The notes under the pieces are model-generated. The model searched no databases and was not told the origin of the DNA. It saw only the letters and a list, made by a program, of their open reading frames with translations. Positions 1 through 64,000 of a DNA stretch of 64,000 nucleotides are shown here, piece by piece (within the stretch, counting starts at the first letter, position 1; every line of letters begins with the position of its first letter). The DNA is taken from contig CAMCPL010000008.1 in the NCBI GenBank assembly GCA_945876745.1, positions 8,757-72,756 of the forward strand, given 5' to 3'. This DNA comes from an uncultured Clostridia bacterium. GTDB lineage: Bacteria > Bacillota > Clostridia > Oscillospirales > Acutalibacteraceae. A program made the translations under genes and the position numbers.

Positions 1-28
1 AACTTGCCATTTACAATAGTGGAGGAAA

Positions 29-1471
29 ATGAGGAAGATGACAAAAAGGAATAATATTTACAGTTTTTTGGCGTTTGTCTGTTCAGTAATTGCAGCAGGG
101 CTTTATGCGGACGGTATTTACTACATAATTAATGATGAATATTATGCGTATGCATGGCTGACGCTTATTGGACTATTCCCTATTGCAATATTATTAATTA
201 CATCACTATTTGCAGATGAAACTAAAAATACACGAAAAATTCCTGTTATTATTTCAGCATCGTTGCTTGTTGTAGGTTTAATAGATTGCCTTTCAGGTAA
301 AACAATGTGTTTGCCGATGGCGAAGGTTGGATTTTTCTATGCAGTATTTGGCACTCCGGTACCTGCAAAATATCTGACATATATATTCACATATGTCGTT
401 TTTGCACTTATAGTTTTCTTTATTCCTTTGTGCAAACCGATTTGGACAAAGCTGTTTTGTATTATTGAGGCTGTAATAAATTTATTCTACATATCATACT
501 TTGCGGTTTTAGATTATATTGGGATAAGATCAAGTGATTACTGTATAAGTGTAGCATATATTCTGTTTTATGTCGGATTTTTCTTTATTTCCTGTACGAT
601 GGCAAAGGATTATAACAAAGACTATGAAGAAGAACCTAAAAAGCTTGATTTCACATCCTTTTTCAAAAGCAGTGCATATTTAGAAATAGCACACGATACT
701 GCTGAAAAGAATCATATTGACTATGCTTCTTTCTATGAGTGTATAAAGAAAAGTGATTTTGAGTCAATTAAAGAAAAAGGCTATTACGGTCATGACTTTG
801 CCTTGCAGATGATTGTTGATTTGCATAATATTTTGGAAGTATTAATTAATGATAATTCAAGCTTCGAATTGATACTTCTCAAACAAAAAACAGATGAGCT
901 TTACAATATTCGCAATGATTTATATGCTTTTGACTTAAAGTTCTTTTTCTTTCTTCACTTCCTGTCAAACGCAGATGAAGAAGACCTTAAAACCATTGCT
1001 GTTGACATAAGCTCAAAATCGGAGTTCCCTATAAATATGCTTTCAAATTTTACAGGTAATTCTTTTACTCTTGATGGTGTAAACATAGCGAGTATGGAAG
1101 GCTTTCTTCAATCACTTAAGTATAAAGATACTGATGTGCAAAGGCGTATTTGTGCATTAACCGGCAAAGAGGCTAAAAAAGCGGGAAAGTACCATAACTT
1201 TTGGAGAATCACTCAATCACTTTACTGGAATGGTAAGAAGATAAACCGTTATAGCAGTAAATACACCAATCTTATCACAAGAGCCTATGATGCAATGGCT
1301 GAGAGTAATCCTGAATTTGTTAAAATTCTTTTGTGGACAGGACACAAGGTTTTAGTTCATTCGGTCGGCAAGGAATACAAATGGCAGACAGTGCTGACCG
1401 AAGACGAGTTCACAGAGGAACAGCTTGTTCGTTTAAGGAGTAAATACAGGGAGGCAAAAGACGGTGAGTAA
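29..1471 (+). CDS. Multi-pass membrane protein with C-terminal phage T4 gp30.3-like NADAR domain
   Basis: N-terminal ~190 aa has about 6 hydrophobic helices; C-terminus DISSKSEFPINMLSNF..FTLDG...SMEGFLQSLK..TVLTEDEF matches gp30.3/NADAR motifs (LSNF, EGFLQ..K, TILTE.EF); GGAGG RBS upstream. Confidence 0.75.
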   Translation: MRKMTKRNNIYSFLAFVCSVIAAGLYADGIYYIINDEYYAYAWLTLIGLFPIAILLITSLFADETKNTRKIPVIISASLLVVGLIDCLSGKTMCLPMAKVGFFYAVFGTPVPAKYLTYIFTYVVFALIVFFIPLCKPIWTKLFCIIEAVINLFYISYFAVLDYIGIRSSDYCISVAYILFYVGFFFISCTMAKDYNKDYEEEPKKLDFTSFFKSSAYLEIAHDTAEKNHIDYASFYECIKKSDFESIKEKGYYGHDFALQMIVDLHNILEVLINDNSSFELILLKQKTDELYNIRNDLYAFDLKFFFFLHFLSNADEEDLKTIAVDISSKSEFPINMLSNFTGNSFTLDGVNIASMEGFLQSLKYKDTDVQRRICALTGKEAKKAGKYHNFWRITQSLYWNGKKINRYSSKYTNLITRAYDAMAESNPEFVKILLWTGHKVLVHSVGKEYKWQTVLTEDEFTEEQLVRLRSKYREAKDGE

Positions 1472-1877
1472 TACCAAGGAAGACTCAATTATCAAACGAT
1501 TCACACAATTGGCTGAGTCTGCCTCTTCTTTGGAGGACTTAGAGAAGATTGATGAATTCCTGAAAATTTGCGAGAATAAAGGTCAACTTAGAGCAGTTGC
1601 TTATAATCACCTTTTGCAGAAATTAGCGGACGAAAATTCAACGGATTCAGAGCTTGCCTTTGCGTATTTTATTACAGGACAGACATACGAAAAACCTGAA
1701 TGGAGATGTATGTATTTTTACAATGCTTGCGACTATTTCAGAGACGCAGCAACCTCATTGGGAATTGAAAACAGTGATTTATATTCATACGATAGAATGA
1801 GAGAATATGCCGCTTATAAAATAGATATTTACAGTGTTTTTCAAGAAGATGCAAATATAGAAGGAGGTAGCTTATGA
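1464..1877 (+). CDS. Hypothetical acidic helical protein
   Basis: 137-aa ORF whose GTG start overlaps the upstream stop by 8 nt; no family recognised. Confidence 0.65.
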   Translation: MSNTKEDSIIKRFTQLAESASSLEDLEKIDEFLKICENKGQLRAVAYNHLLQKLADENSTDSELAFAYFITGQTYEKPEWRCMYFYNACDYFRDAATSLGIENSDLYSYDRMREYAAYKIDIYSVFQEDANIEGGSL

Positions 1878-2503
1878 ATAACAAGAAACAGATATATATG
1901 TTGATGAAGGAAGCATCGTATGAGTATAAAACAGGGGCAGATATACATACGGTGCTTGAAATACTTGAAAAAGCATTAGAGCTATCGCTGAACGATATAA
2001 AGTCGGAAAACTCGACTTTCGAGGACAGGCTGATGTTTTATAAAATAAACATTGACAAGGCTGCTTATTTGATGAGTGAAAATACAGACATAGCATTATC
2101 GTTATTCAAGGATCTTAAAGAAATCGTTGAAGTAGAAAAAGAAAAGCACGCCGACAATTTTACACTTTTGGCACAAAGTGGCTTGCTGAATTATCTGTAC
2201 GGTATGTGCTTTGACGAGGAAAATGAAAAAGAGTTAGTGCGTGCTTGTATTGCTTTTATTGACAGTATGGTGGACTTTATAAAGTGCACCAAAATAAAGC
2301 CATTTATTTCTAACCTTAACGATGTACTTGATTCTCAACGAGGCGTTGTTATAGCATGTCGTCAGCTTGGAATAGACAACGATATTATATCAAGTCTATG
2401 CGTTGGTGAGGATCCTGTGTTTGATTATGATGGTAAAATTGAAAACTTAACCAAATTTAAAGTCTTGTTACAAGAGAATTATCATATCAAAGATAAAGAC
2501 TAA
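1874..2503 (+). CDS. Hypothetical helical (TPR-like) protein
   Basis: 209-aa ORF with ATGA overlap and GGAGG RBS; amphipathic helical repeats; no family recognised. Confidence 0.65.
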   Translation: MNNKKQIYMLMKEASYEYKTGADIHTVLEILEKALELSLNDIKSENSTFEDRLMFYKINIDKAAYLMSENTDIALSLFKDLKEIVEVEKEKHADNFTLLAQSGLLNYLYGMCFDEENEKELVRACIAFIDSMVDFIKCTKIKPFISNLNDVLDSQRGVVIACRQLGIDNDIISSLCVGEDPVFDYDGKIENLTKFKVLLQENYHIKDKD

Positions 2504-2638
2504 CCTTCTATAATATCAATAATATTATGCCTCTTTATTTGTGAATTTTTTGAAAGTTTTTGTAAAAGCAAACAAAGACTTGAATAAGTAAGCAAACTAT
2601 GTTTAAATGCAAACACACAAGGAAAGGAGGCATTCTCT

Positions 2639-3829
2639 ATGCCAAAGAAAAATCAAAAATCAAGGACTCTTACCGGATATGGTGAGGGCACTATATTTTA
2701 CAGTAATTCAAAAGGTAAATGGATGGGACAGATAAATGTCGGTAAGGGTGAAGACGGCAAAATCAAACGAAAGTCCGTAACAGGAGATACGCCCGAAGAG
2801 GTCAAACAAAAGCTCAAGCAAATTGAGTTTGATATATACACAGGTACATTTATCAGCGAAGCCACTATTACCTTTGAGCAGTTAGAAAAACAAATACTCG
2901 AAGACAGATTTGCATTAAACGAGTTTCAACAGCAAACATATTACAGACACTTAGAAACTCTTAAAATGCTGAAATCAATCAGTAAAATACCATTACAGCA
3001 AATTAATTACTCAATGATTAAGCAGCTGATGATTGAGAGCGTGGATAAATACTCGGATTCGACAATCAGAAAGCAATTCTTAATGTTAAATCAGTGCTTC
3101 AACGAGGCTGTTAAAAGAAAGATTATCAAGGAAAATCCAATGAAGGATATGAAAAGACCTAAATCAAGAAAGAAGACTCGTAAGATAAGAGGATTTACCA
3201 TTGACGAGGAGCTTAGGTTCATTGAAGCATTGGAAAAAGAAAGCCCACTTTATAAAAATCAAATGCTTATATCTCTTTTCACAGGAATGCGTATGGGAGA
3301 GGTTAACGCATTAAAATATGATGATGTAAACACAATATTCAATGTTATCACTATTGACGAAACAATTTCAAACGGCAGACAGGGATTTGCGTTCATCAAT
3401 AACACAGCAAAAACCGATGCAGGTAACAGAACTATACCGATAAATAAAATAGTAAAGCCTATCATTGATAAGGTGCTGGCTGATTACAAGGAAACGCCCG
3501 ACAGGCTGTTGTTCCACTCATCTAACGGCACTATTGTAACCACAGGCTTAGTCCATAGTCATTTTAAGCAGATTCTTAAAAAGTATAACATTGTTGATCC
3601 TATGGTTAAGGGCGATATTACACTTCACAGTCTTCGTCACACATACGCAACTCGTTCTATTGAATCCGGTATGCAGGCGAAGGTTCTTCAAAAGCTACTT
3701 GGTCATACTGATATTTCGGTAACGCTTGATACATACTCGGATGTATTTGACAGCTTCCAAAGCGAAAACATCGAAAGAGCTGACGATTATATGATGGAAA
3801 AAGGATTTGGTAAAATCTTATCAGCGTAA
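2639..3829 (+). CDS. Tyrosine recombinase / site-specific integrase (phage/Tn916-like)
   Basis: Arm-binding N-terminus (GEGTIFY..KGKWMGQI); catalytic TGMRMGE, HSLRHTYAT and LGH....TLDTY motifs; AAGGAGG RBS. Confidence 0.95.
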   Translation: MPKKNQKSRTLTGYGEGTIFYSNSKGKWMGQINVGKGEDGKIKRKSVTGDTPEEVKQKLKQIEFDIYTGTFISEATITFEQLEKQILEDRFALNEFQQQTYYRHLETLKMLKSISKIPLQQINYSMIKQLMIESVDKYSDSTIRKQFLMLNQCFNEAVKRKIIKENPMKDMKRPKSRKKTRKIRGFTIDEELRFIEALEKESPLYKNQMLISLFTGMRMGEVNALKYDDVNTIFNVITIDETISNGRQGFAFINNTAKTDAGNRTIPINKIVKPIIDKVLADYKETPDRLLFHSSNGTIVTTGLVHSHFKQILKKYNIVDPMVKGDITLHSLRHTYATRSIESGMQAKVLQKLLGHTDISVTLDTYSDVFDSFQSENIERADDYMMEKGFGKILSA

Positions 3830-3855
3830 CAAAATTAAGTTTATATTCAGTCGCA

Positions 3856-3886
3856 AAAGGCTATCTCATTTTCGGAGGTAGCCTTT
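3856..3886 (+). terminator. Intrinsic terminator after integrase
   Basis: AAAGGCTATCTC / GAGGTAGCCTTT stem. Confidence 0.7.
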
Positions 3887-3971
3887 AATATTGTTTGAGT
3901 GCTATTAGATGCTCCCACCGGGTGCATTTGATTACACGGTATTATATTCAAAATTATATGTTGTTTCCATA

Positions 3972-4000
3972 TTGACTTTTTATTAAAAAAATGATAAAAT
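3972..4000 (+). promoter_or_regulatory. sigmaA-type promoter with no downstream ORF
   Basis: TTGACT-17bp-TAAAAT with extended TG. Confidence 0.55.
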
Positions 4001-4247
4001 CATTTCACTGTGATATCAACGTAGTTGTTGATAGCTATTATCGGTGAGTATAAGTGGCTAAAATGTGCGAAATTTAGAAATCTCGATTGAAGCAACGAAC
4101 AAGCAACTGCATACGCAGAAAAATGCTTGAAAGTGCTTAAACACGGGGATATTTCAAATTTTAAGTTTAGTCACCTCGACCATTAGAGTGCCTCGACACG
4201 CAATTCGCGTAGTTGAGGTTCTTATTTTTTAAGTTTTTTTCTCGCGT

Positions 4248-4275
4248 TTCAAGTCCATTATGAACATCCGCACCA
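4248..4275 (+). pseudogene. Displaced, degenerate tRNA-Leu 3' fragment (candidate attR core)
   Basis: TTCAAGTCC (T-loop) + ATTATGAA + CATCCGCACCA, the acceptor end typical of GCGGATG-type Firmicute tRNA-Leu; 5 nt longer than a normal T-stem. Confidence 0.6.
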
Positions 4276-4279
4276 ACTT

Positions 4280-4306
4280 GAGCAGGTTTCGTACCTGCTC
4301 TTTTTT
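4280..4306 (+). terminator. Terminator directly after tRNA remnant
   Basis: GAGCAGG-7nt-CCTGCTC followed by T6. Confidence 0.8.
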
Positions 4307-4471
4307 GTTGCCAAAATCCGTGAAATGCCCTATTCATCGGGCTTTCGGGACTTTGCATTGTATGCTTGCCGATACTTGAGAACTGTTGGATAACGTTAAA
4401 TTTAGGGTAAACTTGCAATCAAGTTGCAACTTTGAAACCCTCATAAATCAATATTTTTTAGCTAATAAAAC

Positions 4472-4521
4472 AAAAAATCAGCCATGTCCAAGCTATTTCG
4501 CTTGATCATGACTGATTTTTC
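4472..4521. terminator. Bidirectional terminator-like hairpin downstream of the aor-moaD operon
   Basis: AAAAAATCAGCCATG...CATGACTGATTTTTT. Confidence 0.6.
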
Positions 4522-4611
4522 TGTTTTTCGCCACTCGAAGGTGTCCTCACAACTACTTGTTTTGATTAGTCGTTCTGGCGCACCCTCGTTGTGCAAGGGA
4601 TTTTTTGTTGC

Positions 4612-4908
4612 TTATCCGCCGGCGGCAGGAGAAAGAAGCCAGATTTGGTCACCGTCGGAAATGGCGGTTTTCTTCTTTTTGCAATGCTCGCCGTTTATGT
4701 AAACTATGGCGTCCTTGAATTTTAAGGACTTGTTGGGATTGAGTGCGCCGTTTCTGCCCTCGTGAGAGGTCTGCGCGTCAAGCTCGTAGTTTTTTTCAAC
4801 GATTTTTGAAAGCTCAACAAAAATGTCCTCGACCGTTTTTGCTTCAAGCTCAACCTCGCTGAGTCCTATTGTTGTGTGCAAAACGCCGAAAAGCTGAACC
4901 TTAATCAT
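4612..4908 (-). CDS. moaD: MoaD/ThiS-family sulfur carrier
   Basis: MIKVQLFG start overlapping the aor stop; C-terminal SPAAGG di-glycine; start revised from ORF track (4941). Confidence 0.85.
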   Translation of the reverse strand: MIKVQLFGVLHTTIGLSEVELEAKTVEDIFVELSKIVEKNYELDAQTSHEGRNGALNPNKSLKFKDAIVYINGEHCKKKKTAISDGDQIWLLSPAAGG

Positions 4909-6829
4909 ACAGAAAAACCTCCTTTGCACATTCGGGAACACGAACGCCGACTCTCTTGAGAGTTTTGCGCGTCGGTGCGCCGTCTTTCCAGCCTCTTAAT
5001 TTGTAGTAGGTTTTCTTCATAACTTCAAGAGGCACCTTTGTTTTACTGTCGCCCTTGACCTGTTCCTCGTCGGTTAATCTACCCGGCAAGGTGTCGGCGT
5101 CCTTCGATACAGGCTGACCCAAAATAACGTTTGCAAGACGTTCGGTATTGTAGCCTCGTTCGCCCGCTCTTAAGAATTTTCCGAAATTATACTTAAGACC
5201 TGTTGCGGCGGAAATAACTCTCGGATATTGCATAATAGGAACATTGATAGGCAAAAGCATAGGCAGTCTGTCAAAGATAAATGTAACAGGAAGAGAATAC
5301 TTCATAACCGTATTTACAATTTTTGCAATCAAAGAAGACGGTCTTTTTACAACAAAGCCGGGCAAAATCGCATACGAGGTAAACACGCAGAAGCCTGCCG
5401 CCGAAGCGCCCTCCATTACGTTTTGGAACATAACGGTTAAGCCTGCCTTACCTTTTGTTGTGTAGGAATCAACATTAAGTCCAAGTCCTTCAAGCACTAC
5501 CATATATCCTGCGTTTAAGTGACAGCCGCCTCGGTTTGCCGTTGCATATCCGAGTCCGTGACCGACTGCACCGCGAGGTTCGTAAGCGGCAAGTTCCATA
5601 CCCTTTGCGTTAATGGCAAATTCCTTTCCGCCGTATTTTTCGCTCATTATTCTTGTACCGTTTGCCAAATCGTCGCCTATGCCTCGTCTGTATGCAATGT
5701 CCTCCCAAATTTCGCTGAGATTATCTGTTTCGCCGAAATTCAGTCCGTTATCCCACATACCTTTTTCGTTTAGTTCCATAGCAAAAGCCACGGAGCCTGC
5801 GGCTGAAATGGTGTCAATGCCTAATTCATCAAGTTCGTAATTCCATTTGATAATTTTTTCTAAATCGTCGTTGAGTAAATTGGGTCCGAGCAAGCCGAGT
5901 GTTTCAAGTTCGGGACCTTTAATGTTTTTGCCCTCAAACATAACACGGCGCTCGCATTTCATCGGACAGGAATTGCATCCGGCATTAGCAACCAGGTACT
6001 TATCCGCCATTTTTTCTCCCGAAACCTTTGCGAAATTGTCGAATCGTCCGTCGCTGAAATTCTTTGTTGCGAGTATGCGGTGAGCCTGCATCGGAGCAAC
6101 CAAGCCTGCCGTGCCGAGCTTCGACAGTTGAGCGCCTGTGATAGGATGATTTTTTAAGGTTTTAGTCCATTGAGCGTTGATTTTATCTAACTTTTCCTTG
6201 TTATATACTTCGACTTCTTTTTTGCCGTATGTAGTCACCGCTTTAAGATTTTTGTCGCCGAATACTGCACCGACGCCGCCTCTGCCTGCCGTTCTTTCAC
6301 CGCTGAACACGCAGGAATAAAGCACCTTGTTTTCGCCGGCAGGACCTATTACTAATTTGCCTGATCCTGTGGGAAGATGCTTTTGAGCCTCGGTTGTCAA
6401 CATTCCTGCCATTTCGGGAACTTCGTGAAATTTAACATCATCCTCGGTGATTTCCACCCAGGTCAAAACATCTGCTTTTCCGCTGATGATAACGCCGTCA
6501 AAGCCGGTTCTCTTAAGCCAGTAACCGAATCTGCCGCCGCAGTTTGATGAAGTGATGATATTAGTCAACGGTGAAATTGTAGAAATGTTAAATCTTGATG
6601 ATGAAGGCGAGTTGCAACCGGTAAGCGGACCTGTTGTAACAACAAGCCAGTTATCCTCGTCAAAAGCCTTCATATTAGGAGTAATGTGATTGAGCAGAAT
6701 ATCGCCTGCCATAATCTTTCCGCCGATTGTTCTGTCCCTGTCCTCGTCAGTCCACGGAAAATCCTTGAACGTCTTTGAGGTAAGGTCGATAAAGAGCACT
6801 CTGCCCATATATCCCTTTAGCTTTGTCAT
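4901..6829 (-). CDS. aor: Tungsten-containing aldehyde:ferredoxin oxidoreductase (AOR/WOR family)
   Basis: GYMGRVLFIDL start; SNCGG.FG; GRGGVGAVFG.KNLKA; CxxCxxxC (CNSCPMKC) plus distal Cys; GPELET; RGGCHL. Confidence 0.92.
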   Translation of the reverse strand: MTKLKGYMGRVLFIDLTSKTFKDFPWTDEDRDRTIGGKIMAGDILLNHITPNMKAFDEDNWLVVTTGPLTGCNSPSSSRFNISTISPLTNIITSSNCGGRFGYWLKRTGFDGVIISGKADVLTWVEITEDDVKFHEVPEMAGMLTTEAQKHLPTGSGKLVIGPAGENKVLYSCVFSGERTAGRGGVGAVFGDKNLKAVTTYGKKEVEVYNKEKLDKINAQWTKTLKNHPITGAQLSKLGTAGLVAPMQAHRILATKNFSDGRFDNFAKVSGEKMADKYLVANAGCNSCPMKCERRVMFEGKNIKGPELETLGLLGPNLLNDDLEKIIKWNYELDELGIDTISAAGSVAFAMELNEKGMWDNGLNFGETDNLSEIWEDIAYRRGIGDDLANGTRIMSEKYGGKEFAINAKGMELAAYEPRGAVGHGLGYATANRGGCHLNAGYMVVLEGLGLNVDSYTTKGKAGLTVMFQNVMEGASAAGFCVFTSYAILPGFVVKRPSSLIAKIVNTVMKYSLPVTFIFDRLPMLLPINVPIMQYPRVISAATGLKYNFGKFLRAGERGYNTERLANVILGQPVSKDADTLPGRLTDEEQVKGDSKTKVPLEVMKKTYYKLRGWKDGAPTRKTLKRVGVRVPECAKEVFLYD

Positions 6830-6840
6830 ACGTTTTCTCC

Positions 6841-7518
6841 TTATTTATTACATAGCGGACAATCACTGCCGCTTTTTATTTTCAGCCTTGATATATTCAA
6901 ATTGTCAACAACAATGAGCTCATAGCCGTTCGTGTATTCGTTGTCCAAAAGACGGTTTATTGCAAGCTGCGCCTGAATTGAGCCGATAATTCCTGCCGTT
7001 GCGCTTGAATTATATGTTTTGCAGTCACCTTCATTTAACATTCCGGCACAGGCAAGACACGGCGTTTTTTTCGGCACGTAAAGATATGCAATTCCGAAAA
7101 ATCCGTTAATAGCGCCGTTTATCAACGCAATGCTGTTAACGCTGCAAAAATCCTGTGCAACTCTTCTTGTCTCAATATTGTCGACGGCAAGAACAACAAC
7201 GTCCGCCTGCCTTGCAAAATCAAGGTCGTCGGCAGTAACGATTTTCCTGTTTACGTATTCAACGCTTGTTTCGGCGGAATAATTTGAAAGAAAAGCTCCT
7301 GAGCGAGCACATTTCGACTTGCCGAGCATTGAACGGTCATAGAAAAACTGACGGTTGAGATTTTTTTCTTCAACAACGTCGAAGTCGCACACGGTGAGCT
7401 TTCCTATTCCTGCGCCTGCAAGATGAACGCCTACGTTTACTCCCAAGCCGCCGCAGCCTATGATAACAGCCGATTTGTCGGAAATGTCGTAGCCTTGAAT
7501 ATCCGCCTTATTTACCAT
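6841..7518 (-). CDS. moeB: MoeB/ThiF-family sulfur-carrier adenylyltransferase
   Basis: GCGGLG nucleotide loop; D.D.VE..NLNRQ; CxxC zinc pairs (CLAC, CPLC). Confidence 0.88.
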   Translation of the reverse strand: MVNKADIQGYDISDKSAVIIGCGGLGVNVGVHLAGAGIGKLTVCDFDVVEEKNLNRQFFYDRSMLGKSKCARSGAFLSNYSAETSVEYVNRKIVTADDLDFARQADVVVLAVDNIETRRVAQDFCSVNSIALINGAINGFFGIAYLYVPKKTPCLACAGMLNEGDCKTYNSSATAGIIGSIQAQLAINRLLDNEYTNGYELIVVDNLNISRLKIKSGSDCPLCNK

Positions 7519-8002
7519 AGCTTCCTCCGCAGGTTACGGTATTTCCCGAAAGCGTTTCGACTGCGTGAGCCAAAACGGGCTTAACTATTTCAAGCGATTC
7601 GCGCACCGCCTTCGGACTGCCGGGCAAATTGATTATCAGCGTTGATTTTCTTATTCCGCTGACCGCCCTCGAAAGCATTGCTCTGTCGGTGATTTTCAAG
7701 CTGTATTCCCTGATTGCCTGCGGTATTCCGGGAACCTCCCTTTCAATAACGCTCTTTGTTGCTTCGGGCGTAACGTCTCTCGGCGCAAGCCCCGTGCCGC
7801 CGGTTGTAAGCACAACGTCAACCTTAAGCTCGTCGCAAAAACGAATGAGAGTATTTGCAATTTCTTTTTCGTCGTCGGGAACAATAACGTATTCAACTGT
7901 CTGCGCCGTATCTGACATAATTTCCTTTATCAGTACGCCGCTTTTGTCCTCGCATTCGCCTTTACTGCAACGGTCGGACGCACTCAAAATTGCTATTTTC
8001 AT
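7508..8002 (-). CDS. mog: Molybdopterin adenylyltransferase (Mog/MoaB family)
   Basis: SDR..GE.EDKSG; TTGGTGLAPRDVTPEAT; NLPGSPKAV. Confidence 0.9.
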   Translation of the reverse strand: MKIAILSASDRCSKGECEDKSGVLIKEIMSDTAQTVEYVIVPDDEKEIANTLIRFCDELKVDVVLTTGGTGLAPRDVTPEATKSVIEREVPGIPQAIREYSLKITDRAMLSRAVSGIRKSTLIINLPGSPKAVRESLEIVKPVLAHAVETLSGNTVTCGGSYGK

Positions 8003-8139
8003 AACACAGCTCCTTGTATTTGTAATTTCATATTAACATATTATGTCTTTATTTACAACGATTTGTTAAAACATATTGAAAAATTTTCTGTTTTGTGTTA
8101 CCTTTTAATTGACATATTAATACCCGATGTCCCAATTTT

Positions 8140-8268
8140 TTATCCGACCTTGCCTCTCTAAGTGGGCGAAAAGACCATATGAGGCGCAAGGCGAGCTATA
8201 ATAAACGCCGAAACGGCAGTAGCTAAGGGTTGACGAAGAAATGAGGCAGCCTTCCGTATTTGAAAAGG
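8140..8268 (+). ncRNA. Moco/Wco (molybdenum/tungsten cofactor) riboswitch-like leader
   Basis: TCCGA...CTAAG..., GCCGAAACGGC hairpin, CTAAGGGT...GAAATG...GCCTTCCGTATTTGAAAAGGAG ending at the tupA RBS; resembles the Rfam MOCO_RNA_motif; context fits. Confidence 0.65.
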
Positions 8269-8278
8269 AGAAAAAGAA

Positions 8279-9121
8279 ATGAAAAAGGTATTATCGGTTC
8301 TATTGTCGGCAGTAATGTTGCTTTCGCTTGTCGCTTGCTCGGCAGGAGCACAAAAAACGCCGACCCCTGAAAATCCGACTATCAGATTATCAACAACAAC
8401 CTCGGTAAACGACTCAGGCTTATTGCCGTATCTTCTGCCGTATTTTGAAGAAGAAACAGGTTATAAGGTAGAGGTACAGTCAGCAGGTACCGGAGCAGCG
8501 CTTCAAAAGGCGAAAGATGGAAATGCAGATTTAGTGCTTGTTCACGCAAAGGCTTCCGAGGAAGAATTTATCGGCGAGGGCTACGGCGTTGAAAGACTGC
8601 CGTTTATGTATAACTTCTTCGTTATTGTAGGACCTGCCGACGACCCTGCGCAAATCAAGTCGAGCGCAAATGCAAACGAGGCTTTTTCAAAAATCGCACA
8701 GTCGCAGAGCAATTTTGTATCCCGCGGTGACGACAGCGGAACTCACAAGGCAGAGCTTAAGATTTGGGGCAAGGACAATGCGCCTAACGCCGAAACGGAT
8801 AAATGGTATATCAGCGCAGGTCAGGGAATGGGCGCCTGCCTTACAATGGCGTCCGAAAAGAACGCATATTGCCTTACCGACAAGGCTACGTTCCTTTCTA
8901 TGAAGAACGATTTGAAGAGTGAAATTCTTGTCAGCGAGAGCGACGATTTGAAGAATACATATTCGTTAATCGCCGTTAATCCCGAAAAAATCGACGGCTT
9001 GAATGTTGACGGAGCAAACGCTTTAATCAGCTGGATGACAGGCGACGAGGCTAAAAAGCTTATCGCACAGTACGGCGAGCAGGAATACGGCGAAGCGTTG
9101 TTCTACCTTATTGAGGACTGA
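8279..9121 (+). CDS. tupA: Tungstate ABC transporter substrate-binding lipoprotein
   Basis: Lipobox LVAC; TTTS..DSGLL tungstate-binding motif; GTG.AL; SRGD.SGTH. Confidence 0.9.
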   Translation: MKKVLSVLLSAVMLLSLVACSAGAQKTPTPENPTIRLSTTTSVNDSGLLPYLLPYFEEETGYKVEVQSAGTGAALQKAKDGNADLVLVHAKASEEEFIGEGYGVERLPFMYNFFVIVGPADDPAQIKSSANANEAFSKIAQSQSNFVSRGDDSGTHKAELKIWGKDNAPNAETDKWYISAGQGMGACLTMASEKNAYCLTDKATFLSMKNDLKSEILVSESDDLKNTYSLIAVNPEKIDGLNVDGANALISWMTGDEAKKLIAQYGEQEYGEALFYLIED

Positions 9122-9123
9122 TT

Positions 9124-9807
9124 TTGAACAGCTTTCAACAGGCGTTCGAGCTGCTTGCTTCCTTTGATAAGGAGCTTTATCAGATTATCGCAACAACGCT
9201 GAAAATGTCGTTTTTCAGCACATTGATTTCGTGTCTTTTGGGTATTCCCTTGGGCGCCTTGCTTGAAAGCAGGGCGTTTCGGGGTAAGGCATTAATAAAA
9301 AGAATAATTCACACATTGATAGGCTTGCCGCCGGTGGTGGCAGGTCTGCTTGTGTATATGATGTTTACTCATTACGGACCCTTCGGAAAGCTCGGAATAC
9401 TGTTCACCGTTAAGGTTATGGTAGTGGCGCAGGTGGTTTTGATAACACCGCTTGTTATTTCGCTTACCTCGTCGATAGTGTCGGGCAATTCAAAACAGAT
9501 AAAAGAAACGGCAATGGGACTTAATCTTTCAAAGGCGAAAATTCTGTCGCTTTATGTCAGCGAAAACAAGAACGCAATTGTCAGCGTGGTTTTGACGGCG
9601 TTCGGCAGAGCTATTGCAGAGGTCGGCGCAGTAAGTCTCGTAGGCGGTAATATTCAGTTCAAAACGAGAGTTATGACGACTGCGATTTTGCTCGAAACAA
9701 ATAAGGGCAATTTCTCCTTTGCCTTGGCGCTGGGAATAATATTGCTGATTATCGCTTTTGTTGTAAACTCGGTTGCCTCCTTGGCGGAAAGGAGAAGCGA
9801 TGATTAA
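9124..9807 (+). CDS. tupB: Tungstate ABC transporter permease
   Basis: GLPPVVAGL; FGRAIAEVGA...GGNI...TRVMTTAI. Confidence 0.9.
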   Translation: MNSFQQAFELLASFDKELYQIIATTLKMSFFSTLISCLLGIPLGALLESRAFRGKALIKRIIHTLIGLPPVVAGLLVYMMFTHYGPFGKLGILFTVKVMVVAQVVLITPLVISLTSSIVSGNSKQIKETAMGLNLSKAKILSLYVSENKNAIVSVVLTAFGRAIAEVGAVSLVGGNIQFKTRVMTTAILLETNKGNFSFALALGIILLIIAFVVNSVASLAERRSDD

Positions 9808-10462
9808 TATCGTAAGCCTGAAAAAACGCTACGGCGAAAAATTAGTGCTTGATATAGACGAGCTGACAATAGCGCACGGCGAGAGAGTTGCGCTTGTCGG
9901 TGCAAACGGAAGCGGAAAATCCACCCTGCTAAAACTCATTGCAGGAGTAATTACGCCGAGCGAGGGCGAAATTACTTCGGATTTTCAAAGCCTTTATATG
10001 CCGCAAAGCAGTTATACCTTTGATAAAAGCGTGCTCAAAAATATTATGATTTCGGGCAACGTATCGACGAAAGAAGCGCACGAGCTTCTTTGCCGCTTTG
10101 AGCTCGGCGAGCTTGAAAATAAAAATGCAAAAAATCTTTCGGGCGGCGAGAAGCAAAGAGTTGCGCTTTGCAGACTGCTTGCAGGACATTCAAGGCTCAT
10201 ACTGCTTGATGAGCCGACGAGCGAAATGGATTTACATTCGACAGGTATTGCCGAAAACGCAATACTTGATTACATAAATAAAGAAAAAGCCACCCTCGTT
10301 TTTTCTACTCATTCACCCGTTCAGGCAAAGAGGCTTGCCGACAGAATTATCATTCTCAATAACGGCAGGGTGGCAGAGGACGGCAGTATTAACGAAACGG
10401 TAAACGCTCCAAAAACAAGTTGGGGTGAAGAATTTTTGTCACAATGGATAATAAGACGGTAG
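9800..10462 (+). CDS. tupC: Tungstate ABC transporter ATP-binding protein
   Basis: GANGSGKST Walker A, LSGGE signature, LLDEP Walker B; start revised to ATG 9800 after AAGGAG. Confidence 0.88.
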   Translation: MINIVSLKKRYGEKLVLDIDELTIAHGERVALVGANGSGKSTLLKLIAGVITPSEGEITSDFQSLYMPQSSYTFDKSVLKNIMISGNVSTKEAHELLCRFELGELENKNAKNLSGGEKQRVALCRLLAGHSRLILLDEPTSEMDLHSTGIAENAILDYINKEKATLVFSTHSPVQAKRLADRIIILNNGRVAEDGSINETVNAPKTSWGEEFLSQWIIRR

Positions 10463-10468
10463 GAAATT

Positions 10469-11671
10469 ATGCTTGAGGTTGTATCTTTACAAACGGCAAA
10501 GGAAATAATTAAGCAATACATTTTGCCGAATGACGAAATTGAATATGTATCACTTGAAAATGCCGTCGGCAGAATTTTGGCACAGGACGTTGTCGCAGAT
10601 GAGGACGTTCCGAATTTCAACCGTTCAACCGTTGACGGCTATGCTGTTATTGCCGCAGATACCTACGGTGCAAGCGAGTCGATTCCCGCAATGCTAAATG
10701 TTGTCGGTGAGGTCGAAATGGGCAAAATTGCACAGCTTGATATATCGAACAATCAGTGCGTAAAAATTTCAACAGGCGGTATGCTTCCCGAAGGTGCAAA
10801 CGCCGTTGTTATGCTTGAGCATACGGAAGAGGCGCTTGACGGGCTGTGCCTTTGTCAAAGGGCGGTAAGTCCGTTTGAAAACGTTGTCAGAAAGGGCGAC
10901 GATGTTCGGCGCGGCGATTTCCTTATTAAGTCGTCGAGCGTGCTGACTGCGTCGCAAATCGGAATACTTTGCGCACTCGGAATCGACAGAGTTGCGGTCA
11001 AAAAACGAGTTAAGATAGGTATTATTTCAACAGGTGACGAGCTTGTTGATATTGATAAACCGCTTACCGCAGGTAGGGTTAGGGATATCAATTCTTATCT
11101 GCTCAACGCCTGCTGTGAAAGGCTCGGCTGTGAGAGTGTGATGTACGGAATAATTAAGGACGATTACGCCGAGATTTCGGGCAGTATAAAAAAGGCGTGC
11201 GACGAGTGTGATATTGTGCTGATTTCGGGCGGCTCGTCAGCAGGAGCAAGGGATATGACGGTAAACGCCGTTGACGAGCTTGGAAAAACGTATTTTCACG
11301 GCGTTGCAATGAAGCCCGGAAAGCCGTCGATTTTCGGCGTGGTTGAAAATAAGGCAGTGTTCGGCTTACCAGGTCATCCGCTTGCGGCGTTTTTTGTATT
11401 TGAACAGCTTGTGAAATACGCCGTGTCGGTTATGAACAATGCGCAGTATACGAGCGTTGTGCTTGAAAGAAAAATGATTAGCAATGTTTCGTCAAACAAC
11501 GGCAGAGAGGATTTTGTCTGCGTGAAAATTATTGACAACGAATACGCCTGCTGCGTACCTGCAAAATCGGGAATAATTTCCGTTTTGAACAGCGCCGACG
11601 GCTATATAACAATTCCGAGAAACGCCGAGGGAATCAAGGAGCACGAAAAGGTTAGGATAACATTATTATGA
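10469..11671 (+). CDS. moeA: Molybdopterin metal-insertase MoeA (paralog 1)
   Basis: FNRSTVDGYAV; TGG.LP.GA.AVVM.E; STGDEL; SGGSS.G..D; GLPGHP. Confidence 0.92.
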   Translation: MLEVVSLQTAKEIIKQYILPNDEIEYVSLENAVGRILAQDVVADEDVPNFNRSTVDGYAVIAADTYGASESIPAMLNVVGEVEMGKIAQLDISNNQCVKISTGGMLPEGANAVVMLEHTEEALDGLCLCQRAVSPFENVVRKGDDVRRGDFLIKSSSVLTASQIGILCALGIDRVAVKKRVKIGIISTGDELVDIDKPLTAGRVRDINSYLLNACCERLGCESVMYGIIKDDYAEISGSIKKACDECDIVLISGGSSAGARDMTVNAVDELGKTYFHGVAMKPGKPSIFGVVENKAVFGLPGHPLAAFFVFEQLVKYAVSVMNNAQYTSVVLERKMISNVSSNNGREDFVCVKIIDNEYACCVPAKSGIISVLNSADGYITIPRNAEGIKEHEKVRITLL

Positions 11672-13545
11672 AGCACAGCTATTTGAATAACAAAAGCGTT
11701 GACGAGGCGCAAAGGGAATATTTCGAGCTTACGGACAAAATCGGATTTACCTGCAAGGCTGAAGAAGTGCTTGTAAATCAGGCGTTCGGTCGTGTGACGG
11801 CGTATGCCGTTTATGCAAAAATCAGCTCGCCTCATTACAACGCAAGCGCAATGGACGGAATTTGCGTTACAGCAAGCTCAACATACGGCGCAAGTGAGGA
11901 AAATCCTGTTGTTTTAACAAAGAATATGTATGAAACCGTCGACACGGGCGACGCAATACCCGACGGTTACGACGCCGTTATTATGGTCGAGGACCTTATT
12001 GAAAACGGTAGCGACAGCTTTGTTATTCATTCTGCCGTTCATCCGTGGCAAAACATACGTCAGGTAGGCGAGGATATTTGTCAGGGTGATATGCTTGTCC
12101 CTGCGTTTACAACTCTTACTCCTGCAATGTGCGCTTCGCTCCTTGCCGGCGGCGTTACACGCGTAGGCGTTGTGAAAAAGCCGCTTGTCGGAATTATCCC
12201 GACAGGTGACGAAATTGTAGAGCCGTGCGAAAATCCGAAGTCGGGTGAAATAATAGAATTTAACTCAACGGTTTTTTCCGGTATGCTTTTGGAAAAAGGC
12301 GCCTCGGTAAAGGTTTACGATATCGTAAGGGACGAAAAGCCGCTTCTTAAGACGGCGCTGAAAAAGGCAGCTTCGGAATGTGATTTGGTTCTCATATCGG
12401 CAGGCTCGTCTGCCGGAAGAGACGACTACACAAGCGAAATAATTGAAGAGGCAGGCACGGTTTTAACCCACGGAATAGCAATAAAGCCAGGCAAGCCTGC
12501 AATACTCGGAGCGTGCGGCAACACGCCTGTTATCGGATTGCCCGGCTATCCTGTTTCCGCAATTGTCGTTATGTCGCAATTTGTTTTGCCGCTTGTTGAT
12601 ATGTATTTCAAAAGGGCGGTTGATACAGGCGAATACGTACAGGCAACGCTTGGAAAAAGGATTGTTTCATCACTTAAATATGCTGAGTACGTAAGAGTAA
12701 CGCTCGGCAAAATCGGCGACAGACTTATTGCAACTCCGCTGAACAAGGGAGCAGGAATAATAACGAGCTTTACAAAGGCGGACGCAATACTGTTCATCAA
12801 TCAAAACTGCGAGGGTATAGAACAGGGAACACAGGTCAGGGTCAGACTTCTCAAAAGCATAAATGAAATTGAAAGCTCTCTCGTTGTAACGGGAAGCCAC
12901 GACCCTCTTATAGACGAAATTGCAAATATACTGAAAATGAATGCAACGCCTGTTTTGATAAAATCGAACCACGTCGGCAGTATGGGCGCAATAACTGCGC
13001 TCAAAAGCGGACTTTCGCACCTCGGTGCAATCCATCTGCTTGATACTCAAACAGGCGAGTACAATACATCTTATTTAGAAAAATATTTTGACGGCGAGGT
13101 AACTCTCGTCAAGGGCGTAAAGCGTGTTCAGGGGATTATGGTAAAAAAAGGAAATCCGCTGAATATACGGGGAATTGAGGATTTGAAGCAGGCGAGAATC
13201 GTAAACCGACAGCGCGGATCGGGAACGAGAATACTGCTTGATTATTTGCTTAAAAAGCACTCAATTTTGCCCGGCGAAATATCGGGCTATTCAAACGAGG
13301 AATTTACTCATACTGCCGTTGCGGCTTTGATTAAAGCGGACAATGCGGACGCAGGGCTCGGTATTTATTCCGCGGCGGCAATGTACGGCTTGGATTTCAT
13401 TCCCGTGTGCTGTGAGGAATACGATTTTGTTGTTGACAACAGATTTATTAATGACGAAAAGGTTAAGGCGTTTTTTGACGTGCTTAAATCCGACGAATTT
13501 AATAAGAGAATTAACGAGCTTGGCGGATACGAGGTTAGAGAATAA
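11668..13545 (+). CDS. moeA: MoeA paralog 2 fused to a C-terminal periplasmic-binding-like domain
   Basis: ASAMDG; PTGDE; GLPGYP; C-terminal GSHD..GSMGAI..HL....NRQRGSGTR..EYD domain. Confidence 0.88.
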   Translation: MKHSYLNNKSVDEAQREYFELTDKIGFTCKAEEVLVNQAFGRVTAYAVYAKISSPHYNASAMDGICVTASSTYGASEENPVVLTKNMYETVDTGDAIPDGYDAVIMVEDLIENGSDSFVIHSAVHPWQNIRQVGEDICQGDMLVPAFTTLTPAMCASLLAGGVTRVGVVKKPLVGIIPTGDEIVEPCENPKSGEIIEFNSTVFSGMLLEKGASVKVYDIVRDEKPLLKTALKKAASECDLVLISAGSSAGRDDYTSEIIEEAGTVLTHGIAIKPGKPAILGACGNTPVIGLPGYPVSAIVVMSQFVLPLVDMYFKRAVDTGEYVQATLGKRIVSSLKYAEYVRVTLGKIGDRLIATPLNKGAGIITSFTKADAILFINQNCEGIEQGTQVRVRLLKSINEIESSLVVTGSHDPLIDEIANILKMNATPVLIKSNHVGSMGAITALKSGLSHLGAIHLLDTQTGEYNTSYLEKYFDGEVTLVKGVKRVQGIMVKKGNPLNIRGIEDLKQARIVNRQRGSGTRILLDYLLKKHSILPGEISGYSNEEFTHTAVAALIKADNADAGLGIYSAAAMYGLDFIPVCCEEYDFVVDNRFINDEKVKAFFDVLKSDEFNKRINELGGYEVRE

Positions 13546-14015
13546 TGGAGCTTACACATATAAATTCAAAGGGTGAGGCGGTTATGGTAAACGTTGGCGA
13601 AAAGGAAATCACCCAACGAACGGCGCAGGCGTGCGGTATTATCGAAATGAAGCAGGAAACCCTGCAAAAGCTGCTGGACGCCGACCTGAAAAAGGGCGAC
13701 GGTCTTGCCGCTGCGAGAATTGCGGGAATTATGGGAGCAAAGAATACGAGCACTCTTATTCCGCTTTGCCATAATATTCCGATTGAAAGCGTTGAAATAG
13801 AATTCGAACCGATAAGCAAAACTCGGCTTAAGATTACGTCTTTTGCAAAATGCAGCTATAAAACCGGCATTGAAATGGAGGCGCTGACCGCCGTTTCGGT
13901 TGCCTGTCTTACGGTTTACGATATGTGCAAGGCAATCGACAGAGAAATGGTAATAAAGGATATTCGCCTGCTGAAAAAGACAGGCGGAAAGAGCGATTAT
14001 AATTATGAAGGATAA
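13545..14015 (+). CDS. moaC: Cyclic pyranopterin monophosphate synthase
   Basis: LTH...G.A.MV.V..K; LIPLCH; TGIEMEALT; YDMCKA.D; KTGGKS. Confidence 0.95.
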   Translation: MELTHINSKGEAVMVNVGEKEITQRTAQACGIIEMKQETLQKLLDADLKKGDGLAAARIAGIMGAKNTSTLIPLCHNIPIESVEIEFEPISKTRLKITSFAKCSYKTGIEMEALTAVSVACLTVYDMCKAIDREMVIKDIRLLKKTGGKSDYNYEG

Positions 14016-14943
14016 CTATTTGCGAGAGATAAATTATCTGCGAGTATCGCTCACTCAAAGGTGCACTTTGAACTGTGTTTACTGCGGAAACGACGGTTGT
14101 GAAAATGACGAGCTTACAGGCGAGCAGATAATAAAAATCGTTGCCGCTTTTTCAAAATGCGGTATCACAAAGGTTAGGCTGACAGGCGGCGAGCCGCTTG
14201 TGAGAGAGGATATTTGCGACATTATTGCAGGTATTCGACGACTTGACGGCATCAAAAAAATTGTGCTTACAACTAACGGAGTTTTGCTGAAAAAATACGC
14301 CGGCGATTTGAAGAGCGCGGGACTTGACGCGGTTAATATCAGCCTTGATACTCTTGACGGCGAGCTGTATTCAAAAATGACGGGCGGCGGTAATATTAAT
14401 GATGTGCTTGACGGCATAGAAACGGCGCAGGACGTCGGCTTAAAGCCGATTAGAATAAACGCCGTACCGATAAAGGGAGTTAATGACGACTGCATTTCTT
14501 CGTTAGTCGAGCTTGCAAGAGACAATGAAATAGACGTCAGATTTATCGAGCTTATGCCGTTTTCGTCAGTCGGCGAAAACAAAAGCCGAATTGTCACAGG
14601 CGACGAAATTCTCTCTCGGCTTGATTTTTTGAAGCCCTGCGAGCAAAAATCAAAAAGCTCTCCGGCGCGCTACTATTATGCCGACGGCTTTAAGGGAAAA
14701 ATCGGATTTATCACCCCTGTGAGTAAAAAGTTCTGCGACAGCTGCAACAGAATAAGATTGCTTTCAAACGGAAGCATTAAGCCCTGTCTTGCATTTGACG
14801 ATACCGTCGATTTGAGAGATTGTATTGATGATGAGCAGCGGCTTGTTGAAAAAATAAAGACCGCCGTTTTGTCAAAGCCGAAGGGTCATAATTTTGAATG
14901 TGGCTACGGCGGATTTCACGGTATGAACAAAATAGGAGGATAA
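14005..14943 (+). CDS. moaA: GTP 3',8-cyclase (radical SAM)
   Basis: YLRVSLT.RC...C.YC; RLTGGEPL; RFIELMP; FC..CNRIRL...G.IKPCL; C-terminal IGG. Confidence 0.93.
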   Translation: MKDNYLREINYLRVSLTQRCTLNCVYCGNDGCENDELTGEQIIKIVAAFSKCGITKVRLTGGEPLVREDICDIIAGIRRLDGIKKIVLTTNGVLLKKYAGDLKSAGLDAVNISLDTLDGELYSKMTGGGNINDVLDGIETAQDVGLKPIRINAVPIKGVNDDCISSLVELARDNEIDVRFIELMPFSSVGENKSRIVTGDEILSRLDFLKPCEQKSKSSPARYYYADGFKGKIGFITPVSKKFCDSCNRIRLLSNGSIKPCLAFDDTVDLRDCIDDEQRLVEKIKTAVLSKPKGHNFECGYGGFHGMNKIGG

Positions 14944-14948
14944 CAAAA

Positions 14949-15383
14949 ATGGACGGCACCGTTTTATCAATTAATATCAGCACGGCAAAGGGAACGCCCA
15001 AAACATCAGTAAATCCCGGAGTTCTTATTGAGGATTTCGGCTTTGAGGGCGACGCTCACGCAGGAAAATGGCATAGACAGGTCAGTCTGCTTGCTATCGA
15101 AAGCATAGAAAAATCAAAGGGTATGCCGACAAACGGGCTTTGCCACGGCGTTTTTGCAGAGAATATAACAACAAAGGGCATAGTGCTTTATACTCTGCCT
15201 GTCGGAACACGCCTGCAAATAGGCGAAGCCGTTATTGAAATAACACAAATCGGCAAGGAATGTCACGAGGGCTGTGCAATCCAAAAAACCGTCGGCAAGT
15301 GCATTATGCCTAAAGAGGGCGTTTTCGCAAAAGTAATAAAAGGCGGCAACGTATATAATAACGACCCAATTCAAATCCTGTAA
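14949..15383 (+). CDS. MOSC-domain protein
   Basis: GDAHAG.WHRQVSLL; FAENIT; TQIGKECH..C.I...G.CIMP.EGVF; start revised to ATG 14949 after AGGAGG. Confidence 0.88.
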   Translation: MDGTVLSINISTAKGTPKTSVNPGVLIEDFGFEGDAHAGKWHRQVSLLAIESIEKSKGMPTNGLCHGVFAENITTKGIVLYTLPVGTRLQIGEAVIEITQIGKECHEGCAIQKTVGKCIMPKEGVFAKVIKGGNVYNNDPIQIL

Positions 15384-15490
15384 CCCCTGTGACAAACGGT
15401 TTGTTACACATTCTCACAGGCTTTGCATAGGTTTTTACAGCATCAAAATTTTCAATTATGTAATTCATCATTTTAATTATTCAAACTACC

Positions 15491-15513
15491 GTAAGGACGA
15501 GCAATGCTCGTCC
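15491..15513 (+). repeat. REP-like palindrome
   Basis: GTAA-GGACGAGCA-A-TGCTCGTCC, similar to GTAG-family REPs. Confidence 0.55.
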
Positions 15514-15520
15514 GCATTTT

Positions 15521-15680
15521 TCTTTTATCCCCTCAGTCGGCAAAGCCGCCAGCTCCCCTTAATGACATTAAAAGGGGAGCCTTTGTTGGTTGAAAAAACG
15601 CTCTGTCTTGAACATTGGCTCCCCTTGTTTTGAAAATCAAGGGGAGCTGGCTCGCCACGGCGAGACTGAGGGGATAAAAG
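15521..15680. repeat. 160-bp composite inverted-repeat element (REPIN/MITE-like)
   Basis: Ends TCTTTTATCCC..TCAGTC / GACTGA.GGGATAAAAGA; each arm has an internal hairpin and a GCCAGCTCCCC..GGGGAGCC hairpin. Confidence 0.75.
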
Positions 15681-15700
15681 AATTATAATCGCCCAAACCA

Positions 15701-15738
15701 CTTCGCCGTTAGGCGACATAATTTCGCCGTTAGGCGAA
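15701..15738. repeat. Two tandem TTCGCC-GTTA-GGCGA hairpins
   Basis: Identical 15-mer at 15701 and 15723. Confidence 0.75.
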
Positions 15739-15845
15739 CATCATTAGCCTTTGTCAGTTTACACAGATTTTACATTTATAAGCAAGTGGATTTGATGTGA
15801 ATTTGATATTATAAAAGTGAAATAATATCAAATAGGGAGAGGCTT

Positions 15846-17594
15846 ATGAGTGTATTTGATTTGCTTAATTTAATCGGCGGGCTGAGCCTGTTTTTGTTCG
15901 GTATGAACATAATGGGACAGGCGCTTGAGCGCAGAGCCGGCGGTCGTCTGCGCTCTGTTTTGGGAAAGCTTACAACAGGTAAGCTGACAGGACTTTTGAC
16001 AGGCTTGGGCATTACCGCCGTTATTCAAAGCTCGTCTGCGACAACAGTTATGGTAGTCGGCTTTGTAAATTCCGGATTAATGACCTTGAAGCAGGCGATA
16101 AACGTCATTATGGGTGCAAATATCGGCACAACCGTAACTGCGTGGCTTTTGAGCCTTGCAGGAATTGACAGCTCGAATGTTTTTATCAGTCTTTTGAAGC
16201 CGTCCTCGTTTACACCGGTTCTTGCACTTGTCGGAATAATATTCTATATGTTCTGCAAGGGCTCGAAGAAAAAGGACACGGGAATGATTTTGCTCGGCTT
16301 TGCAACGCTTATGTTCGGTATGGAAGCAATGTCTGGCGCAGTATCGGGGCTTCGAGATGTGCCGGAATTTCAAAACCTCTTTATTATGTTCCAAAACCCG
16401 ATACTCGGCGTAATTGCAGGTACGCTTTTAACCGCCGTTATCCAGTCCAGCTCGGCTTCCGTAGGAATTTTACAGGCGCTCGCCGTAACAGGTCAGGTAA
16501 CCTATGGTGCGGCAATTCCGATAATTATGGGACAGAATATCGGCACCTGTGTTACTGCGATGATTTCGTCGGTTGGCGCAAACAAAAATGCAAAGAGAGC
16601 CGCAATGGTGCATTTGTCGTTCAACATTATCGGCACAGTCGTTTGGTTGAGTGTGTATTCGGTAATCAAGGCGGCGTTCAGCCCTGCGATTATAAACGAA
16701 AGCGCGTCTCTTTTCGGCATTGCCGTTGCTCACAGCGTTTTTAATTTCCTTTGTACCGTGCTTATGCTTCCGCTTTCGAGCTTTCTTGAGAAGCTCGTTA
16801 TCCGTCTTGTGCCTGATTCAAAGGTGCCTCAAAAGCAAACTAATCTCGATGAACGCTTGATGACAACGCCGCCGATTGCACTTGAGCGTTGCAGAGAGGT
16901 TTGCTGCGAAATGGCAAGGCTTTCGGTCGGAGCGCTGAAGGATTCTGTTTCTGCGTTAACTCTTTGTACCGACGAGATTGCCGAGCAGATAATAAAAAAG
17001 GAAAACAAAACCGATGAATACGAGGACGAGCTCGGCTCGTATTTAGTTAAGCTCAGCACGCTTCAAATAAGCGAAAGCGACAGCTTGCAGGCGGCGAAGC
17101 TGCTCAAGCTAATCGGTGACCTTGAAAGAATTTCCGACCACGCAGTAAACATTCTTGAAAGTGCGCAGGAAATGCAAAGCAAGAGTATAAAATTCACGTC
17201 GGGCGGCAAAAAGGAGCTCGACACTCTTTGCAATGCGGTAGAGGAAATTTGCGACCTTGCGCTTGACGCATTTATCAACGACAGCATAACCGCCGCCGCA
17301 AAAATAGAAGCGCTTGAGCAGGTTATCGACACGCTCAAGGAGGAGCTACGCACAAGGCATATTCTGCGACTTCAGCTTGGAAAATGCTCGATAGAGGCAG
17401 GCTTCGTTTGGTCTGATTTGCTTACCGATTTGGAAAGAGTTTCCGACCATTGCTCAAATATCGCAGGCTGTGTTATGGAAATGAATACAACCGATATGAA
17501 TTTCCACGAGCTTTTGCGTGATTACCGTAACGACAGCAGCGACTACCGCCGCCTGTGCAGGGAATACACAAAAAAGTATGCGATAATAAAATAA
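15846..17594 (+). CDS. Na/Pi cotransporter family protein with PhoU-like C-terminal domains
   Basis: QSSSATT..VG; GANIGTT; GQNIGTC repeats; DLERI.DH twice. Confidence 0.92.
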   Translation: MSVFDLLNLIGGLSLFLFGMNIMGQALERRAGGRLRSVLGKLTTGKLTGLLTGLGITAVIQSSSATTVMVVGFVNSGLMTLKQAINVIMGANIGTTVTAWLLSLAGIDSSNVFISLLKPSSFTPVLALVGIIFYMFCKGSKKKDTGMILLGFATLMFGMEAMSGAVSGLRDVPEFQNLFIMFQNPILGVIAGTLLTAVIQSSSASVGILQALAVTGQVTYGAAIPIIMGQNIGTCVTAMISSVGANKNAKRAAMVHLSFNIIGTVVWLSVYSVIKAAFSPAIINESASLFGIAVAHSVFNFLCTVLMLPLSSFLEKLVIRLVPDSKVPQKQTNLDERLMTTPPIALERCREVCCEMARLSVGALKDSVSALTLCTDEIAEQIIKKENKTDEYEDELGSYLVKLSTLQISESDSLQAAKLLKLIGDLERISDHAVNILESAQEMQSKSIKFTSGGKKELDTLCNAVEEICDLALDAFINDSITAAAKIEALEQVIDTLKEELRTRHILRLQLGKCSIEAGFVWSDLLTDLERVSDHCSNIAGCVMEMNTTDMNFHELLRDYRNDSSDYRRLCREYTKKYAIIK

Positions 17595-17601
17595 ATTCGG
17601 C

Positions 17602-17651
17602 AAAGCAGCTCCCAAAGCTACAACAAAATTCAGGGAGCTGCTTTTGCTTTT
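17602..17651 (+). terminator. Intrinsic terminator
   Basis: AAAGCAGCTCCC / GGGAGCTGCTTT plus T-rich tail. Confidence 0.75.
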
Positions 17652-17673
17652 TGGACGGAAAAGATTGTTAATT

Positions 17674-17777
17674 TATATACAATAAAAAATTTGTATATAC
17701 TATTTACAACTGCGTTAAATGGTGTTAAAATATAGAAAGCGGCAAAGGAGTCTTTCATACAAATTGTATGTTGTATG
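17674..17777. promoter_or_regulatory. Two palindromic operator-like sites upstream of dat operon
   Basis: TATATACAA-N8-TTGTATATA (17674-17699); CATACAA-A-TTGTATG plus an extra TTGTATG (17756-17777). Confidence 0.45.
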
Positions 17778-17817
17778 GGATTTTTTGCCGATTTTTGTTT
17801 TTAAGGGGAAAAAAGGA

Positions 17818-26678: not shown

Positions 26679-27665
26679 TCACTCGCCTTTGCCGTTTTGA
26701 TAGTTGATCTGTTCGGTTTTGATTACATCATATCTAATCAGCTCTGCGCTGTCCAAGTCCTCCTTGTGCATATCAACCGCCGAAATTTGATGGTTGTCGT
26801 AGGTTGTGTAGTAATAAATACCCTTTGCCGTGTTACAGCAGGAGGTATAAATAGTTATTTCGAGCTTGTCGCCGTTGACGTAATCACAGCCTCGCTGTTG
26901 GTCAACCGAGCCTAAAATGTGGAAAAATTGGTTCACGCTTTCGTTTTCACCGTCGCCCGATACGCTGTTCATTTTTACAAATGCAACACGTACAAATCTT
27001 GATTGCGACGACAAATCACCGGGTAATCCGAGCGCGCCCATTCCACGGCTGTACATATTTAAGCCCAGCTTGTCGCTGAATTTGTTTTCGGGGTCGCGCG
27101 GTGAAAGCCCGATGTAGTTGTTGAGGTTGAACATCTGCTTGTCAAACGGTGGATTGTTCGTCAGTACACCGACAGGATTGTCCCAAATTTTCAGTCCGTC
27201 TTCCATTGCTTCGACCGTTATTGCTTCGTCTTTGTCGGCGATTATCCAATGAAGCTGCGCCGCCGGAAGCCCCGACTTGAACTGCTGCTTTGTGATATTG
27301 ATGCGCTCAAGTCTTTGTCTTGCCTGTGCAACGCTGTCGCATTGTGCCAAAATCCACAGTATCAGCTCAAATTGCGCAACGTTTTCCCTGCCGTCGATAT
27401 CGTCGTTGTAGCACGCATTTCCGACAAAATTCAGCCCTGCCATTGCAAGACCTTTTTCATTAGCTGCGTCATAATACAACGGAAAATCGTCCATAACGCA
27501 CGCCATTCCGATTATTGCATTGTGCTCCTTGAGTTCAACGCCGTTGCGAAATGTAATAGGAAATTGCCTCGGCGTAATCACAACCTCGTCTCCGTATGAT
27601 ATCTCGTAATCAAGCGTTCTGCCAAAATAAAAATCCTTTGTTTTGTATGTTGCCGCCGTGCACAT
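26679..27665 (-). CDS. bsh: Choloylglycine hydrolase (bile salt hydrolase, Ntn hydrolase)
   Basis: MCT N-terminal Cys nucleophile; GRTLD; NEKGL; VLTNNP; GLPGD.SS.SRF; start revised to 27665. Confidence 0.9.
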   Translation of the reverse strand: MCTAATYKTKDFYFGRTLDYEISYGDEVVITPRQFPITFRNGVELKEHNAIIGMACVMDDFPLYYDAANEKGLAMAGLNFVGNACYNDDIDGRENVAQFELILWILAQCDSVAQARQRLERINITKQQFKSGLPAAQLHWIIADKDEAITVEAMEDGLKIWDNPVGVLTNNPPFDKQMFNLNNYIGLSPRDPENKFSDKLGLNMYSRGMGALGLPGDLSSQSRFVRVAFVKMNSVSGDGENESVNQFFHILGSVDQQRGCDYVNGDKLEITIYTSCCNTAKGIYYYTTYDNHQISAVDMHKEDLDSAELIRYDVIKTEQINYQNGKGE

Positions 27666-27725
27666 ACTTTCATCTCCCAATATACAATGTATATAATTAT
27701 TATATCCCGTGGAATCTGTTTTGAA

Positions 27726-28232
27726 TTACTTATTGATTAATATTTTTTCGATTGCGCCGTAGTAGATAAAATGGAAATCGTTTGCAGGGTACCATTTTTC
27801 GGCTATTGATGAGTCGATAAACTGCTGTGGCTCAAAGCTGCCCTTTGCGGTTTTGCGGCAAATAATAACAAGCCTTGCCTGCTCAAAGTAAGGCGCCTTT
27901 TCGTCAAACGCCGGCGTTATACCGACCATAGCCGCCTTATCAACGTCTCTTCCGCTTTTTGAACCGCAGACGGAATGTATCTGCTGCTTCATTTCACTCG
28001 GAAAAACGCAGATTGTAAAATAATCGTTTGCGTTCATAAATTCCTCTGTATATCTCTGCGGACGGATATAAACTGTTGCGGTATCTTCGCCCCAAAGCTC
28101 GCCGAAAGCGCCCCATGAAACGGTCATGGTATTGTATTTTTCACTGCTTCCTGCCGTAACGAGCGCCCAATCGTTTTTGAGTGTTAAGGCAAGATTTTCA
28201 TTCAGCTCGCTGAATTTAATTTCTTCAAGCAT
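27726..28232 (-). CDS. Flavin reductase-like (flavoredoxin) protein
   Basis: ALVTAG....NTMTVSWG..G.LW; R.QRYT; GSKSGRD.DK; DFH..Y.G.I. Confidence 0.85.
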   Translation of the reverse strand: MLEEIKFSELNENLALTLKNDWALVTAGSSEKYNTMTVSWGAFGELWGEDTATVYIRPQRYTEEFMNANDYFTICVFPSEMKQQIHSVCGSKSGRDVDKAAMVGITPAFDEKAPYFEQARLVIICRKTAKGSFEPQQFIDSSIAEKWYPANDFHFIYYGAIEKILINK

Positions 28233-28271
28233 AATTTCACCTCTGTAAATTATATCGTTATATACTTAAAG

Positions 28272-29369
28272 TTATACATATTTTTCTATCGAAACAATAT
28301 CGCCCTTAAATTGACTTAAATTTCCGTAATTACCTCTGACGGATTTCGGAATTTTGCTTTTTTGAACGTAAAATTCGATAACGTCCTTGTTCCTTACGGC
28401 GTATTGATTTTTTGCGTCTGTGTGACGGTTTGATTTTTGGTCGCAAAGAATGACCTTGAAGCTCGTTCCGGTTGAAAGCTCAATTCTGTATTTCGTGCCG
28501 ATTTTTGAGCCGTAATACGAGCCGAGCGCAACGCAGTAGCAATCGTCAACCATTCTTATGCCCGTTTCCTCGTCGGTATAACATTCACTCGAATTGAGCA
28601 GCTTATACTGCGCCGTTGACCTTGCGGTTACCGCGGTGTAGTGAGCGTATGTCTTTGTTCTTCCCGAAACCGACGGAAGTCCCATTTTTACAGGAGTTGT
28701 AACACTCTGTACTTCGTTTTCATAAGCCTTGCCCGATGCGGTTTTAACAACGGATTTGTAAAAATAAGCTTTGCCCTCGTCAACCTCACGGTCGATATAT
28801 TCGCTGTCGGTAACGGTTGCAATATGCTTTAAGTTGTTTTCGTTTTCGCCCTTGTAAAGCTCAACGCTCGCGCCGCTTTCTATGTCGCTCAATTCAAATC
28901 TAACAAAATCCGCAGCCACGTCAACGATTTCAACCCCTGCAACAAGCTCGCCTGTTGTAAAGCCGATTGCTCCCAAATATCTGTTTGAGGGTGCAGTCGC
29001 AATAATAAATTTATACTGCGTGTTAGGTGTGAGATTTGTCATTTCAATGAAAGTGTTGTTTGTTACGGCGTATCTCTCCTGCTTGAGAGTGTCCTCGTTG
29101 TATCGTATTACGCTGTATGAGGCGCCGTCGCCGATATCATTCCAGCTTAATGTTGCGGTTTTTGCACCAATATTGCCGACCGATATTTCAAATTCGTCGG
29201 ACTGCTCATTCGGCATTGAATGAAGCGCCGAGCTTTCCGGCGTTGATTTTGCCGAGGCGTTTGTAGTATTTCTTAATGACGTGTTGTCGGCATAAACGGT
29301 TAGACTTGAGCCAAGCGCAAAAAGCACCGCCATAACAACGCTTATAAGCCTGATTTTCGTAAGTCGAAT
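28272..29369 (-). CDS. Secreted protein with fibronectin-III-like repeats and C-terminal putative 3D/DPBB-like peptidoglycan domain
   Basis: Signal-peptide-like N-terminus; Fn3-like A.LSW..Y..NLTPNTQY; C-terminal GIRMVD..YCVALGSYYG..IGT; start uncertain (ATG 29333 or ATT 29369). Confidence 0.65.
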   Translation of the reverse strand: MRLTKIRLISVVMAVLFALGSSLTVYADNTSLRNTTNASAKSTPESSALHSMPNEQSDEFEISVGNIGAKTATLSWNDIGDGASYSVIRYNEDTLKQERYAVTNNTFIEMTNLTPNTQYKFIIATAPSNRYLGAIGFTTGELVAGVEIVDVAADFVRFELSDIESGASVELYKGENENNLKHIATVTDSEYIDREVDEGKAYFYKSVVKTASGKAYENEVQSVTTPVKMGLPSVSGRTKTYAHYTAVTARSTAQYKLLNSSECYTDEETGIRMVDDCYCVALGSYYGSKIGTKYRIELSTGTSFKVILCDQKSNRHTDAKNQYAVRNKDVIEFYVQKSKIPKSVRGNYGNLSQFKGDIVSIEKYV

Positions 29370-29581
29370 AATAAAACCTCATTTCATTACGAATTTGTAA
29401 TTCTTGTTACCATTTTGTAACTATTTTATGTTATACCAGATTTTTTGCGATTTGTCAAATTTTTCCGTCATTTTTGTGCAATTTGACGATAATAAGGTAT
29501 TGATTATTGCGTCGAAAAATGCGATAATTAGTATAATTAGTGAAAAATCCGGTAAACGCCTTACAGAAAGCAGGTAGAAAA

Positions 29582-30364
29582 ATGTCCTATTCGTTAGTAG
29601 CAAAAATTCTTTTGATACCCTTTTTAGGAACCTCACTCGGCTCCGCTTGTGTTCTTTTTATGAAGAATCGGATGAGTGATAGAATACAAAAAATACTGAC
29701 AGGCTTCGCTTCGGGCGTTATGGTAGCCGCGGCAATATGGAGCTTAATTATTCCGTCAATAGAGCAGTCGGAGCATATGGGAAGCCTTGCGGCAATTCCG
29801 GCAGTAGTCGGCTTTTGCCTCGGTATGCTGTTTCTTCTTTTGCTTGATACGATAACACCGCATATGCACCTTAACAATACAAGTGAGGGTCCGAAATCAA
29901 GCCTTCAAAAAACAACGATGATGGTGCTTGCCGTTGTATTGCATAATATACCGGAGGGTATGGCGGTCGGCGTAATATGCGCAGGCTGGCTGTCGCAAAG
30001 CGCAAGCATTTCCCAAGCCGCCGCATTAACTCTCGCAATCGGTATTGCCATTCAAAACTTCCCTGAGGGAGCCATTATCTCTATGCCTCTTCGTTCAAAC
30101 GGCGTATCAAAAGGCAAGGCGTTGCTTTACGGCTTGGGCTCTGGTATAGTCGAGCCTATTGCCGGACTGATTACAATTCTGCTTTCGAGCCTTGTAATTC
30201 CGATACTTCCGTATCTTCTCAGCTTCGCCGCAGGCGCAATGATTTATGTCGTAGTTGAGGAGCTGATTCCCGAAATGTCACAGGGAAAGCACTCAAACGC
30301 TGCAACAATATTCTTTATGCTCGGCTTCAGCCTGATGCTGTTTTTAGACGTTACTCTCGGATAA
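29582..30364 (+). CDS. zupT: ZIP-family metal transporter
   Basis: GFASGVM.AA; LHNIPEGMAVG; IQNFPEG..IS.PL; FAAGAM.YVV.EELIPE; start revised. Confidence 0.9.
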   Translation: MSYSLVAKILLIPFLGTSLGSACVLFMKNRMSDRIQKILTGFASGVMVAAAIWSLIIPSIEQSEHMGSLAAIPAVVGFCLGMLFLLLLDTITPHMHLNNTSEGPKSSLQKTTMMVLAVVLHNIPEGMAVGVICAGWLSQSASISQAAALTLAIGIAIQNFPEGAIISMPLRSNGVSKGKALLYGLGSGIVEPIAGLITILLSSLVIPILPYLLSFAAGAMIYVVVEELIPEMSQGKHSNAATIFFMLGFSLMLFLDVTLG

Positions 30365-30384
30365 TCATATAAACATATAAATAT

Positions 30385-30426
30385 AAGCTCCTTAATGTCG
30401 TTTGACATAAAGGAGCTTTCTTTATT
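30385..30426. terminator. Bidirectional terminator between zupT and PI-PLC gene
   Basis: AAGCTCCTT / AAGGAGCTT stem with T tail. Confidence 0.65.
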
Positions 30427-30441
30427 TTATACTATTATATA

Positions 30442-33400
30442 CTATACAATTTGTGTGTCGACTACATTTATTTGGTTTGAATAAACGGTGTGCAAAATTC
30501 CGTCGGCGTCGGCGTAGGTCACATATCCTCTTGCCGCACAGCTATGCTTGGACGAAAATTCGTTTACATTAACCGTATAAATTCCGTCGTCGCTCACGGC
30601 GTCAAATCTCGATTCAACAGTCTTGTTGCTCAAAACCAAATTGTAATCGCTCGGATTAAACATACTCGGCTTTCCGAACATAAACGCAATTCCTATATCC
30701 TTTACATCACATCCCGACGGCAGACCGAGCGCCATGGTAAACGAGCCTTTTTTGTTTTCACCGTCATAGCGATAATACAGATTTGCCTTAGGCGTATTTC
30801 CGTCAGGCTCCGGAACGGTGGGCTGCTCGTAATCCGTCTTGTCGTAAATCGGATAAACATCAACATCCATACCGAACGACAAATTCATCAGCGCTGTGTT
30901 TTGGTCTATATCCCATCTGCCGTTTGTATAGCCGAGTCTGTACGGAACATCGGGCATATCAATGTTGAGCGAGGTCATACCGAGCCATTCACGCTGGTGC
31001 TTGTTTATTCTTAAGCATTCTTGTCCGCTTGAATTATAAAATGTCAGCGTTGAGGACTGCGTTTCGACAAATCTCGCTTGAAGCTTGATGTTTGAGGAAA
31101 CGGTAAATGTGTATGTCGTATCCTTTGAAAATACTCTCTTCGTAGTTGTTTCATACCAGCCGTCAAATCTGTAACCGCTGTCGGGCGTTGCGGTGAGTGT
31201 AACCTCGGTGCCGTAAAGCACGCTTCCCGCTTTGTCGCTTTGGACGTTGTACGAAACGTCGACAGTACCGTTTTCGGCTTCAACCGAAAATCCGAGATAG
31301 CCTGCGAGACTGTTCATAGCGGTGAGTATTTCCGTTACAGCCGCGTCGATATCGTTTTGAGAAAGCTCGCCCTGCTGAACCTGCGAAAATCTGTCGCATA
31401 CGCTCATAAGCGCCGCATAGCTTTCGGCTGAAAAATCCTTTTGATTGAGCCTGTCGGTATATTTGAGCGCCGCAGTAAGCGTGCTCATATCCGAAGCGTA
31501 GCCTGTTGCGTCCCATTCCTCGTAATATCCACAGTTGCAGTAGTGCATTGTACAGCCCTTTTGGTTAGGACCTGCTTCAACTACCTTGTCATAGAACGTG
31601 TGAGGATAGGACGAATACTGCGCATAATACTTGTTGTTTGCAAGCGAAAGACCTGTTGCGTTCGACCAGCTATCGAACAAATAGTGCTCATTCTCATTGG
31701 GTGCTTTTTCGGGGATGCCCTGACTGTACGCCGGCATATTTCCTGCGTAAGCGTAGTTTGTTTCGAGCACGGTGCCGTCGTCATTAATGAACTGATATTC
31801 AATTTTCGGTACGGTTATCATAATAACCTTTTCGTTGCCCGAATCAATCGTAACGCCGTAGCCGCTGTAATTCGCCTTGACGTAAAGCACGAGCGTATCA
31901 ACATATGTCGGCTTGTTGTCGCCGGCAAGATAATTTATGCTCAATGTGTTTCCCGAAATCGAAATACCCTTGTAGTTTGAGCTCAAAGTATATGAAGTAA
32001 TATTTCTGTCCCAAACAGTTCCGTATTGGTCGCACGCATAAGCCGTAAAGCTCTTTGTTATGTCCGCCTCGCCCTGCTTCGGAATAGTCATATTTTCATT
32101 GTCGGGATTATCGAAATGAACATATGTAGGCTTCGGAATTTTATTGTCGGGAACGTAGTAAATATCCGTTGAATCCGTGTTTGTGCTTTTATCAAAATTT
32201 TGAGTGAACAGATTTACCTCGTTTTTATTAGTATTCGCCGAAACGTAAAGCTCATATTTTACTGCAAGCCGATTGCCCGACGGGTAGGAATACGAGAATA
32301 CAAGCCTTGTCGGGAAGCCGTCGATTACTCCCGAAAAATCCCAGTTTCCGAGATAGCGCATATACTGAAAGCCGTTTGTTTCGCCGCTGTCACTTTGGAA
32401 AAGCAATACGGATTTTTCCGTGCCGGAGCCTCGGTTCGTTTTGTAATATAACCTCAATGAAACGCCGCTGAACGATTTTACCATAGCCGAATTATGCAAA
32501 TTCAGTCGGTAATAATATGTTCCCGCCGACTCGCTTGCCTGCGTTTTTGAAGCAAGGTCGTTGCATTGATAAACCTTTTTTGCCAAGCCCTCGGCGACAT
32601 AGTCAAAAATTACTATGCCGTAGCATTTGTTGTTCTTCGCTTCGTAAAGATAAAATGCGTCGTTCATATTGTTTGAGCACGCAACAACGCCGCTTGTACC
32701 TGCGCCCGTTGTTGAAAGGAAGTTCAAAAACCACTTTCTGTCCGGCTTCTCCTTGTCAAGCATCGGCTTTACGGCATTGCTCCATTTTGGCGAAGTGCCC
32801 ATACTATATCTGTCCTGAACCTCAAGCGAGGGATTTATTTCAACGCTTCCGCCGTCGCTTCCCTGGTCACCCCAACTCAAATTAAGACCTGCTCCGACCT
32901 GACTTATTCTGCTTGCAAGAACAATCTTTGAGCGTGCGTACTTCATTTGTGGGGTTGTCGTGCTGTAATACCACTTGTTCGGATTTTTGTATATCAAATC
33001 CCATATTGCGTTTGCGAGTGCCGACGCATTATTACCATCGTCCTCCTTAACGCTCATAATGATAGTTTCACTCGGATTACTGTCAAGAAACGCATAGCAC
33101 TCGTTTAGTACCTCATAAAGAGTGAGCGCACCGTTGTTGCCGTTCCAAACGTTAATTGTGGAATGAACTACTCTGATATTGTCCTTACAGCTTGTATCAT
33201 ATTCCAAACGCATATCAAGATAGCGAACGCCGATATTGAGCTGGTCGGTTATTGTAAGATTTTGGCACTTTGCCCAGGTGGTTGCGATAGAATCGACTAT
33301 TCTTGCACCGCTGTCGTGAGTTCCCGGAATTGATAAATCCGAAAGATACACGTCGTCCCTGACGCCACTCATCCAGTTTGCGCCTGTAAGACCTGAGCCG

Positions 33401-33498
33401 AGCGTTGAATTAGTTGTGTACGAAAAGCCCTGAATCGGACAAAGCATAAAGGTCAGGCACAGAATTACGGCTAACACCGCTGAAATTCTTTTTTTCAA
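30442..33498 (-). CDS. Large secreted modular phosphatidylinositol-specific phospholipase C
   Basis: TTG start after AGGAAAGGGG with signal peptide KKRISAVLAVIL..; NWM..LS.LSIPGTHDSGA, QL..GVRYLD.R, VVH; later FIVAR-like and B-repeat-like (VTLTATPDSGYRFDGWY) modules; ~1018 aa. Confidence 0.8.
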   Translation of the reverse strand: MKKRISAVLAVILCLTFMLCPIQGFSYTTNSTLGSGLTGANWMSGVRDDVYLSDLSIPGTHDSGARIVDSIATTWAKCQNLTITDQLNIGVRYLDMRLEYDTSCKDNIRVVHSTINVWNGNNGALTLYEVLNECYAFLDSNPSETIIMSVKEDDGNNASALANAIWDLIYKNPNKWYYSTTTPQMKYARSKIVLASRISQVGAGLNLSWGDQGSDGGSVEINPSLEVQDRYSMGTSPKWSNAVKPMLDKEKPDRKWFLNFLSTTGAGTSGVVACSNNMNDAFYLYEAKNNKCYGIVIFDYVAEGLAKKVYQCNDLASKTQASESAGTYYYRLNLHNSAMVKSFSGVSLRLYYKTNRGSGTEKSVLLFQSDSGETNGFQYMRYLGNWDFSGVIDGFPTRLVFSYSYPSGNRLAVKYELYVSANTNKNEVNLFTQNFDKSTNTDSTDIYYVPDNKIPKPTYVHFDNPDNENMTIPKQGEADITKSFTAYACDQYGTVWDRNITSYTLSSNYKGISISGNTLSINYLAGDNKPTYVDTLVLYVKANYSGYGVTIDSGNEKVIMITVPKIEYQFINDDGTVLETNYAYAGNMPAYSQGIPEKAPNENEHYLFDSWSNATGLSLANNKYYAQYSSYPHTFYDKVVEAGPNQKGCTMHYCNCGYYEEWDATGYASDMSTLTAALKYTDRLNQKDFSAESYAALMSVCDRFSQVQQGELSQNDIDAAVTEILTAMNSLAGYLGFSVEAENGTVDVSYNVQSDKAGSVLYGTEVTLTATPDSGYRFDGWYETTTKRVFSKDTTYTFTVSSNIKLQARFVETQSSTLTFYNSSGQECLRINKHQREWLGMTSLNIDMPDVPYRLGYTNGRWDIDQNTALMNLSFGMDVDVYPIYDKTDYEQPTVPEPDGNTPKANLYYRYDGENKKGSFTMALGLPSGCDVKDIGIAFMFGKPSMFNPSDYNLVLSNKTVESRFDAVSDDGIYTVNVNEFSSKHSCAARGYVTYADADGILHTVYSNQINVVDTQIV

Positions 33499-33623
33499 AA
33501 TATCAAACCCCTTTCCTGTAAAAATCCGTTTTCGTTTCTGTTTTATTATTATATTATATTTTTGTGTTGCAGTCAATTTTTTGAAGCGCTTACTGCCAAA
33601 CTTTAACAAAAGCAAAACAACTT

Positions 33624-35558
33624 TTATACATATCGAAAATATACTGTCATTTCCGTTTCGCCTCTGTTCGACCATAGCCTGTACGGAATAAAGGTCATAG
33701 TGCAGGGCGTTTTTGCCGCTTGAGAATATTGGGCGTAAAGAGCGTCGTCCGCCTGCTCACGGTAGCCTCTTGCCTTGATTTCTTTCATTGGTGAATTGCA
33801 GTCGATTTCAAAATCCGTTTTTGTATCTAATTTCAAAAGCTGTAAATTGTCGCCGTTGTCAACTGCCTCAAGGCAATAAACGCTCGGTCCGTAGCAAAGC
33901 GCTAATTTATCGGTGTTTTCACGAACAAGATTCGAGCATTTAACCAATCTCGGCTTTAACTCAAAACCAAGTGTAATCACGCATTTTTCGGTTATTTCAA
34001 TATGAGCATAGCCTTCTTTAATTTCTGCATTTGCGCTGATTTTACAGCTGTCGCACCACGAGGGAACACGAAGCGCAAGAGTGAACGGTCTTTGACAGTC
34101 GGCGGAAATCTCGACGTGTCCGTTTTCGGTGTACTGCGATTTAATCTCAAGATGTCCGAATTTTGTCTGAACGCTTGAGCCGATATACTGATGAACAAAA
34201 AAAGTTTCGTCGTTTTCCGTGTAGCAATATTCGCCGAGCGAGCCGATAAGCCTTGCGAGATTGGGCGGACAGCACGCACAGCCGAACCATTTTTGGCGAG
34301 TTGTTTTTATATGGCGCTTCCTACTGTCCTCTCTGCTTGCTTCGGGCAAGACCTCAAGCGGATTGACGTAAAAGAATCTGTCGCCGTCAATGTTCATACC
34401 GCTTAAAACGGTGTTGTAAAGCGCTCTTTCCACCGTGTCGGCAATCTGCGCATCTGCTTTGATTTCAAGCATTCTTCTTGCAAAAAATATCAGTCCTATC
34501 GAAGCGCAGGTTTCGCAGTACGCAAGGTCGTTGGGCAAATCGTAGTTAAACGAAAATGCCTCACCGTCTACTGTTGAGCCTATTCCGCCGGTGATATACA
34601 TCTTTTTTTGAGTGATGCTTTCCCAGATATTTACGCACGCTTCATACAGCGTTTCGTCCTTCGCAAGTCGTGCCAAATCCGCCATTGCGCTGTAAAGATA
34701 AACGCCTCTTACCGCATGACCGACCGCTTCATTTTGCTCTCTTACAGGCAGATGAGCCTGATTATACTTGTAGCCTGAGCCGTCGGTTGTAACGCCTCTT
34801 TCGGTATCGAAATAAAACGGCTTCGTACCTCGTCTGTCGACAAAAAGCTGTGCGGCTTTGAGATATTTTTCGTCGTTTGTCAGCTCGTAAAGCTTAATCA
34901 TTCCAAGCTCTGCAATCTCGTGACCGCCGTAGCCGGGATTACCGTTTTCGCCGAACACCTCGCATATCAAATCGGCAAATTTCATTGCCGCACAAAGCAG
35001 TCTTTTGTTCCCCGTTGCTTGATAAAAAGCAACGCCTGCCTCGGCAAGATGACCGAAGCAGTAAAGCTCGTGAAAATCCCGCAGATTGCTAAACGCCTTA
35101 TCTCTGTCGTTGATTATATAAAGCGTATCGAGGTAACCGTTTTCCATTTGCGCACTGCAGATAATGTCGATTAGATCACAGCTTTTTTCGTACAGCTCGC
35201 TGTCATATTTTCTTTGCAGAGAATACGAGGCGGCTTCGAGCCATTTATATGCGTCGCTGTCCTGAAAAACCCAGCCGTGGAAAGCGTTTTCGTCACAGTT
35301 GTTCTCGTCGTAGCACCATTTGTCGGCAGGGTAAACAGGTACTTTTTCGCCGTTTTTCAGACGCTTGACTATCTCCGACGCCTTTTTGAAATTCTCAACG
35401 CAATAGCTTTTTTCGGCGTTTTCGATTCTGTCGTTGAGCGCTTCGTACTGGTACGGAATAACCTTGTCTGTAACCGTTTTTTGAACGTTCGACCAAAAGC
35501 CGTCGTCAATTACGGTGTTGTTTAATTCGATATGATGTGAAAAATTTTTCGTCTCCAT
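33624..35558 (-). CDS. Glycoside hydrolase family 127 (beta-L-arabinofuranosidase-like)
   Basis: FQDSD.YKWLEA; HELYC.GHL.EA; GHAVR..YLY; YCETCASIG; WFGCACCPPN; start revised to 35558. Confidence 0.92.
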   Translation of the reverse strand: METKNFSHHIELNNTVIDDGFWSNVQKTVTDKVIPYQYEALNDRIENAEKSYCVENFKKASEIVKRLKNGEKVPVYPADKWCYDENNCDENAFHGWVFQDSDAYKWLEAASYSLQRKYDSELYEKSCDLIDIICSAQMENGYLDTLYIINDRDKAFSNLRDFHELYCFGHLAEAGVAFYQATGNKRLLCAAMKFADLICEVFGENGNPGYGGHEIAELGMIKLYELTNDEKYLKAAQLFVDRRGTKPFYFDTERGVTTDGSGYKYNQAHLPVREQNEAVGHAVRGVYLYSAMADLARLAKDETLYEACVNIWESITQKKMYITGGIGSTVDGEAFSFNYDLPNDLAYCETCASIGLIFFARRMLEIKADAQIADTVERALYNTVLSGMNIDGDRFFYVNPLEVLPEASREDSRKRHIKTTRQKWFGCACCPPNLARLIGSLGEYCYTENDETFFVHQYIGSSVQTKFGHLEIKSQYTENGHVEISADCQRPFTLALRVPSWCDSCKISANAEIKEGYAHIEITEKCVITLGFELKPRLVKCSNLVRENTDKLALCYGPSVYCLEAVDNGDNLQLLKLDTKTDFEIDCNSPMKEIKARGYREQADDALYAQYSQAAKTPCTMTFIPYRLWSNRGETEMTVYFRYV

Positions 35559-35700
35559 AATAATCACCGAAATAATTATAAAGCATTTTCCGAAATATCG
35601 CAATATGTTTATAAATTGTTAACGAATTTGCAATTGACATTAATCATTTATGTTGATATTATATATAATGATATAGTATACAGTAACTTGGAGTGAAAAT

Positions 35701-37338
35701 ATGAGAGAATTAGATAATTTGTGCGTTAATTGCTGGGGCGAGCTTACTTCGGGAAGCGTCTGCAATGAGTGCGGCTACGATAATGATGTAGAAAATGATA
35801 CTATGTATCTCCCTGCAAAAACAATACTTCAGGACAAATATATTGTCGGAACTGTCCAAAAGCACGACAGCGACGCCGTAACATATCTCGGCTATGACGG
35901 TCAGCTTGACAGACTTATCCTTATTCGTGAGCTTTATCCGAAGGGTATCGCAAACCGTCTTGAGGGTAATACCGATTTGCATATAAGACAGCGTTATCTT
36001 GACGAATTTGAGAATATCAAGAAATCGTATTATAAGCTGTGGACTACTCTTGAAAAGCTTCATTCGCTGTCGGCTGTAACGCCTGTTTACGATGTATTCG
36101 AGGCTAATGCAACGGTTTATGCAATTATTGAGGATATGGATTGCATTTCGCTTCGTGACTATCTTATCAGAAATGAGGCCGGCTATATTGCGTGGGAAAA
36201 TGCAAGAATTATGCTTATGCCGGTGCTCACCACTCTTGAGTCGCTTCATTCAAACGGCATTGTTCACGGTGGCGTTTCGCCCGACAATTTAATGCTTTGC
36301 CGTGACGGTAAGGTTAGGCTTGCGCCGTTTTCGATTACGCAGTCCTATGACTCGTCGAGCGTTCTTGAATTTTGCGAAAACGAGGGCTATACAGCCCTTG
36401 AGCAGTATGATAATAATCACAAAATCTGCGCCGCAACCGATATTTACAGCTTTTCTGCCTGCATATACAGGGCACTTGTCGGCACAAATCCGCCGTCAGC
36501 CGTATCTCGTGAGGCAAACGATAAGCTGATGATACCCAATGCAATCGCCGAGAATATTCCTATTCATGTAATTAAAGCGCTTGTCGGCGGCTTGCAGGTT
36601 TATCCCGAAAAGAGAATTAAAACTATTGACGCACTGCGTGAAATGCTTGACGCGGCTCCTGCCGTTCAGGCAAAAACAATTCCGCAAAAGGATATTTACC
36701 AAGAGGGTGCAACAGGAGGATATCCGGACTACAACAAGCCTACTAAGGCTGAAAAAAAGCGCAAAATTATTGCAACCATTCTTGCAGTTGCCGTTATTAT
36801 TACAATAATTGCTATTGGCGTTGTGCTTAAAACATCGGGAATTTTGAATAAACCCGTACAGGAGGAAGAGCAGTCGCAGGTTCTTGTAACTTACGAGGTG
36901 CCGAATTTTGTCAACAACGGTTATACCCAAAGTGATATCGAAAATAACGGCGCATGGAATGAGCAGTTTAATTTTGTATTCCAGGGCGAATACTCCGCCG
37001 ATACGGAGCAGGGAATTATTTTCAAGCAGAGCATTGAGCCCGGAACAAAGGTAACGCAGGGCTCGGATATAGTTTTAACCGTATCAAAGGGCGTTCAGAC
37101 CGAAAAGGTTCCAAACGTCGGCGCACTTACTATTGAAGAAGCAAAAAAGCAGCTTGAAGAGCTCGGTTTTAAGGTTACAACCGTCGAGGTTTACAACGAC
37201 GGCACTCATACAAAGGGTACCGTGAAGTCAACCACCGGCATAGCTCCGGCACCGGGTTCGGTTGTCGCAGTAGGCGAGGAGGTAATCCTGCAGGTTTACG
37301 GCGAGGTCGAAACAACCACCGAGCCCACAACCGAATAA
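35701..37338 (+). CDS. Zinc-ribbon / Hanks-type kinase-like (probably inactive) / TM / PASTA protein
   Basis: CxxC..CxxC N-terminus; kinase fold with degenerate catalytic motifs; TM helix; two PASTA repeats (VPNFV, VPNV..T.EEAKK.LE..GF.V). Confidence 0.82.
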   Translation: MRELDNLCVNCWGELTSGSVCNECGYDNDVENDTMYLPAKTILQDKYIVGTVQKHDSDAVTYLGYDGQLDRLILIRELYPKGIANRLEGNTDLHIRQRYLDEFENIKKSYYKLWTTLEKLHSLSAVTPVYDVFEANATVYAIIEDMDCISLRDYLIRNEAGYIAWENARIMLMPVLTTLESLHSNGIVHGGVSPDNLMLCRDGKVRLAPFSITQSYDSSSVLEFCENEGYTALEQYDNNHKICAATDIYSFSACIYRALVGTNPPSAVSREANDKLMIPNAIAENIPIHVIKALVGGLQVYPEKRIKTIDALREMLDAAPAVQAKTIPQKDIYQEGATGGYPDYNKPTKAEKKRKIIATILAVAVIITIIAIGVVLKTSGILNKPVQEEEQSQVLVTYEVPNFVNNGYTQSDIENNGAWNEQFNFVFQGEYSADTEQGIIFKQSIEPGTKVTQGSDIVLTVSKGVQTEKVPNVGALTIEEAKKQLEELGFKVTTVEVYNDGTHTKGTVKSTTGIAPAPGSVVAVGEEVILQVYGEVETTTEPTTE

Positions 37339-37464
37339 AAATCACATCGCAGGCTCGTCAATTGACGGGTCTGCTTTTTGGTATGGCGAAATCGGTCTTT
37401 CTGCCCGCTTCAGGCACAGTATCCGATGTCTTAAACATTTTTTTAATTTTTTCAAAAAAATCCC

Positions 37465-37493
37465 TTGACATTTCTCCCTTTGTCTGCTATTAT
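37465..37493 (+). promoter_or_regulatory. sigmaA promoter of tRNA-Asn
   Basis: TTGACA-17bp-TATTAT with extended TG. Confidence 0.75.
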
Positions 37494-37515
37494 GTATAAG
37501 CAATTGAAAAAGACA

Positions 37516-37592
37516 TTCCTCCTTAGCTCAGTCGGTAGAGCACTCGGCTGTTAACCGAGTTGTCGTTGGTTCAAGTCCAACAGGGGGAGCCA
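37516..37592 (+). tRNA. tRNA-Asn (GTT)
   Basis: Full cloverleaf: TCCTCCT/AGGGGGA acceptor, GCTC/GAGC D stem, CTCGG-CTGTTAA-CCGAG anticodon arm, GTTGG-TTCAAGT-CCAAC T arm, encoded CCA. Confidence 0.97.
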
Positions 37593-37594
37593 TG

Positions 37595-37623
37595 AAAAAG
37601 CACTTCTTCGGAAGTGCTTTTTT
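37595..37623 (+). terminator. tRNA terminator
   Basis: AAAAAGCACTTC-TTCG-GAAGTGCTTTTT. Confidence 0.9.
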
Positions 37624-37626
37624 CAA

Positions 37627-37790
37627 TGAAATTCGCCTACGGCGAGTGAAATATCCTGCGGATATGAAGTAGCTGACGCTATGAAATATTTGCTTCGCAA
37701 ATGTGATAGGCGAATTTTACTTCTCATTTTGTCGCTAGACAAAATATTTCATAATCGTCAGATTATTTCATATTGCGTAGCAATATTTCA
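37627..37790. repeat. Array of seven short hairpins with TGAAA / TTTCA linkers in mirror arrangement
   Basis: 4x TGAA(A/G)+hairpin, then a 23-bp centre, then 3x hairpin+TTTCA. Confidence 0.85.
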
Positions 37791-37822
37791 TTATATATGT
37801 TGTAATGTTATCGGTGATGGAG

Positions 37823-38170
37823 ATGAAAGAGAACAAGCTTGTTGATTTATCAATGGATTTTGCGGTAAACATAATGAGAATCTGCGACAAAATCAAAGGA
37901 CATTATTCAACGGTAAATCAGTTGGAACGCTCGGGTACAAGTATCGGAGCTAATATTCGTGAAGCAAACTACGCTCACAGCAAGAATGATTTTATTGCAA
38001 AACTTCAGATATCACTGAAAGAATGCTATGAAACAGAGTATTGGATTGAGCTTTTCGTTAAAGCGCAACTGCTGGATCGAGATGAAGCAAAGGTATTATA
38101 TAACGAATGCGGAACAATTAGAAGATTGCTTGTTGCCTCTATTAACACTGCTAAGGAGAATATGAAATGA
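37823..38170 (+). CDS. Four-helix-bundle protein (23S rRNA IVP / Avd-like, TIGR02436 type)
   Basis: QL.RSGTSIGANI.EA..A.S..DFI.KL.I..KEC.ET.YW.EL signature; start probably ATG 37823. Confidence 0.9.
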   Translation: MKENKLVDLSMDFAVNIMRICDKIKGHYSTVNQLERSGTSIGANIREANYAHSKNDFIAKLQISLKECYETEYWIELFVKAQLLDRDEAKVLYNECGTIRRLLVASINTAKENMK

Positions 38171-38204
38171 ATTGCAATAAGTAGCTTTTTCGTTACAAAA
38201 ACAT

Positions 38205-38243
38205 AAATCCCCAAAGACTTCACATTGTCTTTGGGGGCTTTTT
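38205..38243. terminator. Bidirectional terminator
   Basis: CCCCAAAGAC / GTCTTTGGGG stem with A- and T-rich flanks. Confidence 0.75.
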
Positions 38244-39432
38244 AATACTCATATTTCCCGTGAGGGGTGGAATTGAATTTATCAATAACAACCTGATATC
38301 TATTATATGCATTCTTAATGCTTTCGTCCCAGCTGATGTAGATATCGTTTTGCGCCTTTTTGCCTACGCGGCAAAGCAGGTCTTTATTGTCGATGACATT
38401 GTCAATTACCCTTGCAACGCTGCGTGATGTTTCAAGGCAGAGGAAGCCTGTTTGAGCGTCTTTTATTCCCTCGCCTGCGCACGAGCCTGCAACAACGAGT
38501 GCAGGAGTTGCGCTTGCCGCCGCCTCACGAACAACAAGACCGTTTGTATCAAACGTGCTCGGGAACACAAGCAAATCGGCGGTACCGTAGTAAATTTGAA
38601 GCTCGCTTCTGTCGTCGAGATTGCCTGTGAAAATCACCTTGTCATCAAGTGCGAGCTTGCGTGTGAATTTTTTTATGGCGTTTTCGTCGGGTCCCATACC
38701 AATCATAATCATACGAAAATCTCTGCCGTCGGTTTTGAGAATTTTGCACGCTTCAAGAATGATATCAATATTTTTGTACCACATCATTCTGCCGACAAAA
38801 AGCAGAATCGGAATACCGTTTGGGATATTGTGCTTGCGCCTTATCATCGCCTTCATAGCGTCGTCGCACTCTGTTTTCGGCAGGTCGCAGCCGTTTGGCA
38901 TAACGACAAAATCGCCCTCGTAGCCGACCTTGCGAAGACTGTCCGAGGTACCCTTGCTCGTCACCCAAACCTCGTCGGCGGCCTTGATGTTATTGAGCAG
39001 CATACCGTATGCTCTGTGACGAAGTGCAAGCGACTTTACTCTGCTGTCGAAGTCGTATTCGTATTTTGTGTGGTATGTCAGAATATGAGGAATACGCTTA
39101 ATGCGGTTGATTCTTCTGAAAAAATAGCTTGTCGCAATAGGACAATGAGAATGAAGAACGTCGAAATTCCTGTTAATAATATCATCGGCGAACTGCCTTT
39201 TGAACGGCCAGCCGACAGGATAACCCTCGCCGAAGGTAAACAGGCTTTTGTATCTGTAAATTTCATAAGGAAATTTGTAGTCATAGCTATTCGGAATTTC
39301 GGGTACAACGATAGTAGCCGTGCCGAGCTTTTCGTTAATAATATCGGCATAGCATTTTGCAACCGTGCTTATTCCGTCGACAGTCGGCGGAAACGCTTCG
39401 GTTCCTATGGCAATTTTCAGACCGTTTTCCAT
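38242..39432 (-). CDS. GT4 (GT-B) glycosyltransferase, diacylglycerol glucosyltransferase-like
   Basis: FPP.VDG; H.H.P; TYHT.Y; LFVGR...KN; FPS.FDT.GLVV.EA; start revised to 39432. Confidence 0.88.
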   Translation of the reverse strand: MENGLKIAIGTEAFPPTVDGISTVAKCYADIINEKLGTATIVVPEIPNSYDYKFPYEIYRYKSLFTFGEGYPVGWPFKRQFADDIINRNFDVLHSHCPIATSYFFRRINRIKRIPHILTYHTKYEYDFDSRVKSLALRHRAYGMLLNNIKAADEVWVTSKGTSDSLRKVGYEGDFVVMPNGCDLPKTECDDAMKAMIRRKHNIPNGIPILLFVGRMMWYKNIDIILEACKILKTDGRDFRMIMIGMGPDENAIKKFTRKLALDDKVIFTGNLDDRSELQIYYGTADLLVFPSTFDTNGLVVREAAASATPALVVAGSCAGEGIKDAQTGFLCLETSRSVARVIDNVIDNKDLLCRVGKKAQNDIYISWDESIKNAYNRYQVVIDKFNSTPHGKYEY

Positions 39433-39572
39433 AGAAAATCTCCTTGAATATCTGTGCATTTGATTATACCATAAGCCGAGTTAAAAGTAAATTAAATTAT
39501 TCTAACAATTATTTATAATATTTATGTGCAGTATTACTTGATAATTGGTAAAAATTAATATATAATAAACTT

Positions 39573-39624
39573 TGATTAGGCAATAAAGTATGATTAGGCA
39601 ATAAAGTATGATTAGGCAATAAAG
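39573..39624 (+). repeat. 18-bp tandem repeat (2.9 copies) in hprK leader
   Basis: TGATTAGGCAATAAAGTA x2 plus a 16-bp partial copy, between TATAAT (39561) and the GAGGTG RBS. Confidence 0.9.
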
Positions 39625-39634
39625 AGGTGCAATT

Positions 39635-40597
39635 ATGTCGGATTATTATGTAACCTTGGATAGAATTATAGAAAACCACGAGCTTGAGATTGTATTTACG
39701 CCGAAAAACGTAAAGGAAATCAAAATTACAACAAGTGAGGTCAACCGACCGGGTATTGTGCTGACGGGCTATACGGACTATTTTGACCCGCTTAGAATAC
39801 AGATTTTAGGCTGGACGGAGTTCGGATTTTTGCTCAATATGTCCGACGGTGAAAGGCAAATGGCGCTCAGCTACTGGCTTGAACAGCACCCTGCCGCCGC
39901 CGTTGTTACAAGAGGACTTGATATTCCCGATTACTTTGTCGACGCCTGCGAGGAATATAATGTGCCGCTTCTTAAAACGAAGCAGGAAACCTCGGCGTTT
40001 TTGGCATCATTAATTGCGTTTCTTAACCGTGAGCTTGCTCCGAGAATAACGAGACACGGCGTTTTTGTCGAGGTTTACGGTGAGGGTATACTCATTGTCG
40101 GCGAAAGCGGTGCCGGCAAGAGCGAAACGGCTATTGAGCTTATTAAAAGAGGTCACCGACTGATTGCCGACGATGCTGTTGAAATACGAAAGGTCAGCGA
40201 CAATACGCTTGAGGGCTCGTCACCGAGTAATATCCGTCACTTTATCGAGGTAAGAGGTATCGGAATTATCAACGCAAGGCGAATTTTCGGTATGGGTGCG
40301 GTTAAGCCAAAGGAAAAGATTGATATGGTTATTCAGTTCGAGGCTTGGGACGCAACGAAGGCATACGACAGGCTCGGAATTGATAACGAGTATGTAAGAA
40401 TACTTGATGTTAAGGTGCCGATTATCTGTGTGCCGATTACGCCGGGTCGTAATTTAGCTGTTATTGTTGAGACTGCCGCTATGAACAACCGTCAAAAGAA
40501 GATGGGCTACAACGGTGCAAAGGAGCTTATGCACAGTCTTGGAATGGACGATATGGAGCTTACCGAAAAAGAGCTCGAAATTTGGAATAATTCGTAA
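39635..40597 (+). CDS. hprK: HPr kinase/phosphorylase
   Basis: HGVFVEVYG.G.LI.GESGAGKSETA.ELIKRGHRLIADD; PGRNLAVIVE.AAMN. Confidence 0.97.
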   Translation: MSDYYVTLDRIIENHELEIVFTPKNVKEIKITTSEVNRPGIVLTGYTDYFDPLRIQILGWTEFGFLLNMSDGERQMALSYWLEQHPAAAVVTRGLDIPDYFVDACEEYNVPLLKTKQETSAFLASLIAFLNRELAPRITRHGVFVEVYGEGILIVGESGAGKSETAIELIKRGHRLIADDAVEIRKVSDNTLEGSSPSNIRHFIEVRGIGIINARRIFGMGAVKPKEKIDMVIQFEAWDATKAYDRLGIDNEYVRILDVKVPIICVPITPGRNLAVIVETAAMNNRQKKMGYNGAKELMHSLGMDDMELTEKELEIWNNS

Positions 40598-40619
40598 ATA
40601 ATTTAAGGGGGATTTATAT

Positions 40620-41564
40620 ATGTTGAGAATCGGAATTGATTTGGGAGGAACAAACATTGTTGCCGGAGTAGTAAACGATAAGTACGAAATCATCGCAAAG
40701 GCAAAAACGCCGACTGCAATGCCTCGTACACCGGAGGAAATATTTGACGATATTGCAATGGTTTGCAAGCAGGCTATGGCTGAAGCAGGCATTACTATTG
40801 CCGATATTTATTCGGTTGGCTTGGGTACTCCGGGTACTGCAAATGCCGAGGGCGTAATTGAGTATGCGAATAATCTCGGCTTCGACCACGTTCCTGCAAA
40901 GGATATGCTTACTGAAAGACTCGGCTGCGATAAGGTTTATATAGAAAACGACGCAAACTGTGCGGCACTCGGCGAGGCTTATGCAGGCTGCGGCAACGGC
41001 GCAAAGGATTTTGTTGCCGTTACTCTCGGAACAGGCGTTGGTTCGGGTATTATCGTTGACGGTAAGATTGTTTCCGGTTCAAACAGAGCCGGCGGTGAGT
41101 GCGGCCACTCTGTAATCGTTGTTGACGGCGAGCCTTGTACCTGCGGTCGTAAGGGCTGTTGGGAGGCTTATGCTTCTGCTACTGCACTTATTAATCAGAC
41201 AAAGGCGGCTATGGTTGAATATCCTGATTCTATTATGCACGAGCTTGCGAAGGAAGAGGGCAAGGTATCGGGCAGAACCGCATTTGACGCAATGCGCAGA
41301 GGCGATATTGCCGGTATCAAGGTTGTTGATACATATATCAAGTACGTTGCGTGCGGACTTATTAACCTTGTTAATATCTTTCAGCCGGAGGTTATTTGTA
41401 TCGGCGGCGGTATTTGTAACGAGGGTGAAACGCTTCTTCGTCCGCTTCGCAGATATATCGAGAGTGAGCGTTACAGCGTTTATTCAAAAATTCAGTCGAA
41501 GATTGTCAGAGCCGAGCTCGGAAATGACGCAGGCTTAATCGGCGCGGCAATTTTAGAGGGCTGA
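40620..41564 (+). CDS. glk: ROK-family glucokinase
   Basis: GIDLGGT; ENDANCAALGE; TLGTGVG; GECGH; CTCGRKGCWE. Confidence 0.85.
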   Translation: MLRIGIDLGGTNIVAGVVNDKYEIIAKAKTPTAMPRTPEEIFDDIAMVCKQAMAEAGITIADIYSVGLGTPGTANAEGVIEYANNLGFDHVPAKDMLTERLGCDKVYIENDANCAALGEAYAGCGNGAKDFVAVTLGTGVGSGIIVDGKIVSGSNRAGGECGHSVIVVDGEPCTCGRKGCWEAYASATALINQTKAAMVEYPDSIMHELAKEEGKVSGRTAFDAMRRGDIAGIKVVDTYIKYVACGLINLVNIFQPEVICIGGGICNEGETLLRPLRRYIESERYSVYSKIQSKIVRAELGNDAGLIGAAILEG

Positions 41565-41570
41565 TACTAA

Positions 41571-42488
41571 TTGAAAACAGGTGAAATTTTGACTCAAATA
41601 ATCGAATTTTTTAAGGACAGTAAAATTTCATATAGCGAAAATGAGCCAATGAGCGCTCATACTACGTTCAAAATCGGCGGTCCGGCAAGGCTTATGGCTT
41701 TTCCTAAAAACGAATACGAGATTGCGCTGATAATAAAAAAATGCAATGAGCTTTCAAAGAGATATATCGTCGTCGGCAACGGCTCAAATCTGCTTGTTGA
41801 TGACGGCGGAATTGACGCAGTTGTAATTGCGCTCGGTAAGGATTTTGCCGAGGTTAAGCTTGTTGACGATACAACGATTTATGCCGAGGCTGGCGCACAG
41901 CTTATGAAGGTGTGCAGAGTTGCGCTTGAGAATGAGCTCGGCGGTCTGGAATTTGCCTACGGTATTCCCGGCTCGTGCGGAGGCGGAGCGTTTATGAACG
42001 CAGGTGCTTACGGCGGCGAGCTGAAGGACGTTGTTTTCAGGTGCGACCATATCGACGAAAACGGCGAAAAGGGCTTTTTGCTCGGCGAGGATATGGAGCT
42101 TTCGTACCGTCACAGCGCATATTACGACAACGACTGCGTTATTACGGGCGTGTATTTCAAGCTGAAAAAATCAGACAAACAGGAAATCAAGGCGAAAATG
42201 GACGATTTTATGCTTCGCAGAAAAACGAAGCAGCCGCTTGAATATCCGTCGGCAGGCTCAACCTTTAAGCGACCGCAGGGGTATTTTGCAGGTGCGCTTA
42301 TCGAGGAGTGCGGCTTAAAGGGCTGTTCGGTGGGCGGCGCGCAGGTCAGCACGAAGCACTCAGGCTTTGTGATTAACACAGGCTCGGCTACGTGTAACGA
42401 CGTTTTGAGCCTTTGCAAAAAGGTTGCAGATACGGTAAAAGCTCAAAAGGGCGTTGACTTGGAAATGGAAATAAGAGTAACTAAATAA
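41571..42488 (+). CDS. murB: UDP-N-acetylenolpyruvoylglucosamine reductase
   Basis: HTTFKIGGPA; GNGSNLL; GIPGS.GG..FMNAGAYG; QPLEYPSAGS.FKRP; KH.GF.IN. Confidence 0.96.
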   Translation: MKTGEILTQIIEFFKDSKISYSENEPMSAHTTFKIGGPARLMAFPKNEYEIALIIKKCNELSKRYIVVGNGSNLLVDDGGIDAVVIALGKDFAEVKLVDDTTIYAEAGAQLMKVCRVALENELGGLEFAYGIPGSCGGGAFMNAGAYGGELKDVVFRCDHIDENGEKGFLLGEDMELSYRHSAYYDNDCVITGVYFKLKKSDKQEIKAKMDDFMLRRKTKQPLEYPSAGSTFKRPQGYFAGALIEECGLKGCSVGGAQVSTKHSGFVINTGSATCNDVLSLCKKVADTVKAQKGVDLEMEIRVTK

Positions 42489-42511
42489 GATAACAAACAA
42501 GGAGGACAGTA

Positions 42512-43375
42512 ATGAAGGATATAATTTTGCTCACAGGTGTGTCGGGCGCAGGAAAATCAACGGCAATGGGCTTTATGGAGGATATCGGATATTATTGCAT
42601 AGATAATATGCCGGCGGAGCTTATAAGCACATTTATTTCATTAATCGAAAATTCGGATAGATACAGCAAGATTGCAATAGTTGCGGACGTTCGTTCAAGC
42701 GGCGTTTATACGGCGTTCAGCGACGCTGTTGCAGGCTTGGTTGACAGCTATGATTATAATGTTAAGACGATTTTCCTTGATATCAAAAATCATGTTGCGC
42801 TTAAAAGATATAAGCTCACAAGAAGAAAGCACCCGTTTGCCGACAAATTCAACGGCTCAATAGAACAGGCGCTTGAATACGAGAGAGAGGTTTTGAGCAG
42901 AGTTCGTCAAAACGCGGATTATGTTATCGATACCTCCGACCTCAATTCAAATCAGCTTCGTAACCGTCTTACTCAAATTCTTTTGGGCGACGAGAAGACT
43001 ATTATGAATATTCACGTTATGTCCTTCGGCTTTAAGCACGGAATACCGAATGACGCCGATTTCGTGCTCGACGTAAGATGTCTTCCGAATCCTTATTGGA
43101 TTGAATCTATGAGAAGCAAAACAGGACTTGACAAGGAGGTTTACGATTATGTATTCAGCTTCGACGAGTCTGTGGAGCTTTTGGAAAAACTAAAGGGACT
43201 TCTTGATTATCTCAATCCGTTGTACATAAAAGAGGGCAAAAGTCAGATAGTTATTGCAATAGGCTGTACCGGCGGCAATCACAGAAGCGTTGCGTTTGCC
43301 GAGGCGCTCAAGGATTATTTTTCAAAGAAGTGGGACAATGTTACGGTTAACCACAGAGATATAGACAGAAAATAG
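42512..43375 (+). CDS. rapZ: RNase adapter / P-loop protein RapZ (YvcJ)
   Basis: TGVSGAGKST; CIDN.P; SFGFKHG; DVR.LPNP; GCTGG.HRSV. Confidence 0.95.
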   Translation: MKDIILLTGVSGAGKSTAMGFMEDIGYYCIDNMPAELISTFISLIENSDRYSKIAIVADVRSSGVYTAFSDAVAGLVDSYDYNVKTIFLDIKNHVALKRYKLTRRKHPFADKFNGSIEQALEYEREVLSRVRQNADYVIDTSDLNSNQLRNRLTQILLGDEKTIMNIHVMSFGFKHGIPNDADFVLDVRCLPNPYWIESMRSKTGLDKEVYDYVFSFDESVELLEKLKGLLDYLNPLYIKEGKSQIVIAIGCTGGNHRSVAFAEALKDYFSKKWDNVTVNHRDIDRK

Positions 43376-43385
43376 GTAAGTAATA

Positions 43386-44279
43386 ATGTCGTTTTCATCA
43401 AGGGTTAAAAACGAATTGGTAAAAATCGAACAGGAAAACAATTGCTGTAAAAAGAGTCTTCTTTACGGAATGGCTCTTTTTTCAAAGAGCTTTAGCTTTA
43501 GGGAGATTGTTTTCCAATCGAAAAGCATCGAAACGGCGGAGCTTTTTAAGGCTCTGCTTTTTGAGCTATGCTCGGTGCAGTCGAAAATAACAGTTTCACC
43601 TGCCGGAAAAATCTATACCGTCAGCGTAAAAAAAGAAGCGAATGTATCGAAGATAATGGCGTATTTCGGCCATACAAAAAGCGAAACAAGCCTAAAAATA
43701 AATTTCTCCGTTTTTGAATGTGAGGAATGTCAAAGGGTTTTTGTCAGGGGCGCGTTTTTGGCGTGCGGCGCAGTTTCATCTCCCGAAAAGGATTATCATT
43801 TGGAGTTCAGCGTGGCGTTTATGAATTTGTCGAAAAGCCTTATTACCGCCTTGCAGGAGCTTGAGCTGCAACCGAAGCTGACGAACAGAAAGGGCTATAA
43901 TATCATATACTTTAAGGACAGCGAGGCTATTGAAGACTGTCTTTACATTATGGGCGCAAGCAAATGTATGTTCGATATGATGAACATAAAAATTGTTAAG
44001 GAAATACGAAACAGCGCAAACAGAAAGGCGAACTGCGAAACGGCAAATATTGAAAAAACGGTTGCCGCCGCTTCTCCGCAGATTGCCGCAATAATGAAAA
44101 TTCAGGACAAAAAGGGACTTGACGCATTATCCGAGCCGCTTCGCCAAATGGCAGAAATAAGGCTCGAAAACCCCGATAGCTCACTCGGTGAGCTTGCCGA
44201 AATGTTTGACCCGCCGATTAGCAGAAGCGGTGTAAATCACAGATTGTCACGACTTGTAAAAATAGCCGAGGAGTTGTAA
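43386..44279 (+). CDS. whiA: DNA-binding protein WhiA
   Basis: RGAFLA.G.V..P.K.YHLE; NR..NCETAN..K; C-terminal HTH SRSGVNHRL. Confidence 0.93.
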   Translation: MSFSSRVKNELVKIEQENNCCKKSLLYGMALFSKSFSFREIVFQSKSIETAELFKALLFELCSVQSKITVSPAGKIYTVSVKKEANVSKIMAYFGHTKSETSLKINFSVFECEECQRVFVRGAFLACGAVSSPEKDYHLEFSVAFMNLSKSLITALQELELQPKLTNRKGYNIIYFKDSEAIEDCLYIMGASKCMFDMMNIKIVKEIRNSANRKANCETANIEKTVAAASPQIAAIMKIQDKKGLDALSEPLRQMAEIRLENPDSSLGELAEMFDPPISRSGVNHRLSRLVKIAEEL

Positions 44280-44282
44280 TCA

Positions 44283-47200
44283 ATGTTTACTCATCTTCAT
44301 TTGCACACACAGTTCAGCTTGCTTGACGGCGCTTGCCGTTTGAGCGAGCTTGTTTCGCGTGCAAAGGAGCTTGGTATGACCTCCCTTGCAATAACCGACC
44401 ACGGCAATATGTACGGCGCAGTCGATTTTTACAGGGAATGTAAGAAGCAGGGCATAAAGCCGATTATCGGCTGTGAGGTTTATGTTGCACCGAGGAGCAG
44501 ATATGATAGGGATAAAACGCTTGACGGAAAATATAATCATCTTATTTTGCTTGTGAAAAATGAGGTTGGCTACAAAAACCTCATTAAGCTTGTGTCGAAG
44601 TCGTACACCGAGGGCTTTTATTTCAAGCCGAGAATTGACAGAGATTTGCTCGAACAGTACAGCGAGGGGCTGATATGTCTTTCGGCTTGTATTGCAGGCG
44701 AAATTCCGCAGCTTATTTTGCAAAGGGATTATGACGGCGCAAAGCGTCAGGCATTGTGGTATAACAGTATTTTCGGCGACGGCAATTTCTATTTGGAAAT
44801 TCAAAATCACGGCATTGAGCAGGAAAAGACTGTGCTTGACGGTCTTGTAAGGCTGTCACAGGAGACAGGCATACCGCTTGTTGCAACAAACGACGTTCAC
44901 TACGTCAACAAAGCCGACGCCGATATTCAGCAGGTGCTTATTTGTATTGCGACTAACCATATTTTAGGCGAGGATACGGGGCTTGAATTTCATTCGGACA
45001 ATTTTTATCTTAAAGACGAAAATGAGATGAGCGCTCTTTTTTCGCAGTATCACGGGGCTATCGAAAATACGCAGGTTATCGCCGAGCAATGCAATTTCGA
45101 TTTTGAGTTCGGCAACACGAAGCTGCCGTATTTTGCAACGCCCGATAATATGAATCATTTTGAATATTTCAGAAAAAAGTGCTATGAGGGAATGAAGGAA
45201 AGATACGGCGAAAATATCCCTCAAAGCTATATTGACAGGCTTGAATATGAGCTTGAGACTGTTGATAAAATGGGCTATACCGACTACTATCTAATTGTTC
45301 AGGATTTCGTTGCTTTTGCAAAAAGCAGGGATATTCCCGTAGGCCCCGGCAGAGGCTCGGGCGCAGGCTCGCTTGCGGCGTACTGTATCGGAATAACCGA
45401 CCTTGACCCGATGAAATACGACTTGATTTTTGAGCGCTTTCTCAATCCGGAAAGAGTGTCGATGCCCGACTTTGATATTGACTTCTGCTACGAAAGACGT
45501 CAGGAGGTTATTGATTATGTTACCGAAAAATACGGTGCCGACCACGTTGCGCAGATTGTGACCTTCGGCACCTTGCAGGCGAGGGCGGCTATTCGTGACG
45601 TCGGCAGAGTTATGGGCTTGCCGTATAACAGAGTTGACGCAGTTGCGAAGATGATACCGAACAGCCTGCACATAACTATTGACGAGGCTATCGAAAGAAG
45701 TAAGGAGCTTAAAGCGGCTCTTGAGCAAAGCGAGGATATAAGACGGCTTATTGACACGGCACGCAGGGTTGAGGGTATGCCGAGAAATACCTCGACACAT
45801 GCGGCGGGCGTTGTTATCACTCACGATGAGGTTTCGTCCTATGTTCCTCTTGCAACGAATGACGGTCTTGTCGTAACGCAGTACATTATGACAACTCTTG
45901 AAGAGCTCGGACTGCTCAAAATGGACTTTTTAGGTCTGAGAACACTTACGGTTATCGACTCGGCGGCAAAGGCGTCGGGCGTTGATATAAACAGTATTCC
46001 GATAGATGACCAAAGAGTTTACAGGCTTTTTGCACAGGGCAAAACAGAGGGCATTTTCCAATTTGAGTCGTCGGGAATGAAGCAAATGCTGATGAATTTG
46101 AAGCCGACGGCGTTGGAGGATTTGATTGCCGCAACCTCGCTTTACCGTCCGGGTCCTGCTAACCAAATTGACACCTTTGTTCATAATTCAAATAATCCGC
46201 AGGATATAAAATACGATACTCCTTTGCTTGAGCCGATACTGAAAAACACCTACGGCTGTATGGTTTATCAGGAGCAGGTTATGCAGATTTTCCGCACTCT
46301 TGCAGGATATAGCTACGGCAGAGCAGACGTTGTGCGCCGTGCAATGAGCAAGAAAAAGCACGACGTTATGGAGCGCGAAAGAACAACCTTTATCGACGGC
46401 TGTGTAAAAAATAATATTTCGAGCGAGCTTGCAAACGGTATTTTCGACAAAATGACCGACTTTGCCTCCTACGCCTTTAATAAATCCCACGCCGCCTGCT
46501 ATGCCTTGGTGGCTTACAGGTGCGCTTATCTGAAAACATATTACCCTGCACAGTTTATGGCTGCGCTTTTGACCTCGGTTTTGGATAATTCAAACAAGGT
46601 TGCACGCTATATTGCGGAGTGCAAAAGGCTCGGTATTCGCCTTGCACCTCCCGATATTAATAGCTCAATGAAGGGCTTTACGGCGGCGAATGACAGAGTT
46701 ATTAACTACGGTCTTTTAAGTATAAAAAACCTCGGAAACGATTTTATCGAGGCGATTATTAAGGAAAGAGAAAGCCGTGAATTTAAGGATTTGAACGACT
46801 TTTGCACGAGAATGCAGGGCTGCAAATTCAATCGCAGGGCGGTTGAAAGTCTTATCCGTTGCGGCGCACTTGACACCCTCGGCGCAAACAGAAAGCAAAT
46901 GCTTCAGTCACTTCCTACTCTGCTTGGTGCTATCGAGCAAAAATATAAGAGCACAATGTACGGTCAGGTCGGACTTTTTGACCTCGGCGACAGCTTTGAG
47001 GAAAAGTTCGAAATGCCTGACGTTGAGGAATTTTCAGCCTCCGAGCTTTTGCAGATGGAAAAGGAAATCACGGGACTTTACCTTTCGGGACACCCGATGG
47101 ATAAATACGACGCATTTATTGAAAAATCGCGTTGCCGCAGAACATACGAGGTTTTGGAGGCAGGAGCTACGGGAAGCGAGCTGAAGGACGGCGACAGAGT

Positions 47201-47717
47201 AACCCTTTGCGGAATTATTACTCATATAACCGTTAAGCAAACGAGAGCAAGTAAGGCGAATATGGCATTTGTAACACTTGAGGATTTGTACGGCACGGTG
47301 GAGGTAATATTGTTTCCGAATGTCTTTTTGAAATACGCTTCATTGATAACTCAAAATAATGTTATTGCGGTCAGCGGTAATTTGAGCGTTGAGGAGGAAA
47401 AGGACGCAAAAATCCTTGTCAACACCGTGATTAAGCCGACCGTTGTCAGCTCCGCTTCAAAGCAGGAGAATACGCCGAAAAAGAAAAAGCGTATAGGTCT
47501 GTTTTTGAAATTCAGCGGCAGAGACGATGAAAAAATCAATTCGGCTATGCAGCTTCTTGCCGAGAACAGAGGCGATTTTCCGCTGTATTTTTACTACGAG
47601 GACGAAAAGAAATACGACCTTCGCAACAGTGCAGAGTTCGTTTCGCCCGACGGCAATCTCATTTTTGCGCTCAAAAAGCTGCTTGGCGATGCGAATGTCG
47701 CACTTATAAGGCAGTAA
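44283..47717 (+). CDS. dnaE: DNA polymerase III alpha subunit
   Basis: PHP domain HLH.HT.FSLLDG; GPGRGS; PDFDID; KMDFLGL; FNKSHA; OB domain. Confidence 0.98.
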   Translation: MFTHLHLHTQFSLLDGACRLSELVSRAKELGMTSLAITDHGNMYGAVDFYRECKKQGIKPIIGCEVYVAPRSRYDRDKTLDGKYNHLILLVKNEVGYKNLIKLVSKSYTEGFYFKPRIDRDLLEQYSEGLICLSACIAGEIPQLILQRDYDGAKRQALWYNSIFGDGNFYLEIQNHGIEQEKTVLDGLVRLSQETGIPLVATNDVHYVNKADADIQQVLICIATNHILGEDTGLEFHSDNFYLKDENEMSALFSQYHGAIENTQVIAEQCNFDFEFGNTKLPYFATPDNMNHFEYFRKKCYEGMKERYGENIPQSYIDRLEYELETVDKMGYTDYYLIVQDFVAFAKSRDIPVGPGRGSGAGSLAAYCIGITDLDPMKYDLIFERFLNPERVSMPDFDIDFCYERRQEVIDYVTEKYGADHVAQIVTFGTLQARAAIRDVGRVMGLPYNRVDAVAKMIPNSLHITIDEAIERSKELKAALEQSEDIRRLIDTARRVEGMPRNTSTHAAGVVITHDEVSSYVPLATNDGLVVTQYIMTTLEELGLLKMDFLGLRTLTVIDSAAKASGVDINSIPIDDQRVYRLFAQGKTEGIFQFESSGMKQMLMNLKPTALEDLIAATSLYRPGPANQIDTFVHNSNNPQDIKYDTPLLEPILKNTYGCMVYQEQVMQIFRTLAGYSYGRADVVRRAMSKKKHDVMERERTTFIDGCVKNNISSELANGIFDKMTDFASYAFNKSHAACYALVAYRCAYLKTYYPAQFMAALLTSVLDNSNKVARYIAECKRLGIRLAPPDINSSMKGFTAANDRVINYGLLSIKNLGNDFIEAIIKERESREFKDLNDFCTRMQGCKFNRRAVESLIRCGALDTLGANRKQMLQSLPTLLGAIEQKYKSTMYGQVGLFDLGDSFEEKFEMPDVEEFSASELLQMEKEITGLYLSGHPMDKYDAFIEKSRCRRTYEVLEAGATGSELKDGDRVTLCGIITHITVKQTRASKANMAFVTLEDLYGTVEVILFPNVFLKYASLITQNNVIAVSGNLSVEEEKDAKILVNTVIKPTVVSSASKQENTPKKKKRIGLFLKFSGRDDEKINSAMQLLAENRGDFPLYFYYEDEKKYDLRNSAEFVSPDGNLIFALKKLLGDANVALIRQ

Positions 47718-47721
47718 GTAC

Positions 47722-47750
47722 TTGACAATATAGGCAATATTAAGTAAAAT
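47722..47750 (+). promoter_or_regulatory. sigmaA promoter of pfkA
   Basis: TTGACA-17bp-TAAAAT. Confidence 0.7.
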
Positions 47751-47826
47751 AGATATGTTTATTATTTATATTGTAAGTACAAAATTTTGAAATATTGTTG
47801 ATTTTATACTGAATGGAGGAAAAAAT

Positions 47827-48792
47827 ATGAAAACGATTGCAGTATTAACAAGCGGAGGAGACGCTCCGGGTATGAATGCCGCTGTTCGTGCGGTAGTAAG
47901 AACTGCTTGTGAAAACGGAATTAAGGTATACGGCGTTATCAGAGGCTATAACGGACTTATCAACGGCGATTTTATTGAAATGGATTTGCGTTCTGTTTCC
48001 GATATCATCAACCGCGGCGGTACAATTCTTTATTCCGCAAGAAGCGTTGAGTTTGCTACCGAGGAGGGTATGCGCAAGGCCATTCGCACCTGTCAGGAAA
48101 AGGGTATTGAGGGTGTTGTTGTTATCGGCGGCGACGGTTCATTCAGAGGCGCTCGCGATTTGAGCGAAAGAGGTATTCCGTGCGTAGGTATTCCGGGTAC
48201 TATTGATAACGATATCGCTTGCTGTGACTACACTATCGGCTACGATACCTGCCTTAACACTATTATGGAAATGGTTGACAGACTTCGTGATACTGCCGAG
48301 TCGCATGACAGATGCTCGGTTATCGAGGTTATGGGCAGAAGAGCAGGCTATCTTGCGCTTAATGCAGGTATTGCCTGCGGTGCAACCGCTATTCTTATTC
48401 CCGAAATTCCGTTTGATATCGAAAAGCACGTTATCGAAAGAATGAGAAAGACCCAAAAAACAGACAAGAAGCACTTTATCATTATCGTTGCAGAGGGCTG
48501 TGACGTTGATTGTGCCGAGCTTGCAAAGCTTATTCAGGAGAAGACGGGCGTTGAATCGAGATCGACTGTTTTGGGTCATGTTCAGCGTGGCGGTTATCCG
48601 ACTGTTAAGGATAGAGTTATGGCAACACGTATGGGCAACTATGCCGTTAAGCTTCTTATGAACAATATCGGCAACCGTGTTGTTGCGGCTCAAAAGGAGG
48701 ATGTTGTTGACTTTGATATTTTTGAGGCGCTTAATATGAAAAAGAGCATTGATATGGAGCTTTACAACATCGCTCACGAGGTTTCAATCTAA
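47827..48792 (+). CDS. pfkA: ATP-dependent 6-phosphofructokinase
   Basis: TSGGDAPGMNAA; GGDGS; PGTIDND; EVMGR; LGHVQRGG. Confidence 0.97.
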   Translation: MKTIAVLTSGGDAPGMNAAVRAVVRTACENGIKVYGVIRGYNGLINGDFIEMDLRSVSDIINRGGTILYSARSVEFATEEGMRKAIRTCQEKGIEGVVVIGGDGSFRGARDLSERGIPCVGIPGTIDNDIACCDYTIGYDTCLNTIMEMVDRLRDTAESHDRCSVIEVMGRRAGYLALNAGIACGATAILIPEIPFDIEKHVIERMRKTQKTDKKHFIIIVAEGCDVDCAELAKLIQEKTGVESRSTVLGHVQRGGYPTVKDRVMATRMGNYAVKLLMNNIGNRVVAAQKEDVVDFDIFEALNMKKSIDMELYNIAHEVSI

Positions 48793-48859
48793 CCTAAAAT
48801 ACAAAAAATACGGTTTAAGGCAGACAGTCTGAAATATGGCTGTCTGTTTTTTGGATAGA

Positions 48860-49696
48860 ATGATGAAGAAAAGAAAGAATATAAAAAGAAAAAACACAAG
48901 GCGAAAATCGGGCAATACAAGGCTAAAAAGAAAAGCAAGAATTATAAAAAGGAGCAAATGCATTTTAGCCGTTTTGTGCGCTGTGTTGCTTGTTGTAACG
49001 ACGGCTTTTGCAATAGCGCAGGGCAATAAGCCGAGACGCTCGCCGAATGTACTGCTGAATATGGACAAGGACGTTGTTTGCGGCGTCGACCTGTCGCATT
49101 TCAACGGCGAGGTTGATTTTGAAGCGCTTAAAAGCGAGGTTGATTTTGTCATTCTTCGGGTAGGATATACAGGTTATTCAAACGGAAAAATCAACGCCGA
49201 CGATAATTTTAAGGAATATGCCAAGGCGGCGAATGACGTCGGCTTGCCTGTCGGAGTGTATTATTATTCGCAGGCAACGAATAAGTCCGAAGCAAAAGCC
49301 GAGGCTAAATTCGTACTTCGTCATATAAAGAAATACGACGTTTCCCTGCCCGTGTTTTTTGATTTTGAATTTGCCGAAAAGGACGGCGAAAGAGTGGGTA
49401 GACTTCATGAGGCAGGCTTAAATGCCACGGAAAATACCGAAATAGTAAACGAATTTTGTAAAATTATCGCCGACGACGGCTACGATTACGGCGTTTATGC
49501 GTCATCCTCGGTGCTTTCAAATGAGCTTAATACAAACGAGCTTGACAAAAACGCTTATATTTGGGTTGCCGATTACAACAAAAAGGTGACATATTCGGGC
49601 AAATATAACCTTTGGCAGTATTCAAATACAGGCAGATTTGACGCAGTTTCAAACGGTGAACGAGACGTCGATTTGAATTATTGGTACATAAAATAG
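48860..49696 (+). CDS. GH25 lysozyme/muramidase with N-terminal membrane anchor
   Basis: Basic N-terminus plus TM; GVDLSHFNG; FVILR.G; GVYYYSQA; DFE (DxE); WQYS..G; start revised to 48860. Confidence 0.88.
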   Translation: MMKKRKNIKRKNTRRKSGNTRLKRKARIIKRSKCILAVLCAVLLVVTTAFAIAQGNKPRRSPNVLLNMDKDVVCGVDLSHFNGEVDFEALKSEVDFVILRVGYTGYSNGKINADDNFKEYAKAANDVGLPVGVYYYSQATNKSEAKAEAKFVLRHIKKYDVSLPVFFDFEFAEKDGERVGRLHEAGLNATENTEIVNEFCKIIADDGYDYGVYASSSVLSNELNTNELDKNAYIWVADYNKKVTYSGKYNLWQYSNTGRFDAVSNGERDVDLNYWYIK

Positions 49697-49885
49697 AAAT
49701 CCGTCGGGTTGGTGCATAAAACAACTATTGTTGTGCCGATAACCGCGTTGAAAAACTGAATAATATTGATAAAAATGCTGTCGGTTTATGTCGGCGGCAT
49801 TTTTTTCTTTTATTACGCAGCAAAGTGTGCTATAATTGGTTTATAATATATAATTTTAGATTTACCTTTGGTAACGGTGGGATAT

Positions 49886-52288
49886 ATGAAAAGATTTTTT
49901 TGCTTTATTGCGTCGCTCATTTTGGCGCTGTCGCAATGCGTTTATGCTTACGCCGGAAGCGAAAGCACGCTTGATATAACGCTTTCTTCTGCAACTGACG
50001 TGTCCGATACTCTTTACGGAATTTCGTTGGAGGGAAGCGGTCTCGGTCTTGAAGCGGGGCTCGGTGCGCAAATGCTTAATAACGGCTCGTTCGAGTATGC
50101 CGACAATAACGAATACGCCTGGGAATTTGACGGACTTGACAGAACGCTTTCCAATCAAAAGCCGATGAACAAAAGCAATACTGTCTATGAGGTTTTGAGC
50201 GTTAAGGGAAACGGCTTTTTGCGCAATTTGGGCTTTGTTCAGCCGTTTGACGACAAGGGGAATTATTCCTCGTCGGCTGTTTCACCCTCTATATATTTTG
50301 AGCAGGGCGTTACGTATGAATTTTCGTGTTGGATGATGAATGTTGATTTTGACGGAAATATCAGCGTTTATCTTGATTCAAAGCAGAATAAGCACGAGGC
50401 TCAGGCTATTGATATCGACCTTATTAAGAGTGACAAATGGACGTATGTCAGCGCAAAGCTGACTGCCGCAGAAAGTGCGACCGGTGCGTTTGTTATAAAA
50501 TTCGGCGGCAAGGGAAGCATTTGTATTGACAGCGCCTGCCTTGTTGCGCTTGACAGCTACGGATACGGCAAGGAGGAATGGAAGTATTCCTCACTTAATA
50601 AAAATGTTTTTCAGGCAATAAAGGAGCTTGCTCCGTCGTTTGTCGTTATCCCCGATGTTACGAGGCTGAAAAGCGAAAACAGCGAGTATTATTGCTGGAA
50701 AAATACTCTCGGTGCGCTTGAACAAAGACGGCAAAGCACAAATGATGACAACGATTACGAAAACGGCGTTTGCTCAAACTATTCGGCGTATTTAGGCTAT
50801 CACGAGTATTTTCAGCTTTGCAGTGAGCTTGAAGCAATGCCGGTTGTTCAAATCAACGCAGGAATTGCAAATCAGCAAAGTAGCGAGTATGAGGCTTATT
50901 TGCAGGCGATTAACAAAACATATATGACCGACGAGCAGTTTGAAGCGTATCTCATACAGCAGTACGGCTATAAAAAAAGCGAGGTCGCCGAAAGAATAGA
51001 ATATATTAATTCTCTCGGAGTAAATACAAAGGCTGATTTTGACGCTTACGTCAGCAGTATTTCGCTTTCACCCGATACCGACGAATTTGCAAATTTTGCA
51101 CAGGATATTCTCGATTTAATCGAATATGCAAACGGCGACAGCGAGCAAACCTATTGGGGCAGCTTGAGAAAGCAAAACGGAAACGAAAAGCCGTTTGAAT
51201 TAAAGTATATTCAAATCGGTGCGAATAATTACGGCGAAGCGTACTGGCGAAATTTTGAAGCGCTCAAAAAGATAATTAACGAAAAATATCCCGATATTAT
51301 TATTCTTGCCTCAGGCGGTGAAAACGGCGACGGCGAGGCTTTTGATACGGCGGTGAACAAAATCAATTCCGCTTTTTCCGATTGTATGCTTTCCGAAAAG
51401 CTAACAGGCACGAAGCAAAAAACGCTTCATTCCTCACGTACACGCTTTGACAGCTATTCACGAAGCAATGCAGGCGTGATAGCAGGCTTTTCGAGCTCTG
51501 CGTTTGAAAAAGGAAGCGACAGCGTTCAAAACAATGCTTTTAATGCGGCTGATTGCGCTTCGTATATGCTCGGCGCAGAGAAAAACGGCGATGCGGTAAA
51601 AATGATTTACTATACCGACCTGCTTTCAAAATTCAACACTTCTCAAAAAAGTCGGTCGCTTATTTGGTTTGATAACGAAAAGGTTACTCTCACTCCCGAA
51701 TATTTTGCTCAAATGCTTTTTGCAAATAATGTTGCCTTGCAGAATACAAACGCAGGTCTTTTTACGGATAACGACGAAGTTTCGAGCTGCGTTTCCTTTG
51801 ACGAGAGTACACAGAGCGTATATGTAAAGCTCGTGAACACCGGCGGCAAAAAAGAAAAAATACGTGTTAATTTAAGCGGTACTGACGGTATTAACGCAGT
51901 ATCGGCTCAAAGTATTTTTTCGCAGTACAAAACGGCGAAAAATACCTCCGATAAACAAAATGTATCACCTACCCAAGAGGATATTGAATTTGAGGGGAGC
52001 TCCTTTGTTTACGAAATTCAGCCGTACAGTGCAAGCGTAATACGAATTGCCTACGGCAATAACGAGGGTATGAGCTTTTACACCTTGAATGGTGATACCG
52101 ATTCTCAAACGAAAGGCTATGTTTCTATGTCAGTAAAAATGTTTATTCTTATGGTTGTGTTGATATTTGTCGCAACAACCGTGATAACCTATCTTGTTTA
52201 TTCAAAAACAGTTTTGAAGGGTAAAAAATTCAAGTTTAATTTCAAAAAATCGGGAAGAAAAAAGGGCAGAAAAAACGATGAGCAGTAA
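49886..52288 (+). CDS. GH51 alpha-L-arabinofuranosidase-like surface protein, probably non-catalytic
   Basis: Signal peptide; LYGISLE..; NGSFE; GYHEYFQLC; P.WG.LR..NG..PF.LKY; C-terminal TM plus basic tail. Confidence 0.72.
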   Translation: MKRFFCFIASLILALSQCVYAYAGSESTLDITLSSATDVSDTLYGISLEGSGLGLEAGLGAQMLNNGSFEYADNNEYAWEFDGLDRTLSNQKPMNKSNTVYEVLSVKGNGFLRNLGFVQPFDDKGNYSSSAVSPSIYFEQGVTYEFSCWMMNVDFDGNISVYLDSKQNKHEAQAIDIDLIKSDKWTYVSAKLTAAESATGAFVIKFGGKGSICIDSACLVALDSYGYGKEEWKYSSLNKNVFQAIKELAPSFVVIPDVTRLKSENSEYYCWKNTLGALEQRRQSTNDDNDYENGVCSNYSAYLGYHEYFQLCSELEAMPVVQINAGIANQQSSEYEAYLQAINKTYMTDEQFEAYLIQQYGYKKSEVAERIEYINSLGVNTKADFDAYVSSISLSPDTDEFANFAQDILDLIEYANGDSEQTYWGSLRKQNGNEKPFELKYIQIGANNYGEAYWRNFEALKKIINEKYPDIIILASGGENGDGEAFDTAVNKINSAFSDCMLSEKLTGTKQKTLHSSRTRFDSYSRSNAGVIAGFSSSAFEKGSDSVQNNAFNAADCASYMLGAEKNGDAVKMIYYTDLLSKFNTSQKSRSLIWFDNEKVTLTPEYFAQMLFANNVALQNTNAGLFTDNDEVSSCVSFDESTQSVYVKLVNTGGKKEKIRVNLSGTDGINAVSAQSIFSQYKTAKNTSDKQNVSPTQEDIEFEGSSFVYEIQPYSASVIRIAYGNNEGMSFYTLNGDTDSQTKGYVSMSVKMFILMVVLIFVATTVITYLVYSKTVLKGKKFKFNFKKSGRKKGRKNDEQ

Positions 52289-53261
52289 ACGAAAAATAAC
52301 CTTTATTTCTTCGGTGACAACTCCCGAACGTGCTTACGAAAATATACCCGAACTAAAGGATTTTGACGTAAAGTTTTTCCAAATGCACGAAAGCAGTAAA
52401 AGGGTAATTTCCGAGGCGCCCGATACGGAATTTATTATTGCAGACGCTATGGGCAGGGTTGACGGCGAGCTTATCAGCTCACTCAAATCCCTGAAGCTCA
52501 TTCAGTCCGAGGGCGTCGGCTATCAGGGAATCGACCTTGAGTGCGCAAGACGGTGCGGCGTTACGGTTTGCAACAACAAAGGAATTAACGATACGGCAGT
52601 TGCCGAATGTACCGTGTTTTTGATTTTGGCGTGTCTGAAAAATTATGAAAACGGCGTTAGAGCAATGTATGATGGAAAGCAGATTGAAGCAAAAAAAGCG
52701 GCGTTCGGCGTTACGAGAGAGCTTTGCGAGTGTACCGTCGGACTTGTCGGCTTCGGTGATATTGCAAAATGCACGGCAAGGCTTCTCAACGCTTTCGGTG
52801 CAAGAGTTATTTATACAAACCGCACGAGAAAAGCCGAGCTTGAAAAGGAATACAATGTTGAATACGCCGACCTTGATACGCTGATAGAAAGCTCGGATTT
52901 TGTGTCGCTTCATCTTGCCTCTTGCGAGGAAACGAGAAACACAGTCAACGCTTCTTTTCTTTCAAAAATGAAAAAAAGCGCATATCTTATAAACACCGCA
53001 AGGGGAGATTTAGTCGATAACGAGGCATTGTATAACGCACTCAAAAACGGCGAAATCGCAGGTGCAGGGCTTGATGTAATCTCACCCGAGCCGGTACAGG
53101 CAGACAATATTTTGCTTTCGCCGGACATAAAGGACAAGCTTGCGTTAACCCCTCATATCGCAGGAATTACAAGCCTTACCGTAAAAAAGCTGTACAGACA
53201 ATGCTTTGAAAATATAATCAGGGTTATAAACAACGAACAGCCGATAAATATCGTGCTTTGA
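52278..53261 (+). CDS. D-isomer-specific 2-hydroxyacid dehydrogenase
   Basis: GVGY..ID; GLVGFGDI; INTARG; LDV...EP; TPHIAG. Confidence 0.9.
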   Translation: MSSKRKITFISSVTTPERAYENIPELKDFDVKFFQMHESSKRVISEAPDTEFIIADAMGRVDGELISSLKSLKLIQSEGVGYQGIDLECARRCGVTVCNNKGINDTAVAECTVFLILACLKNYENGVRAMYDGKQIEAKKAAFGVTRELCECTVGLVGFGDIAKCTARLLNAFGARVIYTNRTRKAELEKEYNVEYADLDTLIESSDFVSLHLASCEETRNTVNASFLSKMKKSAYLINTARGDLVDNEALYNALKNGEIAGAGLDVISPEPVQADNILLSPDIKDKLALTPHIAGITSLTVKKLYRQCFENIIRVINNEQPINIVL

Positions 53262-53270
53262 GGTAGAAAT

Positions 53271-54767
53271 ATGAGTGAAAAAAATAAAGCCGACGAAATA
53301 AGATATGTCGGCGTTAAGGAGAATTTAGCCTACGGCTTTGCGAATGCAGGTCAGGTTTTCGGCTATAACCTGTTTGCAGGCTCGTACCTTTCGATGTTTT
53401 TTGTAAAGGTGTTCGGTATTCCGTCACAGGCGGTTGCCACTATGATACTTGTTTTAGGTATATGGGACACGATAAACGACCCGATTATGGGCTCAATTAT
53501 CGACAAAACGAGAACTCGCTACGGAAAGCTTCGACCGTATCTCATTTTGGTTCCGCTTCCACTTTCGATAATAACCGTTGTTTTTTGGTCGGGACCGCTT
53601 CTTATGCAGAATGTTGCCGACGTAACGCTTAAAACAATATTTATGTATATTTCCTACTTTGTTTGGGAATTTTTCTATACGATAGGCGACGTTCCGTTTT
53701 GGGGAATGAGCACGGCAATTTCGCCGTCGCCGTCCGACAGAACGAGAGCAATTTCGTCTGCACGCTTTATTTCCGGACTTATCGGCGGACTTTCGGGTAC
53801 AATTCTTCCCGTGCTTATCGACTTGAGCCAGAATAATGTAATCGGCTGGAACCTAAAGCAGGTATTTGCGTTTATGGGGCTTCTTGCAGGAATTTTTGTA
53901 ATCGGACTTTTCTCGCTTGCAGGAATTTTTACAAGAGAGCGTGTCGTTCAGTCTGTTCAGGAAAACAGCATTTTCGACGGCTTTAAGTATTTGTTCAAAA
54001 ATAAGCCGTTGATGATGATAGTGCTCAGTAATGTTCTCGGAACATTATCTTCGGTTGCGGGTGTTTTCGGAAATTACTATTATAACGAGGTTTTGAATAT
54101 GATGTCGCTCAGCCTCGTTGTCGGACTTTTCGGAACACTCAGCGGTTACGCCGCTTATGCATTTTTGCCAAAGATTAAGAAAAAGCTTGATAATCGTCAG
54201 ATAATTTTTATGATTTCGATTATAAGAGCCGTTGTCGGAACGCTGACCTTCCTGGCAGGATATAAATACTACGATGTTTGGTATGTCGCAATTCCGATTT
54301 TAGCAATTCAAAATATCTTTTTCGGCTTTTTTGGTACGGTGAATATGATTGTGCCGACTGAAATGATAGGCGACACGGTTGATTATATGGAATGGAAAAC
54401 CGGAGTAAGAAACGAGGGTATCAGCTTTTCGGTGCTGACCTTTGTCGGAAAGCTTACCTCGTCTGTTTCAACCTCCGTTGCAACGGCACTTTTGCCGCTT
54501 ATCGGATACAGCGTTGTGAATAATACGCTTGCCGACGGAACTGTTGAAACGATAGCCACTTGTACCTCTGCCGGAGGTCATCCTACGCAGTTTTGGCTTT
54601 GGACATTCTTCACCGTTGTGCCGAATGTCTTGGGATTAATCAGTCTTTTGCCATTCTTCTTCTATGATTTAAGAGGCGAAAAGCTGAAAAAAATCAGAAG
54701 TGATATGAAAGTGCGCAGAGCCGAGCTTTCAAAGCAGGTTTCGGGAGGTGAGTCGGTTGAAGAGTAA
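53271..54767 (+). CDS. GPH-family (MFS) sugar:cation symporter
   Basis: WD.INDP.MG.IIDKTRTR.GK.RP; D.VDY.EWKTG.R.EG. Confidence 0.9.
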   Translation: MSEKNKADEIRYVGVKENLAYGFANAGQVFGYNLFAGSYLSMFFVKVFGIPSQAVATMILVLGIWDTINDPIMGSIIDKTRTRYGKLRPYLILVPLPLSIITVVFWSGPLLMQNVADVTLKTIFMYISYFVWEFFYTIGDVPFWGMSTAISPSPSDRTRAISSARFISGLIGGLSGTILPVLIDLSQNNVIGWNLKQVFAFMGLLAGIFVIGLFSLAGIFTRERVVQSVQENSIFDGFKYLFKNKPLMMIVLSNVLGTLSSVAGVFGNYYYNEVLNMMSLSLVVGLFGTLSGYAAYAFLPKIKKKLDNRQIIFMISIIRAVVGTLTFLAGYKYYDVWYVAIPILAIQNIFFGFFGTVNMIVPTEMIGDTVDYMEWKTGVRNEGISFSVLTFVGKLTSSVSTSVATALLPLIGYSVVNNTLADGTVETIATCTSAGGHPTQFWLWTFFTVVPNVLGLISLLPFFFYDLRGEKLKKIRSDMKVRRAELSKQVSGGESVEE

Positions 54768-56277
54768 GGAAAAGTTTTGTTGCCCTAAATGTAAAAAGTA
54801 CATAAATCCCTTGTATATGAAGCCGAATTGTCCTCATTGCAACGTGAATTTGCTGTATTATCAAATGGATTCTCGCCTTGAGCAGGACGCTCAAAGGGCT
54901 GAAAAAGAAGTCAATGCGGTAAACAGATTTTTGAATATGCTCAAGGAGTCGAGCATAGCCTCGCCGCTTCATATTATAAGGCTTGTTGTGTTCTTTTTGC
55001 CGCTTGCATCAATGTGCCTGCCGATGTTTTGGGCAGGGCATAAGAACGTTTCGCTTATAACGCTCATAATGAGCATCGTCAACTACGGTCTTGATTTCAA
55101 CGCTATGCTCGGAGATTTGTCGTATTTCTTCGCAGTGCTCAGTATTGTGTGCGTGGTAGTATTTTCGCTTGTTGTCATTATCGGCTCGCTGTTTTCCGCA
55201 GGTAAAAACGGCTATAAGCGAAACGTTGCGTTCAGTGTTGTGAATACTGTTATTTTAGGCGTTTTGGGCATACTCGTTTGTGCAAACGGCGGTATGGCAA
55301 TGTGGGGCTTTTATTTGACATTATTCCTTTACGGTCTTGATTTTGTTTTGCATTTCCTGTGCGAAAAGGATAGCAAGGGCAAAATTTCAACAGTTGTCTG
55401 CGTTTTACTCTGCGTTGCTATTGCAGTTGCTTCTATGGCTATGCCGAAGCCTGTAAAAACCATTACCGATTATGCAGGTGACGACAGCGACGTAAGAGTT
55501 GTTTCGTTCAATGTTGCCTCGGCGTTCGGCACAAAGCTTGAGGACACCGACAGTATGCAAAGGTGTAAGCGCTTTGGCGATGAAATGAGAATGTCGATGC
55601 CCGACTTAATCGGTACACAGGAGATAAACAGTCTGTGGGTAGCCGAGCTTAAAAAAACGCTCCCCGAATACCAGATTTATGCCGTTGCACGAGGCGGCGA
55701 CAGCAGTGAAGAAAAAAGCGAAATGAATGCGGTTATGTGGAACACGCTTGAATACACGATTGTTGACGAAGGAACATTTTGGCTTTCGCAAACGCCGGAC
55801 GTTGAGAGCAAGTATACTTATATCGACGAAAATGGCGAAGAAAAAAGCGCAGGCTGCAATCGCATTTGCTCATACGTTGTTCTTGATGAAATAAAAACCG
55901 ACAGGCGCTTGCTGTTTATGAATACTCATCTTGATAATTCAAGCGAGCAAGCCCGCATTTTCGGCGTCGGCGTTATTTTGGAAAAAATGAGCGAGCTAAG
56001 GTCGAACTACGGAAACATTCCCGTGATTTTGACAGGCGATTTCAACGAGGTTGAACAGGACGAGGCGGTCAAAACGGTGTCGAGTCTGCTGAATAACACG
56101 ACCGACCCATCGAAGAAAAAAGCTACCTATCAGTCGTGGGGCTACCGTATAAATTCCGACGAGCCGATTGATTACATTTTTACCACCGGAAACGGCAAAA
56201 ATTATACTGTTATAGATAATCTTTCAAACGGCTACATATCCGACCATTTCGGAATAATGACGGATATCAAGCTGTGA
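54748..56277 (+). CDS. Zinc-ribbon membrane protein with C-terminal EEP phosphodiesterase/phosphatase domain
   Basis: CPKC..CPHC; about 5 TM helices; SFNV, DLIGTQE, NTHLD, GDFN, IDYIF, SDH motifs; start uncertain. Confidence 0.8.
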   Translation: MSRLKSKEKFCCPKCKKYINPLYMKPNCPHCNVNLLYYQMDSRLEQDAQRAEKEVNAVNRFLNMLKESSIASPLHIIRLVVFFLPLASMCLPMFWAGHKNVSLITLIMSIVNYGLDFNAMLGDLSYFFAVLSIVCVVVFSLVVIIGSLFSAGKNGYKRNVAFSVVNTVILGVLGILVCANGGMAMWGFYLTLFLYGLDFVLHFLCEKDSKGKISTVVCVLLCVAIAVASMAMPKPVKTITDYAGDDSDVRVVSFNVASAFGTKLEDTDSMQRCKRFGDEMRMSMPDLIGTQEINSLWVAELKKTLPEYQIYAVARGGDSSEEKSEMNAVMWNTLEYTIVDEGTFWLSQTPDVESKYTYIDENGEEKSAGCNRICSYVVLDEIKTDRRLLFMNTHLDNSSEQARIFGVGVILEKMSELRSNYGNIPVILTGDFNEVEQDEAVKTVSSLLNNTTDPSKKKATYQSWGYRINSDEPIDYIFTTGNGKNYTVIDNLSNGYISDHFGIMTDIKL

Positions 56278-56301
56278 TAAAAATCGTGAGGAAGTGAGAA
56301 T

Positions 56302-57258
56302 ATGTTATTTCATTTATTAGAGGACATTATTTCAACAAATCAATATATCGCAATAGCTTCGTTTATTGCGTTTGCGCTTTGCTTTGTTTTGCTTAAGCTG
56401 AAGCTTCCGTTTTTGCCAAAGGACAAGGGCAGAGAATTTGCCGTAAACGGCGAGGCTTCAAAGGGAAAAATCCGAGGTGTGGGGCTTATTATGGTTTGCG
56501 CATTTATTGTGTGCGGCGTTTTTCTGCTCCCGCTTAACAGAGAATTTATTTGCTACTACATTCTTCTGTTTTTGGAAATGCTCAGCGGTTATCTTGACGA
56601 CGCCTCGGACAAGCCTTGGGCTGACTACAAAAAGGGGCTTATTGACTTTATAATCTGCCTTGCTTTGTCGATAGTATTTGTACGCAATAATTCGACAACG
56701 ATTTTCTTCTTTAGCTTCGAGCTTTATATTCACCCCGTTGTTTTCGTTATTCTTTCAACAATTCTGCTTTGGGTCGGCATTAATGTTACGAACTGCTCGG
56801 ACGGCGTTGACGGTCTTTGTGCAAGCCTGAGTACAATTACGCTTTTGAGTATTACGACGATTTTCTATTCACAAATCGGCGAGCAGTATACAACCTTTAG
56901 CTATATTATGGTCGGCGTTTTGGTGGCTTATCTTTGCTTCAACACAAGTCCGAGTGCACAGCTTATGGGCGACGCAGGCTCAAGAGCAATCGGCGTGCTG
57001 ATTGTGATTATGGTACTGAAATCCGGTCATCCGTTTAGCTATCTTCTTGTGTCAGCCGTACTTTTAGTCGACGGTATCGCAGGTCTTATTAAGATTTTCC
57101 TCAAGAGATTTTTCAAAATCGAGGTATTAAAGCATACTCGCACTCCGATACACGACGAGATGCGTAAAAATCACGCTTGGTCGGATACACAGGTTGTAGT
57201 TCGCTTTTCGATTATTCAGCTTCTTTTGTCGGCAGTTCAATACATTATCATAAAATGA
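56302..57258 (+). CDS. MraY-like polyprenyl-phosphate sugar-phosphotransferase
   Basis: G.LDD; N.TN..DG.DGL; MGDAGS; P.H loop variant; multiple TM helices. Confidence 0.8.
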   Translation: MLFHLLEDIISTNQYIAIASFIAFALCFVLLKLKLPFLPKDKGREFAVNGEASKGKIRGVGLIMVCAFIVCGVFLLPLNREFICYYILLFLEMLSGYLDDASDKPWADYKKGLIDFIICLALSIVFVRNNSTTIFFFSFELYIHPVVFVILSTILLWVGINVTNCSDGVDGLCASLSTITLLSITTIFYSQIGEQYTTFSYIMVGVLVAYLCFNTSPSAQLMGDAGSRAIGVLIVIMVLKSGHPFSYLLVSAVLLVDGIAGLIKIFLKRFFKIEVLKHTRTPIHDEMRKNHAWSDTQVVVRFSIIQLLLSAVQYIIIK

Positions 57259-57307
57259 TTTTCTAATAGCAAACCCCTCGCACGAAATTATCGCGCGAGG
57301 GGCTTGT

Positions 57308-57814
57308 TCATTTGTCCCAACTCAAATTATGTAATTTTCCTTTTTGTACAAGCTCAGGATAGTTCCATTGCCGAAGCACCTCATAGGTTCCGATTGCGAC
57401 AGCGTTCGACAAATTGAGGCTTCTGATTATTCCTCTCATCGGCATTCTTACACAGTAGTCGTGGTTGTCCTTGAGCAGTTCTTCGGGCAAGCCCTTTGTC
57501 TCCTTGCCGAAAACGAGGTAGCAGTTGTTCGGATATTCAACATCCGAATGAGCCTGCTCTGCTTTTGTCGAAAAATAGTAGAAGGTTCCTCCTGCATTTT
57601 TTTCAAAAAATTCCTCGGTGCTGTCGTAAAATGTAATATCGAGTTTGTCCCAGTAATCAAGTCCGGCTCTTTTCACCTGCTTGTCCGTGATATGAAAGCC
57701 CATAGGACCTACAAGATGAAGTCTTGCGCCTGTTGCGGCGCAGGTGCGTGCAATATTTCCCGTGTTTTGCGGAATTTCGGGTTCAATTAAAACTATGTTA
57801 AGCGAGTGTTCCAT
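57308..57814 (-). CDS. trmL: tRNA (cytidine34-2'-O)-methyltransferase
   Basis: EPEIPQNTGNI.RTCA; RAGLDYW; FGKET.GLP; RSLNLSN.VA. Confidence 0.95.
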   Translation of the reverse strand: MEHSLNIVLIEPEIPQNTGNIARTCAATGARLHLVGPMGFHITDKQVKRAGLDYWDKLDITFYDSTEEFFEKNAGGTFYYFSTKAEQAHSDVEYPNNCYLVFGKETKGLPEELLKDNHDYCVRMPMRGIIRSLNLSNAVAIGTYEVLRQWNYPELVQKGKLHNLSWDK

Positions 57815-58919
57815 TGATATAAACCTCTGTGATTTCCAAATTTTCGTCCGTTATAACAAGGTCGGCGTTTTTACCGACGGCTATCGAGCCGATATTATTT
57901 TCCTCGTGTATTACTCTTGCAGGATTTATTGTGCAGGATTTCAATGCCGTTTTGAAATCAATGCCGAAGTCAAGCAGATTTTTGAATTCGTCAAAAACAT
58001 TTGTGATTGAAGCGGCGATTGTTCCGTCTTCAAGCCTTGCAACCTTGTAGCCGTCCTTGACATAAGTTGTTTGACCGCCGAGCTCGTATTCGCCGTTTCC
58101 CATACCTGCGCCTCTCATTGAGTCGCTGATAACTACTGCTCTGTCCTCGCCTAAAAGCCTAAACGAATTTCGTAAAACGGCAGGACAAATATGCTCACCG
58201 TCGCAGATAAGCTCGCAGGTGACGTTGTTGTCAAACGCTGTTCCGACAACGCCTGCCTGTCTGTGAGTCATAGGCGTCATAGCGTTGAAAAGGTGAGTAA
58301 TGTGGTTTGCTCCGTTGTCTATTGCTCTTTGACATTCGAGTGCATTTGCGCTTGTGTGACCGATAGAAACAGTCGTTTTTGCACTTGCATTTTTGATAAA
58401 AGCCTCGCTGTCAAAAGCTTCGGGCGCAATGGTGATTAGCTTCATAAGACCGCCGCTTGAAGTAAACAATTTGTCGAAAGTCTCATTTGTCCCTGTGACA
58501 ACATAATCTCCGTTTTGCGCGCCCTTTTTGCTCATTGCAATAAACGGACCCTCAAAATTTATTCCGACAACTCTTGCACCGCTTTTTTGCTTTGACGAAA
58601 AATCGGCAATACTACTTGATATTTCACAAAGTCTTTCAATAGGAAGCGTCATTGTCGTAGGGCAAAACGAGGTAACGCCGTGTTTTGCAAGATAATCGGC
58701 GATATTTTGGAGCGCTTCGGAATTACCGTCGCACGAGTCCGCACCTGCACCGCCGTGAATATGAATGTCAACAAAGCCGGGAAATACGATTTTACCACGC
58801 ATATCAACGCCGTCACCGTCGATAAACCCGATTTCGCTGATTTTACCGTTTTCAATTTTTATGTCCCCGAATTCTTTTTCAAACTGTTCGTTGAAAAAGG
58901 TGCAGTTTTTCAGTATCAT
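57798..58919 (-). CDS. nagA: N-acetylglucosamine-6-phosphate deacetylase
   Basis: PGFVD.H.HG; EGPF; GHT; THLFNAM; DG.H; SDSM; NPAR. Confidence 0.95.
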   Translation of the reverse strand: MILKNCTFFNEQFEKEFGDIKIENGKISEIGFIDGDGVDMRGKIVFPGFVDIHIHGGAGADSCDGNSEALQNIADYLAKHGVTSFCPTTMTLPIERLCEISSSIADFSSKQKSGARVVGINFEGPFIAMSKKGAQNGDYVVTGTNETFDKLFTSSGGLMKLITIAPEAFDSEAFIKNASAKTTVSIGHTSANALECQRAIDNGANHITHLFNAMTPMTHRQAGVVGTAFDNNVTCELICDGEHICPAVLRNSFRLLGEDRAVVISDSMRGAGMGNGEYELGGQTTYVKDGYKVARLEDGTIAASITNVFDEFKNLLDFGIDFKTALKSCTINPARVIHEENNIGSIAVGKNADLVITDENLEITEVYINGTLA

Positions 58920-59881
58920 TATTCGTACTCCTTGATTATTCTGTATGATAGCTCCTGTAATTGCTCAAAGCGCTCGTATTTTCCTATTTCCGCACGGAGC
59001 CTTGCGCCACCCTTCATACCCTTTGTGTAGTATGCCGCGTGATGCCGCGCCTCTCTCATAGCCGTGTATTCGCCCTTGTATTCAATCGTTTTTTGAATAT
59101 GCTTTAGCATTGTGTACATCTTTTGAGTTATGCTCACTTCAGGCATAACCTTACATTCTTCAAGATAAGCGTTGATATTGGAAAAAATCCAAGGATTTCC
59201 GAGTGCACCTCTGCCTATCATAATAGCGTCTGCGCCTGTTTTTTCGAGCATAATTGCGGCTGACTGCTCGTCAACAATGTCGCCGTTTGCAATAACCGGT
59301 ATGCCGACGCTCTTTTTTACCTGTGCGATAATGTCGTAATCGACCTTACCGGCGTACATCTGCTGTCTCGTTCTGCCGTGAACGGCAACTGCGCTTGCAC
59401 CTGCCTTTTCGGCAAGACAAGCCATTTCAACGGCGTTAATACTGTCGTCGTCCCAGCCCTTGCGTATTTTAACCGTTATCGGAATATCAACCGCGCCCAC
59501 AACCGCTTTTACGATTTCGTATGCAAGCTGAGGCTTTTTCATAAGGCTTGCACCGCCGCCGTTCATAGCGATTTTCGGTGCAGGGCAACCCATATTTATG
59601 TCGATAATATCCGGCTTAAAATCAAGGCATTTTATTGCCGCTGCCGTCATAATTTCGGGATTGTCGCCGAAAAGCTGTGCACCCGACGGTCTGTTTTCGC
59701 CAAGCTCCAAAAGCTGCGCACTTTTTCTGTCACCCATTGTAAGCCCCTTTGACGATACCATTTCGCTTACCGTATATCCGGCGCCGTGCCGGGCGCAAAG
59801 CTCACGAAACGCCCTGTCGGCAATCCCCGCCATCGGCGCTAAAAATGTAATATGTTCAAATTCAACATTTCCTATTTTCAT
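58919..59881 (-). CDS. dusB: tRNA-dihydrouridine synthase B
   Basis: LAPMAG..D; DINMGCP; VHGRT; NGD; MIGRGALGNPW. Confidence 0.95.
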   Translation of the reverse strand: MKIGNVEFEHITFLAPMAGIADRAFRELCARHGAGYTVSEMVSSKGLTMGDRKSAQLLELGENRPSGAQLFGDNPEIMTAAAIKCLDFKPDIIDINMGCPAPKIAMNGGGASLMKKPQLAYEIVKAVVGAVDIPITVKIRKGWDDDSINAVEMACLAEKAGASAVAVHGRTRQQMYAGKVDYDIIAQVKKSVGIPVIANGDIVDEQSAAIMLEKTGADAIMIGRGALGNPWIFSNINAYLEECKVMPEVSITQKMYTMLKHIQKTIEYKGEYTAMREARHHAAYYTKGMKGGARLRAEIGKYERFEQLQELSYRIIKEYE

Positions 59882-60023
59882 AACTAAACCTCTTTAAATT
59901 AATATATCACAACCCGCGCCCGAAATCAACCGAGGCGCAACGAAAATTTTTGTTGAATTTGCGCTGATTTTATAGTATGTTTGTTCGGTTTTTGAAAAAA
60001 GAAAAATAATCTTTAATCAGTTG

Positions 60024-60052
60024 TTGACATCTTTGTAAGATTGTGTTACTAT
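60024..60052 (+). promoter_or_regulatory. sigmaA promoter ~260 bp upstream of murA
   Basis: TTGACA-17bp-TACTAT with extended TG. Confidence 0.65.
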
Positions 60053-60314
60053 TTTGTTACCTTAATTAATAACAAAATATTGAAAAATATGTCGGAATTA
60101 ATTTGAAAACGCTATATATTGTATGCGGTTTTCATAAGCACCATATATTTTGATAATCGAAAAATTACATTTTGGATAAAATAGGCGACTGTTTATTTCC
60201 TTTAGCGGTGTAATTTGATATAATTATTTATGTGTGAGCATACACATATTTTTTATTTTGCTTTTAATACTATTAATATAAATTAATTATGCCTCAAGGA
60301 TTGGAGGGAATCTG

Positions 60315-61601
60315 GTGGATAATTTTGTAATTAACGGCGGACACGAGCTGTTCGGCGAAGTTAATATCAGCGGTGCAAAGAATGCCGCTGTCGCTATTAT
60401 CCCTGCCGCTATTCTTGCAGATGATTTGGTAAGAATAGAGAATATTCCGCAAATAAGTGATGTTCAGCTGATTATAGAGATTTTGGACAGAATGGGAGCT
60501 CAAATCAAGCTGATAAATAAGAATACTATCGAAATTGACACCTCAAATATTAGCTATCAAAGTGTACCGTATGAGCTTACCTCGCATTTCAGAGCAAGCT
60601 ATTATTTAATCGGTGCAATGCTCGGAAGATTTAATCAGGCCGAGGTTGCAATGCCGGGCGGCTGTAATTTCGGAGTGAGACCTATCGACCAGCATATCAA
60701 GGGCTTTGAAATGCTCGGTGCCGATATTGATATTATCGACGGAATGGTTAGCGCAAATGCGGATAAGTTAATGGGCACGTCGATTTATATGGACGTTGTT
60801 TCCGTCGGCGCAACAATAAATATTATGCTCGCCGCAGTTAAGGCAAGAGGACTTACAATTATCGAAAATGCCGCAAAGGAGCCGCATATTGTTGACCTTG
60901 CAAACTTCCTTAACTCAATGGGAGCAGACGTAAGAGGCGCAGGAACGGACGTTATCAAAATCCGCGGCGTAGAAAAAATGCACGGCTGTACCTATTCCAT
61001 TATCCCCGACCAGATCGAAGCGGGAACATATATGGTTGCTGCGGCGGCTTGCGGCGGTGATGTTCTTATAAAGAATGTTATACCAAAGCACCTTGAATCC
61101 ATCAGTGCAAAATTGGAGGAAGCAGGCGCAGAGGTTATTGAATACGACGACGCAGTTCGTGTTACACGCTTTAAGAATCTTACAAAGTGTAATGTAAAAA
61201 CAATGCCCCACCCGGGCTTTCCTACTGATATGCAGCCTCAAATGGCGGTGCTTTTGTCGATAGCACAGGGAACAAGTATTCTTTCCGAAAGCGTTTGGGA
61301 TAACCGTTTTCAGTATGTCGGACAGCTTCTTCGTATGGGCGCCGATATTCAGGTTGACGGCAAGGTTGCGGTTATTGTCGGCAAGGAAAAGCTCACAGGC
61401 GTTACCGTTAAGGCGACCGACCTTCGTGCAGGTGCGGCAATGATTATTGCAGGTCTTGTCGCAGACGGTACAACGGTTGTTGAGGATATTGCTTATGTTG
61501 ACCGAGGTTATGAGGATGTTGTTGAAAAATTCGCTTCTCTCGGTGCGGATATAAAGCGTGCTGTTGTTAAGGAGGAAAAGTCTGTACAGGGTGCAGGTTA
61601 A
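60315..61601 (+). CDS. murA: UDP-N-acetylglucosamine 1-carboxyvinyltransferase
   Basis: SGAKNA; RAS; PGGC..G.RPID.H; SVGAT.N; P.PGFPTD.Q; DLRAGA; DRGYE. Confidence 0.97.
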   Translation: MDNFVINGGHELFGEVNISGAKNAAVAIIPAAILADDLVRIENIPQISDVQLIIEILDRMGAQIKLINKNTIEIDTSNISYQSVPYELTSHFRASYYLIGAMLGRFNQAEVAMPGGCNFGVRPIDQHIKGFEMLGADIDIIDGMVSANADKLMGTSIYMDVVSVGATINIMLAAVKARGLTIIENAAKEPHIVDLANFLNSMGADVRGAGTDVIKIRGVEKMHGCTYSIIPDQIEAGTYMVAAAACGGDVLIKNVIPKHLESISAKLEEAGAEVIEYDDAVRVTRFKNLTKCNVKTMPHPGFPTDMQPQMAVLLSIAQGTSILSESVWDNRFQYVGQLLRMGADIQVDGKVAVIVGKEKLTGVTVKATDLRAGAAMIIAGLVADGTTVVEDIAYVDRGYEDVVEKFASLGADIKRAVVKEEKSVQGAG

Positions 61602-61654
61602 TAATATAATATGAGCCCTCGTTCATAGGCGAGGGCTTTATTTTCGGAGAATAT

Positions 61655-62443
61655 ATGTCAAAGGTATGTCAGCTCTTTTCGGGGAGCAAGGGAAATTCAA
61701 TATACATATCCTGCTCAAAGGGTAAATTCCTTGTTGACGCAGGAGTAAGCGCAAAGCGACTTGAAAATGCGCTTAAAAATATCAATGTTCAGCCCTGTGA
61801 TTTAGACGCTGTTTTTATCACTCACGAGCATAGCGACCATATTTCGGGCGTAAGGGTTTTTGCTTCGAGATATAACCTGCCCGTCTATGCTCATCCCGAT
61901 GTAATCAGCGTTATGAGAGGTATCGGAGCGTTCAAAAATAAGGATGACGGAATTTGTCTTTGCGATAGGACGGAGCTTAACGGCGTTGAAATTGTGCCGT
62001 TTTGCAACAGTCACGATAGCGTTGCGTGCTACGGCTATCGCTTTAATTTGAGCGACGGCAGGTCGGTTGGAGTGTGCACCGATACGGGCTATGTAACAGA
62101 CGATGCTAAAAACAGTCTGCTCGGATGCGATTTGGTTTTTTTGGAGTCAAACCACGAGGTTACAATGCTTCAAAACGGAATATATCCTTATCCGCTTAAA
62201 AAACGAATTTTGTCTGGCGAAGGACATTTGTCGAATTATGCCTGCGGTGAATTTGCAAAGGAGCTTGTCAAAAACGGCACAACAAGGATTATATTATCGC
62301 ATTTGAGTCAAGAGAATAACACTCCCGACATCGCACGCCAAACTACTCTTTGTGCGCTCAACGAAGCGGGCTTCGAGGAAAATGTTGATTTCAAGCTCGC
62401 CGTATCACCCGAAGAAAATTACGAAAGACCGATTGTTCTATGA
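61655..62443 (+). CDS. MBL-fold metallo-hydrolase (YycJ/WalJ-like)
   Basis: SGSKGN; THEHSDH; SHD; TDTG; ESNH; GHLSN; HLSQENN. Confidence 0.88.
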   Translation: MSKVCQLFSGSKGNSIYISCSKGKFLVDAGVSAKRLENALKNINVQPCDLDAVFITHEHSDHISGVRVFASRYNLPVYAHPDVISVMRGIGAFKNKDDGICLCDRTELNGVEIVPFCNSHDSVACYGYRFNLSDGRSVGVCTDTGYVTDDAKNSLLGCDLVFLESNHEVTMLQNGIYPYPLKKRILSGEGHLSNYACGEFAKELVKNGTTRIILSHLSQENNTPDIARQTTLCALNEAGFEENVDFKLAVSPEENYERPIVL

Positions 62444-62922
62444 TGAAGATTACAGTTATTGCCGTCGGCAAGCTCAAGGAAAAATATCTGCGTGACGGCT
62501 GTGATGAATATTTGAAGCGGCTCGGCGCTTTTTCAAAGGTGAATATTGTCGAAATCGGCGAGGAGCGTTGCTCGGACAATCCGTCTGACGCAGAGATTGA
62601 GGCGGTTAAGGACAAAGAGGGCAAGCGCATTATTTCCAAAATTCCGAAGGGCTCGTTCGTTGTACCGATGTGTATCGAGGGCGAGCAGATGAGCAGCGAG
62701 GCGTTCAGTAAAAAAATCGAGAGTATTTCACTTAAAGGTTACGGAGAAATCACCTTTATTATCGGCGGCTCGTTCGGATTGTCCGATGAGGTTAAGTCGT
62801 TCGGCGGTTTGAAGCTCTCGTTTGGTAAGCTGACTTTACCTCACCAGCTTATGCGTGTTATATTGCTTGAACAAATCTATCGTGCGTTTTCAATATTGAA
62901 TAACAGCAAGTATCATAAATAA
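62440..62922 (+). CDS. rlmH: 23S rRNA pseudouridine1915 N3-methyltransferase
   Basis: VGKLKEKY; FIIGGS.G; LSFG.LT.PHQLMR..LLEQIYRAF.I.....YHK. Confidence 0.97.
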   Translation: MMKITVIAVGKLKEKYLRDGCDEYLKRLGAFSKVNIVEIGEERCSDNPSDAEIEAVKDKEGKRIISKIPKGSFVVPMCIEGEQMSSEAFSKKIESISLKGYGEITFIIGGSFGLSDEVKSFGGLKLSFGKLTLPHQLMRVILLEQIYRAFSILNNSKYHK

Positions 62923-62929
62923 ATAGCTT

Positions 62930-62962
62930 CACCTTGGTAAAAATATTACCGAGGTGTTTTTT
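62930..62962 (+). terminator. Terminator hairpin overlapping the spoVAD RBS
   Basis: CACCTTGGTAA-AAATA-TTACCGAGGTG then T6, immediately followed by ATG 62963. Confidence 0.7.
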
Positions 62963-63622
62963 ATGCAAAAAAAGGCAAAAACATATTTTTTTGAGCAACC
63001 TCCGGTTATTAAGGCAAGTGCCGGAGTAGTCGGCAAAAAAGAGGGTGAGGGTCCGCTTCGTGATGATTTTGACCAAATTTTCGAGGATACGACTATGGGG
63101 CAGGACAGCTTTGAGCTTGCCGAGTCGGCTATGCTTCACGATGCGATTATCCGTGCACTTTCAAAGGCGAATACAAGCCCGTCGGATGTGGATTTTATTC
63201 TGTGCGGCGATTTGCTTGACCAATGCGTAGGCTCGTGCTTTGCTCTCAAGGATTTGGAAATTCCGTTTGTCGGTATGTACGGCGCCTGCTCGACTATGGC
63301 GCTCACGCTTTGTAATGCTTCAATGCTTGTCGAGGCGGGTGCAAAGCGTTGCGTTGCGGCGGCTTCGAGCCATTTTGCGTCAAGCGAAAGACAGTTCAGA
63401 TTTCCGCTTGAATACGGCGGACAACGCCCGCCCACAGCACAATGGACAGTAACGGGAGCAGGTGCGGCAGTTGTTGAAAATGCACAAATTTCGACGGATA
63501 ATTCGGCAAATCTGCCCAAAATCAAGGCAGTTCATATCGGTACAATAACCGACCTCGGCATCAAGGACGCCAATAATATGGGTGCCGCCATGGCACCTGT
63601 TAATGCTACAATTAGACTATAA
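62963..63622 (+). pseudogene. spoVAD: Stage V sporulation protein AD, 5' part only (interrupted)
   Basis: VGKKEGEGPL; GDLL.Q; GMYGACSTM; SSHF.SSERQFRFPLEYGGQRPPTAQWTVTGAG; D.NNMGAAMAP then divergence and stop at 219 aa (full-length proteins are roughly 330-340 aa). Confidence 0.85.
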
Positions 63623-63740
63623 GATATATCAGACTTCGAGAAATGGCGATAACCACGCCGAGATTATTTTGCTGCTTATATCTTATTCAAAGCGATATGC
63701 TTTTCTACACATAAATATTTAATGGAGGTTTATAAAAATT

Positions 63741-63782
63741 AAACGACTGCAAGAGAAAACAATAAGTTTCTTGCAGTCGTTT
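63741..63782. terminator. Bidirectional terminator
   Basis: AAACGACTGCAAGA / TCTTGCAGTCGTTT 14-bp stem. Confidence 0.8.
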
Positions 63783-63790
63783 GGTTTTTG

Positions 63791-64000: not shown

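Follow-up and report, generated by a model that had tools for sequence, protein, structure and literature searches.

What does a gene that joins a membrane protein to an ADP-ribose eraser of phage type do on an integrative element of a gut bacterium? In 2023-2024, NADARs were recognised as erasers of ADP-ribose from guanine, as antitoxins of DarT1 and, in phage T4, as the counter-defence protein AdfN. The gene considered here lies at the start of a 64,000-nucleotide stretch of DNA from an uncultured Clostridia bacterium, the whole of which is referred to as the window. Conjugative elements of gut Clostridia carry it as a conserved gene under selection, and its product is an undescribed form and setting of a known enzyme; its architecture, fold, catalytic residues and conservation, and its residence in these elements, were established in this analysis. 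NADARs are described as mostly free-standing (PMC11543638) and soluble, and a membrane-tethered member found with conjugation genes takes the family beyond phages, into conjugative elements, and out of the cytosol to the membrane.

The fusion gene starts with ATG, ahead of which stands a GGAGG ribosome-binding site. Its product was confirmed to consist of a six-helix membrane anchor, an acidic helical domain and an intact NADAR domain of the gp30.3/AdfN type (Table 1). The earlier note, made from the sequence alone, had counted about six transmembrane (TM) helices. Six were found, as hydrophobic segments in a Kyte-Doolittle scan (approximately aa 10-30, 42-62, 71-89, 114-134, 140-162 and 171-191) whose peaks coincide with helices predicted by AF2. 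Lysine and arginine residues number 4, 3 and 1-2 on the predicted cytoplasmic side versus 0, 2 and 1 outside, and from this charge bias of the loops both termini are predicted to be cytoplasmic. The product is best explained as an inner-membrane protein whose NADAR domain is predicted to lie at the membrane, facing the cytoplasm. P51 is invariant in the membrane domain of the family alignment. The acidic helical linker of the earlier note was likewise recovered: the TM helices are followed by the acidic stretch KDYNKDYEEEPKK and then by a domain modelled by AF2 as entirely helical. The dN/dS of this middle domain is 0.08-0.16, and one natural variant (P0008) is without it.

Table 1. Features of the fusion gene and its surroundings (positions in the window).
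Feature	Position	Strand	Basis or remark
54-codon conserved ORF, 3' part	1..54	+	Overlaps fusion gene start; begins at L002:8646, 110 bases before the window
Fusion gene, 480-aa membrane-anchored NADAR protein	29..1471	+	ORF; at least 20 full-length homologs; dN/dS 0.22 vs L009
Six-helix membrane domain, aa 1-195	29..613	+	Kyte-Doolittle and AF2; predicted N-in/C-in
Acidic all-helical middle domain, aa 196-322	614..994	+	AF2 helices; net charge -10
gp30.3/AdfN-type NADAR domain, aa 323-480, predicted cytoplasmic	995..1468	+	PF08010, T4 alignment, Foldseek
E357 codon GAA	1097..1099	+	Aligns with catalytic E36 of T4 AdfN
K364 codon	1118..1120	+	Aligns with K43 of T4 AdfN
H444 codon, phage-type histidine of last strand	1358..1360	+	Aligns with T4 H123
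137-aa TPR-like helical protein, translationally coupled	1464..1877	+	GTG start overlaps fusion-gene stop
209-aa helical protein, translationally coupled	1874..2503	+	ATGA overlap
Tyrosine integrase, right end of element	2639..3829	+	PF00589, 1.4e-21; phrog_1, 1.2e-68

Neither the membrane domain nor the middle domain matched a Pfam family in any of 20 fusion-family members, and searches of the two against NCBIfam, PADLOC, PHROGs, the PDB by sequence and Foldseek also returned nothing. Fold matches to 7-TM receptors and rhodopsin were dismissed, their TM-scores being 0.1-0.3. An exhaustive phmmer search of 1.84 billion representatives with aa 1-325 revealed no joining to other enzymes; the 5 proteins retrieved were all members of the same family or fragments.

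The C-terminal domain was placed by Pfam profile search in PF08010 (Phage_30_3) over aa 333-464, with an E value of 4.5e-44 and 150.1 bits against a cut-off of 36, and the same family was matched by 20/20 fusion-family members. The match to PF08719 (NADAR) was weak (E=2.3e-4) and under its cut-off. Identity to T4 gp30.3 was 37% over 140 residues, and the motifs quoted in the earlier note were located at nt 1040-1051 (LSNF), 1091-1120 (SMEGFLQSLK) and 1388-1411 (TVLTEDEF). The AF2 model of the domain had a mean pLDDT of ~75-96 per 10-residue block, with 69 in the last. Using Foldseek, it matched E. coli YbiA (2b3w) and the Phytophthora nicotianae NADAR (8bau, PnNADAR) in the PDB, both with a probability of 1.00, and phage gp30.3-like models with a target-normalised TM-score of 0.85-0.95 and an rmsd of ~1 Å. 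Family, alignment and fold agree with the proposed identity as a gp30.3-type NADAR. Although YbiA and the Phytophthora protein are the best PDB matches, they are 16-18% identical to the fusion NADAR, and both are soluble and Glu-type whereas the latter is His-type.

The catalytic residues are intact, E357, K364 and H444 corresponding to E36, K43 and H123 of T4. Substitution E36A or K43A abolishes the function of T4 AdfN (PMC11257639), and gp30.3-type NADARs are recognised by a histidine in the last β-strand (PMC11125620). The NADAR domain of the fusion is predicted to be catalytically competent. T4 gp30.3 (AdfN, PF08010) is a His-type phage NADAR that counters DarTG1 and shares with the fusion its family, fold and Glu/Lys/His residues. 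The T4 protein, however, is a soluble, stand-alone phage protein of 152 aa, whereas the fusion protein has 480 aa, six TM helices and an acidic domain and belongs to a conjugative element.

Across the fusion family K364 is kept in 20/20 members and E357 in 16/20; the last-strand histidine is present in only 11/20, with aspartate in 6. In the P0009-P0018 subclade the histidine is replaced by Asp and the catalytic glutamate by Asp or Ala, the Ala form being present in two independent samples. Purifying selection on the domain persists in this subclade, and the gene behaves as a backbone gene beside the coupling protein of the conjugation machinery. Both observations would suit an accessory part of the mating apparatus that is structural or senses ADP-ribose, controlling transfer or exclusion for example, and in which hydrolysis is secondary or lost. 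We consider this very unlikely, since the window protein has all three catalytic residues and the lysine is invariant. Moreover, DarT1-linked NADARs normally use an Asp at this last-strand position for catalysis (PMC11125620), so that activity may persist in the subclade.

A second departure from an eraser of nucleic-acid bases concerns the substrate. The fusion protein could be a membrane enzyme of small molecules, that is, an N-ribosidase whose substrate is a ribosylated metabolite or a soluble derivative of ADP-ribose (candidates are immune signals derived from NAD and substrates like that of YbiA), with the six helices serving as channel, transporter or sensor. Riboflavin intermediates are hydrolysed by NADARs of the YbiA type, and a preference of the phage enzymes for low-molecular-weight ADPr derivatives has been argued (PMC9503650). 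Other gp30.3 NADARs are fused to a thymidine kinase, to an NT5C nucleotidase and, in an independent event that gave a separate membrane fusion, to an SBF-type transporter (P0033); the last hints at a non-DNA substrate and so speaks against a base eraser. TIR-domain genes are also present on the L013 contig. This reading is nevertheless quite unlikely: no charged or polar residue is invariant in the TM helices, searches matched the TM domain to no transporter family or fold, and DNA is the substrate of T4 AdfN, the closest characterised relative (PMC11257639). Should the enzyme prove inactive on the transfer strand, the independent membrane-protein fusions would point to another, membrane-proximal substrate of NADARs.

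More than 20 full-length relatives of the fusion protein were found, at 16-93% identity and from independent samples and sources. The dN/dS was 0.08-0.33 in each of the three domains and 0.22 overall against L009; being well below 1 in every domain, these values indicate purifying selection on all three. Of the 21 fused NADAR domains in the phylogeny, 19 formed one clade (SH-aLRT 93), apart from the viral gp30.3 clade and from soluble cellular NADARs, and the fusion may have had a single origin. It was absent from the best 80 viral loci, in which the median length was 153 aa and no TM fusion occurred, and PLSDB plasmids yielded one match, to the NADAR domain alone. Among species-representative genome loci only 1/24 carried the fusion, and the gene is patchily distributed, in 4/37 species of the genus. 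A metagenome scan added one full-length locus, L127, where the gene is split into 282 + 183 aa. This locus, together with P0004 (frameshifted in its tail), P0037 (TM domain alone) and the shortened P0008, might suggest that a membrane-protein gene and a phage-like NADAR gene were only joined by read-through, by a frameshift or in the assembly. Such an artefact is next to impossible and was rejected, because the intact full-length homologs number at least 20, come from independent samples and extend down to 16% identity, the same fusion protein occurs on different contigs, purifying selection is seen domain by domain and the NADAR domains have a clade of their own. The view of a true fusion, rather than a one-off, is upheld.

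The gene had further been placed on an integrative mobile element, with which the integrase, the conjugation genes and the base composition agree. A single low-G+C block carries a T4SS-DNA_transf/TraG-D_C coupling protein, Peptidase_M23 and PG_binding_1+CHAP hydrolases and the integrase; G+C content is 0.29-0.37 from the contig start to approximately window position 4000 and 0.44-0.46 further on. The first gene of the contig (C8), a truncated Tubulin_2 gene, already belongs to the element, and relaxase and MobC homologs of 35% identity lie on another contig, C9. At the element end there was no tRNA, no Rfam match and no att site or direct repeat on another contig, dispersed repeats only. The proximity of an integrase, part of the original description, is correct for the window, but no integrase lies next to the gene in homologous loci. 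The conserved association is with conjugation genes and not with the integrase, and the description is corrected on this point. The gene of a coupling protein is either immediately upstream or no more than ~5 kb away in the window, L009, L012, L013, L169 and L170, and a relaxase/MobC is close by in L010/L011. The majority of contexts are conjugative elements, with the coupling protein, cell-wall hydrolases, a ClpP-like protease and a relaxase as typical neighbours of the homologs. The fusion gene remains beside the coupling protein down to ~30% identity. In L010 a distance of ~2.7 kb separates it from the 3' end of the relaxase gene; DNA on that side should be the last to enter. Within the genus, one genome has two divergent paralogs, neither of them among recognisable conjugation genes.

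The second proposal of the earlier note, an undescribed ADP-ribosylation defence system, found no support. DarT (PF14487) was absent from the whole genome at E<=1, and transferase (ART) families had no match in the window neighbourhood or homologous loci, where a survey for DarT1-like genes likewise gave none. The coupled 137-aa protein was rejected as an ART, its predicted fold being helical and TPR-like. In the host order, DarT was detected in 5/201 genomes (2.5%). DarG1, the NADAR antitoxin of DarTG1 (BC4488-type), has superfamily and fold in common with the fusion NADAR, and by analogy its chemistry, the removal of ADP-ribose from guanine in ssDNA, is presumed to be the same. DarG1, however, pairs with DarT, whereas the fusion gene has none adjacent or elsewhere in the genome. 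DarG1 is also Asp-type with an N-terminal DNA-binding extension; the window protein is His-type, its region before the NADAR domain is acidic (net -10) and not basic, and it is bound to the membrane, unlike DarG1.

The reading that we favour, with a confidence somewhat short of even, is that the protein, tethered to the membrane, removes ADP-ribose from nucleic-acid bases and so protects the element. As in T4 AdfN and other NADARs, the domain would cleave the N-glycosidic bond between ADP-ribose and guanine, possibly cytosine too, in ssDNA or RNA; NADARs including the T4 enzyme undo guanine ADP-ribosylation on both DNA and RNA (PMC11125620, PMC11833690). The anchor would concentrate the eraser at the membrane. 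There, the transfer strand is single-stranded while the coupling protein handles it, and DNA in this form is what DarT-type transferases attack; the target of DarT1 is guanine in ssDNA only, not dsDNA (PMC11543638). This would shield the element from ADP-ribosylation by defence systems or by toxins of competitors. The fusion would be the conjugative-element counterpart of the phage counter-defence AdfN, with possible docking or regulatory roles for the acidic middle domain and for the TPR-like 137-aa protein inherited with it. In its favour are the PF08010 match, the catalytic residues, the NADAR fold, the N-in/C-in topology, purifying selection, the single clade, the coupling-protein context, the ARH and Macro erasers in L010, the ssDNA specificity of DarT1 and the occurrence of DarT in the host order. 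It is disfavoured by the rarity of DarT in that order and its absence from the genome, by the relaxase-side position in L010, by the paralogs away from conjugation genes and by the subclade with His to Asp and Glu to Asp or Ala replacements. The anti-defence role is one that we infer, and its simplest version is weakened because a polytopic membrane protein cannot enter the recipient with the DNA; action there would follow only after expression, when a lesion would already have blocked synthesis of the complementary strand. If the enzyme does work on the transfer strand, ADP-ribosylation of nucleic acids would become a barrier to horizontal gene transfer in the gut microbiome that can be tested directly.

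Anti-defence genes of conjugative elements (leading-region genes, ArdA/ArdC-type and polyvalent proteins) are comparable: in the fusion, too, a type of enzyme known for counter-defence is carried by such an element. Their products, however, are soluble and either expressed early or transferred with the DNA, whereas the fusion protein is polytopic and, in L010, its gene apparently lies outside the expected leading region, unlike leading-region anti-defence genes. No NADAR or other ADP-ribose eraser is among the conjugative anti-defence factors in PMC11541004 and PMC5512222, and no literature was found in which DarTG restricts conjugation. A narrower proposal, that the NADAR fusion serves the mating apparatus of Gram-positive bacteria as a dedicated accessory, docked near the coupling protein and de-ADP-ribosylating bases of the single-stranded transfer strand as it passes to the channel or comes out of it, strikes us as unlikely. 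Were it true, base ADP-ribosylation of ssDNA would be a real barrier to conjugation in gut Clostridia, against which conjugative elements had evolved a built-in proofreading eraser.

The L010-type element has, with ARH, Macro and NADAR, three classes of eraser and no transferase. Such stacking would also be expected of cargo that has no tie to transfer and benefits the host, through immunity or repair that shields the DNA and RNA of the cell from ADP-ribosylating toxins of competitors or phages, such as pierisin/ScARP-like or DarT-like exotoxins. NADARs have been proposed as protection from toxic attack on DNA and RNA (PMC11833690, PMC12945103), the distribution within the genus is patchy and the neighbours of the L039 paralog, among them a PP2C and a kinase-Card1 nuclease protein, resemble defence genes. 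We give host benefit only a small chance, as it leaves unexplained both the membrane anchor and the persistence beside the coupling protein, and a toxin or delivery-system context was not seen in the neighbourhoods.

Small genes adjoin the fusion gene on both sides. The 54-codon ORF has a ribosome-binding site (AAAGGTGG), and homologous small genes were called in L009 and L010. The 137-aa protein was found in 21 clusters with invariant AYNHL and AFAYFIxGQTY motifs, and its all-helical AF2 model (pLDDT 87) gave weak Fis1/Rap-like matches only. The 209-aa protein had no significant family in profile searches; a copy with 94% identity is present in L009.

The fusion gene encodes a 480-residue product from an ATG start preceded by a GGAGG site, within a block of genes on the same strand. 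Six transmembrane segments were located by hydropathy scanning (approximately residues 10-30, 42-62, 71-89, 114-134, 140-162 and 171-191), and an AlphaFold2 model built on 17 homologs (mean pLDDT 77.9) has helices that coincide with them, bearing out the membrane protein claimed in the earlier note. Basic clusters are found at the N-terminus (MRKMTKR), in the loop at residues 63-70 and in the CKPIWTK loop, with neutral or acidic loops in alternation. Under the positive-inside rule both protein ends, and with them the enzyme domain, are therefore predicted from sequence to be cytoplasmic. The middle domain (residues 196-322) is all-helical with a net charge of -10.

The proposed gp30.3-type NADAR domain was confirmed by profile search, residues 323-480 matching PF08010 (Phage_30_3; E=4.5e-44; score 150 bits, cut-off 36). 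Only a weak match was obtained with PF08719, the general NADAR model, and PHROG 652 matched the protein at 4.4e-38. Structural comparison agreed: the top two PDB matches returned by Foldseek were E. coli YbiA (2b3w) and a Phytophthora NADAR-ADP-ribose complex (8bau), both with probability 1.00, and phage gp30.3-like models in BFVD matched with target-normalised TM-scores of 0.85-0.95 and an rmsd near 1 Å. Sequence search of the PDB yielded no match, as expected at such distance. The product of gene 30.3, taken from the T4 record, shares 37% identity with the window domain over 140 residues, its E36, K43 and H123 aligning with E357, K364 and H444 (codons checked). T4 gp30.3 is AdfN, which when purified strips ADP-ribose from DNA, and whose rescue of phage RB69 from DarTG1 is abolished by E36A and K43A (PMC11257639). 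The last-strand residue is His in gp30.3-type NADARs, Glu in YbiA and Asp in the DarT1-linked type (PMC11125620).

Within one subclade of the fusion family (P0009-P0018 in alignments A1 and A2) the catalytic Glu and His are variable, which weighs against reading the protein as an ADP-ribose eraser that protects its element. The H444 column there holds Asp, the DarT1-linked type, in place of the phage-type His, and in the E357 column three members have Asp and P0018, whose sequence was found in two independent samples, has Ala. Purifying selection still acts on the NADAR domain in this subclade, and a non-catalytic role is considered very unlikely.

The fusion is genuine, rather than a read-through or assembly join, as judged from homologs, selection and phylogeny. 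Word-indexed searching of Logan, ENA, NCBI and JGI assemblies yielded 18 full-length homologs of 55-93% identity, plus three near 30% (A1). A divergent member of 479 residues (P0039) was found by another route, and another species of the genus (G019) has two paralogs of 478 and 496 residues at 24% and 16% identity. PF08010 was matched in all 20 fusion-family members searched; the first 320 residues had no family match in any of them. Nei-Gojobori dN/dS was below 1 in every domain of two close pairs, being 0.33, 0.16 and 0.19 for the transmembrane, middle and NADAR domains of the window and locus L009, and 0.16, 0.08 and 0.23 for those of loci L015 and L010. Of the 21 fused domains in a 100-domain NADAR tree, 19 form one clade (SH-aLRT 93), apart from the viral clade (98) and soluble cellular NADARs; the other two have long branches, and all may share a single origin. 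Degraded copies, as expected for accessory genes, comprise a split gene (L127), a frameshifted tail (P0004), a TM-only protein (P0037) and an in-frame loss of the middle domain in the 12-sequence cluster P0008.

The architecture is rare. HMMER searching of 1.84 billion representatives with the N-terminal 325 residues returned five proteins, all of the fusion family or fragments of it. Among 24 gp30.3-type NADAR loci in species-representative genomes, the fusion occurs only once, in a Eubacterium sp. MAG that belongs to the genus of the window genome. PF08010 was matched in four of 37 species of the genus, three with intact frames of 480-511 residues and one (G011) broken by stops. In the best 80 viral contigs all gp30.3-type genes stand alone (median 153 residues); hydrophobic peaks in two viral ORFs, the only ones flagged, were judged artefacts of upstream extension. 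Other gp30.3-type NADAR fusions involve Macro, NT5C nucleotidase, thymidine kinase, Sel1 repeats and an SBF-type transporter; P0033, P0022, P0029/P0031 and P0034/P0035 cover the transporter, a NADAR+NADAR+Macro protein, NT5C and thymidine kinase. The C-terminal fusion to the transporter is a second, independent membrane tether. It hints at a membrane-proximal small-molecule substrate, a point against the protective reading; a small-molecule enzyme is considered distinctly unlikely.

The window begins 8.7 kb into its contig, and the upstream sequence was included in the analysis of context. A block of low G+C content, from the contig start to approximately window position 4000, appears to represent an integrative conjugative element, with its left part beyond the contig. 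It encodes, in order, the C-terminal end of a Tubulin_2-family protein truncated at the contig boundary, DUF1810, two small proteins, a VirD4/TraG-type coupling protein, an M23 peptidase, a PG-binding/CHAP hydrolase, a 126-residue protein, an NYN-domain protein, a 54-codon ORF, the fusion protein, 137- and 209-residue proteins and a tyrosine integrase. The 54-codon ORF alone separates the NYN and fusion genes and overlaps the fusion-gene start in a different frame; related small genes with a conserved LIxNIGGxG are called at the equivalent place in L009 and L010.

Coordinates of features in the window and related loci
Feature	Position	Remark
Fusion gene	window 29-1471 (+)	
137-residue gene	window 1464-1877	downstream of fusion gene
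137-residue family, P0023 type	L170:348-728	upstream of ClpP and coupling-protein genes
NYN nuclease-like protein, 474 residues	L002:7197-8621	just upstream of window
54-codon ORF	L002:8646-8810	3' end at window 1-54; strong RBS
Intergenic stretch past integrase	window 4191-4448	two dispersed repeats
Repeat	window 4280-4448	92% identity to C1:36391-36559
Repeat	window 4191-4266	88% identity to C11:40346-40422
ARH	L010:2439-3296	
TM-NADAR	L010:10001-11458	
Macro+HTH	L010:11982-13058	
Macro and VWA-like pair	G000:C3:152581-154312	L041:9581-11315
PP2C gene, then kinase/Card1-like endonuclease	L039:1946-6754	G019:C29
NYN homolog	L040:331-1743	62% identity to window protein

Locus L009 has the layout of the window. 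In L010 and L011, genes for ARH, Tubulin_2 and DUF1810 lie upstream; around the fusion gene the order is M23, hydrolase, 126-residue protein, fusion, a 131-residue partner, Macro+HTH, a protein with a weak VWA-like Pfam match below threshold, and relaxase/MobC. The fusion gene follows genes for the coupling protein and a ClpP-like protease in L012 and L013 (about 30% identity), L169 and L170, with 11 bases between coupling-protein and fusion genes in L013. The earlier note placed the gene next to an integrase; across the homologous loci the integrase is not a conserved neighbour.

The fusion gene overlaps the 137-residue gene by 8 bases, and the latter overlaps the 209-residue gene by 4. The 137-residue family (21 clusters) is just as restricted as that of the fusion, and the motifs AYNHL and AFAYFIxGQTY are invariant in it; in P0023-like elements it is found instead ahead of the ClpP and coupling-protein genes, so it is a backbone member rather than a strict neighbour. 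It was rejected as an ADP-ribosyltransferase, being predicted with confidence as a helical repeat (pLDDT 87, pTM 0.82), its only matches being weak ones to Fis1/Rap-like TPR proteins (E >= 0.45). DarT1-like neighbours, which the earlier note proposed to look for, were not found: no transferase family was matched in any neighbourhood examined, and no DarT was found in the window's genome.

What these data show is that conjugative elements of gut Clostridia carry a conserved membrane protein of three domains, in which the AdfN-type NADAR is intact and predicted to be cytoplasmic. Guanine-linked ADP-ribose is removed from DNA and RNA by NADARs, the T4 enzyme among them (PMC11543638, PMC11125620, PMC11833690), and some NADARs also remove the cytosine-linked form (PMC12945103); DarT1 modifies ssDNA only, not dsDNA (PMC11543638). 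By holding the eraser at the membrane, the site at which the coupling protein handles single-stranded DNA, the anchor might protect the element. This protective reading is held tentatively, at a little short of an even chance. Against it, the fusion protein cannot be co-transferred into the recipient, the gene apparently lies outside the leading region, and few genomes in the host clade have DarT (5 of 201 in the order). A function in host immunity is regarded as unlikely. The enzyme family and chemistry are already known; the architecture and setting are new relative to the literature searched, which portrays NADARs as mostly free-standing and makes no mention of a membrane-anchored or conjugative-element NADAR.

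No tRNA or Rfam family was found in the intergenic stretch past the integrase. The L010 element carries three classes of ADP-ribose eraser, together with DUF1810 and a 968-residue Tubulin_2 protein, and no recognisable ADP-ribosyltransferase was found on it. The window's genome has a Macro and VWA-like pair 69-79% identical to that following the L010 TM-NADAR, on a separate contig among non-conjugation genes. The two G019 paralogs are exceptions to the conjugation-gene context. One adjoins a PP2C phosphatase and a 1372-residue protein with kinase and Card1-nuclease domains, two genes that may form a defence pair. The other, the 16% identical paralog, adjoins housekeeping genes and is followed by an NYN protein, in reversed order relative to the window; the NYN protein and TM-NADAR may be functionally linked.

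Follow-up and report, generated by a model that had tools for sequence, protein, structure and literature searches.

A tungsten cofactor island of gut Clostridia that lacks MoaE, and its three-cysteine MOSC protein as a candidate for the missing step

Molybdopterin synthesis is commonly presented as a universal pathway that depends on both MoaD and MoaE. Most of the cofactor-making anaerobic Bacillota that we sampled, as well as acetogens, Geobacter and Dehalobacter, have no recognisable MoaE yet plainly make molybdenum or tungsten enzymes, a gap that has been on record since 2009 or earlier. The lack of moaE has been reported for acetogens with biochemically active Mo/W enzymes (PMC5039349) and for Geobacter metallireducens, which also has active Mo/W enzymes (PMC2700814), and Tang et al. 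(2016) proposed for Dehalobacter that a MOSC protein acts as the synthase (PMC4751268). For these organisms, both the gap and its proposed filling by MOSC are already in the literature; new here are pooled counts of 'MoaE or MOSC', counts of MOSC fusions, and the distribution of the pathway over 61 genomes of one genus. The described cases, namely, Dehre_2363/2365 of Dehalobacter, mosC of G. metallireducens and acetogens including Moorella, share with the locus reported here the same MoaE gap and the same small MOSC gene beside moaA or moaC; furthermore, G. metallireducens keeps moaD and moeB without moaE, as our locus does (PMC2700814).

Two other described clusters are close to this locus. 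First, Iyer, Burroughs and Aravind (2006) named an AOR-MoaD-MoeB cluster 'tungsten cofactor biosynthesis' and suggested that it is mobile; as in our island, moaD adjoins AOR, moeB lies alongside and the distribution is sporadic, but MoaE is an occasional member there, whereas our host lacks it genome-wide (PMC1779556). Second, the Mo-utilisation island of Dielma fastidiosa and other gut Clostridia, which Peng, Xu and Zhang (2018) read as horizontally transferred, clusters MoaA, MoaC, MoeA, MoeB, MogA, one MOSC and one AOR, as is the case here. In the available part of that paper MOSC counts as a molybdoenzyme and a missing MoaE is not discussed, whereas we treat MOSC as a candidate analogue of MoaE (PMC6147048).

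The window analysed here, 64,000 nucleotides in length, comes from an uncultured Clostridia bacterium (Acutalibacteraceae; GCA_945876745.1, contig CAMCPL010000008.1, positions 8,757-72,756 of the forward strand). A block of about 11 kb within it combines predicted tungsten uptake, pterin-cofactor synthesis and one AOR in twelve genes, and searches with Pfam and NCBIfam recovered every one of them where the initial annotation had placed it (Table 1). The genes form a leftward operon (mog, moeB, AOR and moaD) and a rightward operon (tupABC, moeA, moeA-PBP, moaC, moaA and MOSC), the latter headed by a Moco riboswitch that was missing from the initial gene list. We are highly confident that the block is a tungsten cofactor/AOR module. 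Compared with the operons of the anaerobes mentioned above, it brings pathway, transporter, riboswitch and a single client enzyme together in 11 kb, in a genus otherwise without the pathway, which makes it a compact test case.

Table 1. Features of the tungsten island, by position in the window.
Feature	Position	Strand	Evidence
MoaD-like sulfur carrier, 98 aa, C-terminal Gly-Gly; last gene of AOR operon	4612..4908	-	PF02597 ThiS, 36.6 bits
Single-subunit, putatively tungsten-dependent aldehyde:ferredoxin oxidoreductase (AOR/WOR family)	4901..6829	-	AFOR_N + AFOR_C
MoeB/ThiF-type E1 adenylyltransferase, 225 aa	6841..7518	-	PF00899, 145 bits; ThiF domain alone detected
Mog/MoaB molybdopterin adenylyltransferase	7508..8002	-	PF00994, 113.6 bits
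Moco/Wco riboswitch aptamer	8133..8286	+	Rfam RF01055, 72.5 bits (gathering score 36), full length 1-135
TupA, putative tungstate-binding ABC-transporter lipoprotein	8279..9121	+	PBP_like_2, 155 bits
TupB permease	9124..9807	+	PF00528, 47 bits
TupC ATPase	9773..10462	+	PF00005, 104 bits
MoeA, first copy (metal insertion)	10469..11671	+	MoeA_N, MoCF_biosynth, MoeA_C
MoeA fused to PBP_like oxyanion-binding domain	11668..13545	+	MoeA domains + PF12727, 225 bits
MoaC (cPMP synthase)	13545..14015	+	PF01967, 187.8 bits
MoaA (radical-SAM GTP 3',8-cyclase)	14005..14943	+	Radical_SAM + Mob_synth_C
Small MOSC protein, 144 aa; last gene of riboswitch-controlled operon	14949..15383	+	PF03473, 35 bits (cut-off 22.7)
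Terminator-like hairpin closing the operon	15495..15513	+	Consensus scan, pattern match only: 8-bp stem, 6 GC pairs, T-rich tail

The AOR matches AFOR_N and AFOR_C with 198.9 and 368.4 bits, both far over the cut-offs (E values of 6e-110 and 1e-58 for the domain pair), and its best solved relative is the AOR of P. furiosus (1AOR; E 6e-110). In the alignment with 1AOR the CxxCxxxC motif with three cluster cysteines, a distal fourth cysteine, and the glutamate and histidine positions are all kept, which we take to be the four [4Fe-4S] ligands and the catalytic Glu and His; their retention coexists with the genome-wide absence of MoaE. As in other class I tungsten oxidoreductases, namely, P. furiosus AOR and the gut WORs of the Adams laboratory, one large subunit carries all cofactor and cluster motifs, and a role in aldehyde detoxification has been proposed for gut bacteria (PMC13328260, PMC9424855). 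This AOR is the only recognisable pterin enzyme found in the host genome, in which no gene of the DMSOR or XDH families was found.

The open reading frame of the MoaD-like protein extends to 4941, with M12 as the likely start. The protein scores 34.7 bits against TIGR01687 (moaD_arch), under the cut-off, but it is the sole ThiS/MoaD match above the family cut-off in the whole genome. Its C-terminal LLSPAxGG motif is invariant across 44 homologues, the island protein ending in AAGG, and it thus has both the ThiS/MoaD fold and the C-terminal Gly-Gly of a molybdopterin synthase small subunit. Upstream in the operon, the MoeB/ThiF protein matches the MoeB, ThiF and UbaA models under their cut-offs, and Mog/MoaB reaches 157.6 bits against NF006932 (cut-off 158); a polyferredoxin gene, which follows moaD in related islands, is missing from this one. 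With the E. coli molybdopterin synthase (MoaD2-MoaE2) and MoeB the island shares a GG-ending MoaD-like carrier, an E1 enzyme, and flanking cPMP-forming and metal-inserting enzymes. Unlike the E. coli synthase, it has no MoaE, and the candidate substitute is a MOSC beta-barrel instead of a MoaE fold.

In the rightward operon, the riboswitch aptamer includes the P3 hairpin, and its sequence extends over the tupA ribosome-binding site and start codon. The TupA translation has a legible lipobox (LVAC) and a TTTS motif, which we read as a TupA-type signature, although its best model, NF041772, gives 203 bits, below the cut-off of 400. The MoeA-PBP fusion scores 726.8 bits against NF011068, above the cut-off of 534. 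MOSC in fact begins with the ATG at 14949, which is preceded by an AGGAGG ribosome-binding site, and so has 144 residues and not 161.

The lack of moaE, which the initial annotation had noted for the island, extends to the entire genome, where a canonical moaE would have spoken against its proposal. Against the assembly (1.93 Mb, 98.6% complete) PF02391 gave no match at E<=1, and a maximum-sensitivity search with a profile of the divergent clostridial MoaE type (an orphan gene lying outside cofactor operons) returned nothing in the host genome, the best E being 0.74. Neither profile, therefore, found a partner for the MoaD-like protein. With PF02391, the one profile behind MoaE-less calls outside the host genome and one that scores the clostridial type at only 30-40 bits, MoaE was not found in 40 relatives, nor in 15 further island carriers, five of the same genus and ten other genomes with a syntenic island. 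The low scores and orphan position of the clostridial type, together with an assembly in 18 contigs, leave some room for a MoaE that was missed, either in the unassembled 1-2% of the genome or because it is too divergent for the profiles. We consider this quite improbable, however, given the empty maximum-sensitivity search and the same absence in 16 of 16 island carriers and 99 other MoaE-less genomes, some of them closed; with so many recurrences, repeated assembly loss of one gene is improbable.

An incomplete pathway, with cells salvaging molybdopterin or cofactor from gut neighbours, would also account for the gap, and AOR genes do occur without MoaC in four genomes (G097, G145, G180 and G256) and without MoaA in another (G243). 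Yet the genes before the gap (moaA and moaC) and after it (mog and two moeA) are intact, which would be pointless if molybdopterin were imported, and free molybdopterin is very labile; we regard salvage as very improbable indeed. Since the genus is otherwise without cofactor genes, and the host lacks DMSOR and XDH genes as well as a second MoaD above the family cut-off, either the island or a housekeeping protein should supply the missing step. MOSC is the only island gene without an assigned pathway step, and we rate the chance that this leading candidate is an analogue of MoaE at about even.

The protein has four cysteines, Cys65, Cys105, Cys109 and Cys118. Cys105 aligns with the 'SPC' cysteine of YiiM, the canonical MOSC cysteine, and at least 90% of 150 representatives of the MOSC clade have a cysteine at this position. 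The NCBIfam model NF011069 ('MoaC/MOSC') covers the C-terminal half with 210 bits, and NCBIfam includes a MoaC/MOSC fusion family. An AF2 model (pLDDT 80.9) has the MOSC beta-barrel fold, with TM-scores of 0.62-0.70 to YiiM and YuaD; its top Foldseek matches are YiiM, YuaD, mARC1 and pyruvate-kinase barrels, and no MoaE chain is among the matches listed. The fold, as modelled, is unrelated to that of MoaE. Beta-barrel and canonical cysteine are shared with YiiM, YcbX, mARC and the C-terminal domain of MOCOS/ABA3. Unlike these proteins, the island MOSC is limited to 144 residues, lacks accessory domains and has two more cysteines that are family-wide (C-H-x2-C-x8-C), and its clade is embedded in or fused to biosynthesis genes. 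To our knowledge, the characterised MOSC proteins (YiiM, YcbX, mARC and the MOCOS C-terminal domain) all use or handle finished Moco, and none makes molybdopterin.

This resemblance suggests that MOSC could be, besides AOR, a further, small enzyme that depends on Moco/Wco; it would reduce N-hydroxylated compounds in the manner of YiiM and be co-transcribed as a client of the pathway. YiiM has an extra C-terminal domain. Only the MOSC domain was detected in the 144 residues, so that it lacks both this extra domain and any electron-transfer partner domain. YiiM proteins are nevertheless its nearest matches of solved structure, NF008577 ('6-hydroxyaminopurine reductase') gives a weak match of 23.6 bits, MOSC was never seen without MoaC in the sampled genomes, and MOSC is listed among the molybdoenzymes in the available part of Peng et al. 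(2018; PMC6147048). A client, however, would not be expected to be fused to biosynthetic enzymes, to complement MoaE in its distribution, or to be nearly universal in cofactor-capable genomes. Nor would it be expected to be more conserved than AOR: across islands MOSC is better conserved than any other of their proteins, its identity being 69-83% versus 45-61% for MoaA. We hold the client reading to be improbable.

The distribution of MOSC was compared in class and phylum samples which, pooled, comprise about 130 cofactor-capable Bacillota genomes. The three-cysteine clade is present in 99 of the 100 MoaE-less genomes (as called with PF02391), MoaE is present in 14 of the 15 genomes without MOSC, and both occur together in 16 (naive Fisher test, 9e-10); by lineage, MoaE is found in 10 of 11 MOSC-less lineages. 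In the class sample (MoaA+ MoaC+, n=60) MOSC occurs in 43/44 MoaE-less and MoaE in 4/5 MOSC-less genomes; in the phylum sample the corresponding figures are 57/57 (MoaC+) and 10/10, and MOSC without a recognisable MoaE is the state of about 80% of its cofactor-capable genomes. The switch is visible in two within-family contrasts (f99 and f125), and genomes with MoaE and no MOSC have the same operon type minus MOSC. One genome, G233 (99% complete), has the full operon, six AOR genes and no MoaE, with only a decayed MOSC remnant.

Among cofactor-making relatives, 'MoaE or this small MOSC protein' is thus a near-rule. The association stems in part from deep ancestry, since this MOSC is always lacking from the Bacilli-like genomes that have canonical MoaE, and the 16 genomes with both imply neither strict anticorrelation nor simple displacement. 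The anticorrelation by which the initial annotation proposed to judge its idea therefore appears as complementarity over the pooled samples but breaks down within the host's class, where MOSC tracks MoaC regardless of MoaE and is present in 12 of 16 MoaE-positive genomes. For the underlying proposal, MOSC as a non-canonical pterin synthase, the empty genome search and the pooled complementarity speak in favour, and those twelve genomes against. The distribution fits, although it does not prove, that MOSC and MoaE are alternative providers of one essential step, and it turns speculation into a defined complementation question.

Fusions of the MOSC clade point in two directions. Among the best 150 cluster representatives, MogA/MoaB is the commonest partner (23), followed by MoaC (8), with XdhC (5), ThiF (1) and FdhD (1) in addition. 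The MoaC and MogA steps lie immediately before and after molybdopterin synthase, and MoeB, which activates the sulfur carrier, is a member of the ThiF family. XdhC and FdhD are late-acting chaperones of cofactor sulfuration and insertion, and fusions to them point to a role after insertion, in which MOSC would bind the cofactor and either carry it or act as a scaffold for its sulfuration, much as the C-terminal domain of eukaryotic Moco sulfurase does; acting with XdhC or FdhD, it would hand the sulfurated W/Mo cofactor to AOR, FDH or XDH, while another, unrecognised protein supplies the MoaE function. The fold and canonical cysteine of Moco-binding MOSC proteins, as well as the presence of MOSC with or without MoaE within the host's class, agree with this late role, and AOR-family and FDH enzymes are thought to require a terminal sulfido ligand. 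Nonetheless, it does not predict that 14 of the 15 genomes lacking MOSC should have MoaE, an obligatory step would have no candidate in the island although the genus is otherwise devoid of cofactor genes, the MoaC and MogA fusions (31) exceed the late-step fusions (6), and MOSC accompanies MoaC (58/64) more closely than AOR (35/64). A late role strikes us as rather unlikely, if worth keeping in mind.

Under the synthase reading, the island would most likely operate as follows. TupABC would import tungstate, MoaA and MoaC would make cPMP, and Mog with the two MoeA proteins would adenylate the pterin and insert the metal; the W-bis-pyranopterin product would mature the single AOR-type aldehyde oxidoreductase, with the riboswitch presumably feeding back on the transport and biosynthesis operon. 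Conversion of cPMP into molybdopterin, for which the canonical enzyme is lacking here, would most likely be provided by the three-cysteine MOSC. We infer its catalytic role, the sulfur donor and the geometry alike: MOSC may bind the pterin in a pocket equivalent to the one that carries Moco in other MOSC proteins, which would place Cys105 beside the sulfur-receiving carbons, and the sulfur could come from the thiocarboxylate of the island MoaD activated by MoeB, or from a persulfide on the MOSC cysteines. In its broader form, that this protein is a non-homologous replacement of the catalytic subunit of molybdopterin synthase and the main dithiolene route in anaerobic Bacillota, optionally fed by MoaD/MoeB, as would be the case in this island, or by a persulfide relay where both are absent, the reading seems to us evenly balanced between right and wrong. 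If true, there would be two unrelated ways of carrying out one of the core steps of cofactor biosynthesis, with consequences for how the pathway is annotated, for metabolic models of acetogens from the gut and from industry, and for the production of W/Mo enzymes such as AOR and FDH in heterologous hosts.

The island itself is an ordinary member of a widespread family, most likely a conserved, self-sufficient tungsten module of gut Clostridia. Only 6 of 61 genomes in the genus have cofactor genes (MoaC), island DNA is confined to these six, and the locus differs in G368, G004 and G343; at least 80 other gut MAG species have a syntenic island, and over 80 such loci the 3' flank of MOSC shows no conservation. 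The view of a transferable aldehyde-detoxification module finds support in this patchiness and variable context, but the other hallmarks of a mobile element, namely, tRNA integration, an own recombinase and deviant composition, are not seen: the GC content of 0.45 equals that of the rest of the window, and no mobility gene belonging to the island was found. The adjoining tRNA integration hotspot that had been assumed does not hold up, as the only tRNA that ARAGORN finds in the window is at 37517, 22 kb away, and Rfam reveals no RNA gene beside the island. The neighbouring integrase is part of a separate, low-GC element (0.35), which is also present, at 93% identity, in a genome that lacks the island.

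The genes that the initial annotation had read from the sequence, and the lack of moaE among them, were borne out by ORF, Pfam and NCBIfam analyses, the exception being a tRNA integration hotspot: the window holds a single tRNA, and ARAGORN and Rfam found no tRNA or RNA gene near the island. The island consists of two divergent operons, whose composition is listed in the table together with the coordinates of all features. MOSC, the last gene of the rightward operon, has its true start 5 bases past the moaA stop codon, with an AGGAGG site upstream, and its product is therefore 144 aa long. Among solved structures, the AOR is nearest to that of Pyrococcus furiosus (E 6e-110), and in comparison with it the cysteines of the iron-sulfur cluster are kept, as are the positions of the catalytic Glu and His; TupA has both a lipobox and a TTTS motif. 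A full-length Moco riboswitch lies between the operons, its 3' end overlapping the ribosome-binding site of tupA together with the start codon. From this placement, cofactor feedback most probably acts on the operon for transport and biosynthesis as a whole, and thus also on MOSC. The aptamer includes the P3 hairpin, the loop of which is enlarged by a 16-nt insertion, and the tungstate transporter follows directly downstream. P3-less variants of the Moco riboswitch have been linked to tungsten cofactor genes, and set against these a P3-bearing aptamer ahead of a tungsten operon may merit attention.

Coordinates of the island, its surroundings and related loci (window positions unless a contig or locus is named).
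Feature	Position	Strand	Details
Low-GC block	1-4200		about 4 kb
Phage GP30.3/NADAR-domain protein	29-1471		in low-GC block
Two ORFs			in low-GC block; no family match
Tyrosine integrase	2639-3829		in low-GC block
Segment found again in G001	2563-4185
Non-coding stretch	4272-4451		180 bp
Terminator-like hairpin	4280-4300		in non-coding stretch
Copy of non-coding stretch, own genome	C1:36388-36567		91%
Island	4612-15383		two divergent operons
Leftward operon		-	mog/moaB; moeB/thiF E1, 225 aa; AOR, 642 aa; MoaD-like, 98 aa, C-terminal Gly-Gly (Pfam, NCBIfam)
Moco riboswitch	8133-8286		RF01055, 72.5 bits
Rightward operon		+	tupA, tupB, tupC, moeA, moeA-PBP_like (oxyanion-binding) fusion, moaC, moaA, MOSC (Pfam, NCBIfam)
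MOSC start codon	14949	+	ATG
Terminator-like hairpin	15495		downstream of MOSC
Inverted-repeat element	15514-15699		directly past operon terminator
Only tRNA of window	37517		ARAGORN
G233 locus L102 (C11:120000-139000)	10052-10898		MoaE-less, MOSC-less genome
Polyferredoxin gene	L103:11958-12341		also in L068, L069, L090
Short clostridial MoaE	L002, L003, L005, L006, L007: about 1470-1880 each
Short clostridial MoaE	L004:1471-2379

A search of the whole genome containing the window (G000) found no canonical moaE. First, PF02391, which gave matches in 12 of 14 control genomes, had none at E<=1 in the G000 assembly (1.93 Mb, 98.6% complete). Second, a profile of the divergent type, built from six MoaE proteins of the class and run with all filters off against all six-frame ORFs of G000, gave a best E-value of 0.74; these two negative searches, the latter at maximum sensitivity, argue against a cryptic MoaE in this genome. 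Third, MoaE was not found in 40 relatives, in the five other island-bearing genomes of the genus, in ten more genomes with a syntenic island, or at a distance of up to 10 kb from MOSC across 80 related loci. Clostridia do have a distinct short MoaE type, of 130-147 aa, with a conserved N-terminal PS.DEWLKEAK motif and a PF02391 score of only 30-40 bits. Within the window's class, clostridial MoaE is an orphan gene amid unrelated genes, away from cofactor operons; in one genome the short type is fused to MoaB and adjoins moaC. In G000 no MoaD other than that of the island scores above the family cut-off, and there is no DMSO-reductase-family or xanthine-dehydrogenase-family gene, so that AOR is the one client of the pathway that can be recognised.

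The distribution of MOSC was determined with the window's own protein as query, because the Pfam MOSC model, too weak for this clade, scores that protein at 35 bits and missed a distant paralogue in one genome (G047). Among 301 genomes of the class we found MoaE in 16, MoaC in 64, MoaA in 60 (strong matches only), the MOSC clade in 58 and AOR in 39. In this sample MOSC never occurs without MoaC, mostly adjoins it, is apparently fused to it in several genomes, and tracks MoaC (58/64) rather than AOR (35/64). Sixty genomes have both MoaA and MoaC: 44 are without MoaE, 43 of which have MOSC, and 16 have MoaE, 12 of them along with MOSC, so that MoaE is present in four of the five genomes without MOSC. 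Three further MoaC-positive genomes with neither protein have an orphan MoaC and no MoaA. The phylum sample, namely 99 Bacillota genomes nearly all from outside the class, includes 71 with MoaC and 14 with MoaE; here MOSC is present in all 57 MoaE-less MoaC-positive genomes, and MoaE in all ten that are without MOSC.

When the two samples are pooled, with G000 counted once, MOSC occurs in 99 of 100 MoaE-less genomes, a status taken beyond G000 from PF02391 alone, and MoaE in 14 of 15 MOSC-less genomes. A naive Fisher test of this table gives 9e-10, relatives not being independent; counted by lineage, MoaE is present in 10 of 11 MOSC-less lineages. Thus, the anticorrelation of MOSC and moaE that had been anticipated from the sequence does not hold in its strict form, while at least one of the two is present in 129 of 130 genomes. 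A reading of the class sample by itself, in which there was no anticorrelation and MOSC was a general pathway gene, was revised once the three orphan-MoaC genomes were removed and the phylum sample was added. Both states occur within two families of sampled genomes (f99 and f125). MoaE-positive genomes without MOSC keep the same operon type (moeA, moeA-PBP, moaA, moaC, mog), minus MOSC only. As a caveat, the MOSC-less genomes whose MoaE is canonical probably make up one deep group.

The single exception to the pattern of MoaE or MOSC is G233. Its tupABC, moeA, moeA-PBP, moaA, moaC operon is intact and it has six AOR genes; there is no MoaE, and MOSC and a second moaC survive only as stop-ridden remnants. 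Other class genomes carry an AOR-family gene but no MoaC (G097, G145, G180, G256), and G243 has five AOR genes and an orphan MoaC with no MoaA, MOSC or MoaE. AOR without MoaC or MoaA might be explained by salvage of cofactor, by gaps in the assemblies or by paralogues that do not use a pterin.

Within the genus, MoaC was found in only 6 of 61 sampled genomes; island DNA is confined to these six, at other loci there, and the closer relatives of G000 are without it. Since the genus is otherwise without cofactor genes, all pathway-specific functions should travel with the island, of which MOSC is the sole gene without an assigned step. It is also the best-conserved island protein, at 69-83% identity where MoaA shows 45-61% and MoaD 36-45%. 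In a structural model (pLDDT 80.9) it folds as a MOSC barrel akin to YiiM, YuaD and mARC1, with no MoaE fold; a PDB sequence search gave marginal YiiM matches only, and a search of the ESM Atlas by feature yielded nothing further. The canonical cysteine of MOSC proteins is matched in alignment by Cys105, which, together with His106, Cys109 and Cys118, is near-invariant in 150 distant representatives. An uncontrolled complex prediction with the MoaD-like protein, based on alignments of 28 and 44 rows, scored 0.00, below the mark, which counts neither for nor against such a pairing.

Among the best 150 of 1305 cluster representatives of the clade (E<=1e-10), MOSC is fused to MogA/MoaB (23), MoaC (8), XdhC (5) and MobB (3), with single fusions to FdhD, ThiF and MobA. 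The MoaC and MogA fusions fit a role between these two steps, as they directly precede and follow molybdopterin synthase. Those with XdhC and FdhD suggest late sulfuration of the cofactor instead, in keeping with the main rival reading, namely that MOSC is a late carrier or sulfurase and the true synthase is another protein, a reading that we regard as rather unlikely. Distribution, fusions and the sufficiency of the island provide substantial comparative support for MOSC acting in place of MoaE, a case that we consider evenly poised; on these sequence comparisons, there is about an even chance that MOSC substitutes for MoaE.

This idea is not original, as it has already been published as a proposal. 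MOSC proteins were suggested to possibly serve as the synthase in Dehalobacter (Tang et al., 2016; PMC4751268), and because of this and other prior work the hypothesis of the initial annotation is a restatement. In Geobacter metallireducens, moaD, moeB and mosC are present and moaE is absent, with a consequence called unknown there (Aklujkar et al., 2009; PMC2700814). An AOR-moaD-moeB cluster was described as a probable mobile tungsten-cofactor unit (Iyer et al., 2006; PMC1779556). For Dielma and gut Clostridia, a transferred cluster of MoaA, MoaC, MoeA, MoeB, MogA, MOSC and AOR has been described, MOSC being counted as an enzyme (Peng et al., 2018; PMC6147048). The prior work on this subject also includes Shin et al., 2016, with reference to Pierce et al.

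Conserved yet accessory, the island is an unexceptional representative of the MoaE-less tungsten modules, a family that is widespread among gut Clostridia. At least 80 species known from gut MAGs share its gene order; the nearest syntenic loci come from human and ruminant gut MAGs with the labels Acutalibacteraceae, Oscillospiraceae, Ruminococcaceae or Clostridia, and sequence downstream of MOSC is unrelated among the 80 syntenic loci. ORF clustering of these loci revealed no extra conserved gene beside the island: apart from shadow ORFs, it returned the twelve genes already known and, in a subset of loci, a polyferredoxin gene. The latter directly follows moaD in related islands; its product, about 128 aa long and containing several CxxCxxC-type motifs, is probably the AOR electron acceptor. 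There is no copy after moaD in the window, and the island therefore seems to be cut short on its left, at the start of the low-GC element.

This low-GC block has a GC content of 0.35, versus 0.43-0.46 in the island and across the other 60 kb of the window. Part of it recurs at 93% identity in G001, a genome of the same genus without the island, whereas core genes show about 71-80%; on this ground the integrase is assigned to a separate, recently moving element abutting the island. The adjacent non-coding stretch, with no Rfam match and no tRNA, recurs at 85-89%, above core-gene identity, in several members of the genus. At the other end, the intergenic element past the terminator is dense in inverted repeats and looks like a REP-type repeat; further copies lie on C6 and C1, two contigs of this genome (84-89%), and in other members of the genus.

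Follow-up and report, generated by a model that had tools for sequence, protein, structure and literature searches.

Gut-1-type hairpin arrays and genes for PF05635 four-helix-bundle proteins are coupled in a cassette of gut Clostridia

Behind a tRNA-Asn gene of an uncultured Clostridia bacterium lies a row of seven small hairpins that is arranged as a mirror image of itself and leads into a gene for a small four-helix-bundle (4HB) protein. This locus raises the question of what such an array is, and whether array and gene belong together. The window, by which we mean the whole stretch of 64,000 nucleotides that was analysed, bears out the basic description given in the original prediction, namely four units of TGAAA or TGAAG plus a hairpin, a centre, and three units of a hairpin plus TTTCA (37627-37790). 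As explained below, the array turns out to be a known motif, and the locus to be one copy of a cassette of ~650 bp (37593-38240) that is widespread in gut Clostridia and sits directly behind the CCA end of tRNA or tmRNA genes.

The cassette and its dyad array

The cassette consists, in this order, of its own bidirectional terminator, the dyad array, a promoter, a 4HB gene of the PF05635/TIGR02436 family and a second terminator. All features are on the plus strand, except for the two terminators, which have no strand. The tRNA-Asn(GTT) gene (37517-37592, 69 bits) and its sigma-70 promoter (TTGACA-17-TATTAT, 37465-37493, 11 of 12 matches) are context outside the cassette, which begins right after the CCA end. 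The first terminator hairpin (37595-37622) comprises an A-tract, GCACTTC-TTCG-GAAGTGC and a T-tract, and its perfect 12-nt arms read AAAAAGCACTTC-TTCG-GAAGTGCTTTTT. Downstream of the array, TGTTGTAAT (37798-37806) is the probable extended -10 element of the 4HB promoter, identified by eye and aligned with the TG-n-TATAAT of close relatives; its -35 position falls within the last array unit, and a consensus promoter scan made no call at 37798-37806. The 4HB gene (37823-38170, SD GGTGA at 37813-37817) encodes 115 amino acids, with its start set by alignment with relatives. A bidirectional terminator that is common with a convergent GT4 gene (38208-38237) is likely the right boundary of the cassette. 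The flanking genes encode a PASTA (pseudo)kinase and a GT4 glycosyltransferase, for which an exact-protein look-up gave no record. Neither is a reverse transcriptase or a recombinase and no integrase is adjacent, so the gene neighbours agree with what had been predicted on this point.

The left half-array (37627-37702) contains four copies of the word TGAAAT/TGAAGT, each followed by a mini-hairpin: TGAAA (37627-37631) with H1 (TCGCC-TAC-GGCGA, 37633-37645), TGAAA (37647-37651) with H2 (TATCC-TGC-GGATA, 37652-37664), TGAAG (37665-37669) with H3 (TAGC-TGAC-GCTA, 37670-37681) and TGAAA (37682-37686) with H4 (ATTTGC-TTC-GCAAAT, 37688-37702). After the centre (37703-37726), the right half-array (37727-37790) has three mini-hairpins, each followed by the word (T)ATTTCA(T): H5 (TTTTGTC-GCTA-GACAAAA, 37727-37744) with TTTCA (37747-37751), H6 (TAATC-GTCA-GATTA, 37752-37765) with TTTCA (37766-37770) and H7 (TATTGC-GTA-GCAATA, 37771-37785) with TTTCA (37786-37790).

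The array is not a new motif but two inverted copies of the orphan Gut-1 motif (Rfam RF01706), which had gone unrecognised in the original prediction. The left half (37624-37692, plus strand) is a member, with 50.1 bits (E = 1.1e-8) at a gathering cut-off of 50, the right half (37741-37813, minus strand) matches with 39 bits, which is under this cut-off, and the array has the three hairpins, (G)UGAAAU linkers and covariation by which Gut-1 is recognised. Gut-1 was described as three to four short hairpins with GUGAAAU-type linkers (Weinberg et al. 2010, PMC2864571). The published motif corresponds to one half-array, without gene association or function, and was ‘detected only in environmental sequences’ (PMC2864571); Rfam gives its type as ‘Gene; sRNA’. 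Hairpins, linkers and the gut Clostridia habitat are thus common to both, whereas the present array differs from the published motif in being a dyad with a helix between head and centre (see below), in having a terminator and a promoter of its own together with an obligate 4HB partner, and in lying behind tRNAs.

The stems vary between arrays while linkers and geometry are kept, as predicted. Since a MAFFT alignment of 28 arrays slips register in H2-H3, we parsed the arrays unit by unit; H2 is variable between them and H7 constant. Although stem sequences differ, 98% of stem pairs are Watson-Crick (504 Watson-Crick, 3 GT and 6 AC pairs in left halves; 651, 8 and 2 in right halves), and the wobble share is below 1%. 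The loops of left-half hairpins have the form T..C in 126 of 183 cases and G..A in 2 of 183, with a C-G closing pair in 92%; right-half loops have the form G..A in 84 of 241. Because the stems vary yet stay perfectly paired, and because the loops follow a strand-specific rule, we infer that the formation of the mini-hairpins is itself selected. The array folds far better than expected, with z-scores of -5.5 (DNA, plus strand), -5.2 (DNA, minus strand) and -7.2 (RNA), and none of 200 shuffles folded as well.

A further element, absent from the original prediction, is a long-range helix. The head AAATTCGCCTA (37629-37639), made up of a linker and the 5′ arm of H1, has two alternative pairing partners: the 3′ arm of H1, and the centre, which holds two degenerate words and the perfectly complementary TAGGCGAATTT (37707-37717). 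This pairing covaries in 37 arrays of at least eight sequence classes, with a mean exact run of 10.7 nt compared with 7.4 nt in cross-locus controls. Folded as RNA, the array gains 10-13 kcal/mol when the local hairpins give way to an alternative long-range fold. The branched ladder between left and right linkers that had been proposed is thermodynamically possible, being present in the MFE fold of every array, but its pattern differs from array to array; we therefore rejected it as a conserved structure, and the head-centre helix alone is conserved.

Coupling of arrays and four-helix-bundle genes

The data support the proposal that array and Avd-like gene belong to a single module. All five PF05635 genes of the source genome are directly preceded by an array, and the array likewise comes before the 4HB gene at nearly all of 80 homologous loci. 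Among 151 genomes of the order, 56 have both Gut-1 and PF05635, 9 Gut-1 only, 15 a 4HB gene only and 71 neither, which corresponds to an odds ratio of 29 (p = 6e-18). Among 60 further 4HB genes, 26 have a strict mirrored word array ahead of them, whereas 600 shuffles gave none. We found no description of this link in the literature searched.

All units of a given array have one word in common, and the second half carries its reverse complement. The words of the source genome's arrays are TGAAAT, GATGATAT and TCGATAT, the last of which belongs to the paralogue at G000:C6:17887, and those of other genomes include ATGATG, ATGAAG, AGTTAT, TGAATT, GTGATG and AGCTAA. The linker words can therefore differ entirely, so that Rfam misses many relatives. 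In genomes that are negative for Gut-1, the 4HB genes carry arrays of words of ~7 nt without hairpins (TATTCAT five times and mirrored, GCAAATT seven times, AATGCAG six times, ATTAACA five times), and it is therefore the word, rather than the hairpin, that is the constant partner of the 4HB gene. Frequent sites of these hairpin-free arrays are mRNA leaders and intercistronic spacers (loci L193, L194, L196, L197, L213 and L249). In 25 of 65 relatives, a promoter of at least 10 of 12 matches, mostly TTGAAA-17-TATAAT, begins immediately behind the last word, compared with 1.5% of shuffles. Gut-1 and PF05635 are thus coupled physically and phylogenetically, and each gene has its own word-coded array. 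The heptamer STRR repeats of cyanobacteria were considered as kin of the hairpin-free arrays and rejected, as a 4HB-like ORF was found at only 2 of 80 (CCCCAGT)n loci with a custom 4HB HMM of limited sensitivity.

The coupling is not reciprocal. It had been reasoned that arrays scattered through the genome irrespective of these genes would speak against a common module. Arrays do outnumber 4HB genes in the source genome (~25 compared with 5) and most lie without one, one word type among its arrays (TGAAGT) has no matching 4HB gene, and a further genome (G151, 96% complete) has seven Gut-1 matches and no 4HB gene; on the other hand, every 4HB gene of the source genome has an array. The matching of words and proteins seen in these comparisons may equally reflect simple co-inheritance of neighbouring DNA, from which it is inseparable.

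The cassette protein is a clear member of its family, with 88.2 bits for PF05635 (cut-off 33.8) and 99.3 bits for TIGR02436 (cut-off 24). It also matches PDB 2RLD (E = 1e-23), its closest solved relative, the single entry of which contains five chains. No PADLOC defence-system match and no phage-family membership were found for the protein. PF05635/TIGR02436 is a very large family, including IVS proteins and relatives of Avd, and we know of no function for it outside DGRs. The DGR accessory protein Avd (bAvd, PDB 4DWL) is basic and binds nucleic acid. The 4HB proteins of these cassettes resemble Avd in being small, probably oligomeric and tied to a structured nucleic acid, and differ in being near neutral (median pI 6.8 and net charge 0, n = 78; pI 7.7 for the cassette protein) and in the absence of DGR parts nearby. 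Avd and PF05635/TIGR02436 belong to one homologous fold family (PMC10053308). The locus itself is not a DGR, with a PASTA kinase and GT4 as neighbours and neither a reverse transcriptase nor a template/variable repeat pair nearby; the sole RVT_1 match of the source genome, on contig C9, is of a broken group II intron type. Nor is it a 23S rRNA intervening sequence: the protein has clear sequence membership with 23S IVS proteins, but this copy lies outside any rRNA intervening sequence, between tRNA-Asn and a glycosyltransferase, and there is no rRNA match in 37300-38300.

Possible roles of the words and hairpins

We tentatively propose, while judging that it could well be wrong, that the adjacent 4HB protein forms an oligomer whose cognate cis-site is the repeated word (TGAAAT in this array, ATTTCA in its mirrored half), displayed single-stranded between looped-out mini-hairpins. 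In a single-stranded array, the very stable mini-hairpins would loop out and leave about five words per half displayed in tandem, to which a ring of 4HB proteins would bind. Binding of the ring would compete with long-range pairing, that is, with the head-centre helix and with pairing between words and anti-words. As the ligand we favour folded single-stranded DNA (ssDNA), such as the template of the lagging strand or DNA unwound in some other way; through the mirrored design, each strand would then present the same half-array. Given that the last unit adjoins or extends into the -35 region of the 4HB promoter, the simplest output would be that the cassette regulates its own promoter by feedback, and the same protein-DNA complex may also serve in maintenance or docking of the cassette.

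Several observations bear on whether the folded form is DNA or RNA, and they slightly favour ssDNA. On one strand of each half, the loops are of the d(C-GNA-G) or d(C-GNNA-G) kind. Such loops form ‘extraordinarily stable mini-hairpin DNA’, to which SSB binds poorly and which is known from N4 promoters and from sites where ssDNA is primed (PMC13037366), with a stability that depends on the closing pair (PMC3201870). The wobble share below 1%, the mirrored loops and the position of the array between a terminator and a promoter are likewise hints of DNA. On the other hand, the few wobble pairs of both halves are biased towards the gene-sense strand (21 GT and 8 AC, p = 0.04), which would fit one folded sense strand, be it RNA or one DNA strand, better than a strict two-strand mechanism. 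The idea that the strand with GNA loops is the folded one in both halves was not supported by the wobble test (13 compared with 16).

The closest analogies for a site acting as ssDNA are the ssi signals (the G4 origin, RSF1010, N4 promoters), which also use C-GNA-G/GNNA mini-hairpins; RSF1010 ssiA and ssiB are two signals on opposite strands (PMC13037366). This likeness is an analogy only, as ssi signals are not known to form arrays of seven to eight units with a recurring word, and no primase or replicon context of the array was found. The ring with one short word per protomer recalls TRAP, as do the tandem 7-nt words upstream of the SD at some 4HB loci, although the fold is unrelated and the cassette's words are interleaved with hairpins and mirrored.

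Possible too, though on the unlikely side, is that the same cognate pair works at the level of RNA, with an array transcript, arising as a leader or through read-through from the strong promoter of the tRNA, that folds and is bound at its single-stranded words by the 4HB oligomer, much as in TRAP, the contacts of Avd with Sp RNA, or translational feedback. The mirrored half would then be an anti-word that sequesters the words in an alternative fold. Both Rfam and Weinberg class Gut-1 as RNA, and the family context points the same way, given that Avd works with DGR RNA and that IVS proteins are encoded inside rRNA (PMC10053308). The sense-strand wobble excess, the RNA z-score, the energy advantage of the long-range fold and the orientation of the cassette, which always follows that of the tRNA (see below), are all compatible with RNA. 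So are the hairpin-free or direct word arrays in transcribed leaders and spacers just before the SD of 4HB genes, two of which (L194 and L197) lie downstream of consensus promoters, and the position of these arrays would fit RNA better than DNA. Against RNA speak the good intrinsic terminator ahead of the array, the consensus promoter that many relatives have behind it, and the rarity of G-U pairs in the stems. Moreover, left loops would read UNC and right loops GNA, so that a single RNA would need two reasons for the mirrored loop rule.

We regard it as improbable that the array is instead a structured selfish repeat, akin to REP/BIME or MITE elements, spread by an enzyme acting in trans such as a RAYT-type Y1 transposase or another recombinase, with the 4HB gene hitch-hiking or borrowing a promoter and its protein not binding the array. 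The genome is indeed full of short mosaic intergenic repeats, most of its ~25 Gut-1-type arrays have no 4HB gene, and a related hairpin precedes non-mirror arrays. There is also a RAYT-like gene (G000:C10:3623-4381, best match NF047646, with an in-frame stop) that has inverted REP-like hairpins and part of a Gut-1 array at its flanks. Like REP/BIME elements, the arrays consist of intergenic hairpins present in many copies, flanked by a short conserved word and arranged in mosaic or inverted fashion. In the arrays, however, it is the words that are conserved and not the stems, unlike in REPs, and the arrays track 4HB genes rather than Y1 transposases: Y1 and Gut-1 are weakly associated among the 151 genomes (28/37/25/61, odds ratio 1.85, p = 0.09), and the ten genomes richest in arrays all lack a Y1 gene, whereas 4HB genes are present in them. 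Because of this weak order-wide association we rejected RAYT as a general mobiliser. The arrays do not qualify as REP/BIME with RAYT, and the hairpins at the RAYT-like pseudogene are different, REP-like ones. A selfish repeat would also leave unexplained the array at every 4HB gene and the hairpin-free word arrays.

Less probable still is a double-stranded operator or UP-like array, in which the words would be duplex sites, spaced by 17-19 bp, for the 4HB protein or a host regulator of the 4HB promoter, with the palindromes as incidental spacers. The array does abut or overlap the promoter, inverted sites about a centre are typical of operators, and the word spacing approaches two helical turns (19 and 20). 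Incidental spacers would not account for variable yet perfectly paired stems with a strand-specific loop rule, and words that recur in tandem every 7 nt, as in the hairpin-free arrays, do not fit one face of B-DNA.

Docking behind tRNA genes

Turning from the proposed ssDNA-binding complex to how the cassette reaches its sites, a same-strand tRNA precedes the 4HB gene in 48 of 70 testable loci, with 26 different anticodons, and the cassette is co-oriented with the tRNA in all 48. In the source genome, arrays lie behind 9 of 41 tRNAs and behind the tmRNA. Families of terminator hairpins are common to loci behind different tRNAs, with a near-identical hairpin after a tRNA-Lys (L101); behind the 3′ end of the tmRNA gene, 25 congeners vary in having arrays of different types, other small elements or no element at all; and many relatives have a variable cargo gene after the 4HB gene. 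By the anticodons, terminator families and tmRNA flanks, the module is apparently a small mobile unit behind tRNA genes, as the original prediction had suggested.

No vehicle or empty site was found for this locus. The GT4 gene and the pseudokinase were located in 24 congeners, where they adjoin neither tRNA-Asn nor a 4HB gene; no pair of empty and filled sites was found, because synteny is broken on both sides. No plasmid matched, and the one matching phage entry, an ‘UNVERIFIED bacteriophage’ contig, looks bacterial. Retro-docking at the CCA end by a reverse transcriptase is not supported by the counts of RVT_1 and Gut-1 (19/46/17/69, odds ratio ~1.7, 151 genomes), and the array-rich genomes have no reverse transcriptase.

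At L052, L053, L095, L100 and the tmRNA loci of congeners, the final 17-22 nt of the tRNA or tmRNA are indeed present as direct repeats, but these flank a different small element (‘X’) or islands inserted upstream of the cassette, and not the cassette. A repeat of the tRNA-Asn 3′ end was looked for downstream of the cassette and not found, and a copy with one mismatch at 15616-15629 (minus strand), considered as an att site, belongs to an unrelated hairpin repeat; with no adjacent integrase either, we rejected a tyrosine-integrase tRNA island. That the array is the arm-type or att region left by an integrase-mediated island is therefore highly improbable, even though tRNA and tmRNA 3′ ends are classic integrase targets and some loci have such repeats, as one cassette family is found behind 26 different tRNAs.

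Two other systems of small units were compared. Integrons likewise have small cassettes with variable cargo and a non-coding site (attC) that acts as folded ssDNA, but the present cassettes dock behind tRNA/tmRNA CCA ends or terminators, each with its own promoter and terminator, and the locus, with no adjacent recombinase, no attI and no attC box structure, is not an integron cassette. Type III toxin-antitoxin systems (ToxIN-like) have identical direct repeats of ~36 nt, a terminator and a toxin of the ToxN/AbiQ fold. The array does not belong to these, as its units are 17-19 nt long and mirrored with differing stems, and its protein is PF05635 without a PADLOC match.

It is conceivable, though we think it rather unlikely, that Gut-1-type arrays and PF05635 form a sequence-coded system, in which clade-specific rings would read their own word of 6-7 nt, shown about five times per half-array between the looped-out mini-hairpins. 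Beyond autoregulation, the complex would let a cassette of 0.6-1 kb, equipped with a terminator, a promoter and in some cases cargo, dock precisely behind the CCA end of a tRNA or tmRNA without encoding a recombinase. Gut-1 has been an orphan ‘structured RNA’ since 2010, and its coupling with PF05635 turns both orphans into one testable protein-nucleic-acid system, and possibly into a recombinase-less mobile cassette of abundant gut bacteria. If sequence-coded docking proved true, the cassettes would represent a new class of mobile elements, which would also explain the IVS proteins of 23S rRNA and the origin of the Avd of DGRs.

Anatomy of the locus and its identity as Gut-1

In the window, tRNA-Asn(GTT) (37517-37592), which has a consensus promoter at 37465-37493, is directly followed by a perfect A-tract/hairpin/T-tract terminator (37595-37622). 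Direct reading of the sequence bore out the array of the original prediction, with four plus three units around a centre. The left half-array consists of four TGAAA/G linkers, each followed by a mini-hairpin (37627-37702), and the right half-array of three mini-hairpins, each followed by TTTCA (37727-37790), with a centre of about 24 nt (37703-37726) between them. Compared with shuffled sequence, folding gave z-scores of -5.5 and -5.2 for the two strands as DNA, and -7.2 as RNA. The downstream gene (start 37823) encodes a 115-aa four-helix-bundle (4HB) protein, PF05635/TIGR02436, whose nearest solved structure is 2RLD, a single entry with five chains. A bidirectional terminator 3′ of this gene (38208-38237) is shared with a convergent glycosyltransferase gene. 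The window's subfamily has an extended -10 element, TGTTGTAAT (37798-37806), with the -35 position inside the last array unit; this site was assigned by eye, the promoter scan having made no call there. We refer to the whole unit, from terminator to terminator (37593-38240, about 650 bp), as the cassette. Its neighbours are the genes of a PASTA (pseudo)kinase and of a GT4 enzyme; it carries no cargo gene and, as had been noted originally, has neither a reverse transcriptase nor a recombinase among its adjoining genes.

The array corresponds to an orphan motif already on record, Gut-1 (Rfam RF01706), in doubled form: one match lies on the + strand (37624-37692, 50.1 bits) and a second on the - strand (37741-37813, 39 bits), the cut-off being 50. 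Gut-1 was first described in 2010 from human-gut metagenomes, with neither a function nor a gene association, and as present in no sequenced organism (PMC2864571). The window's genome has 31 Gut-1-like matches, a lower bound, as are all copy numbers here, since arrays interrupt short-read assemblies. Contigs of this genome end within repeats or arrays at C4:1-55, C5:100, C6:138823-end, C10:1-58, C12:1-73 (identical to C7:1-73) and the end of C17; the 4HB gene on C17 is probably continuous with a contig end at tRNA-Val or tRNA-Ser.

None of 24 congeners shares the gene order pseudokinase, tRNA-Asn, cassette, GT4 (37340-37520 region). What comes after the kinase in the closest relatives is an inverted homologue of window positions 28278-29231, which suggests an inversion or rearrangement with its breakpoint at the tRNA-Asn/cassette region. 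Elsewhere in the window, the stretches 26117-26697 and 15522-15615 belong to short, mosaic repeats that recur many times between genes of this genome, an example being a module of about 370 bp with copies at C1:119455, C1:245840, C13:22163 and C1:356120. This multi-copy nature bears on a type I toxin-antitoxin-like reading of 26117-26697.

Partner genes of the arrays

All five PF05635 genes in the window's genome have a mirror array immediately 5′, and the window gene is a member of this protein family just as its array is a member of Gut-1. We compared the distribution of Gut-1 with that of candidate partners across one set of 151 genomes from the order (counts: both, Gut-1 only, partner only, neither). 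The association was strong for PF05635 (56, 9, 15, 71; odds ratio 29, p = 6e-18), as against Y1 transposases of the RAYT/IS200 type (28, 37, 25, 61; odds ratio 1.85, p = 0.09) and reverse transcriptases (RVT_1; 19, 46, 17, 69; odds ratio about 1.7). The latter two are both absent from the most array-rich genomes of this set, in which 4HB genes are present.

The window's genome does contain a RAYT-like Y1 transposase gene (C10:3196-4381; best NCBIfam match, REP-associated tyrosine transposase), which is interrupted by an in-frame TAA and has a truncated duplicate 5′ of it. Inverted REP-like hairpins of 25 nt (CAATCAGGGGACGGTTCTCTGATTG) lie on either side of the gene and a partial Gut-1 array follows, and related hairpins (CACAGGGGACGG..CTGTG) lie 5′ of the genome's non-mirror Gut-1 arrays. 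This gene does not explain the array family. The sole RVT_1 match in the genome (C9:18796-20186) is a reverse transcriptase/maturase of the group II intron type that is divided over two frames, of 341 and 148 aa; a tyrosine integrase gene (C9:21339-22535) lies next to it. Among known systems, diversity-generating retroelements (DGRs) were rejected, there being neither a reverse transcriptase nor a template/variable repeat pair, and for rRNA intervening sequences, integrons, type III toxin-antitoxin systems and REP/RAYT systems at least one defining feature that was tested is lacking.

Docking behind tRNA and tmRNA genes

The window element is very probably one member of a family of array-plus-4HB cassettes. 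In 80 homologous loci of other Clostridia the order is near-invariant: tRNA CCA end, terminator, four word-plus-hairpin units, centre, three to four units of hairpin plus reverse-complementary word (anti-word), promoter and 4HB gene. A promoter scoring at least 10/12 (mostly TTGAAA-17-TATAAT) directly follows the last word in 25/65 relatives, compared with 1.5% of shuffles. Many relatives also carry variable cargo genes 3′ of the 4HB gene (Nudix, GNAT, MazG-like, SDR).

A same-strand tRNA ends 220-285 nt 5′ of the 4HB gene in 48 of the 70 testable loci, with 26 different anticodons, and in the window's genome arrays lie 3′ of 9 of the 41 tRNAs and of tmRNA, some without a 4HB gene. The terminator is part of the cassette rather than of the tRNA: identical terminator hairpin families (e.g. 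GAACCCACATTTGTCTACGACAAGTGTGGGTTC, GCACTTGCGTAAGCAAGTGC) occur behind different tRNAs, and the window terminator, GCACTTCTTCGGAAGTGC, has a near-match behind tRNA-Lys at locus L101. In 25 congeners, the flank after the CCA of the single tmRNA gene is polymorphic. The window's genome has a type-B hairpin array there; congeners have a type-A array with other words, word arrays without hairpins, another kind of small element that closes with a repeated tmRNA 3′ end, or a plain terminator. This variety indicates repeated independent docking. For the window locus itself, no empty site was demonstrable among 24 congeners, since none of them keeps synteny on either side.

Several related arrangements were seen. 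After the tmRNA of the window's genome (tag DKNTVTLKAA; C1:158704-159398) come a terminator and then a type-B array without a gene (ATATCATC/GATGATAT), as far as a convergent tRNA-Gly. An element 'X' of about 110-170 bp, distinct from the hairpin cassette and containing AAACAGTCCGGTGGACTGTT, lies behind tmRNA and tRNA genes (congener tmRNA loci L374, L378, L381, L382, L384, L388, L389, L395 and L397; also L052, L053 and L095). At its end the 3′-terminal 17-22 nt of the tmRNA/tRNA are directly repeated, an att-like duplication absent from hairpin cassettes; where both share a locus, X lies between the tmRNA/tRNA gene and the cassette. In a human faecal sequence deposited as 'UNVERIFIED Bacteriophage sp.' (L372, MT835590.1), a complete cassette (2330-2990) sits behind a protein-coding gene's terminator, so tRNA genes are not the exclusive docking site; the contig looks bacterial, as the 5.4 kb read includes genes for a sugar kinase and a TetR protein but none of phage type. 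In the window's genome, an 84-aa ORF without a Pfam match (C4:174480-174734) takes the 4HB gene's place after a tRNA-Cys-linked mirror array, and a SUFU-family gene (PF05076; C10:4730-5362) lies between two Gut-1-type repeat modules.

Words, hairpins and a candidate reader

Each of the five mirror arrays in the window's genome has a second half whose word is the reverse complement of the first half's: TGAAAT/ATTTCA in two, including the window, ATATCATC/GATGATAT in two others, and ATATCGA/TCGATAT in the fifth. In Gut-1-negative genomes, 4HB genes also have short repeated-word arrays 5′, often without hairpins. Such arrays occur behind tRNAs (TATTCAT x5, a centre complementary to a terminator arm, ATGAAT x4) and directly 5′ of the SD (GCAAATT x7, AATGCAG x6, ATTAACA x5, CTATTCA x4), and an hsdM-4HB spacer holds CATAATG x5 plus mirrored ATTATGC x2. 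Strict mirrored word arrays were found at 26/60 further 4HB genes and in 0/600 shuffles. Thus the word rather than the hairpin is the constant. By eye, four 4HB genes in other genomes of the order (L140, L144, L145, L193) follow hsdM-like genes in apparent type I restriction-modification operons, each with tandem or mirrored heptamer words 5′, e.g. CATAATG.

Any one array uses a single word throughout, and words vary from array to array. Judged from sequence, they behave as would sites bound by a reader specific to each array, for which the adjacent 4HB protein is the obvious candidate; since adjacency implies co-inheritance, a test of words against proteins is not independent. The array would then be the cognate cis-site of a 4HB oligomer, read single-stranded and hairpin-folded. 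Against this, the proteins are near neutral (median pI 6.8).

Stem sequences vary among units and loci, with about 98% Watson-Crick pairs. Left-half loops are T..C in 126/183 hairpins and G..A in 2/183, with a C-G closing pair in 92%, and right-half loops are G..A in 84/241. The loop rule is mirrored and reads, on the appropriate strand, C-GNA-G or C-GNNA-G, an 'extraordinarily stable mini-hairpin DNA' that occurs at N4 promoters and at priming sites in ssDNA and to which SSB binds poorly (PMC13037366); its stability is dependent on the C-G closing pair (PMC3201870). Wobble pairs (<1% of stem pairs) are biased in both halves to the gene-sense strand (21 G.T vs 8 A.C, p = 0.04), with no bias to the GNA-loop strand (13 vs 16). 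The head (linker plus 5′ arm of the first hairpin, 37629-37639) is complementary to the centre (37707-37717), so that a long-range helix enclosing the second to fourth hairpins could replace the first. This three-part arrangement covaries across at least 8 sequence classes, with a mean exact run of 10.7 nt vs 7.4 in cross-locus controls. The branched ladder originally proposed is possible, in that every minimum-energy fold contains left-right long-range pairs and is more stable by 10-13 kcal/mol than a fold with only the local hairpins, but the ladder is not conserved, as the pairing pattern differs among arrays.

The evidence on the ligand is divided. The mirrored C-GNA-G loops, the near absence of wobble pairs and the placement of the array between terminator and promoter favour ssDNA, and we tentatively suggest that the 4HB protein may read its cis-site in this form. 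That the site is instead read as RNA is a somewhat doubtful alternative, to which the RNA contexts of the 4HB family, the occurrence of word arrays within mRNA leaders, the preference of the rare wobble pairs for the sense strand and the fixed co-orientation with tRNA genes all point. We consider it unlikely that the array is a selfish repeat that binds no protein, more improbable still that it is a duplex operator, and very improbable that it is an integrase relic. As a cis-site of the 4HB protein, the array would come closest in its possible working mode, by analogy only, to the tandem words read by ring proteins such as TRAP and to ssiA/ssiB of RSF1010, which are ssDNA mini-hairpin signals on opposite strands.
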